Source: a bacterium
GTDB taxonomy: Bacteria; Babelota; Babeliae; Babelales; RVW-14
Reading direction: 5' to 3'
Assembly (NCBI GenBank): GCA_043822925.1
Contig: JBDRBF010000009.1
Location: 1 to 25,360, forward strand
DNA: 25,360 nt
Shown: positions 1 through 25,360 of the stretch, piece after piece
Numbering within the stretch: position 1 is the first letter of the stretch
Layout of the letters: each line of letters begins with the position of its first letter
Notes under the pieces: generated by a model
Seen by the model: the letters and a program-made list of their open reading frames with translations, nothing else
What the model was told of the DNA's origin: nothing
Databases searched by the model: none
Program-made: the position numbers and the translations under genes

Positions 1-2313
1 GGTGAAATGATTAAGAATCTTTCAAGCAAGGGCGTTACGGTTCCATCAGGTTTTGCTCTTACAGCCCAAGCGTATCGGTGCTTTATGCAGGAAAACAGTC
101 TTTTTCAGCCGGTTTCTGAATTGTTAAGTAAGTTTAATAAGAAAGATGTGCGTGACCTTGCGCGCGTTGGGCATGAAGTACGTTCTTTAATTCGTGGAGC
201 TATGTTCCCACAGGAAATAGAGCAGGAAATTTATCAAGCGTATAAAATTATGGAAAAAAAATACGGTGCACGTTGTGATGTTGCTGTTAGATCTTCGGCA
301 ACGGCTGAAGATTTGCCTGAAGCTTCTTTTGCGGGCCAGCAAGAAACGTTTTTAAATATACGAGGGCAGTCGGACCTGTTGCGTGCATGTAAAGATGCGT
401 ATGCGTCTTTGTTTACCAATCGGGCAATTTCGTATCGTATGGGCCATGGCTTTGATCACCTTGATGTTGCATTGTCTGTTGGCGTGCAAAAGATGGTGCG
501 TTCTGATCTTGCTAGTGCTGGCGTTATGTTTACGCTCGATACAGAAAGCGGTTTTAAAGATGTTATTTTTATTAACTCGGCATATGGGCTTGGTGAAAAT
601 GTTGTGCAGGGGGCTATTAATCCAGATGAATTTTATGTGCATAAGCCAACGCTTGCTCAGGGTTTTCCGGCACTACTTAAAAAACGTTTGGGATCAAAAA
701 TAAAAAAAATGGTATACACAAGTGACTCTCAAAAACCAACTGAAAATATTGATGTTTCGCGCCGGGATCGTAAACATTTTTCTCTTACAGATCAAGAAGT
801 ATTAGAGCTGGCTAAACAGGCTTTAATTATTGAGCAGCATTATACAGAAAAACGGGGTTCTTGGTGTCCAATGGATATTGAGTGGGCAAAAGATGGTGGG
901 GATGGGAAATTATATATTTTGCAGGCACGGCCAGAAACAGTGCACTCTCAAAAAAAAGAACAGTTTTTAGAACAATATGTATTTAAGGGTAGCTTGAGTG
1001 ATAAGAAAAAAATTATTGTGCAGGGCAAAAGCGTTGGCAGAAAGATAGCAACTGGAGTGGCGCGAATTCTTGATTCAATAAAATCGATGGATCAGCTTAA
1101 GCCAGGTGAAATTTTAGTTACAGATATGACAGACCCAGATTGGGAGCCAATTATGCGTATAGCTGGGGGTATAGTAACCAATCGTGGTGGGCGCACGTGC
1201 CATGCAGCTATTGTGAGCCGTGAAATCGGTATTCCGGCAGTTATTGGTGCTGGGGACGCAACAGAAAAAATAAAAGACGGTCAAAAGATTACGATCGATT
1301 GTAGCAGTGGCGAGGTCGGCGTTGTATATGATGGTCAGATTGCTTTTGAAATAAAAAAGATCGATGTTTCACGTGTAAAACCAATAAGTACAAAAATTAT
1401 GGTAAACATTGGTAATCCTGATGAAGCTTTTAATGTTGTAAGTTTGCCCGTAAAAGGGGTTGGGCTTGCTCGTCTTGAATTTATTATTAACACGAGTATT
1501 CAAGTGCATCCAATGGCGCTCGTGCATTTTGATAAAGTAACAGATCCAAAAGAGAAAGTGATTGTAGAAGATTTGACGATCGAGTACGAAGATAAGAAAC
1601 AGTTTTTTATTGATAAGTTAGCGCAAGAAGCGGGAACTATTGCCGCTGCTTTTTATCCTAATCCAGTAATAATACGTATGTCAGATTTTAAGAGTAACGA
1701 GTATCGCAAACTTGTAAGTGGGCATCTTTTTGAGCCAGAAGAAGAGAACCCTATGATTGGTTTTCGTGGTGCATCACGTTATTATCACGCAGCGTATCAA
1801 GAAGCATTTGCGCTTGAATGTGCGGCGATGAAAAAGATGCGTGACGAGATGGGTTTTGTGAATGTAAAACTTATGATCCCCTTTGTTCGTACGGTTTGGG
1901 AAGGCAAGCGAGTTATAGAAGAGATGAAGAAGCACGGGCTTGTGCAGGGCAAGAACGGCTTACAAATTGTGATGATGTGTGAGATCCCATCTAACGTTTT
2001 ATTAATAGATGAATTTTCTAAGATATTTGATGGCTTTTCGATAGGCTCTAACGATTTAACGCAATTAACGTTAGCTATTGATCGTGATTCAAATTTAGTT
2101 GCAGATTTGTTTGATGAGCGCAACGAGGCTGTCAAAATAATGCTTAAGATGGCTATCGAAGGAGCTCATAGAAATGGGCGAACAATTGGTATTTGTGGCC
2201 AGGCTCCATCAGATTATCCTGAGTTTGCTGATTATTTAATTGAGCTTGGAATAGATTCTATGTCGCTTAATCCTGATTCTGTTTTTGAAACGATGGTACG
2301 TTTGGGCAAGTAA
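1..2313 (+). CDS. ppsA: Phosphoenolpyruvate synthase (pyruvate, water dikinase), 5'-truncated
   Basis: Motifs AVRSSATAEDLPEASFAGQQET, DIEWAKDG, ILQARPETV, phospho-His GGRTCHAAIVSRE, EEENPMIGFRGASRY, FSIGSNDLTQL. The frame is open from base 1 (GGT GAA ATG = G-E-M of the conserved ...SLGEM), so the true start lies upstream of the window. Confidence 0.98.
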   Translation, partial: GEMIKNLSSKGVTVPSGFALTAQAYRCFMQENSLFQPVSELLSKFNKKDVRDLARVGHEVRSLIRGAMFPQEIEQEIYQAYKIMEKKYGARCDVAVRSSATAEDLPEASFAGQQETFLNIRGQSDLLRACKDAYASLFTNRAISYRMGHGFDHLDVALSVGVQKMVRSDLASAGVMFTLDTESGFKDVIFINSAYGLGENVVQGAINPDEFYVHKPTLAQGFPALLKKRLGSKIKKMVYTSDSQKPTENIDVSRRDRKHFSLTDQEVLELAKQALIIEQHYTEKRGSWCPMDIEWAKDGGDGKLYILQARPETVHSQKKEQFLEQYVFKGSLSDKKKIIVQGKSVGRKIATGVARILDSIKSMDQLKPGEILVTDMTDPDWEPIMRIAGGIVTNRGGRTCHAAIVSREIGIPAVIGAGDATEKIKDGQKITIDCSSGEVGVVYDGQIAFEIKKIDVSRVKPISTKIMVNIGNPDEAFNVVSLPVKGVGLARLEFIINTSIQVHPMALVHFDKVTDPKEKVIVEDLTIEYEDKKQFFIDKLAQEAGTIAAAFYPNPVIIRMSDFKSNEYRKLVSGHLFEPEEENPMIGFRGASRYYHAAYQEAFALECAAMKKMRDEMGFVNVKLMIPFVRTVWEGKRVIEEMKKHGLVQGKNGLQIVMMCEIPSNVLLIDEFSKIFDGFSIGSNDLTQLTLAIDRDSNLVADLFDERNEAVKIMLKMAIEGAHRNGRTIGICGQAPSDYPEFADYLIELGIDSMSLNPDSVFETMVRLGK

Positions 2314-2315
2314 AA

Positions 2316-2357
2316 TAACGAATTAAGGGCGACTGAGAAGTCGCCCTTAATTCGTTA
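2316..2357. terminator. Perfect 19-bp hairpin with GAGA loop; probable bidirectional terminator
   Basis: TAACGAATTAAGGGCGACT-GAGA-AGTCGCCCTTAATTCGTTA directly after the ppsA stop, between convergent genes. Confidence 0.8.
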
Positions 2358-2373
2358 AAGTTTATGTGCTTTT

Positions 2374-2877
2374 TTATTTATATTTATTCATGATGTTTTT
2401 TGCGGGATATATAGTTTTGCGGCCAATTTTTTTGTATTTACCAGGGTTTGGGTCGTTTAAATAAAATCTGTGTGTTTTTCCACCGATATTTAATTCAAAA
2501 TAAAGCCATACTCTGAGTGCTTTTGTTTTGTCTGTAGCTTTGATTTGTTTGTTTTGAATTAAAGAGTTTACAAGTGTGGTGTCGCTTATTAATTTTACCA
2601 TAAAATTGCCATTATCTTTATAGTATTGAGCATCACAGCCTATTGTCTGGGCACCTTGCCATCTGCCATTATACCAGATGAGGAAGTTTGATGACTTATT
2701 TGGGTTGTTTGCGTTTATTAAGTTAAACAAGTTGCCAAGCGCCACCCGTGAGCCTGTAGCTGGCAATGAGATTTGAGCTCCTGCCCGTGATGCGTGTATA
2801 GAGTTTCCATCGTAGATGTAAAGATATCCAACGGTAATCGCTAGTAGAAAACCAAACATAGCTCGTAATTCTTTCAT
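2374..2877 (-). CDS. Hypothetical exported or membrane-anchored basic protein (167 aa)
   Basis: N-terminal MKELR followed by a hydrophobic stretch; G-rich SD (AAGGGGGG) upstream; no recognisable family motif. Confidence 0.7.
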   Translation of the reverse strand: MKELRAMFGFLLAITVGYLYIYDGNSIHASRAGAQISLPATGSRVALGNLFNLINANNPNKSSNFLIWYNGRWQGAQTIGCDAQYYKDNGNFMVKLISDTTLVNSLIQNKQIKATDKTKALRVWLYFELNIGGKTHRFYLNDPNPGKYKKIGRKTIYPAKNIMNKYK

Positions 2878-3025
2878 GACTAGGCCCCCCTTAAATAATA
2901 AATGTATCTATGTTGTGTTGACAAAGAAGCAATCCTGCTCGCACCCCTTTAATTCTATTATAATTTTTTTTAATCACTAAAAACAAGAATTGCATCGAAA
3001 TATATAAAAATATTCATAATTTTGC

Positions 3026-3054
3026 TTGCATATCAGGGGTGTTGGGTTTAGTAT
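3026..3054 (+). promoter_or_regulatory. Candidate sigma70 promoter of the atp cluster
   Basis: TTGCAT-N17-TAGTAT about 60 bp upstream of the ATG at 3116. Confidence 0.45.
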
Positions 3055-3115
3055 TTTTTAATAACTTCTTGTTCTATAAAAAGCCTATTTAACAGGCAAA
3101 AACGGGTCAAAAAAC

Positions 3116-3475
3116 ATGAATTTTATACAGGACCATTTTCCGTCGATTTTATTGGGAATACTCGCTGGTGTTTTATATGCCGGTTTTTTGGTTGCCAGTA
3201 TTAAGCAGCGATTATCCCAAAATCCAGGGTCTTTAGGTCAAAAACAAAAATTTGAGAGCCCAGAAATTGAACGGGAAGCACAAGAATTAGCCAAAAACCA
3301 GGCAAAGCGCGCACTGGTTCGTTCAGTTTTGTTTTTTTTACTTCGATATGTTTTCATTTTGTGGTTATTGGTTTTCTTTTTGGTTAAACTGCAAACAAGC
3401 GTGGTTACCTGTATTATTTTCTTTGGTGTAAGTTTTTGGGTTTATATCGTACTTGCACTTAAGGGTAAAATATGA
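3116..3475 (+). CDS. ATP synthase accessory membrane protein (AtpI/AtpR-like)
   Basis: 119 aa with ~3 hydrophobic segments (LLGILAGVLYAGFL...; VLFFLLRYVFILW...); ATGA overlap with atpB; position typical of atpI/atpR. Confidence 0.75.
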   Translation: MNFIQDHFPSILLGILAGVLYAGFLVASIKQRLSQNPGSLGQKQKFESPEIEREAQELAKNQAKRALVRSVLFFLLRYVFILWLLVFFLVKLQTSVVTCIIFFGVSFWVYIVLALKGKI

Positions 3476-4332
3476 ATATCGAAATTTTTAAGTATGAATC
3501 GATTAGGCCATTTAAAATTTTGGGTCTGACGGGTGATTTTTGGACGATTCACATTGATACACTTATTTACACATGGGCAGCCATGGCTGTTTTATTGATC
3601 TTGTCTCTTATTGGCTGGCGGGCGATTAAAAATCGTGATATGAATTATAGTTTAGTTTCTGTTGAATCGGCTATTGGCTTTTTTATTGATTTATGCAAAG
3701 AATCTTTTCCTGTTTTTAACTATAATCATTTTGCTTTTATTCTTTCGCTCTTTTATTTCACGCTTGCATGCTGCTTGATTGGGTTAATCCCAGGGCTTGA
3801 TGAGGCGACAAAAGATTTGAATACAACGCTTGCTATCGGCCTGACGAGTTTTATTTATGTTCAATATGAAATCATAAAAGCTCACGGTGTTTTTGGTTTT
3901 TTAAAAGATCTTGCGCAGCCGTTTTTATTATTAATGCCAGTTAACATTGTTGGAGAGCTTTCGCGTATCGCTTCTATGTCGTTTCGACTTTTTGGTAATA
4001 TTTTAGGTGGTTCGATTATATTTTCTATGATGGTTAATGTATTTGAAAATTTTGCTCTTTATTTTATTTTTTATGTAATAGCCGTGCTAATTTTTTCTTG
4101 GTTTACTGAAAAATATAATTTGTTTTCGCGTTATAAAAAAATACGTGCAGCTATTAAATGGAGCGTAGCGGCAGTTTATTTGTTGCCGTTTGCGCAAATG
4201 TTTTTTGGTATTTTTGAGGGAGTTATACAAGCATTTGTGCTTACCATGCTTACGACCGTGTATCTTTCTATGGGGCTTGGTAGTCATGATAGTACTGAGC
4301 ATGCTGTTAAACATGAACATGAGGAAATCTAA
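3472..4332 (+). CDS. atpB: F-type ATP synthase subunit a
   Basis: PVNIVGELSRIASMSFRLFGNILGG (essential Arg), ATKDLNTTLA, FEGVIQAFVLTMLTTVYL. Confidence 0.96.
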   Translation: MNIEIFKYESIRPFKILGLTGDFWTIHIDTLIYTWAAMAVLLILSLIGWRAIKNRDMNYSLVSVESAIGFFIDLCKESFPVFNYNHFAFILSLFYFTLACCLIGLIPGLDEATKDLNTTLAIGLTSFIYVQYEIIKAHGVFGFLKDLAQPFLLLMPVNIVGELSRIASMSFRLFGNILGGSIIFSMMVNVFENFALYFIFYVIAVLIFSWFTEKYNLFSRYKKIRAAIKWSVAAVYLLPFAQMFFGIFEGVIQAFVLTMLTTVYLSMGLGSHDSTEHAVKHEHEEI

Positions 4333-5285
4333 TGAATTTGCCTGTTTTTCTCCATTATTTTTCTGCTGCTTTGGCTATGATGCTCGGCGTTGTTGGTGGC
4401 GGGCTTGCCCAGGGCATAGCGGGGTTGAGTACGCTTGAAGCCATGGAACGGCAACCTACTGGCGGTGATAGTTTATTTAAGTCGCTTATTATCGGGCTGG
4501 CTTTAATAGAAAGTGGTTTAATTATAGCGCTTGTTATGTCTCTCATGGTTCTTTTTAGCGTGCAAGAGCCTACTATGGCGAGTGCTTTGTGCGAATTGGG
4601 CATGGGGCTTGCTATTGGTACTGCAGCTGCAAGCATTAGTATAGCATCAAGTTTTGTGGTGAGAGCAGCGACATTTGCGATATCCAGGCAACCATTTTTT
4701 GCGCAAAAAATTATTACAATTATGTTACTTACGCAGTCAATTATTGAAGCCCCAGTTATTTTTGCTTTTATTGTTTCTCTTTTAATTAAAATGAATATAT
4801 CACCATCTATGACCGTGTATGAAAGTTTGCGTTATTTTGCAGCTGCTTTAGCGGTTGCTCTTGGTAGCATTGGGCCGTCTATAGGCCAAGGGATTTTTGC
4901 AAACGCGGCGTGTTCGTCAATCGGTCTTAATAAACGTGCATATGAAAAAGTTTTCCCATTTACGCTTGTTACTCAAGCGGTTATCGAAACGCCCATGATA
5001 TTTTCTATGTTGGTTTCGCTTTTAATTATTTATTCGCATATTATTCTTCTGGATTTTTCTCAGGGGATAATACTTATAACAGCTGCTGCTACAATTGGGT
5101 TTGGAGCTTTGGGCTCAGCAGCTGGAATCGGCTTTGCTGCGTCTAAAAGTTGTTATCAAATAGCGAGTGAGCCGGCAAATTATGGGCCTATTTTTAGAGC
5201 TACATTGCTTGTTTTGGCATTTATTGAGTCTATGGTTATTTATGCGTTAATTATTGCGATGCTTTTGATTAAACAAGCGTCTTGA
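4332..5285 (+). CDS. atpE: ATP synthase subunit c with four tandem c hairpins (317 aa, ~8 TM)
   Basis: Four ~80-aa units, each with a small-residue inner helix and the conserved Glu (E60, E139, E219, E299). RQP loops in units 1 and 2. TAATG overlap with atpB. Confidence 0.93.
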   Translation: MNLPVFLHYFSAALAMMLGVVGGGLAQGIAGLSTLEAMERQPTGGDSLFKSLIIGLALIESGLIIALVMSLMVLFSVQEPTMASALCELGMGLAIGTAAASISIASSFVVRAATFAISRQPFFAQKIITIMLLTQSIIEAPVIFAFIVSLLIKMNISPSMTVYESLRYFAAALAVALGSIGPSIGQGIFANAACSSIGLNKRAYEKVFPFTLVTQAVIETPMIFSMLVSLLIIYSHIILLDFSQGIILITAAATIGFGALGSAAGIGFAASKSCYQIASEPANYGPIFRATLLVLAFIESMVIYALIIAMLLIKQAS

Positions 5286-5298
5286 GATATAAAAAAAT

Positions 5299-6522
5299 AT
5301 GTTAAAAAAATATGTTGTTATTGGTTCTTCGGCTGCGAGTATTAGTGTTTTAACTAAACTGCGTGAGCTTGATAGAAAATCACAAATTCTTTGTATTAGT
5401 GCTGATCAAGATTTACCGTATAACCGGTGCTTACTTGCAGATCTTTTGTGTGATACGTACACGCAAGAACAGATTTATCTTAAAAATAATAGTTTTTTTC
5501 AGGATAATAATATAGAACTCATGCTTAATACGCGTGTTACACAAATTATTCCTGAATCTCGTGAACTTATAGTAACAGACAGTAATAATATAATATGCAC
5601 GGTTTCTTACGATACGTTATTTTTAGGCACTGGTAAATCTGCGTATATTCCTGATATTGCAGGGGTACATATTAATGGCGTAATGCCATTTTTTGATCTG
5701 CGTGATGTGCGTGATATTAAAAATTACATGCAACAAAATCTCGTCTCGAATATTACGATTATTGGTGCTGGGCTTACGGGTTTAGAATGCGCCGACGCGC
5801 TTTTAGGTTTTACGCCAAATTCTTCCATTAATATAAATATTATAGAAAAAGCGGCACACGTTTTACCCTCTATTCTTGATGCTCAAGCGGCGCAATATTT
5901 AAATAATAAAAGCGTCACGCTTTTATTAAACACATGCGTGACTGAAATTCTTGAGTGCAATAATAAAGTGTCAGGCGTTAAGCTTTATTCTGGCCAAGAA
6001 TTAGCCACAGATCTTGTAATTTTTGCAACTGGTGGTCGCACAAACATAGAGCTTGCGCGCAGTGCTGGGCTTGAAATTTCTGATAACGAGCTATGTGTAA
6101 ATGAGTATATGCAAACAAGTAGCAAAAATATTTATGCTGCCGGGGACATTTGCCGTATCAAAAATTTAGCAACGGGCGAATATATACAAAGTTTTTTATG
6201 GTCTGACGCTATTATCCAGGGTACTATTGCTGCGCTTAATATGGTGGGAACTGCTCAAAAATATCCTGGCGCATTTATTATTAATATGTCGACGATTTTT
6301 GATATACCAGTTGTATCTTGTGGTTATGTAACCCAGTATTCAGATATCTCTTCTGGTGTTTCAAGCATCACTAAAAAGTGGCCGGATTATTATCACCGTT
6401 ATTTTATAAAAGATAATGCGCTTATTGGTTTTATTATGGTCGGCAAGATTACAAATCTATCTGGACTTAAAAATGCGATCTTATTTAAAACGTTGCCCAA
6501 ATTTAAATTGACCTGGGATTAA
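5299..6522 (+). CDS. FAD-dependent NAD(P)H oxidoreductase (NirB N-terminal/NADH:rubredoxin oxidoreductase-like)
   Basis: VVIGSSAAS (variant FAD loop), PYNRCLL, YDTLFLGTG, IIGAGLTGLE (NADH loop), VNEYMQTS...IYAAGDI. Confidence 0.88.
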   Translation: MLKKYVVIGSSAASISVLTKLRELDRKSQILCISADQDLPYNRCLLADLLCDTYTQEQIYLKNNSFFQDNNIELMLNTRVTQIIPESRELIVTDSNNIICTVSYDTLFLGTGKSAYIPDIAGVHINGVMPFFDLRDVRDIKNYMQQNLVSNITIIGAGLTGLECADALLGFTPNSSININIIEKAAHVLPSILDAQAAQYLNNKSVTLLLNTCVTEILECNNKVSGVKLYSGQELATDLVIFATGGRTNIELARSAGLEISDNELCVNEYMQTSSKNIYAAGDICRIKNLATGEYIQSFLWSDAIIQGTIAALNMVGTAQKYPGAFIINMSTIFDIPVVSCGYVTQYSDISSGVSSITKKWPDYYHRYFIKDNALIGFIMVGKITNLSGLKNAILFKTLPKFKLTWD

Positions 6523-6584
6523 TTTTTGTTTGATTATTAAAACTTTTTTGTGAGCGATATTCTCGTGCAGAGCTCGAAGCGTGT

Positions 6585-6612
6585 AAAAGCCTGGGGTTAA
6601 CCCCAGGCTTTT
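6585..6612. terminator. 28-bp perfect palindrome; probable bidirectional terminator or REP-like element
   Basis: AAAAGCCTGGGGTTAACCCCAGGCTTTT followed by more T; lies between convergent genes; near-identical copy at 8567-8590. Confidence 0.75.
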
Positions 6613-6642
6613 TTAATATATTTTAAAAATTTAAAAATTACG

Positions 6643-7092
6643 TTACTTTGTGAACGTTAGTTTCTTTTCTGACTTCTTTTCTAGTTTTATTTGTGTTTTA
6701 GCTATTTTTAAAACGAGCTTGTCGTTTTTGAGTTCCATTGTGTACCCGCTATCAAGAGCTGCATTTTTGGGGATATCAACGATGATGCTTACATCTCCGT
6801 TTTCATATTTTACATATTGTTCTTGGCCGTTAATAGATATATAGCTTGAGTATTGTTCATATGTTTTGATTTTTGCGTCTTTTTTTTCTTTCTTTTCTTT
6901 AGTTGAGTCTTCTTTTTTTGCTTTAATTACGAGGCATTTTTTATCGCCAGATTCTTTGATAGCAGTTGCGATATCTTTTTTTGTAAATCCAGGTAAGCAT
7001 ACGTGTATTTCGATGTTTTTGTCTGTTTCTTGTAATTGCACATCGTATTTTGATGTTTCAATTTTGCCAAATAATGTCATGAGCTCTTTCAT
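6643..7092 (-). CDS. Small heat-shock protein-like (alpha-crystallin/Hsp20 domain), no signal peptide
   Basis: VQLQETDKNIEIHVCLPGFTKKDI...LVIKA...IPK...LKNDKLVLKIAK...KLTF fits the Hsp20 pattern; own SD (AAGGA) upstream; clear paralog of the upstream ORF. Confidence 0.7.
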   Translation of the reverse strand: MKELMTLFGKIETSKYDVQLQETDKNIEIHVCLPGFTKKDIATAIKESGDKKCLVIKAKKEDSTKEKKEKKDAKIKTYEQYSSYISINGQEQYVKYENGDVSIIVDIPKNAALDSGYTMELKNDKLVLKIAKTQIKLEKKSEKKLTFTK

Positions 7093-7117
7093 TTCAGGTT
7101 TCCTTTTTCGAAATATG

Positions 7118-7888
7118 CTAGTTTGTGAATGACAATCGTTTTTTATCTTTTTTGGTTAGTTTTAAAAACTTAATAACGAGTTTATGATCTTTAAATTCCA
7201 TTTCATAATCAGTATCGACATCAGCATATTTAGGCAGGTCTATAGATATTTGTACTTGTCCATTTTTATATTGTATCGATTGCTCTTGTCCATTAATTGA
7301 TTTGAAGCTTGAAAATTGTTGGTACGAGAGTACGCGAGTTTCTTTTTCTTTATCTTTTTTTTGTTGCGTTTTTTTTGCTGTAATTACAAGACGTTTATTG
7401 CTTGTTTCTTTTTCTGTTTTATCTTCGATGGTTGTTATGATTTCGTCTTTTATGAAATCTGGTAAGAAGATGTTTATTTCGATTTTCTTGTCTGTTTCTT
7501 GTATATCTATTTTGTATTTTGACGCGACTTGTTCTTTGTTTTTGATATTTTCAAATGTCTTTTTTTGTTCTTGTAATATTGGTGAGAATTTATTTATTTC
7601 GTCTATAACTCGATTTGCTGCTGGAGCTCCATCTTTTTCATGAGTTGTTTTTTGATTATTGAAAATATCTTCGATTTTTTTATTAAAGTTTTCGATCTTT
7701 TTGCGTAAGTTTTCATGTTCTTTTTGCATTGTTTCTTGAATGCTTATTTCTGGTACTTTAAAAAATTGGTCAAATTCGTCGATTTCTTTTTCTATGTTAG
7801 TATTAAATAAAAAAGCGTGAATTTTTGGTGTTAAACATAAGCTTGTGCATAATGTTGCGCCACAGAGTATTGCATGTATTTTCTTCAT
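7118..7888 (-). CDS. Hsp20-like protein with N-terminal signal peptide and coiled-coil region
   Basis: MKKIHAILCGATLCTSLCLTPKIHA (Sec-like); C-terminal domain IDIQETDKKIEINIFLPDF...SIDLPK...FKDHKLVIKF...RLSF; ATGA overlap with the HIT gene. Confidence 0.7.
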   Translation of the reverse strand: MKKIHAILCGATLCTSLCLTPKIHAFLFNTNIEKEIDEFDQFFKVPEISIQETMQKEHENLRKKIENFNKKIEDIFNNQKTTHEKDGAPAANRVIDEINKFSPILQEQKKTFENIKNKEQVASKYKIDIQETDKKIEINIFLPDFIKDEIITTIEDKTEKETSNKRLVITAKKTQQKKDKEKETRVLSYQQFSSFKSINGQEQSIQYKNGQVQISIDLPKYADVDTDYEMEFKDHKLVIKFLKLTKKDKKRLSFTN

Positions 7889-8400
7889 AAAGAATCTCCC
7901 GTATTAAACGCATTTTTAAGCGTTTTGTATATTTCATGAAAGTCCGTGCTTATTATTGTTGTTTCGGCCAAAGTAGCCATGAAATTGGTATCGCCAAGCC
8001 ATCTTGGTAGTACATGTATATGTAAGTGTTCCTGAATTCCTCCTCCTCCTGCTTTGCCCAAATTAAGCCCAATATTTGTGCCTTCGCATTTGAGCGTGCG
8101 GGTAATTATATCAAGAGATAAGTTCGTTGCTTCCATAAGTTCTGCGCGTATCTCAGGTGTCAGTTGGGTTAATGTTTGTACGTGCTTGTACGGGATTATC
8201 ATGACGTGCCCCGCAGAATACGGGTAGTAGTTCATAATTATCCCACAATTTTTTAGGCGCTTGAGTATAAATACTCGGGCGTCATCTTTTTGTGCAAAGT
8301 GGTCACAAAAAATACACTCGTTTACTAATTCTTTTTTGTCTTTCTTTTTTTCTAGTCCGGTTACGTAATCGTGGCGCCATGGCGCGTATAGTTTTTTCAC
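7885..8400 (-). CDS. HIT-family hydrolase (Ap4A phosphorylase/FHIT-like)
   Basis: LYAPWR N-terminus, CIFC, NYYPYSAGHVMIIP, NIGLNLGKAGGG, HLHIHVLPRW triad; GTG start with AGGGGG SD. Confidence 0.93.
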   Translation of the reverse strand: MKKLYAPWRHDYVTGLEKKKDKKELVNECIFCDHFAQKDDARVFILKRLKNCGIIMNYYPYSAGHVMIIPYKHVQTLTQLTPEIRAELMEATNLSLDIITRTLKCEGTNIGLNLGKAGGGGIQEHLHIHVLPRWLGDTNFMATLAETTIISTDFHEIYKTLKNAFNTGDSL

Positions 8401-8566
8401 ATATCCCCCTGGTTACGGTTTTATTTTAATTATTCAAAAGTTATATGTATTTCTTATTTTAAGAAGCGTTTTGATTTTTTCAACCCCCTTCAAGCTGGAT
8501 CAAAAAAGTAGGTGTAATTGATTTTTGGATTTTATTTATCAGGCCGGATGGCCTGAAGTTTGTTAT

Positions 8567-8590
8567 AGCCTGGGGTTAAAACCCCAGGCT
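8567..8590. repeat. Second copy of the AGCCTGGGGTT/AACCCCAGGCT palindrome, just after the nrdD stop
   Basis: AGCCTGGGGTT-AA-AACCCCAGGCT; neighbouring small hairpin TCAGGCC-GGAT-GGCCTGA at 8539-8556. Confidence 0.8.
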
Positions 8591-8601
8591 TGGGAGCATG
8601 T

Positions 8602-10572
8602 TTATAGCGATGCTTGGTTGTTTTTTTGATCTGGTTCACACGGTACTTGCGCTGTTTGTACTGTTTCAGGTGTAATTGCTGGTTGCATGGTCTCGTCCAG
8701 TCCCGCGTCTTTTTTAAATACACGTTCAGCGTGTTCTATTTGGCGTTCACGGCTCCAGGCAGAAACAGGCGTAAAGTATCCAATAACGCGCGTGAGATAG
8801 TCTTTTATTGGGGCGTTACATAGTGGGCAATTTGTAACTTGGCCAGCTATTGTTGTGTGATTATTCTCGCAGCGACAATAATTATAATTTATCGCAAAGT
8901 GTTCGCAGCCGTATTTAATCGCATGTTCGATCAGTTTTTTCATCTGATTTTTGTGCGTTAACTTTTCTCCTAAGTTTAAGTGAGAAATGCCGCCACCAGT
9001 TAAAGCTTTAGAAAAAGCTCCGTCCATTTTGACGCGTTCAACAATGTCGCAATTAATGGTTAGTGGGATAAATTGGTTTGCATAAACTTGGTAATCCATG
9101 TTGTATACGATTTTGTCTTTGGCTGCTAATTTTACGGCCAAGCTTTCTGCGGGAACTTGTTCAATATTAAATAGCGAGTAGCCTTTTTTGCTGCAATCTG
9201 CTGCGTATTTTTTTATACGAGCAAGCAGCTCTATGGCTAATTTTTGACCGGCTTCAGTAGTAATTGGAGAGCCTAGTTGTTCAAGACATTCATAAATGCC
9301 GTTTAATCCAAAAGTACTAAATAGACGGCTCATTGAGATTATGCCTCGGCTCATGAATGGATAGAAATTTACTTTCTTGCGTTTTTCGAGCAACTTTTTG
9401 TGCGCGACAAGTGCGCTTTCTGCTTTGCCCAGTTGTTCATATAAGAGCTCTACTAAGTGTTCATATGATTGTGCGCGTTTGCCCAGGCGAGCCATGTTTA
9501 TTGTCACAACACGGTGAGAACCAAGAGACAAGCCTCCATTACCAAAGCTGTCTATGCCGGCTAAATCAAAGTCATTAGTTAAGCGACAACAGCTGGCTAT
9601 TTTGTTTCCTGAAGAGATATAGATATTAAAGCAGCCTTTATCTAAATTTATTTGTGAAAAATAATCGAGCGATTCTTGGTCTATGACGTGGCCATTGTCG
9701 TCGACACGTAAGTTAAGTGTTACGACGGGAAATCTGTATGGTAAATCTGTGACGGGGTCGCCTTTATGGAACCAGTCGCAAAATATTTTTTGTATTTCTT
9801 GTATCGTGTCATAATCTGGCTTTGAGCCGTCAGGAAAAATATAATCTTGAAAAAGAATTTCTAAATTAGGTCGATCAAAAATTGAAATATTAGTGAATGG
9901 AGACTGGTGTGATGGTCTTAGTTTTTTATTAAGTGTGTGAACGAGTGATTGGAAATCGTCTTCAATGCTTTTGCGTATTGCTGGATTTTGTAAATCGAGA
10001 TTTTCTTTTTTAACGAAGTATGAATAACAGGCGATAAGGTCGCCAATGGCAACAGCGCCGGCTACTTCTTGTGCTACTTCTATGGTTACTTCTTTTACTT
10101 GGTCAATAAAAGAGCGTCTTTTTTTTGGTGGAAGTGATTGTAATTGTCCCCAAAAATTCCCCTGACGAAGTAAGAATTCGACTGACATTGCCCAGCAGTA
10201 TGGTGACTGTATTGATGTGCTATCATGAAAATATAAATCACCATCCCATAGAGAAGTCATGATGCTTTGTGCTTTTTCTTGTCCGTGATCTGTTTTGAGT
10301 ATTTCGTATAAATCGTTATACCCAATAAGTTTTTGGTTGCTTTTGACCATTTCAGAAAGATAATTGCCATATGATTTTTCGTTTTGGGCATGGTTGGCAT
10401 TGTTATCTATGGTTAAATCAATAACGCTTTCTTGAAAGTAACGATGTGATGCGCTTGACATATCAAGTTGAGTTTCTGAGAGACCTTCCAGTTTAAGTAG
10501 CTCTTGGCTTGTTTGTGCATAGAGTTCTTTGAAGTCATCAGAAAACTGTGCGTAATTTTTTATATTCCCCAT
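8602..10572 (-). CDS. nrdD: Class III (anaerobic) ribonucleoside-triphosphate reductase
   Basis: LYFHD, QSPFTN, YRFPVVT, ASCCRL active site, EQVPAESLA, CENNH...CPLC metal site, glycyl-radical motif YLTRVIGY. Confidence 0.95.
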   Translation of the reverse strand: MGNIKNYAQFSDDFKELYAQTSQELLKLEGLSETQLDMSSASHRYFQESVIDLTIDNNANHAQNEKSYGNYLSEMVKSNQKLIGYNDLYEILKTDHGQEKAQSIMTSLWDGDLYFHDSTSIQSPYCWAMSVEFLLRQGNFWGQLQSLPPKKRRSFIDQVKEVTIEVAQEVAGAVAIGDLIACYSYFVKKENLDLQNPAIRKSIEDDFQSLVHTLNKKLRPSHQSPFTNISIFDRPNLEILFQDYIFPDGSKPDYDTIQEIQKIFCDWFHKGDPVTDLPYRFPVVTLNLRVDDNGHVIDQESLDYFSQINLDKGCFNIYISSGNKIASCCRLTNDFDLAGIDSFGNGGLSLGSHRVVTINMARLGKRAQSYEHLVELLYEQLGKAESALVAHKKLLEKRKKVNFYPFMSRGIISMSRLFSTFGLNGIYECLEQLGSPITTEAGQKLAIELLARIKKYAADCSKKGYSLFNIEQVPAESLAVKLAAKDKIVYNMDYQVYANQFIPLTINCDIVERVKMDGAFSKALTGGGISHLNLGEKLTHKNQMKKLIEHAIKYGCEHFAINYNYCRCENNHTTIAGQVTNCPLCNAPIKDYLTRVIGYFTPVSAWSRERQIEHAERVFKKDAGLDETMQPAITPETVQTAQVPCEPDQKNNQASL

Positions 10573-11012
10573 GTTAGCTCCTTTTTTTTAAAAACACGTT
10601 GGTTTGATGATGCAGGCCACCCCTTTTTTTGAAGGTCTTCTCTGTATGGTCCACAAACGACCATAAATAAATGATCGAGCAATTCTTGTGGCAGGTCTTC
10701 AAATTCTCTGCCGGTATAGAGTGCTATAGGCAGTTTTGTGTGTTGTTTTATTTGTGAGCACATCTCAAGCAAGAAGGGCAACTGATCTGTTGGTTCCCCT
10801 CCCAAGAAAGCGACGCAATCAGCCAGTGTATTGTCTTTTACTTTTTGTAAAACTTCGATGTCAGACATGAGAGTCCCGCTGGTAGGGTCCCAGATGTCTT
10901 TATTTTGGCACCCTTTGCACCGTATGCTGCATCCGGAGAAGAAGATAGCAACAGCGATTGCATCGGGTACATCAATGAATGATGTGAAGATACGGGCTAT
11001 TCGTCCCTTCAT
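10560..11012 (-). CDS. nrdG: Anaerobic RNR activating enzyme (radical SAM)
   Basis: GCSIRCKGCQN (CxxxCxxC), FLGGEP, GPY, ASSNQRV; start moved to ATG 11012, which has a GGGAGG SD; overlaps the nrdD start by 13 nt. Confidence 0.93.
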   Translation of the reverse strand: MKGRIARIFTSFIDVPDAIAVAIFFSGCSIRCKGCQNKDIWDPTSGTLMSDIEVLQKVKDNTLADCVAFLGGEPTDQLPFLLEMCSQIKQHTKLPIALYTGREFEDLPQELLDHLFMVVCGPYREDLQKKGWPASSNQRVFKKKELTWGI

Positions 11013-11203
11013 AAGAGTCCTCCCAAATTGGTTAGTATTCTTGTGATTCTTGAGAGGTGATTCTAAACGTTGACATGTATGCTTAGCAAGCTTTCTTTTT
11101 AATTTTTTTTCTAACATTTATATGCGTAAAATAAATGTCTCAATGGGAGGTAATTTATGTCTATTGGTTTTTAAGTTGGCAATAAAAAAAGATATTTTTG
11201 AGT

Positions 11204-13432
11204 TTATTTTTTCTCGTGAACTGGGAGTAAGATTTTGAATGTTGCGCCCGGGTTTTGTTTTGAGTTTGATAGAAGCGTGATCGAGCCTTTGTGTTGGGAT
11301 ATAATGTCATATATTATAGCCAGACCTAAGCCGGTATTTTTTTTGCTTGTTGAAACATACGGCAGAAAAATGTGATCTTTAACTTTTGGGCTTATTCCAG
11401 GGCCGTTATCTGAAAATAAAATTTCTATTTTTTTTGTTTGTACATTATAGCTGGTGTTAATCGTGATAATTTTTTTAAATTCAGAGAGGTGAGGTTCAAA
11501 TGCTTTTATACTGTTATCAAGTAAATTTATGATTACGCGTTTTATCTTTTTTTTGTCAGCCTGAATTTTTGGTAGCGTGGGAGTACTTGTAAATTCGATA
11601 GCAAGATCTGGGTAGCCAAGTTTATAAAATTGTACGATTTCTTGAATAATTTCGTTTAATTGTGTTGGCTCAGTCTCTGTTGAAGGTAAAGACGCAAACT
11701 CTGAAAAGTAAGAAGCTAAATTTTTGATTATTGTTACCTGATTTAAGATTGTGTTTGTACACTCTAAAAATGCAGGTTCATGTTCCAAAATATCATGATA
11801 TTTTCTTTGTAATCTTTGGGTGGCTAGTTGTATGGGTGTTAATGGATTTTTAATTTCATGTGCAACTTGCTGAGCCGCTTCTCGCCAGGTTTTCATTTTA
11901 CTTATTTTGACGATATCGGTCAGATCTTCTATAACGATAAGTAAGTTGCGGTCGATATTTTGGTTTAAGCTATTATATTGGGTTGCGGTGCTTACTATGG
12001 ACATGTGTATCATAAATACACGTGTTTGGTCGTTAGAGCTAAAAGAGAGTTCTTCTGATAAAATATCGACATTTTGAGTAAGCATTTTGCGTACGAGCTC
12101 ATGCATTTTGCCAAGAACATCTGGGCCTAAAAAAGAGATTTTTTTATTCATAAAGCGATTAATATGTAGGTATTTTTGAACAAGTTCTTTGGCTGCTCTG
12201 TTACAGGTGATGATTCGGCCAAATTTTCCGACAAAAAAGACAGATGCTTTTATATTTTCTAAAATCGTAAGCATTTCATTATTTTTGCGCTTTAATTCGT
12301 TGTGAGCTTGCCTGAGGGCTATAGCCATCTCGTTAAAACCATGCGTGAGTATAGCTAGATCGCTATCGGGTTTATCTGGTATTAAGACGTCCAGTTCTCC
12401 GTGGCGCATTTTGCGAGTTGCGTTTAATAAGTCTTGTATCGGTTGGCTGAGCCCCTTAGATAAATAAAAAGCGCACCAAACAGATAGAAATAAGATTAAT
12501 AATGTAATTAAGATAAATGAGAATATATATGTGGCATAAATTGGGTTTTTCATAGATTTGATTTGTTGGTAATCTTCGAGTGAATTTTGAATCTCGATAA
12601 GTGGGCCTCTAATAGCTTCGGGGTAACGGTATACGAGTATCATAAACTGGTTATTCGTTTTGTGTACCCAGTACAGGCAGCCATAAAAATCAAATAATTT
12701 TTCTGTGTTTGGGGCGCAGGCGTTTATTTTGGCTATAAAATTGAGCTTTAAGCTTTTTATCGATCTATCATTGTTTTTTCGGTAGCTTCTCCACATTTTG
12801 CCTTCAGTGTTTAATGCCCCAAGTAATGTTTTTTGTTTACCTGCGTTTAGTGCATAAAAATCGAATTTGTCATGAGCTCGTTTTACCAGTGGGTCGCCAT
12901 TTGTGTAATATTCATAAAAATCGCATGTATTATTATAGTTTTTATTATTATTGTTTTTGTAAGCGTGAGCTTGTTTTAAAATTTTATGCCCATAGTTTGT
13001 CATTATTTTGCGAATATGCTTGCTTTGTACTTTGTGTAAATTCAGGCCACTCTGTAGCCCGGTGCTAATGCGTGCATGGAACCAGTCGTCTATACTTCTG
13101 GTAATAAATCTGCCTGCAGCAAAAAAAACAAAAAAAGACGGTATTACTGAGAAAAATGTGAAAGCGAACAACAGATTGCGTTTAAATAAGCTTCCCGGTA
13201 CATTTTGGCGTCGTTCGACGATTAGTTTTATGCTTTTGCGAATTATTATGAATAATAGTGTAACGATTGCGATGACGTGTACGTTTATTAGAATAAATAA
13301 AAATGGTCTACTAATCCCGCCGCCAACAAGATTTTGCTTTCTTTGTAAAAATAATTCGAACCATGAGGTGACAAAAAGGGCCCCTAGTGCCATGGCTAGA
13401 ACGGTTAATCGTTGTCTGCTTTGTGAATTCAT
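11204..13432 (-). CDS. NtrY-like membrane sensor histidine kinase (TM-HAMP-PAS-HisKA-HATPase)
   Basis: N-terminal TM helices and 'RSIDDWF'; HAMP region; WREAAQQVAHEIKNPLTPIQL H-box; NLLDNS, DNGPGI, GLGLAI boxes. Confidence 0.92.
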   Translation of the reverse strand: MNSQSRQRLTVLAMALGALFVTSWFELFLQRKQNLVGGGISRPFLFILINVHVIAIVTLLFIIIRKSIKLIVERRQNVPGSLFKRNLLFAFTFFSVIPSFFVFFAAGRFITRSIDDWFHARISTGLQSGLNLHKVQSKHIRKIMTNYGHKILKQAHAYKNNNNKNYNNTCDFYEYYTNGDPLVKRAHDKFDFYALNAGKQKTLLGALNTEGKMWRSYRKNNDRSIKSLKLNFIAKINACAPNTEKLFDFYGCLYWVHKTNNQFMILVYRYPEAIRGPLIEIQNSLEDYQQIKSMKNPIYATYIFSFILITLLILFLSVWCAFYLSKGLSQPIQDLLNATRKMRHGELDVLIPDKPDSDLAILTHGFNEMAIALRQAHNELKRKNNEMLTILENIKASVFFVGKFGRIITCNRAAKELVQKYLHINRFMNKKISFLGPDVLGKMHELVRKMLTQNVDILSEELSFSSNDQTRVFMIHMSIVSTATQYNSLNQNIDRNLLIVIEDLTDIVKISKMKTWREAAQQVAHEIKNPLTPIQLATQRLQRKYHDILEHEPAFLECTNTILNQVTIIKNLASYFSEFASLPSTETEPTQLNEIIQEIVQFYKLGYPDLAIEFTSTPTLPKIQADKKKIKRVIINLLDNSIKAFEPHLSEFKKIITINTSYNVQTKKIEILFSDNGPGISPKVKDHIFLPYVSTSKKNTGLGLAIIYDIISQHKGSITLLSNSKQNPGATFKILLPVHEKK

Positions 13433-13581
13433 AGATTTTATTATGTCATAAATGCACCTTAAATAAAGTATTTTTTATGTATTTTGGGGTTTGTGAATAG
13501 GGTCAAATAGTTACATATAGTAATTTTTGTTGCGTGAAAACCAGATTTTATACCGAAAAACGTGGTTTTGTGTGTCCAGGC

Positions 13582-13610
13582 GTGACAAACTCTCGGTTTG
13601 TTGGTATTCT
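13582..13610 (+). promoter_or_regulatory. Candidate sigma70 promoter for the phosphatase array
   Basis: GTGACA-N17-TATTCT with extended -10 TG; ACAAAC/GTTTGT dyad overlapping the spacer. Confidence 0.4.
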
Positions 13611-13655
13611 TATTTTCTATGAGAATTTTATATTTCAAAAAATGGGGGGCTTATT

Positions 13656-15203
13656 ATGTTGTTTGTAAAACGTTTATTAACGTTATTTTTGTTTTGTGTT
13701 TTTGTTCTGAGCTCGTCCTTTATTTCAGCAACGTATACAACATTGAGTGAGTGGACGCTTGCTAATCAGCAGGGCAAGTTTTCTGGTCAAAATTCTGTTT
13801 TGACAGCAAATGAATTTTTAGACGTGCTTGAAAATTGTCGCAGAGCTATAAGAGAGCGAGTATTTGATAAACCTGATCTTTGGCTCAAGAATAATACCCC
13901 AACAAATAGCTTTTTTCAGGCTGATTTAAATAATGAATGTTATCTGCAGAAGCTGGTTGTTGATCCAGGATCTAAAATTTGTTTTATGGGTGATATTCAT
14001 GGAAGCGTCGATTCGTTATTACATAATTTAAATAAATTGGCATCAAATAATTATATCGCCGATAATTTTAAAATTATAAACGATAACTTTTATATGATTT
14101 TTCTTGGTGATTATATTGACCGAGGTGTTTGTGGCGTTGAGGTTTTGTCTATTCTTAGTTTATTAAAAATAGCTAATCCGGATACGGTCTTTTTACTTCG
14201 TGGGAATCATGAAGAACCTTGGCAAGTGGGTACTTTTGAGAAAGAGCTTGAGGCTAAATTTAAATGGCAGGATCAGGATGTTCAAAAAGCTGTTCTTGAA
14301 ACAGCTAAATGCTTTCCTGCTGCGATATTTCTTAAGTCCGGTACAAATTTTGCGCAATGTTGTCATGGTGGGATTGAACTATGGTATTCGCCATGTGATT
14401 TTATGGCATCAGATAAAATGTTTGAACGGTATATAAAACATAAAGAGATTTTTCGTGAAAAAGAGTGTCTGTTTGAGTTCGGTTTTATATGGTCTGATTT
14501 TGATTTTCTTGGTAAAGAAGATCGTGAATATCAAAAGTCTTATGAATTTAGTGTTCGTGGTGGGAACGCGCTTATTTTTCATAGAGAAAAAACTAAAAAA
14601 TATTTAGCGAAAAATAGTACGCCAGAGAACAGGTTTGTGGCTTTTTTTAGAGGGCATCAGCACGCTTTTTTTGGTCTAAAAATGTTTAATGAGCATCATA
14701 AAAATATAGGAAGTTTGGGTTTTCGAGCTCATTGGGAGAATATTGTTTCGGAAGAAGATGTACGCAATAAAGAAATTTCTATTGCTGCGTATCATCCAGT
14801 GTTTACTTTTTCAACTGCAGCGGGTGTTTCATCATGCTATCAGCCGTACGATTGTTATGGGATTTTGACGGTAGAAAAAGAGTATGAAAACTGGACATTA
14901 AAAGTGCATGAAGAAATGCGTACTAAAATTAGAAAATCAGATTTAAAGTTTGAAAAAAAAACTGTAAAACCAGGTATTAAAAAAGTTGATACGCTTTATG
15001 ATTTTGAGTTTAACCAAGATCTTGAAGAAGAAGGCGAAGAAGCAATAACTCTTGAAGAAGCAATAAAAAATGTAGGAGAATCGCCTGATAATTGTATGTT
15101 TGAAGATGTGCAATTGGAAGATGTGCAATTGGTGGATGTTTCTTTTGAACCTTTTAATGTCAATAAACAAGAAAGAGATATTTCTTGTTGTCATATTTTG
15201 TAA
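13656..15203 (+). CDS. Secreted PPP-family Ser/Thr phosphatase paralog 1, C-terminal CaaX box
   Basis: Signal peptide; GDIHG, GDYIDRG, LRGNHE, HGG, WSD, RG, RGHQ, VFTFSTA; acidic tail ending SCCHIL*. Confidence 0.9.
   Translation: MLFVKRLLTLFLFCVFVLSSSFISATYTTLSEWTLANQQGKFSGQNSVLTANEFLDVLENCRRAIRERVFDKPDLWLKNNTPTNSFFQADLNNECYLQKLVVDPGSKICFMGDIHGSVDSLLHNLNKLASNNYIADNFKIINDNFYMIFLGDYIDRGVCGVEVLSILSLLKIANPDTVFLLRGNHEEPWQVGTFEKELEAKFKWQDQDVQKAVLETAKCFPAAIFLKSGTNFAQCCHGGIELWYSPCDFMASDKMFERYIKHKEIFREKECLFEFGFIWSDFDFLGKEDREYQKSYEFSVRGGNALIFHREKTKKYLAKNSTPENRFVAFFRGHQHAFFGLKMFNEHHKNIGSLGFRAHWENIVSEEDVRNKEISIAAYHPVFTFSTAAGVSSCYQPYDCYGILTVEKEYENWTLKVHEEMRTKIRKSDLKFEKKTVKPGIKKVDTLYDFEFNQDLEEEGEEAITLEEAIKNVGESPDNCMFEDVQLEDVQLVDVSFEPFNVNKQERDISCCHIL
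15102..15131 (+). repeat. 15-bp tandem duplication (EDVQL x2) in the paralog 1 tail
   Basis: GAAGATGTGCAATTG twice in tandem. Confidence 0.9.
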
Positions 15204-15242
15204 TTTTTTTAGATAATTTTTTTTAAAAAATGGGGGCTTATC

Positions 15243-17042
15243 ATGTTAATTGTTCGCTTAGAATCTAAAATTTTTCAAATTTTTTCTGTGCTTGTATTTT
15301 GTTTAAGTTTGTCTGTTGTTCAGGCTATGCAGCAGGATGGAGTACAACAATTTATAGAACCTAAAATGCCAACGTTAACCGAGTGGACAAGTCGGTGCTT
15401 TGCCGAGCTGCCTGAGTATACAGAAGAATATAAAACGGTTTTGACTAGTCTTGATTTTTTGTATGTTATTAAAAAATGTAGAAATATGTATCAAGAGACT
15501 GCTTTTGGTAATAAAGAAAACTGGCGTGATGGTGCAGCTCCAGATAACGGTTTTTTTGAAGATGTAGCGTCAGAAGAGAGTTTTTTTTCTGTTTGGGACT
15601 GTGCGCAAAAGTATAAAGCGCCGGTAGGGAGCACCCCTGTTTTTATTGGTGATATTCATGGCTGCGTGCATGCTTTGTTAAGAGATTTGTGGGGGCTTGT
15701 TGCCGATAAAAAGCTCGACAATAATTTTAAGTTAGCGCCTGGTGTTACGATTGTCTGTTTGGGTGATTATATTGACCGTGGTAAATATAGTGCCGAAGTT
15801 TTGTATACACTTTGTTTGTTAAAAATGGCAAATTTTGATCAGGTGTTTTTGTTACGTGGTAATCATGAAACTTTCGGCTATTTTGATGGCCCCTCTGGAT
15901 TTGGAGATGAGTTAAAAAATAAGTTTAAACTAGAAGAAGATCAATTGAATTTTGTTTTTAATTTTATACTAAAACTTGTGCGTTGTTTCCCTCTGGTATT
16001 GTTTTTTGAATCGGGGGATAGCGTTATTCAGTGTTCTCATGGTGGAATATGTTCGGGTTATGACCCTGTAGATTTGCTGCATGCGCCGGATACAAAAATA
16101 TTTGAACGAATCAAGCCGGTAGGGGCTAGTGCCAATTCTGAACAATTTTCAGCTGAGATGAAAAAAAATAAAAATTGGGCAGGACATTTTTTTGGGGTAG
16201 ATTTTACCGGAAAAGATTATAAGGATGGCGTTGTTCTTGGTTCTCGTGGTTTAGTCTACGGTAGGAATGGCGTTAACGAATATCGAGAGAGAATCAATAA
16301 ATCTTTAAAAGAGGCAGGGCTTAAGCTCAGGCTTGAAGGATTTTTTCGTGGGCATGAGCATGCTTGTTTTGGTTTAAAGATGCTTGAGACGAAAAATGGA
16401 GAGCGGGGGGCAGGAGCTCTTCAAGCTAATTTGTGGCAAATGCATTGGAAACAAATTGTTTCTCTTGAAGAAATAGTAAATACTGAAATTCTTATTCATA
16501 AATATTATCCTGTGTTTACTTTTTCTACCGCTTCTGGAACGCCTCTATGTGGGCAACCATATGATTGTTATGGCGTTTTGACGACAGCCCAAAAGTGGGA
16601 AGATTGGAAACTTAAAGTGTATGAAGGCAAAACCCCGCTTAATGAAAATTTCAAAGTTGAAAGAGAAAAGATAGATGGGAAAGTTATTGAAAAATCTATT
16701 TTTAAAAATGAAAAATATGTAGAAATTGATACGAAAGACGGCTTTGTTTTTAGTAACCAGTGTTCTGGAATGGCAATTGATGTGCGTTGGGTTGATAAAA
16801 AAGATAAGCGTACGCCAATTGGTGATGCGCTTATTAAGTTTGTTCAAGAGCTAAAGTACCCATCAGAAGTTATTGAAAAAGAAGAGAAGCATCAAGACAA
16901 AATAGAAATTGTTCTTGAATTAGATGAATCAGGCAATAAAAATAGTAGGTCAAAGAGAAAACGAGAAGAGACTAAAGAAAAAGAAGATGGTCGGGAATGT
17001 GACTCAGGTCAATCTTTCTCTAAGCGAGCCAAAAAAGAGTAA
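15243..17042 (+). CDS. Secreted PPP-family phosphatase paralog 2, basic NLS-like C-terminus
   Basis: Signal peptide ending VQA; GDIHG, GDYIDRG, RGNHE, HGG, RGHE, VFTFSTASG; tail SKRKR...SKRAKKE*. Confidence 0.9.
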   Translation: MLIVRLESKIFQIFSVLVFCLSLSVVQAMQQDGVQQFIEPKMPTLTEWTSRCFAELPEYTEEYKTVLTSLDFLYVIKKCRNMYQETAFGNKENWRDGAAPDNGFFEDVASEESFFSVWDCAQKYKAPVGSTPVFIGDIHGCVHALLRDLWGLVADKKLDNNFKLAPGVTIVCLGDYIDRGKYSAEVLYTLCLLKMANFDQVFLLRGNHETFGYFDGPSGFGDELKNKFKLEEDQLNFVFNFILKLVRCFPLVLFFESGDSVIQCSHGGICSGYDPVDLLHAPDTKIFERIKPVGASANSEQFSAEMKKNKNWAGHFFGVDFTGKDYKDGVVLGSRGLVYGRNGVNEYRERINKSLKEAGLKLRLEGFFRGHEHACFGLKMLETKNGERGAGALQANLWQMHWKQIVSLEEIVNTEILIHKYYPVFTFSTASGTPLCGQPYDCYGVLTTAQKWEDWKLKVYEGKTPLNENFKVEREKIDGKVIEKSIFKNEKYVEIDTKDGFVFSNQCSGMAIDVRWVDKKDKRTPIGDALIKFVQELKYPSEVIEKEEKHQDKIEIVLELDESGNKNSRSKRKREETKEKEDGRECDSGQSFSKRAKKE

Positions 17043-17063
17043 ATACGTAAGCCTGTTCTAAAT

Positions 17064-17176
17064 TATATAGGGCCCTTAATTTTACTGGTAAAACGGTGAG
17101 ATTAAGGGCTTTTTTGTATATATATATATATATATTATTGCGTTTTTTTGTGTTGGTTTGATATCGTGTTTAATAA
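17064..17176 (+). repeat. Intergenic module copy 1: terminator-like hairpin + (TA)9 + promoter-like tail
   Basis: GCCCTTAATTTTACTG-GTAAAA-CGGTGAGATTAAGGGC then T6, (TA)9, TTATTGCGTTTTTTTGTGTTGG...ATATCGT..TTAATAA; also at 21154 and 23111. Confidence 0.93.
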
Positions 17177-17230
17177 GATTTTTTTGAGTTGGAATTCGAT
17201 GTGTTTTGTTGTAGAGAGGGAGTGTGTGAG

Positions 17231-20200
17231 ATGTTGCGAGTAAAGTTGATGGAGAATGTGGTTAAAATTTTTTTAGTGCAAGCGTTTGTTTTTTGTGTGG
17301 GAAATTTGTGGGCGATGCAGGGCTTGGATGTTGTGGTTACTGGCACGAAGTTATCTGAGTTTAAAATCCCAACGACGCTTATCAAATGGACAAATAAGTG
17401 CTTTAGGGAGCTTCCTGATAATTCAACCGCTTATAAAAAATTTTTAGAAGCAAAAGAACTTTTTGATGTACTTGAAGCGTGTCGAGATAAATATAAAAAC
17501 AGTGATTTTAAAAATCCAGAGAAGTGGCTTGACGGGAAAGCACCAACTAATGAGTTTTTTCCTGAGGTAAAGTTTGAATCTTCGGGGGCACCACCAAGGA
17601 TTGTGCAATCATGGGATTGTGTACAAAAGCTTGAGGTTCCAGCTGGGAGCCAGAATTGTTTTGTTGGGGATATTCATGGGAGCTTGCATGCTCTTTTGCG
17701 AATTTTGTGGGGACTTGTTGCCGACGGCATACTTGATGACAATTTTAGAATAGTTAAGCCTAATTTTTATATTGTTTTTTTGGGAGACTACGTTGACCGC
17801 GGTAAGTATGGCGCTGAAGTTTTGTATACGCTTTGTTTGCTAAAATTGGCTAACTGGGACCAGGTATTTTTATTGCGCGGCAATCATGAGTATGAGGGGC
17901 TTTGGCCTCGGTATGGTTTTGATGATGAGTTGGAATATAAATTTGATTCATATTACGGTAAAATTTCTTTATGTATAACAAATTTAGAGCGCTGTTTGCC
18001 ATTGGCTTTGCTTCTTAAGTCAGGAAAAGATGAGAGCGCTGTGCAATGTTGCCATGGCGGCATAAAGCCTGATTATGTTCCAAAGCGTTTACTTAACGAC
18101 AAAACGAAAACATTTGAAAAAGTGAGTGGTCATGATTCTGAAAATATAAACTCAATGGGAGAACTTTCTTGGGCCGGAAATTTTAATTGGACAGATTTTT
18201 TTCAGACAGATTATGGTAAAGATGGTTTTTCTTATTTAGGTGGGCGTGGAAATCAATATTATGCTAATGGTGTTAAAAAATATTTAGAAGAAAATGGTCA
18301 AGGAATTAAGGCTTTTTTTCGTGGGCATCAGCATTACAAATATGGCTTAAAGCTTCCAGACGATGATAGCCACTGGGTTGAAGTTATTAAAGATAAAGCC
18401 AGTAAAAAAGACAACCTACTTAAAATAGAAGAAATTACGAAGAAAGTTCCGCCGGTTTTCACGTTTTCTACTGCTTCAGGAGCGTCTGATTGCAAACAAC
18501 CATATGATTGTTACGGGATTTTGACGACAGCTGACGGATGGGCGGGATGGACGTTAAAGGTTTATGAGGGCCTGACGCCTAAAGAGAAAGAGAATAAGTT
18601 TGTCAAGATTGATTTAAAGGGGGCTGGAATATTTACTGGTGGGGTACAAGATACGTTATTGGCTGCTCCTGATAAAGAAGAACCTACAAGTATAAAAATT
18701 GCTGCGTGTTGGAGCGATAAACCCGATCAGGAGCCTGTTGGAAAAACTCTTTTAGAGAAGGCAAAACTTGTGGTTCAACCGGTCCAACAACTGGTGAACC
18801 CTGTGTTGCAGCAACCAGAACCAGTAAAGCTCGTGGTTCAACCGGTCCAACAAATAGGAGTTGCTCCGCCAAAAGATATAAAAGATTTTGAGGGAACAGA
18901 TGTTGAAGACAACACTCCTCTGCATAAAGTTGCTCAGATCGGGCGTTTAGACGTTGTTACGTATCTAGTAGAGAATAAAGATGACATTAAAGCAAAAGAT
19001 AAATTTGGTTTGACTCCTCTGCATAAAGCTGCTCAGAACGGGCATTTAGGCGTTGTTGAGTATTTAGTAGAGAATAAAGATGACATTAAAGCAATAACTA
19101 CGGTGAATTATACCCCTTTGCATTTAGCTGCTCAGAACGGGCATTTAGGCGTTGTTGAGTATTTAGTAGGTAAAGGCGCTGGCATTAATGCAATAACTAC
19201 GATGAAAAATACCCCTTTGCATTTAGCTGCTCAGAACGGGCATTTAGGCGTTGTTAAGTTTTTAATCGAAAAAGACGCTGACATTAAGGCGAAAAATAAT
19301 AGTGGAAATACCCCTTTGCATAAGGCTGTTGCGAAAATAACAGATACAGGTAAAGATAAAGGACCTGCTAGCTTAGATGTTGTTAAGTATTTAGTAGAGA
19401 AGAAGGCTAATATTAATGCAAAAAATGTACAGGGTGTGATTCCTTTGCATTATGCGGCTGGATATGGAACTTTAGAAGTTGTTGAGTATTTAGCAGGTAA
19501 AAGCGTTGAAATTGATGCAAAAGATGGAAAAGGTTTTACTCCTTTGCATTATGCGGCTACTACGGGAACTTTAGATGTTGTTAAGTATTTAGTAGAGAAG
19601 AAGGCTAATATTAATGCAAAAAATAGAGAGGATTCTACTCCTTTGCATTGTGCGGCTAAAAAGGGCTTTTTAGAGATTGTTGAGTTTTTAGTAAAGAAAG
19701 GCGCTGACATTACAGTAAAAGATAAAATGGGTTCTACTCCTTTGTCTTGTGCGGCTGATTTGAACGTTCCTATAGAAGAAAAAGAGAAGATTCTTTCGGC
19801 TTTGATGAAAAATTGTAACGACTTAAGTCTTCTATTTAAGGCTGTTTTTTACGGTGAGTTGAAAGCTGTTAAGTTTTTTGTGAATGAAAAAAAGATGGAC
19901 GTTAATGAAAAAAATCAGGGCAAATATACCCCTTTGCATTTAGCTGCTGAGAACGGGTATTTAGATATTGTTAAGTTTTTAATCGAAAAAGGCGCTAGCA
20001 TTAATGAGAAAGATAATAGTGGAAATACCCCTTTGCATAAGGCTGTTGCGAGAATAACAGATACAGGTAAAGATAAAGGACCTGCTAGCTTAGATGTTGT
20101 TAAGTATTTAGTAGATAAAGGCGCTGACATTAATGCGAAAGATAATAGTGGAGATACACCTTTGCATTTAGCTGCTAAGAACGGGGATTTAGATGTTGTT

Positions 20201-21118
20201 AAGTTTTTAATCGAAAAATCTGCTACGATTGAGGCGGAGAATAATAAAAAAAGAACGCCTTTATTTCTTGCTGTTAAAGCCAATAAATCGGAAATTGTTA
20301 ATTTTTTGACAGAAAACGGTGCTAACGTTTATGCACCAGATGAGGATGGTCTGACCCCTTTTCTTGTGGCTTTAAATCAGAACAAATTGCCCACGATTAA
20401 GCTTTTAGTAAACAAAAATAATATTAATAAGGATATAAAAGACGGATATACCCCTTTGCATGTTGCTGCTTTTCAAGGGATAGATGTTGTTAAGTATTTA
20501 GTAGGAAATGGCGCTGGCATTAATGCAAAAGATAACATAGATCGTACTCCTTTGCATTGTGCGGCTGGATATGGAACTTTAGATGTTGTTAAGTATTTAG
20601 TAGAAAAGAGCGCTGACATCGATGCAAAGACTAAAGAGGATAAGACTCCTTTGGATTATGCGAAGGATGAAAATAATAATGAAAATCTTAACTATTTGGT
20701 TGAAGAGAAAAAGCGTAGAGATTTACAGGCTAGGAGCGTTTCACTAGCGAAGTTTAAAGAAGAGTTGGAGAAGCAAGAGAAAGAGGAATTGGAGAAATTA
20801 AAAAAGCGCAAGGCGAGCATTGGAGATAAAATCGAAAGAGATCAAATCGAAATTGGGAAGCAGCCAATGTCTAGAATAGGCGTGGCTGATGTTGAAAAAG
20901 TGGGCATTGAAGAGCCAATAACGATAAGAAAGCCGCTTGAGCAAGATACGCAGAAAGAGGTAGTGATAGCTAGAGTACCCTTTTATAACGTAGCTTTTGC
21001 TGATCCGGTAGTTGAAAACGTTAAGAAGTTACAGGCTGCATTGGAAGGGCTTAAGGCTAAGTTGGTTAACCTGAGTAAGAGTTTGGCCTTGGTGCGTGCG
21101 AAGTTAGGTGGGAAGTGA
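17231..21118 (+). CDS. Secreted PPP-family phosphatase paralog 3 fused to ~18 ankyrin repeats and a C-terminal coiled coil
   Basis: ATG 17231 with GAGGGAG SD; signal peptide ending LWA; GDIHG, GDYVDRG, RGNHE, HGG, WTD, RGHQ; TPLH-AA-G-L-VV-YL repeats; terminal leucine heptads. Confidence 0.92.
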   Translation: MLRVKLMENVVKIFLVQAFVFCVGNLWAMQGLDVVVTGTKLSEFKIPTTLIKWTNKCFRELPDNSTAYKKFLEAKELFDVLEACRDKYKNSDFKNPEKWLDGKAPTNEFFPEVKFESSGAPPRIVQSWDCVQKLEVPAGSQNCFVGDIHGSLHALLRILWGLVADGILDDNFRIVKPNFYIVFLGDYVDRGKYGAEVLYTLCLLKLANWDQVFLLRGNHEYEGLWPRYGFDDELEYKFDSYYGKISLCITNLERCLPLALLLKSGKDESAVQCCHGGIKPDYVPKRLLNDKTKTFEKVSGHDSENINSMGELSWAGNFNWTDFFQTDYGKDGFSYLGGRGNQYYANGVKKYLEENGQGIKAFFRGHQHYKYGLKLPDDDSHWVEVIKDKASKKDNLLKIEEITKKVPPVFTFSTASGASDCKQPYDCYGILTTADGWAGWTLKVYEGLTPKEKENKFVKIDLKGAGIFTGGVQDTLLAAPDKEEPTSIKIAACWSDKPDQEPVGKTLLEKAKLVVQPVQQLVNPVLQQPEPVKLVVQPVQQIGVAPPKDIKDFEGTDVEDNTPLHKVAQIGRLDVVTYLVENKDDIKAKDKFGLTPLHKAAQNGHLGVVEYLVENKDDIKAITTVNYTPLHLAAQNGHLGVVEYLVGKGAGINAITTMKNTPLHLAAQNGHLGVVKFLIEKDADIKAKNNSGNTPLHKAVAKITDTGKDKGPASLDVVKYLVEKKANINAKNVQGVIPLHYAAGYGTLEVVEYLAGKSVEIDAKDGKGFTPLHYAATTGTLDVVKYLVEKKANINAKNREDSTPLHCAAKKGFLEIVEFLVKKGADITVKDKMGSTPLSCAADLNVPIEEKEKILSALMKNCNDLSLLFKAVFYGELKAVKFFVNEKKMDVNEKNQGKYTPLHLAAENGYLDIVKFLIEKGASINEKDNSGNTPLHKAVARITDTGKDKGPASLDVVKYLVDKGADINAKDNSGDTPLHLAAKNGDLDVVKFLIEKSATIEAENNKKRTPLFLAVKANKSEIVNFLTENGANVYAPDEDGLTPFLVALNQNKLPTIKLLVNKNNINKDIKDGYTPLHVAAFQGIDVVKYLVGNGAGINAKDNIDRTPLHCAAGYGTLDVVKYLVEKSADIDAKTKEDKTPLDYAKDENNNENLNYLVEEKKRRDLQARSVSLAKFKEELEKQEKEELEKLKKRKASIGDKIERDQIEIGKQPMSRIGVADVEKVGIEEPITIRKPLEQDTQKEVVIARVPFYNVAFADPVVENVKKLQAALEGLKAKLVNLSKSLALVRAKLGGK
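18911..20706 (+). repeat. Ankyrin repeat array (~18 units, mostly 33 aa/99 bp)
   Basis: Recurrent TPLHxAAxxGxLxVVxYLVxxxAxINAK units with near-identical DNA between several of them. Confidence 0.95.
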
Positions 21119-21153
21119 GCGCTTGTTAATGTGTAGTGTATTGGATTAGTGAG

Positions 21154-21270
21154 TATATAGGGCCCTTAATTTTACTGGTAAAACGGTGAGATTAAGGGCT
21201 TTTTTGTATATATATATATATATATATATTATTGCGTTTTTTTGTGTTGGGTCTATATCGTACTTAATAA
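21154..21270 (+). repeat. Intergenic module copy 2: hairpin + (TA)11 + promoter-like tail
   Basis: Hairpin and T6 identical to copy 1; the TA tract is 4 nt longer. Confidence 0.93.
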
Positions 21271-21314
21271 CGTGTTCTTAAAATTGGTGACTTGGGAATT
21301 AATGAGGAGTTGTT

Positions 21315-22994
21315 ATGGAGCTTCAGATTTATAGTTCTCGAAATATGTGCTGGATAAAATTACGCATGTTGTTTGTTCTTGTGTTTTTAGGTTGCGTATT
21401 ATTTTCTCAAAGTAATTTGTTTGCCGAATATAGTTTGAACGAAGAGAGTATCTCTGTGAAGGGCTATCCCTCCAAAGATGAAAAGAGGGTTTTTAAAATA
21501 TATGAAGATGCACTTATGGCAGCATATGAAGACGCTCTTAAAAAGAGCGAATCTGGTGGTGAAGTTCCCAAAAAAGTTAAAGCTATAAAAAAAGATTGGT
21601 TCTTTTTTCACAAGTTGGATGAAAAAGAGAATGATTTGTCAGAGGATTATTGGCTTAAAGGTAACGAAAAGTCGCAATTTCTTAAAGATTTTCTTGTGAC
21701 AGCTTGGTCTGGGTTAACTATTGGTGAGAGTGGGCCTGCTCTTTTTGCAAACATAAATAAGGGGTACTATCCTCATATGATTGGGTTTAATGCTGATCAT
21801 GGATCATTTGAAACAGGTTGTGGCAAGATATGGACAGATGCTGAAAAAGTGAATCCTTTTTATGCAAAAGCATTATCTACCTTTATTAAAGAACTTGAGG
21901 TGAACTTGATAAAAGAATACAGTTTGCTTACGTCAGAAGAGTTAGAAAAAATGCATCAAGAGGCATTGAGAGGTGTGGCATGCAAATATAAGATTCATCT
22001 TCAGGTAGATCCGGAATATCTTATTTCTTTTGTTGAAGACTTATGTGTATTTTTTGTGCAAGATCCACAAGCTTATTTGATTCCTTTTTTTAAAGTATCG
22101 TCAGATCCTTTTTTGCCGAGCAGAACTAGGACTGAAGATCCGGTTCCAATGATTGTTTTATATGTTTGTTCTATTCCTGGCGATGCGGCAGAAAAACATA
22201 AAATTTTAAATCCACTTGTGCATGCAATTGTTGAGCGGTATAAAAATGTTGCGCAAGAGATTTCTCTCAAGAGAAGCGATGGGTCTTGTGTTCGGCCACG
22301 GTTTAATAGTAGGGTTTTTGAGGGGAATGATCTTGTGTGGATTGCTGGTGGAAATGCTGATGACAAAATAATATATAGGGCCCTTTTAAAGCCAAAAGAC
22401 GAAAACATTTTGCTTAGCCGTCTTGAATTTGTTTATGGAGAACTTAGTGTGCGTGGGCTTATTTCGCCAGGACTTGATGATGATATAAAAAATAGAGGGA
22501 TATCTCGTTGGAATGAATTAAAGAGCTTCCAAGAAGTTTTTGATAAAACACATTCTGATAATGATAAAAAAGTTCTTAAAGAAGCGTTTAAAATAAAAAC
22601 GGGTATCGATTTTGATCAGGTAGAAAGATTTAAAAAAATTCATGTGTTACTCAAAGAATTAACGGGTAAAATAAGCGATGATGAGAAGACTAAAATTAAA
22701 GAGCGGCTTGAAGCCGAATTGGGGAATAGTTTAGAAGAAGAATATAAAAAAATATACTTGCCAGAAAATACGGTTTATACGGATGATTATTCTTTTTTTA
22801 AGGGCTATGAATTTAAGTATGATCCTAAAGAAGAAGAGGGTAAATCTATTAATTTTGTAGCTGCTAAAAAAGAAGACGTGCTTGTTGTTAAAAATAATCA
22901 GGCTCCTGTTTCTCGTGAGTTTGGCGTGCTTGGCAGATTGCAAAGCACGTGCAAAAGAGTTTGGGTTGCGTGTGCAAAGTATTTTGTAAAATAA
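21315..22994 (+). CDS. Secreted protein with a putative phosphothreonine-lyase/HopA1-like domain
   Basis: GAGGAG SD; signal peptide ending LFA; YKIHLQV...FFKVS...R...MIVLYV...PRFN pattern. The ORF is solid, but the function is inferred from motif spacing only. Confidence 0.6.
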   Translation: MELQIYSSRNMCWIKLRMLFVLVFLGCVLFSQSNLFAEYSLNEESISVKGYPSKDEKRVFKIYEDALMAAYEDALKKSESGGEVPKKVKAIKKDWFFFHKLDEKENDLSEDYWLKGNEKSQFLKDFLVTAWSGLTIGESGPALFANINKGYYPHMIGFNADHGSFETGCGKIWTDAEKVNPFYAKALSTFIKELEVNLIKEYSLLTSEELEKMHQEALRGVACKYKIHLQVDPEYLISFVEDLCVFFVQDPQAYLIPFFKVSSDPFLPSRTRTEDPVPMIVLYVCSIPGDAAEKHKILNPLVHAIVERYKNVAQEISLKRSDGSCVRPRFNSRVFEGNDLVWIAGGNADDKIIYRALLKPKDENILLSRLEFVYGELSVRGLISPGLDDDIKNRGISRWNELKSFQEVFDKTHSDNDKKVLKEAFKIKTGIDFDQVERFKKIHVLLKELTGKISDDEKTKIKERLEAELGNSLEEEYKKIYLPENTVYTDDYSFFKGYEFKYDPKEEEGKSINFVAAKKEDVLVVKNNQAPVSREFGVLGRLQSTCKRVWVACAKYFVK

Positions 22995-22997
22995 AGA

Positions 22998-23108
22998 CTG
23001 GATTCTGAAATGTGCCTACGCTCTTGCATGGCTTTGGCGCGGCAGGCAAGCTCCTAGGCTTCGCACAAAGCTTCGCCGGGCACGCAGGATGACATTGTTC
23101 AGGATGAC
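22998..23108. repeat. GC-rich REP-like mosaic
   Basis: CTGGATTCTGAAA...GCCTACGCT...GGCAGGC...GCTTCGC x2...CAGGATGAC x2; much more GC-rich than its flanks. Confidence 0.5.
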
Positions 23109-23110
23109 AA

Positions 23111-23214
23111 ATAGAGCCCTTAATTTTACTGGTAAAACGGTGAGATTAAGGGCTTTATAATTTTATGTTATATTATTGCGTTTTTTTGTGTTGGGTCGAT
23201 ATCGTACTTAATAA
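23111..23214 (+). repeat. Intergenic module copy 3: same hairpin, degenerate TA tract
   Basis: Hairpin at 23116-23153 identical to copies 1-2; U-tract shortened and TA tract replaced by ATAATTTTATGTTATA; the TTATTGCG...ATATCGTACTTAATAA tail is kept. Confidence 0.9.
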
Positions 23215-23272
23215 GATGCTTATTGGGTACTCTAAATATATTAAGTGTTTTTTACGATATCGAGGGTGTGTG

Positions 23273-24803
23273 ATGTTTGTTTTAAAGCGTATTAAGTTTG
23301 CCGGAATACTCTTTGTGTTAGGTTTTATTTTTTGTGTATCAAGTTTATGGGCGACAAAAGAAGCTGTTATTTCGCTCGATAAATCTGTTGTACAAAAAGA
23401 TGTTGTGCAACCAGTATCTGAGCCTCAATTATTAAGTAAGACACCTACGTTATTTGAGTTGTCACGCAAATGTTTTGATGAGTTACCTGAAAAAACGGAT
23501 AAGTATAAAACTATTTTGTCGGCAGATGAATTAAAAAAAAACGCTTGAAGATTGTCAGAAAAAATATCAAGAAAGTGCGTTTGGAAAAGCTGAGAATTGG
23601 CTTGATGGTTTAGCCCCAGATTTAGCGGCTTTTCCATCAGATAAAGCGTGGGACTGTGTGCAAAAGTGTGAATTTACAGAAAAGCGTGAATTTTGTGTTA
23701 TTGGGGATCTGCATGGTAGTGTACATGCTCTTTTGAGAATATTATTGAATCTAGGTGTAGAAGAAAAGCTTTATGATTTTAAGATTATTAAAGACAATTT
23801 TTATATTGTATTTCTGGGGGACTATGTTGACCGTGGTAATTATGGCGCTGAAGTTTTGTATACGTTGTGTTTGTTAAAGATGGCCAATTGGGACCGGGTA
23901 TTTTTATTGCGTGGAAACCATGAGTATTTGTCGGCATGGAATGATTATGGTTTTTTGCAAACGGTACTAGGAGTTTTAGAAGATAAAATTACGGGTAAAA
24001 AGAGAATTCTAAGAGAGTCAGGTGAGTTGAAGACAAAATTTGAATCATATGGTAATAAGAACACAGTTGCTGAGATTGTAGCAGCTGCGATAAAATTGGT
24101 ACGTTGTTTCCCGCTTGCATTATTTATTAAATCAAAAGCAACGTATAACGGTTTTTGGGATTGGCTTACCGGACCAGGCGATAGTGTTGTTCTGTGTACT
24201 CATGGTGGTTTTGTTGCCAATTATTCTCCAAGAAAACTACTTAATGCGCCAAAAGAAATATATGAACATATTCCGGCTCTTGGGCATAAGCAAGATGGTG
24301 ATTCTGAGAGTTCGAGTGTTTTATTACAAAAAGATTGGGCCGGCAGTTTTAACTGGAGTGATTTTGATTATAAAGATGGCGATCTTAATTTTAATCGAGC
24401 ACGGGGTCTTGGTTTAATATTTCATAAAGATATGACGTTAAAATATCTAAGAAGTAATAAAATTAATGCAGTTTTACGTGGGCATGAGCATTGTGATTTT
24501 GGATTAAAAATGCTTGGTAAAGCTGGTGGTGAAGATAGTAAGGGTCTTGTTCTTGAAACTAGAAAACAAGCACATTGGACAGATATTGTTCCTGAGAGCC
24601 AGCGAGTAAATAATGAAATTCTTGTTTATAAATATTATCCGGTATTTACATTTTCTGCGGCGTCTGGGGCTCCTTCATGTTTCCAGCCCTATGATTGTTA
24701 TGGCATTTTGACGACGGCAAAAAAATGGCAAGACTGGAGCTTAAAAGTGAGCGAAGTAGTGGCTACCAATTCAAGAGAGGTAAAATCGAGAGGGCGTGTT
24801 TAG
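23273..24803 (+). pseudogene. Secreted PPP-family phosphatase paralog 4, split by one extra base in an A9 run
   Basis: ATG 23273 with GAGGG SD and signal peptide. Removing one A at 23533-23541 joins ORFs 23165-23548 and 23658-24803 into 509 aa. GDLHG, GDYVDRG, RGNHE, HGG, WSD, RGHE are all intact. Confidence 0.85.
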
Positions 24804-24822
24804 GCGGGACCGGTTACTTAAA

Positions 24823-24851
24823 TTGACAGATTGTAAGTAAATGGGTAATTT
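24823..24851 (+). promoter_or_regulatory. Candidate sigma70 promoter
   Basis: TTGACA-N17-TAATTT; the -35 is flanked by the dyad TTACTTA-N13-TAAGTAA (24814-24840). Confidence 0.45.
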
Positions 24852-25028
24852 GCTGCTTGGTTGGCGTGGCGCGAGATTGAAGTTTGTTGCTCTGTGGGTG
24901 TTTTTGTGCTACATTTGCTTTTGTAATTCCTGTTACGAGTACTTGAATAGGTGGTTCGGAACCTGAAAAAAAGTTTAGGGAAAAGGCGTTTTTTTAGGGG
25001 AAATTATTTTCTTTAATTTGGGGGGTCT

Positions 25029-25360
25029 ATGTTGACCAAAAAGAACTCGTCTGTTTTATTTTTTGTAATGTTTTTTTTCGTGCATAATTTTTGTTTTTCC
25101 AAAAGTACAGAAGAAATTGTTGCTGCAAAAAATGCGTATGTTGATCACGTTGGGATTGCTGGAAAAATATCTGAGTCTAAGCTTGCTGAACCTAAAAATG
25201 CTGTGAGCCAAAAAGATGAAGAGAATTATTTTAGTTATCTTTTAACGGCTCTTAAAAATATTACGTATCAAACAGAACAAGTTATAATTTCTTTGCCAAA
25301 AATGCCGCAAGATGAAATTGTTATCGATTTAACCTGCGCAGGCTCAGGTGATTTACTATC
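25029..25360 (+). CDS. Hypothetical exported protein, 3'-truncated (not in the ORF track)
   Basis: GGGGGG SD then ATG; open for 110 codons to the window end: MLTKKNSSVLFFVMFFFVHNFCFS-KSTEEIVAAK... Confidence 0.7.
   Translation, partial: MLTKKNSSVLFFVMFFFVHNFCFSKSTEEIVAAKNAYVDHVGIAGKISESKLAEPKNAVSQKDEENYFSYLLTALKNITYQTEQVIISLPKMPQDEIVIDLTCAGSGDLL

Follow-up and report, generated by a model that had tools for sequence, protein, structure and literature searches.

A gene for an F-type c subunit of four linked, diverged hairpins in the bacterial phylum Dependentiae

How many hairpins and ion sites a c-ring contains determines the ion-to-ATP ratio, the central thermodynamic parameter of rotary ATPases. 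A gene from a bacterium of the order Babelales (assembly GCA_043822925.1, contig JBDRBF010000009.1, positions 1 to 25,360, a 25-kb stretch referred to as the window) raises the question of what rotor is formed when four c hairpins are joined in a single chain. The atpE-like open reading frame at 4332..5285 on the forward strand starts with ATG, has no internal stops and encodes a protein of 317 residues and eight helices with a calculated mass of 33.2 kDa. The Pfam model ATP-synt_C (PF00137) matches the protein in four separate stretches (E = 2e-39; 134.1 bits, cut-off 24). Glutamates 60, 139, 219 and 299, spaced by 79, 80 and 80 residues and encoded by the codons 4509-4511, 4746-4748, 4986-4988 and 5226-5228, are all placed in one and the same column of the profile. 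An earlier note on this DNA had proposed an intact reading frame for four fused, strongly diverged hairpins with glutamates at these four positions, and it is borne out by the profile stretches, the translation, the check for internal stops and the comparison of the hairpins given below. Canonical AtpE proteins (PF00137; rings 2wie, 1yce and 4cbj) are single hairpins of about 70–90 residues, whereas four hairpins make up the 317 residues of this chain. The protein is a variant of the c subunit rather than a canonical single-hairpin member.

The four hairpins are not equivalent. Hairpin 1 (4332..4562, residues 1–77) contains Gln27, the motif E60-S-G and the loop E-R-Q-P, and hairpin 2 (4575..4799, residues 82–156) contains Ser106, E139-A-P and the loop S-R-Q-P. 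Hairpin 3 (4815..5039, residues 162–236) has Gln186, E219-T-P and the loop G-L-N-K, and hairpin 4 (5055..5282, residues 242–317) has Ile266, E299-S-M-x-x-Y and the loop S-E-P; all four are on the forward strand. The R-Q-P cytoplasmic loop, which is the F1-docking loop of canonical c subunits, is shared with them by hairpins 1 and 2 only. Because it is missing from hairpins 3 and 4, these two may behave unlike canonical c hairpins. In register, the hairpins are identical to each other in 14–22 of 73 residues (19–30%), and the sole DNA repeat within the gene is a weak 27-nucleotide family with 70% identity. The low identity and the lack of a long DNA repeat exclude a recent tandem duplication or the collapse of repeats during assembly.

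Unlike in canonical AtpE, each hairpin has its own conserved signature. Among 146 sampled members of the family, position 60 is Glu in 142 and Asp in four, and Gln41 of the hairpin 1 loop is kept in 141. The loop of hairpin 2 is nearly invariant (Arg119 in 142, Pro121 in all 146), as are Glu219 (139) and, to a lesser degree, Asn200 (128) of hairpin 3. Position 139 in hairpin 2 is divided between Glu (78) and Gln (62), and position 299 in hairpin 4 between Glu (89) and Asp (54), with Tyr304 present in 135 sequences. All four carboxylates are found in 71 of the 146 members, a pattern that includes the source protein, and in a sister clade the carboxylate of hairpin 2 is replaced by Gln.

A search for homologues gave 201 matches at E ≤ 1e-3 among 8000 candidates scored, and each of the 119 close homologues listed has four hairpins in about 320 residues. 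An exhaustive search of representatives of 50%-identity clusters gave 544 matches at E ≤ 1e-3, 137 of them at E ≤ 1e-30; among the best 150 of the 544, 127 are 300–332 residues long, and all 127 have four hairpins. The homologues that carry a taxonomic name belong to Dependentiae, Babeliales or TM6, which indicates that the four-hairpin design is common to relatives in the parasitic phylum Dependentiae. The survey of multi-hairpin AtpE proteins suggested in the earlier note therefore finds the fusion in every listed close relative and in most of the sampled family, and it is not the trait of one genome. The presence of all four ion-binding glutamates, claimed in the same note for the single protein, extends to its relatives: Glu is kept in 119, 114, 110 and 117 of the 119 listed close homologues at hairpins 1 to 4, a conservation that indicates purifying selection at each of the four sites. 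In a tree of hairpins from 21 proteins, every hairpin position forms its own clade (SH-aLRT 94, 99, 99 and 92). The grouping by position across species, together with the low identity between hairpins, indicates that the fusion of the four hairpins is ancient. Since the same architecture also occurs in 14 independent genome records, there is a negligible probability that the gene is an artefact in which four adjacent c genes were read through owing to an error of sequencing or assembly, or a tandem array was collapsed; the uninterrupted frame and the divergence of the hairpins refute this equally.

The structure of the c protein predicted by AlphaFold2 from an alignment of 146 rows has a pLDDT of 97.8 and a pTM of 0.94. 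Its eight helices span residues 3–40, 42–74, 82–119, 121–154 (with a kink at 139), 162–199, 201–233, 242–279 and 281–316. In a fold search, even the PDB chains with the widest coverage matched about half of the model at most. The halves of the model can be superposed on double-hairpin c subunits (4bem_J and the V-type c of yeast and Enterococcus hirae) with TM-scores, normalized by target, of 0.71–0.86.

Covalent multiplication of hairpins is textbook knowledge for V/A-type enzymes, and examples are the c/K proteolipids of yeast and E. hirae and archaeal c subunits of 2, 3 and 13 hairpins. The halves of the model resemble V/A-type proteolipids with TM-scores by target of 0.8–0.86 and an rmsd of about 2.2 Å. 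However, profile scores place the protein among F-type subunits. The NCBIfam models for F0F1 subunit C are passed with 117.5 bits for NF009998 (cut-off 116), 78.6 bits for NF005363 (cut-off 71) and 51.9 bits for TIGR01260 (cut-off 43.95), although these cut-offs are exceeded only by summing several hairpins. By contrast, the best model of V-type subunit K, NF011483, reaches 47.1 bits, far short of its cut-off of 188. Like canonical atpE, the gene has its best NCBIfam matches in F0F1 subunit C and is preceded by a gene for an F-type a subunit. The K-model scores and the ATP-synt_A stator gene next door rule out a V/A-type proteolipid, in agreement with the F-type assignment of the earlier note. 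V/A-type enzymes have their own type of stator subunit, and their multiplied c subunits often lose carboxylates (accessible text of PMC9171764), whereas the partner here is an F-type a subunit and no carboxylate has been lost in the clade of the source protein. An N-ATPase is also ruled out: the N-ATPase c model TIGR03322 scores 88.6 bits (cut-off 130.85), the a model TIGR03306 scores 83.6 bits against the a subunit (cut-off 302.1), and the gene order atpDCQRBEFAG is absent around the pair, with no beta or epsilon gene upstream and no b, alpha or gamma gene downstream in the window.

The a subunit is encoded by atpB at 3472..4332 on the forward strand. The protein of 286 residues matches Pfam ATP-synt_A with an E-value of 1.6e-32 over positions 2-217 of the 217 in the profile. 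Its sequence is divergent, as judged from scores below the cut-off of every NCBIfam a-subunit model. It contains the motif SFRLFGN, the arginine of which we take, from the E. coli a subunit, to be the essential stator arginine. The stop codon of atpB, TAA, shares one base with the start codon of the c gene (TAATG); GAGGA is located 9 nucleotides upstream of that ATG. Upstream of atpB, an open reading frame at 3116..3475 on the forward strand, the end of which overlaps the start of atpB by four nucleotides, encodes a small hydrophobic protein of 119 residues that is probably an AtpI-like Fo assembly or accessory protein; the assignment is weak, and the protein itself has no Pfam match at E ≤ 0.01 and no NCBIfam assignment. 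Most related loci have an open reading frame of about 90–108 residues at the equivalent position. Among 11 of these small reading frames that were aligned, two of which (L006 and L007) align poorly and are possibly wrong, four have weak matches to Pfam ATP-synt_I (best E = 3.1e-4) and one to AtpR (2.1e-4). The order of small reading frame, a subunit and four-hairpin c subunit is conserved in the loci examined; ATP-synt_A was found in four of four upstream reading frames tested, and four c stretches in six of six c reading frames tested. A scan of positions 2800-6700 identified 14 promoter-like sites (13.4 expected) and seven terminator-like sites (3.7 expected), with no terminator-like site directly after the c gene.

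Pfam and NCBIfam profiles detected no genes for the b, delta, alpha, gamma, beta and epsilon subunits in the window, and no F1 or stalk gene was found among 32 neighbouring reading frames tested in six related loci within about ±4.5 kb. Split atp operons are common. Encoding of the pair apart from the F1 and stalk genes could also mean that the a subunit and the four-hairpin c subunit act with no F1 head attached, perhaps as an independent membrane module that conducts ions or has another role. However, this is highly improbable, because the nearly invariant R-Q-P loops of hairpins 1 and 2 suggest that a central stalk still docks there, and a comparison of seven TM6 genomes in the accessible text of PMC4776705 lists ATP synthase with the orthologues of their common core. 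The link of the pair to an F1 head rests on such literature at the level of the phylum, not on genes of the source genome.

The closest solved chain to the four-hairpin protein, by both sequence (best PDB match, E = 1.8e-12, residues 167-313) and fold (Foldseek rank 1), is chain J of 4bem, the c1 subunit of Acetobacterium woodii, which is likewise a multi-hairpin c subunit within an F-type enzyme. The single-hairpin c genes of A. woodii belong to the same operon as c1. The c1 subunit has two hairpins and one ion site, and one copy of it is joined by nine single-hairpin c2/3 subunits in the ring (accessible text of PMC8904574 and PMC9171764). This relationship, and the location of the other atp genes outside the window, would fit a hybrid ring in which the fused c is a minor component that co-assembles with a single-hairpin c encoded elsewhere, like c1 with c2/c3; the size of such a ring would be free of the rule of multiples of four. 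However, the Dependentiae protein has four hairpins and, unlike c1, has kept all its carboxylates, and there is no single-hairpin gene in its operon. A search at the maximum sensitivity of HMMER detected no c hairpin outside the fused genes in 255,822 nucleotides comprising the window and 14 related loci with ±10 kb of sequence. Weaker evidence comes from an index-based, insensitive search for short relatives, which gave 11 matches, for most of which taxonomy is absent, and no evident single-hairpin paralogue. The best two, of 140 and 119 residues, are 68% and 59% identical to the query and resemble fragments of fused genes. Identity for the remaining nine is 43–53% over 11–25% of the query; two of these carry a name, in both cases from another phylum. 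A hybrid ring is therefore rather improbable, and an F/V hybrid rotor of the A. woodii type has been rejected as a description of the locus, given the four retained glutamates and the lack of an extra c hairpin in the window and the 14 loci.

The reading favoured here, to which we assign a probability of roughly 0.72, is that the enzyme is an ATP-driven pump, the Fo ring of which is a homo-oligomer of the fused c subunit with 8, 12 or 16 hairpins and is probably coupled to H+. The assembly and size of the ring, the type of ion, the running direction and the reason for the fusion are the parts of it that we infer. The rotor proteolipid of the F-type Fo would be one chain in which four diverged c hairpins are covalently joined, with inter-hairpin linkers of 7–8 residues on the periplasmic side. 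Two, three or four copies would close into a c-ring, which would rotate against the product of atpB, the gene next upstream; the best guess is three copies, which would give 12 hairpins and 4 ions per ATP. Because there is one mid-membrane glutamate per hairpin, the ion-to-ATP ratio would be no different from that of a ring with the same number of separate hairpins. The fusion would fix the order of the hairpins and limit the ring size to multiples of four, a conclusion of the earlier note that is sound in its logic if the genome has no other c gene; the c12-equivalent ring with 4 ions per ATP and a symmetry match with F1, put forward in the same note, is speculation. The fusion would also reduce the a:c translation ratio required, which is consistent with the one-base overlap of the stop and start codons. 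It may have allowed the hairpins to specialize, leaving the R-Q-P cytoplasmic loop on hairpins 1 and 2 alone. Linked c hairpins have reportedly been engineered in F-type enzymes, as c2 and c3 in E. coli and as c2 to c10 in Bacillus PS3. As in the predicted rotor, the C-terminus of one hairpin is connected to the N-terminus of the next and a working ring still forms, so that such a linked topology is compatible with rotation. The engineered fusions are laboratory-made from identical hairpins, whereas the Dependentiae fusion is natural and, as judged from the hairpin tree, ancient and diverged.

The running direction is suggested by the physiology of the phylum. According to the accessible text of PMC4776705, TM6 genomes have neither a TCA cycle nor an electron transport chain, and all of them encode ATP synthase and ATP/ADP translocases; the enzyme was proposed to hydrolyse ATP and so maintain a gradient. 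The same view of gradient-maintaining ATP hydrolysis has been put forward for Chromulinavorax (accessible text of PMC6561590). As Dependentiae are reported to have no respiratory chain and to import ATP from the host, the enzyme is most likely mainly an ATP-driven pump, the activity of which would keep the membrane energized.

The coupling ion has been assessed by applying the Na+ ligand rule that a 2026 preprint gives in its section 2.3 (10.64898/2026.10.01.756066; accessible text) to the aligned site residues. The Na+ ligand pattern is absent at three of the four sites and incomplete at the fourth, because of which coupling to H+ is probable. The incomplete site would be formed by Gln27 and Glu60 of hairpin 1 and the motif E-S-M-x-x-Y of hairpin 4 in the neighbouring copy, which would precede it in the ring, and lacks one ligand of the Na+ motif. 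The family consensus, E-S-[S/T]-x-I-Y in hairpin 4 together with Gln and Glu of hairpin 1, would form one complete Na+-type site, and position 301 is Ser or Thr in 66 of the 119 listed close relatives. In addition, Na+ antiporters are carried by these parasites (accessible text of PMC4378268 and PMC6561590). A fused rotor that differs from the favoured reading only in being Na+-coupled is nevertheless unlikely, since the motifs next to the remaining three sites, E-S-G-x-x-I, E-A-P-x-x-F and E-T-P-x-x-F, contain neither a Tyr nor a second Ser or Thr, and the channel of one a subunit must serve all the sites. Na+ coupling is possible in relatives and less likely in the source protein, which has Met at position 301.

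A more specific form of the homo-oligomeric rotor is put forward tentatively, as a doubtful extension. The Fo rotor of Dependentiae would consist of the fused protein only, as a homotrimer of 12 hairpins with a threefold symmetry that matches F1; the loops, with R-Q-P on hairpins 1 and 2 only, would set the docking register of the stalk, the enzyme would be an obligate ATP-driven pump, and the fusion would have enabled tuning of the ion-to-ATP ratio. If so, the clade of the source protein, with four of four sites, and its sister clade, with three of four (Gln in hairpin 2), could represent, within bacterial F-type enzymes, an early stage of a change that parallels the F-to-V 'gear change'. The lineage provides a widespread natural experiment, in which an F-type c subunit has four linked, non-equivalent and fully charged hairpins. 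Ring size would be quantized in fours, individual hairpins would be distinguishable in a structure, and the variants of the family from which a site has been removed would allow effects of gearing to be compared. Cultured isolates of Dependentiae have been published (Babela, Chromulinavorax and strain Noda2021), so that the stoichiometry of the ring, the register of the stalk and the action as pump or synthase are directly testable.

No description of a fused c subunit in Dependentiae or TM6 was found in the literature searched, the scope of which left subscription journals and supplementary tables outside, and there is no mention of one in the accessible text of PMC4776705, PMC6561590, PMC4378268, PMC10066038 and the 2026 preprint. 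The sole natural multi-hairpin F-type c subunit found in that literature is A. woodii c1. The statement of the earlier note that bacterial F-type c subunits are normally one hairpin holds as a rule, with more exceptions in databases than the searched literature suggests: besides the Dependentiae proteins, there is a separate large family of multi-hairpin proteins named 'ATP synthase F0 subunit C' and labelled Deltaproteobacteria, Desulfobacterales or Thermodesulfobacteriota. Its members have 4, 5 or 6 F-type-like hairpins per chain and are about 30% identical to the Dependentiae protein. However, Glu is found in the first hairpin only, compared with four glutamates in the source protein; the patterns among 120 proteins listed include EQQQ (21), EQQQQ (66) and EQQQQQ (26). 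The hairpins of this family form one clade, apart from those of Dependentiae (SH-aLRT 97), which suggests that the two fusions arose independently. A common origin was rejected on this hairpin tree, tentatively, as the alignment has only 73 columns. In the ESM Atlas, the nearest large clusters are ATP-synt_C proteins of about 314–323 residues that are commonest in Thermodesulfobacteriota, and the structural rows have TM-scores of at most 0.46; these clusters are a lead at most. The database labels of the homologues of the four-hairpin protein are 'ATP synthase F0 subunit C' or 'hypothetical protein', names that hide the architecture.

The gene at 4332–5285 (+) is an uninterrupted, ATG-started open reading frame of 317 codons, and its 33.2-kDa product (calculated mass) is matched four times by the Pfam family ATP-synt_C, with a whole-protein E of 2e-39. 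The four glutamates, Glu 60, 139, 219 and 299, fall in one column of the hairpin profile. Compared in register, the four hairpins share 14–22 of 73 residues pairwise (19–30% identity), and the gene contains no DNA repeats except a weak 27-nt family with 70% identity. The description of this gene in the earlier note, as an F-type c subunit fused from four diverged hairpins that all retain the glutamate, is borne out by the intact reading frame, the fourfold ATP-synt_C match, the positions of the glutamates and the low identity of the hairpins.

By profile, the protein belongs to F-type subunit c and is expected to work alike; however, members of that family have a single hairpin and the window protein has four, and it is therefore classed as a variant of F-type subunit c. 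Identity as a V/A-type proteolipid was rejected on NCBIfam models, and identity as an N-ATPase c subunit on NCBIfam scores. In a study of rotary ATPases, F-type rings are described as "predominantly" made of single hairpins, with duplications far commoner in A-type enzymes (10.64898/2026.10.01.756066). A full-text literature search, with subscription journals and supplementary tables outside its reach, returned no fused c subunit in Dependentiae/TM6, nor is one mentioned in the accessible parts of papers on Dependentiae or rotary ATPase evolution, including PMC4776705, PMC6561590 and 10.64898/2026.10.01.756066.

The AlphaFold2 model, calculated from a 146-row alignment, has a mean pLDDT of 97.8 and a pTM of 0.94 and contains eight long helices and, at positions 75–81, 155–161 and 234–241, three non-helical linkers of 7–8 residues. 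Foldseek and sequence searches of the PDB found no solved chain with the four-hairpin form. Foldseek returned half-length matches only (TM by query at most 0.43), led by the two-hairpin c1 subunit of Acetobacterium woodii (4bem_J), after which come V-type proteolipids of yeast, mammals and Enterococcus with TM by target of 0.8–0.86. The best match by sequence was also 4bem_J (E = 1.8e-12, residues 167–313), ahead of single-hairpin F-type c chains. The R-Q-P loop is near-invariant in hairpin 2 (R119 in 142, Q120 in 135 and P121 in all of 146 sequences) and mostly kept in hairpin 1 (R40 in 99, Q41 in 141 and P42 in 111), while hairpins 3 and 4 have different conserved loops, with N200 in 128/146 and P281 in 109/146. 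In the c subunit of Escherichia coli, the R-Q-P loop is the docking site for the foot formed by gamma and epsilon. Therefore, contacts with the stalk may be concentrated at hairpins 1 and 2.

Of 8000 candidates scored in an index search, 201 matched at E ≤ 1e-3. The matches listed, 119 without the query, are 281–329 residues long and 48–75% identical to the window protein, and the taxon names on them, here and throughout as given by the source records, are only Dependentiae, Babeliales, TM6 or plain "bacterium". The earlier note had raised the question of multi-hairpin c subunits across the phylum; four hairpin domains are present in every one of these 119 listed homologues. With HMMER, 1.84 billion cluster representatives were searched exhaustively; 544 matched at E ≤ 1e-3, including 137 with E ≤ 1e-30. 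Among the 150 representatives listed of the 544, 127 are 300–332 residues long and all of these have four hairpins; five are longer, and the 18 shorter ones, which carry two or three domains except for the two longest with four, are probably fragments.

The fused gene was found in 14 genome records, titled Candidatus Babeliales (five), Candidatus Dependentiae (one), "bacterium" or "uncultured bacterium" (four) and "uncultured Pseudomonadota" (four). In two of the Pseudomonadota records, L001 and L011, an F-type a gene lies directly upstream of the fused gene, and in the other two, L006 and L014, the sizes of the reading frames match that layout. Because this synteny is identical to that of the other loci, the records called Pseudomonadota were probably binned or labelled wrongly. 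The source of the window is most likely a Babeliales-like member of Dependentiae, given its GC content of 36.6%, its ankyrin-repeat protein, its anaerobic ribonucleotide reductase genes and a PPDK gene upstream, as in the related locus L003.

When the hairpins of 21 family members were analysed in one tree together with six single-hairpin c proteins, every position gave a single clade (SH-aLRT 94, 99, 99 and 92), which places the quadruplication before the radiation of the sampled family. Each of the four hairpins also has its own conserved signature in the 119 close homologues. A sequencing or assembly artefact is ruled out by the position-wise clades, the hairpin-specific signatures and the occurrence of the gene in 14 independent assemblies.

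Glutamate is kept at sites 1–4 in 119, 114, 110 and 117, respectively, of the 119 close homologues among the matches listed. A broader set, comprising 146 sequences 305–332 residues long (the query, 55 homologues from the index search and 90 HMMER cluster representatives), has the site patterns EEEE (71), EQED (45), EQEE (11), EEED (4), EMED (3), DQED (2), EQGE (2) and eight singletons, with glutamine at the hairpin-2 site in 62/146. This glutamine is clustered phylogenetically, as the 66 glutamine rows of a 159-row tree require two changes; thus, the window protein belongs to a clade that keeps all four carboxylates, and a sister clade has lost one. The sister-clade genes, with EQEE or EQED, include L009:9989–10951, L010:10010–10972, L011:9989–10948 and L013:9980–10963, the last from a record titled Candidatus Babeliales; in all four, helix 1 of hairpin 1 has glutamate in place of glutamine. 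Three ion sites per four hairpins could constitute a gear change within an F-type enzyme. Since all carboxylates are kept in the clade of the window, the fusion there is not a V-type-like gear reduction.

Na+ binding has been associated with a glutamate in helix 2 and a glutamate or glutamine in helix 1 of one hairpin, together with the motif [STQ][STQ]xxY after the glutamate position, which in double hairpins is supplied by the preceding hairpin (10.64898/2026.10.01.756066, section 2.3). Three sites of the window protein are clearly not of this type: E139 (with S106), E219 (Q186) and E299 (I266), for which the preceding hairpins offer E-S-G-L-I-I, E-A-P-V-I-F and E-T-P-M-I-F. The E60 site (Q27), for which the preceding hairpin in a ring would be number 4 of the neighbouring copy, with E-S-M-V-I-Y, is one ligand short. 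Coupling to Na+ draws support from position 301, which is serine or threonine in 66 of the 119 close relatives among the matches listed, so that this site would be complete there; nevertheless, with three sites lacking the pattern and the fourth incomplete in the window protein, a Na+-coupled rotor is unlikely. H+ coupling is favoured, with a probability of about 0.8.

When the window and the 14 loci (255,822 nt) were scanned in all six frames with HMMs at maximum sensitivity, no c hairpins were detected besides the 15 fused genes, and a search of shorter proteins found no evident single-hairpin paralogue. A component of an A. woodii-type hybrid rotor is thereby rejected as far as the locus shows. 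If all hairpins enter the ring and no other c subunit joins, the ring would contain 8, 12 or 16 hairpins. Among the PDB sequence matches listed, solved F-type rings have 9 to 15 chains (12 in 3zo6, 13 in 4cbj and 14 in 3v3c), and the known range is 8–17; from these sizes, our best guess is three copies, giving 12 hairpins and four ions per ATP. The fusion may fix the order of the hairpins, quantise the ring size, reduce the number of chains translated and assembled per ring, and leave the hairpins free to specialise.

In PMC4776705, the TM6 genomes studied are all described as lacking both an electron transport chain and the TCA cycle; they encode a proton-pumping pyrophosphatase, ATP/ADP translocases and an ATP synthase that may hydrolyse ATP to keep up the gradient. 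PMC6561590 gives the same picture for Chromulinavorax. From this metabolism, the enzyme most likely acts mainly as an ATP-driven pump.

The gene immediately upstream, at 3472–4332 (+), encodes an F-type a subunit (Pfam ATP-synt_A, E = 1.6e-32, full profile) with the arginine motif SFRLFGN; it is divergent, and all NCBIfam a models score under cut-off. A single base is shared between its TAA stop codon and the ATG that starts the c gene, and GAGGA lies 9 nt before that ATG; this arrangement suggests translational coupling of the two genes. A hydrophobic 119-residue reading frame precedes it at 3116–3475 (+). The window copy matched no family; of the 11 reading frames that occupy this place in the window or a related locus, four weakly match ATP-synt_I and one weakly matches AtpR. 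Thirteen nucleotides after the c gene begins a rubredoxin-reductase-like pyridine-nucleotide-disulphide oxidoreductase (5299–6522; Pyr_redox_2 and Rubredoxin_C; FAD). The downstream neighbour in six related loci encodes a GT4 glycosyltransferase (four), a GT28-like protein (one) or a HAD hydrolase (one), and the oxidoreductase is therefore not part of the a/c unit. Genes for b, delta, alpha, gamma, beta and epsilon were found neither in the 25,360-nt window nor among 32 reading frames tested around six loci; the Fo a and c genes are thus encoded apart from the other atp genes.

A separate large family of multi-hairpin c proteins (2410 matches at E ≤ 1e-3 among 7999 candidates scored) has named members from Deltaproteobacteria, Desulfobacterales, Desulfobacteraceae or Thermodesulfobacteriota. 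These proteins of four, five or six hairpins are annotated "ATP synthase F0 subunit C" and have glutamate only in the first hairpin, with the patterns EQQQQ (66), EQQQQQ (26) and EQQQ (21) among the 120 matches listed. The hairpins of this family group in a single clade, separate from those of Dependentiae (SH-aLRT 97, 73 columns), which tentatively suggests an independent fusion. Other proteins, returned by the HMMER search of cluster representatives, are whole-ring-sized: P0243, from a 12-member cluster, has 968 residues and 13 hairpins, most with glutamate in both helices, and P0252 (1139 residues) and P0292 (1147 residues), named Promethearchaeota and Candidatus Hodarchaeota, have 15. The 434-residue P0242, from a 22.5-kb contig, has five hairpins, all with glutamate (E-S-[TP]-A-I-Y).

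Four reading frames without a convincing family match (127–559 residues) lie at 2374–2877 (−), 7118–7888 (−), 21315–22994 (+) and 23165–23548 (+); the first two were compared with Pfam and NCBIfam, with a weak ZorA2 match for 7118–7888 (E = 2.3e-4) as the sole result, and the other two with NCBIfam. Four others, at 13656–15203, 15243–17042, 17189–21118 and 23658–24803 (all +), each weakly match the phosphatase part of bacterial Pnkp/PrpE models and look like a paralogous metallophosphatase-like family. One of them, of 1309 residues, contains many ankyrin repeats, through which Legionella Ank effector models were matched. Profile matches identify the anaerobic ribonucleotide reductase NrdD (8602–10572, −) and its activase NrdG (10560–11117, −); the Dependentiae phylum has been described as oxygen-tolerant and host-dependent.

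Follow-up and report, generated by a model that had tools for sequence, protein, structure and literature searches.

The window, as we call the whole 25,360-nt stretch of DNA analysed here, encodes a 559-aa protein, P0001, which we consider, at a probability of roughly 60%, to be a Sec-exported enzyme of the phospho-Ser/Thr lyase superfamily acting on the phosphoproteins of a protist host. P0001 has the fold of these lyases, keeps four of their residues in a conserved register, carries an export leader, belongs to a family with a distinctive distribution and comes from a genome with no matching kinase; catalysis, the substrate and delivery past the envelope are what we infer. The substrates would most likely be host (protist) phosphoproteins, and the source bacterium, which has a small genome (1.52 Mb in 86 contigs, 92.5% complete), is probably protist-infecting. 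The features of the gene are as follows.

21315..22994, plus strand: gene of the lyase-fold protein P0001 (559 aa, from the ORF list and translation)
21315..21425, plus strand: Sec-type signal-peptide-like leader, residues 1-37 (heuristic, with an inferred cleavage site)
21582..22394, plus strand: main part of the lyase-fold domain, residues about 90-360
21990..21998, plus strand: K226-I-H228, on strand 225-229, pairing with SpvC K104 and H106
22092..22094, plus strand: K260, on strand 258-262, pairing with SpvC K136
22161..22163, plus strand: Y283, on strand 280-283, pairing with SpvC Y158
22296..22367, plus strand: conserved, family-specific block P328-R329-x-N331 ... IAGG ... K351 (from conservation)
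22401..22766, plus strand: helical insertion, residues about 363-484, with five helices in the model
22767..22829, plus strand: C-terminal fold-closing element with the motif YTDD..FFKGYE (from conservation and structural alignments)

The gene is preceded by GAGGAG at 21303-21308, 6 nt 5′ of the P0001 ATG. Read from the sequence, the leader runs from basic IKLR through the hydrophobic MLFVLVFLGCVLF to SQSNLFA and EY, giving a 13-residue hydrophobic core followed by a short polar stretch with a final A, and its best 12-residue Kyte-Doolittle mean, a heuristic measure, was 3.19 from residue 19 on. Contigs of a groundwater metagenome span 21100-24900 at ≥99% identity with zero indels within the P0001 gene, two further DNA runs cover this region partially, and two single-letter differences, at 21365 and 22542, separate the gene from the independent DNA. 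The RNA of one run yielded a single 290-nt contig, at 23739-24025, and none on the P0001 gene, which proves neither expression nor silence.

P0001 is the founding member here of a divergent family that is unrecognised by current models and has so far been annotated as hypothetical. From 1.84 billion representatives, an exhaustive search with phmmer picked out 68 proteins at E ≤ 1e-3 (39 at E ≤ 1e-10), among them the query and another copy encoded by its own genome, whereas a word-index homolog search found one relative only. The core common to the phmmer matches comprises residues about 200-360. The second copy, on contig C58, is a compact protein of 331 aa without the helical insertion, and it entered the 69-row family alignment twice (P0003 and P0032). 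P0001 matched nothing in Pfam (E ≤ 1) or NCBIfam, and no family model of either collection recognised the lyase-like region in any of the 69 members. None of the 69 matched PF03536 (VRP3), PF17914 (HopA1) or PF25816 (RamC_N) at E ≤ 0.1, nor did any match Pkinase or LANC_like, and a PF03536 search of the whole genome at E ≤ 10 gave nothing. Matches to PDB sequences, obtained by phmmer with P0001 and by hmmsearch with the family profile, were to eS1, TyrRS and a kinase fragment, all at E > 0.05, and were dismissed as noise. A full-text literature search combining Dependentiae with phosphothreonine lyase, OspF or HopA1, with subscription journals and supplementary files outside its reach, retrieved no article.

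The family profile matched 51 of 261 genomes of one phylum (38 of the 189 high-quality genomes; 34 of 145 genera), and these matches were patchy, confined to one order and as many as five per genome. Named relatives belong to Dependentiae/Babeliales. Six loci in named-species genomes, retrieved with a 14-sequence alignment, bear the labels Candidatus Dependentiae, Candidatus Babeliales, ‘uncultured Pseudomonadota’ (three) and ‘bacterium’, which suggests a place for the source bacterium in Dependentiae. Hydrophobic Sec-like leaders were scored by a crude hydrophobicity test in 34 of the 69 members, or 30 of the 56 with an initial M. Two members are fused to other domains, a C-terminal Exo_endo_phos (E 8.3e-15) or an N-terminal WD40 propeller (E 5.1e-30), in P0006 (738 aa) and P0045 (723 aa). 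The helical insertion is found in P0002 as well as in P0001, is gapped against the compact paralog P0003 and is missing from most relatives; judging by length, open frames of 511-530 aa in two same-family genomes, G124 and G125, share it. A search of the ESM Atlas with residues 358-486 returned unrelated helical proteins only and no informative structural neighbour for the insertion.

The sequence-only reading had likened P0001 to the Salmonella lyase SpvC through five residues and the spacings between them. All the motifs were located in the 559-aa translation where it had placed them: K226 (nt 21990), H228 (21996), K260 (22092), R272 (22128), Y283 (22161), PRFN from residue 328 (22296) and LVWIAGG from residue 340 (22332), with the local contexts KIHLQ, FKVS and VLYV exactly as claimed and with spacings of 34 (K226-K260), 12 (K260-R272) and 23 (K260-Y283). 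SpvC translated from plasmid pSLT bears out the numbering and the spacings (32, 12 and 22) quoted for it, since the residues lie as stated and K104, H106, K136, R148 and Y158 do not vary among 31 aligned SpvC/OspF relatives. In the family alignment, each of K226, H228 and K260 is found in 67 of 68 sequences and Y283 in 67 of 69, so that the conservation on which the comparison had been staked beforehand holds in 67 of 68-69 relatives. In the AlphaFold model these four residues lie on three consecutive predicted strands.

An hhalign comparison of the 69-sequence family profile with the 31-sequence SpvC/OspF profile paired K226, H228, K260 and Y283 with SpvC K104, H106, K136 and Y158 in the register KIHLQV/KFHISV, FKV/WKV and VLYV/TLYI. 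The alignment extended over 98 columns with a pairwise E of 7.9e-4 and a probability of only 24.7%. Re-run at default settings it scored 32.8, against 17.6 for the reversed SpvC profile and a mean of 14.2 (sd 2.4, maximum 20.3) for 23 column-shuffled profiles; the family profile set against the single SpvC sequence gave a wrong and insignificant alignment. The proposed equivalence of R272 with R148 failed: the R272 column has no preferred residue (V, E and T occur six times each among 67 sequences), and R148 pairs with T273. The C-terminal halves aligned with SpvC at E 0.36, which is not significant, and counterparts of D201, R213 and R220 were not recovered.

Beyond the four shared residues, the family strongly keeps K351 (65/66), P328 (61/66), R329 (60/66), N331 (55/66) and G346 (56/66), as well as F494 (59/67), G497 (57/65) and E499 (54/64) towards the C-terminus. 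The block P328-R329-x-N331 ... IAGG ... K351 may hold the phosphate-binding residues and is offered as a candidate. According to a published account of SpvC, K136 is the catalytic base, H106 the general acid, and K104 and Y158 activate the α-proton (PMC2843593); K104 is described both as stabilising the enolate and as binding phosphate (PMC2843593, PMC10604976), and R148, R213 and R220 are said to hold the phosphate with K104 while D201 contributes to acid/base catalysis (PMC10604976). If P0001 works as SpvC does, its K260 would take the α-proton from phosphoserine or phosphothreonine, K226 and Y283 would polarise the backbone carbonyl and H228 would protonate the leaving phosphate, which R329 and K351, judged by their conservation, probably grip. 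The product would be a dehydro-amino acid that lies beyond rephosphorylation.

We predicted the structures of both copies in the genome. The P0001 model, built with the family alignment, had a mean pLDDT of 75 that rose above 90 over most of residues 200-360, and the compact paralog was modelled at pLDDT 89 and pTM 0.85. Foldseek against the PDB ranked VirA, SpvC, OspF, HopA1 or ThurKC in all of places 1-12 for P0001, with a best E of 0.028 and a probability of 0.99, and lyases in all of places 1-16 for the paralog, with a best E of 1.3e-3; neither model had a hit at E ≤ 0.001. The neighbours in the ESM Atlas of a separate, poor model of P0001 were the HopA1, RamC_N and OspF clusters. On the Foldseek top ranks of both models and these neighbours, we assign P0001 the phospho-Ser/Thr lyase fold, the prediction whose failure the sequence-only reading had named as its refutation, and we regard homology of the fold with these lyases as highly probable. 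The best structural scores went to CuvL (12.4) and ThurKC (11.0 and 10.3), and the structural alignments reached model residues 503-505, opposite the SpvC C-terminus. An eIF4E-like cap-binding fold was set aside on the Z gap.

By fold, P0001 falls in with OspF/SpvC, HopA1/LanY and LanKC/LanL alike, and on its model it is closer to HopA1 and to the lyase domains of lanthipeptide enzymes than it is to SpvC/OspF. With OspF/SpvC it shares the equivalents of K104, H106, K136 and Y158. Unlike the OspF/SpvC/VirA/HopAI1 proteins of PF03536, however, P0001 matches no Pfam family and does not keep R148, bears a Sec-like leader in a genome where no T3SS marker was found, adds a large N-terminal extension and the 120-residue helical insertion, and comes from a different phylum. 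The LanY lyases (LxmY, CaoY; PF17914), as described in PMC9486802, have no K104 or H106 equivalents, Arg replacing Lys, and are still active; by contrast, the family retains K-x-H and lacks a PF17914 match, and the APH-type or LanK-type kinase partner of LanY has no counterpart adjacent to P0001. Its likeness to the lyase domains of LanKC/LanL (CuvL, ThurKC) consists of the fold and the K-x-H, K, Y set, three residues of which have been reported as required for ThurKC activity (K65, H67 and K94; PMC10604976). In LanKC/LanL the lyase domain forms one protein with a kinase and a cyclase and acts in the cytoplasm on a leader-bound peptide, whereas P0001 stands alone with a signal peptide, has neither a kinase nor a LanC-like fusion and does not match PF25816. 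Because LanY lacks K-x-H and the family has it, the chemistry of the family resembles that of OspF and LanKC, and its shape that of HopA1 and LanKC.

In the window, the P0001 gene sits among four Metallophos genes whose translations contain GDxHG, GDxVDRG and GNHE motifs, which we take to mark the PPP type. These genes and the hairpins that flank P0001 are as follows.

13656-15203, 15243-17042, 17189-21118 and 23658-24803: eukaryote-like PPP phosphatase genes in tandem
21162..21199, plus strand: terminator-like 38-nt hairpin at the end of the ankyrin-phosphatase gene, upstream of P0001
23116..23153, plus strand: identical 38-nt hairpin downstream of P0001

One of the phosphatases, 1309 aa in length, has a long array of ankyrin repeats fused to it (14 stretches of Pfam Ank), and at least two of the four carry Sec-like leaders. 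The hairpin occurs in a third exact copy at 17072-17109 and nowhere else in the 1.52-Mb genome; the three copies, each with a stem of about 19-20 pairs followed by a T-rich or TA-repeat stretch, end three consecutive genes. About 110 nt past the hairpin are near-identical 5′ of the ankyrin-phosphatase gene and of the P0001 gene, and the hairpin together with this repeat suggests shared regulation or the recent duplication of a terminator-promoter cassette. The fourth PPP gene is broken into two ORFs, an N-terminal one with a leader (23165-23548) and a catalytic one (23658-24803) in another frame, and the split falls at an A run at 23531-23541 (nine A). All three DNA runs that cover the site have one letter fewer at 23533, which brings both ORFs into frame, so that the split reflects either misassembly or variation by strain or phase.

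The idea that the lyase complements these phosphatases draws on the window locus, where the two are adjacent. The adjacency is not conserved: at nine homologous loci, 68 neighbouring ORFs contained no Metallophos, kinase or LanC match. The scan took in the 36 of 75 ORFs closest to the hit at five of the six named loci, and 32 of 62 ORFs at four same-family loci; locus L008, with the same ORF layout as L006, was for that reason not counted. Among the neighbours at these loci are RING-finger, cyclin, PLA2_B and ankyrin proteins. Eukaryote-like genes of this kind, namely RING fingers, a cyclin and a cPLA2-like lysophospholipase, lie at 3482-4537 of L006 and at 609-1298, 1654-2247 and 6214-8283 of L007.

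Genome-wide searches bear on how P0001 could leave the cell and on what it could act. The proposal that it uses a Sec-type leader rather than a T3SS agrees with its hydrophobic N-terminus and with the FHIPEP (SctV/FlhA) search, which found no match in the 92.5%-complete genome and matched four control genomes. VirB4, a T4SS marker, had no match in the genome either, and three secretins were found. A Sec leader alone brings a protein only to the periplasm. In Chromulinavorax, a cultured member of the Dependentiae, 44% of CDS are reported to have signal peptides, 98 ankyrin proteins are counted and Sec is the proposed route of export (PMC6561590). The Hanks-type kinase model Pkinase (PF00069) matched nothing in the 92.5%-complete genome, and three APH-family genes lie on contigs C18, C37 and C47, neither family member adjoining one. 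The lack of a LANC_like match in the genome carries no weight, because the control genomes were silent as well. In a genome that encodes two lyase-fold proteins and several secreted Ser/Thr phosphatases, the lack of a Hanks kinase match suggests that the substrates are phosphoproteins of the host.

Other explanations were weighed against this one. The first reading's register was found by hhalign unprompted, at a score that none of the 23 shuffled controls attained, so the motif match goes beyond chance, and we judge it very improbable that a generic curved α/β sheet (eIF4E-like) merely carries K-x-H...K...Y by coincidence. A place for P0001 as the dehydratase half of a lanthipeptide or thioamitide pathway, in the manner of LanY or LanKC, would fit its closest solved folds, which include CuvL, ThurKC, SalKC and LxmY, but no kinase, cyclase or small precursor gene adjoins it here or at the nine other loci, the genome has no Pkinase match and its APH genes sit on other contigs, and the signal peptide is unlike what cytoplasmic RiPP enzymes have; we hold this the least probable reading, with almost no weight. 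P0001 might instead have kept the lyase fold, lost elimination and act by binding a host protein, as proposed for HopA1 and EDS1; a review table lists EDS1 as the binding target of HopA1 and gives no biochemical activity for it (PMC5091034). The near-invariance of the residues that serve SpvC and LanKC chemistry (67 of 68-69) is hard to explain without catalysis, and LanY, as described in PMC9486802, is active without K-x-H, so that the fold tolerates variation in the remaining site; we therefore think such a loss unlikely.

Similarly unlikely, in our estimate, is an active enzyme that eliminates or otherwise handles phosphate on something other than a host protein, be it a phospho-compound of the bacterium's own periplasm or envelope or a small phospho-metabolite drawn from the host. 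The only export signal seen leads to the periplasm, the genome gave no match for either a T3SS or a T4SS marker, the phosphate-binding residues differ from those of SpvC, and with no Hanks kinase the usual source of the bacterium's own phosphoproteins is absent. Against this, the characterised members of the fold act on phosphoserine or phosphothreonine in peptides and proteins, as far as the accounts in PMC2843593, PMC10604976 and PMC9486802 go, the patchy multi-copy spread, the eukaryote-like neighbours and the fusions resemble those of host-directed effectors, and the three secretins could export folded periplasmic proteins.

With their Sec-like leaders, patchy multi-copy spread, WD40 and Exo_endo_phos fusions and eukaryote-like neighbours, the members of the family look like effectors. 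What weighs against reading them as lyase effectors, at the level of sequence, is that no sequence model ties the family to known lyases. The low hhalign probability, the lack of a Foldseek match at E ≤ 0.001, the phosphate-binding half of the SpvC site (R148, D201, R213 and R220), of which the alignments recovered no counterpart, the blank entry for activity of HopA1, which is among the two closest folds, and a leader that reaches only the periplasm count against it as well. A bolder form of the host-directed lyase reading, to which we give somewhat less than even odds, is that P0001 represents an ancient, Sec-exported branch of the lyases that combines the HopA1/LanKC fold with the K-x-H/K/Y chemistry of OspF and, needing no injection machine, irreversibly erases host phosphorylation beside the PPP phosphatases.

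In the cited literature, as far as it describes them, phosphothreonine lyases occur in two settings, as T3SS effectors of pathogenic proteobacteria and as dehydratase modules for lanthipeptides. If the lyase reading is true, the family would be a third lyase branch, unrecognisable by sequence, Sec-exported, multi-copy and present in about one-fifth of the sampled genomes of a protist-parasite phylum, which would widen the reach of irreversible dephosphorylation. This branch would offer natural variants with which to study the rebuilding of the phosphate pocket within the lyase fold, and would give a first mechanistic handle on host takeover by uncultured protist parasites. On the bolder form of the reading, beta-eliminating ‘phospho-erasers’ would be a weapon of intracellular bacteria in general, beyond proteobacterial T3SS pathogens and peptide-antibiotic pathways, and the branch could mark the ancestral stock of both the T3SS-effector and the peptide-antibiotic lyases. 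The 69-sequence alignment can serve databases as a seed for this family, now annotated as hypothetical.

Elsewhere in the window, the 317-aa product of the ATP synthase c-subunit gene at 4332-5285 contains four ATP-synt_C stretches, suggesting that several hairpins are fused in this c subunit, which usually has one.
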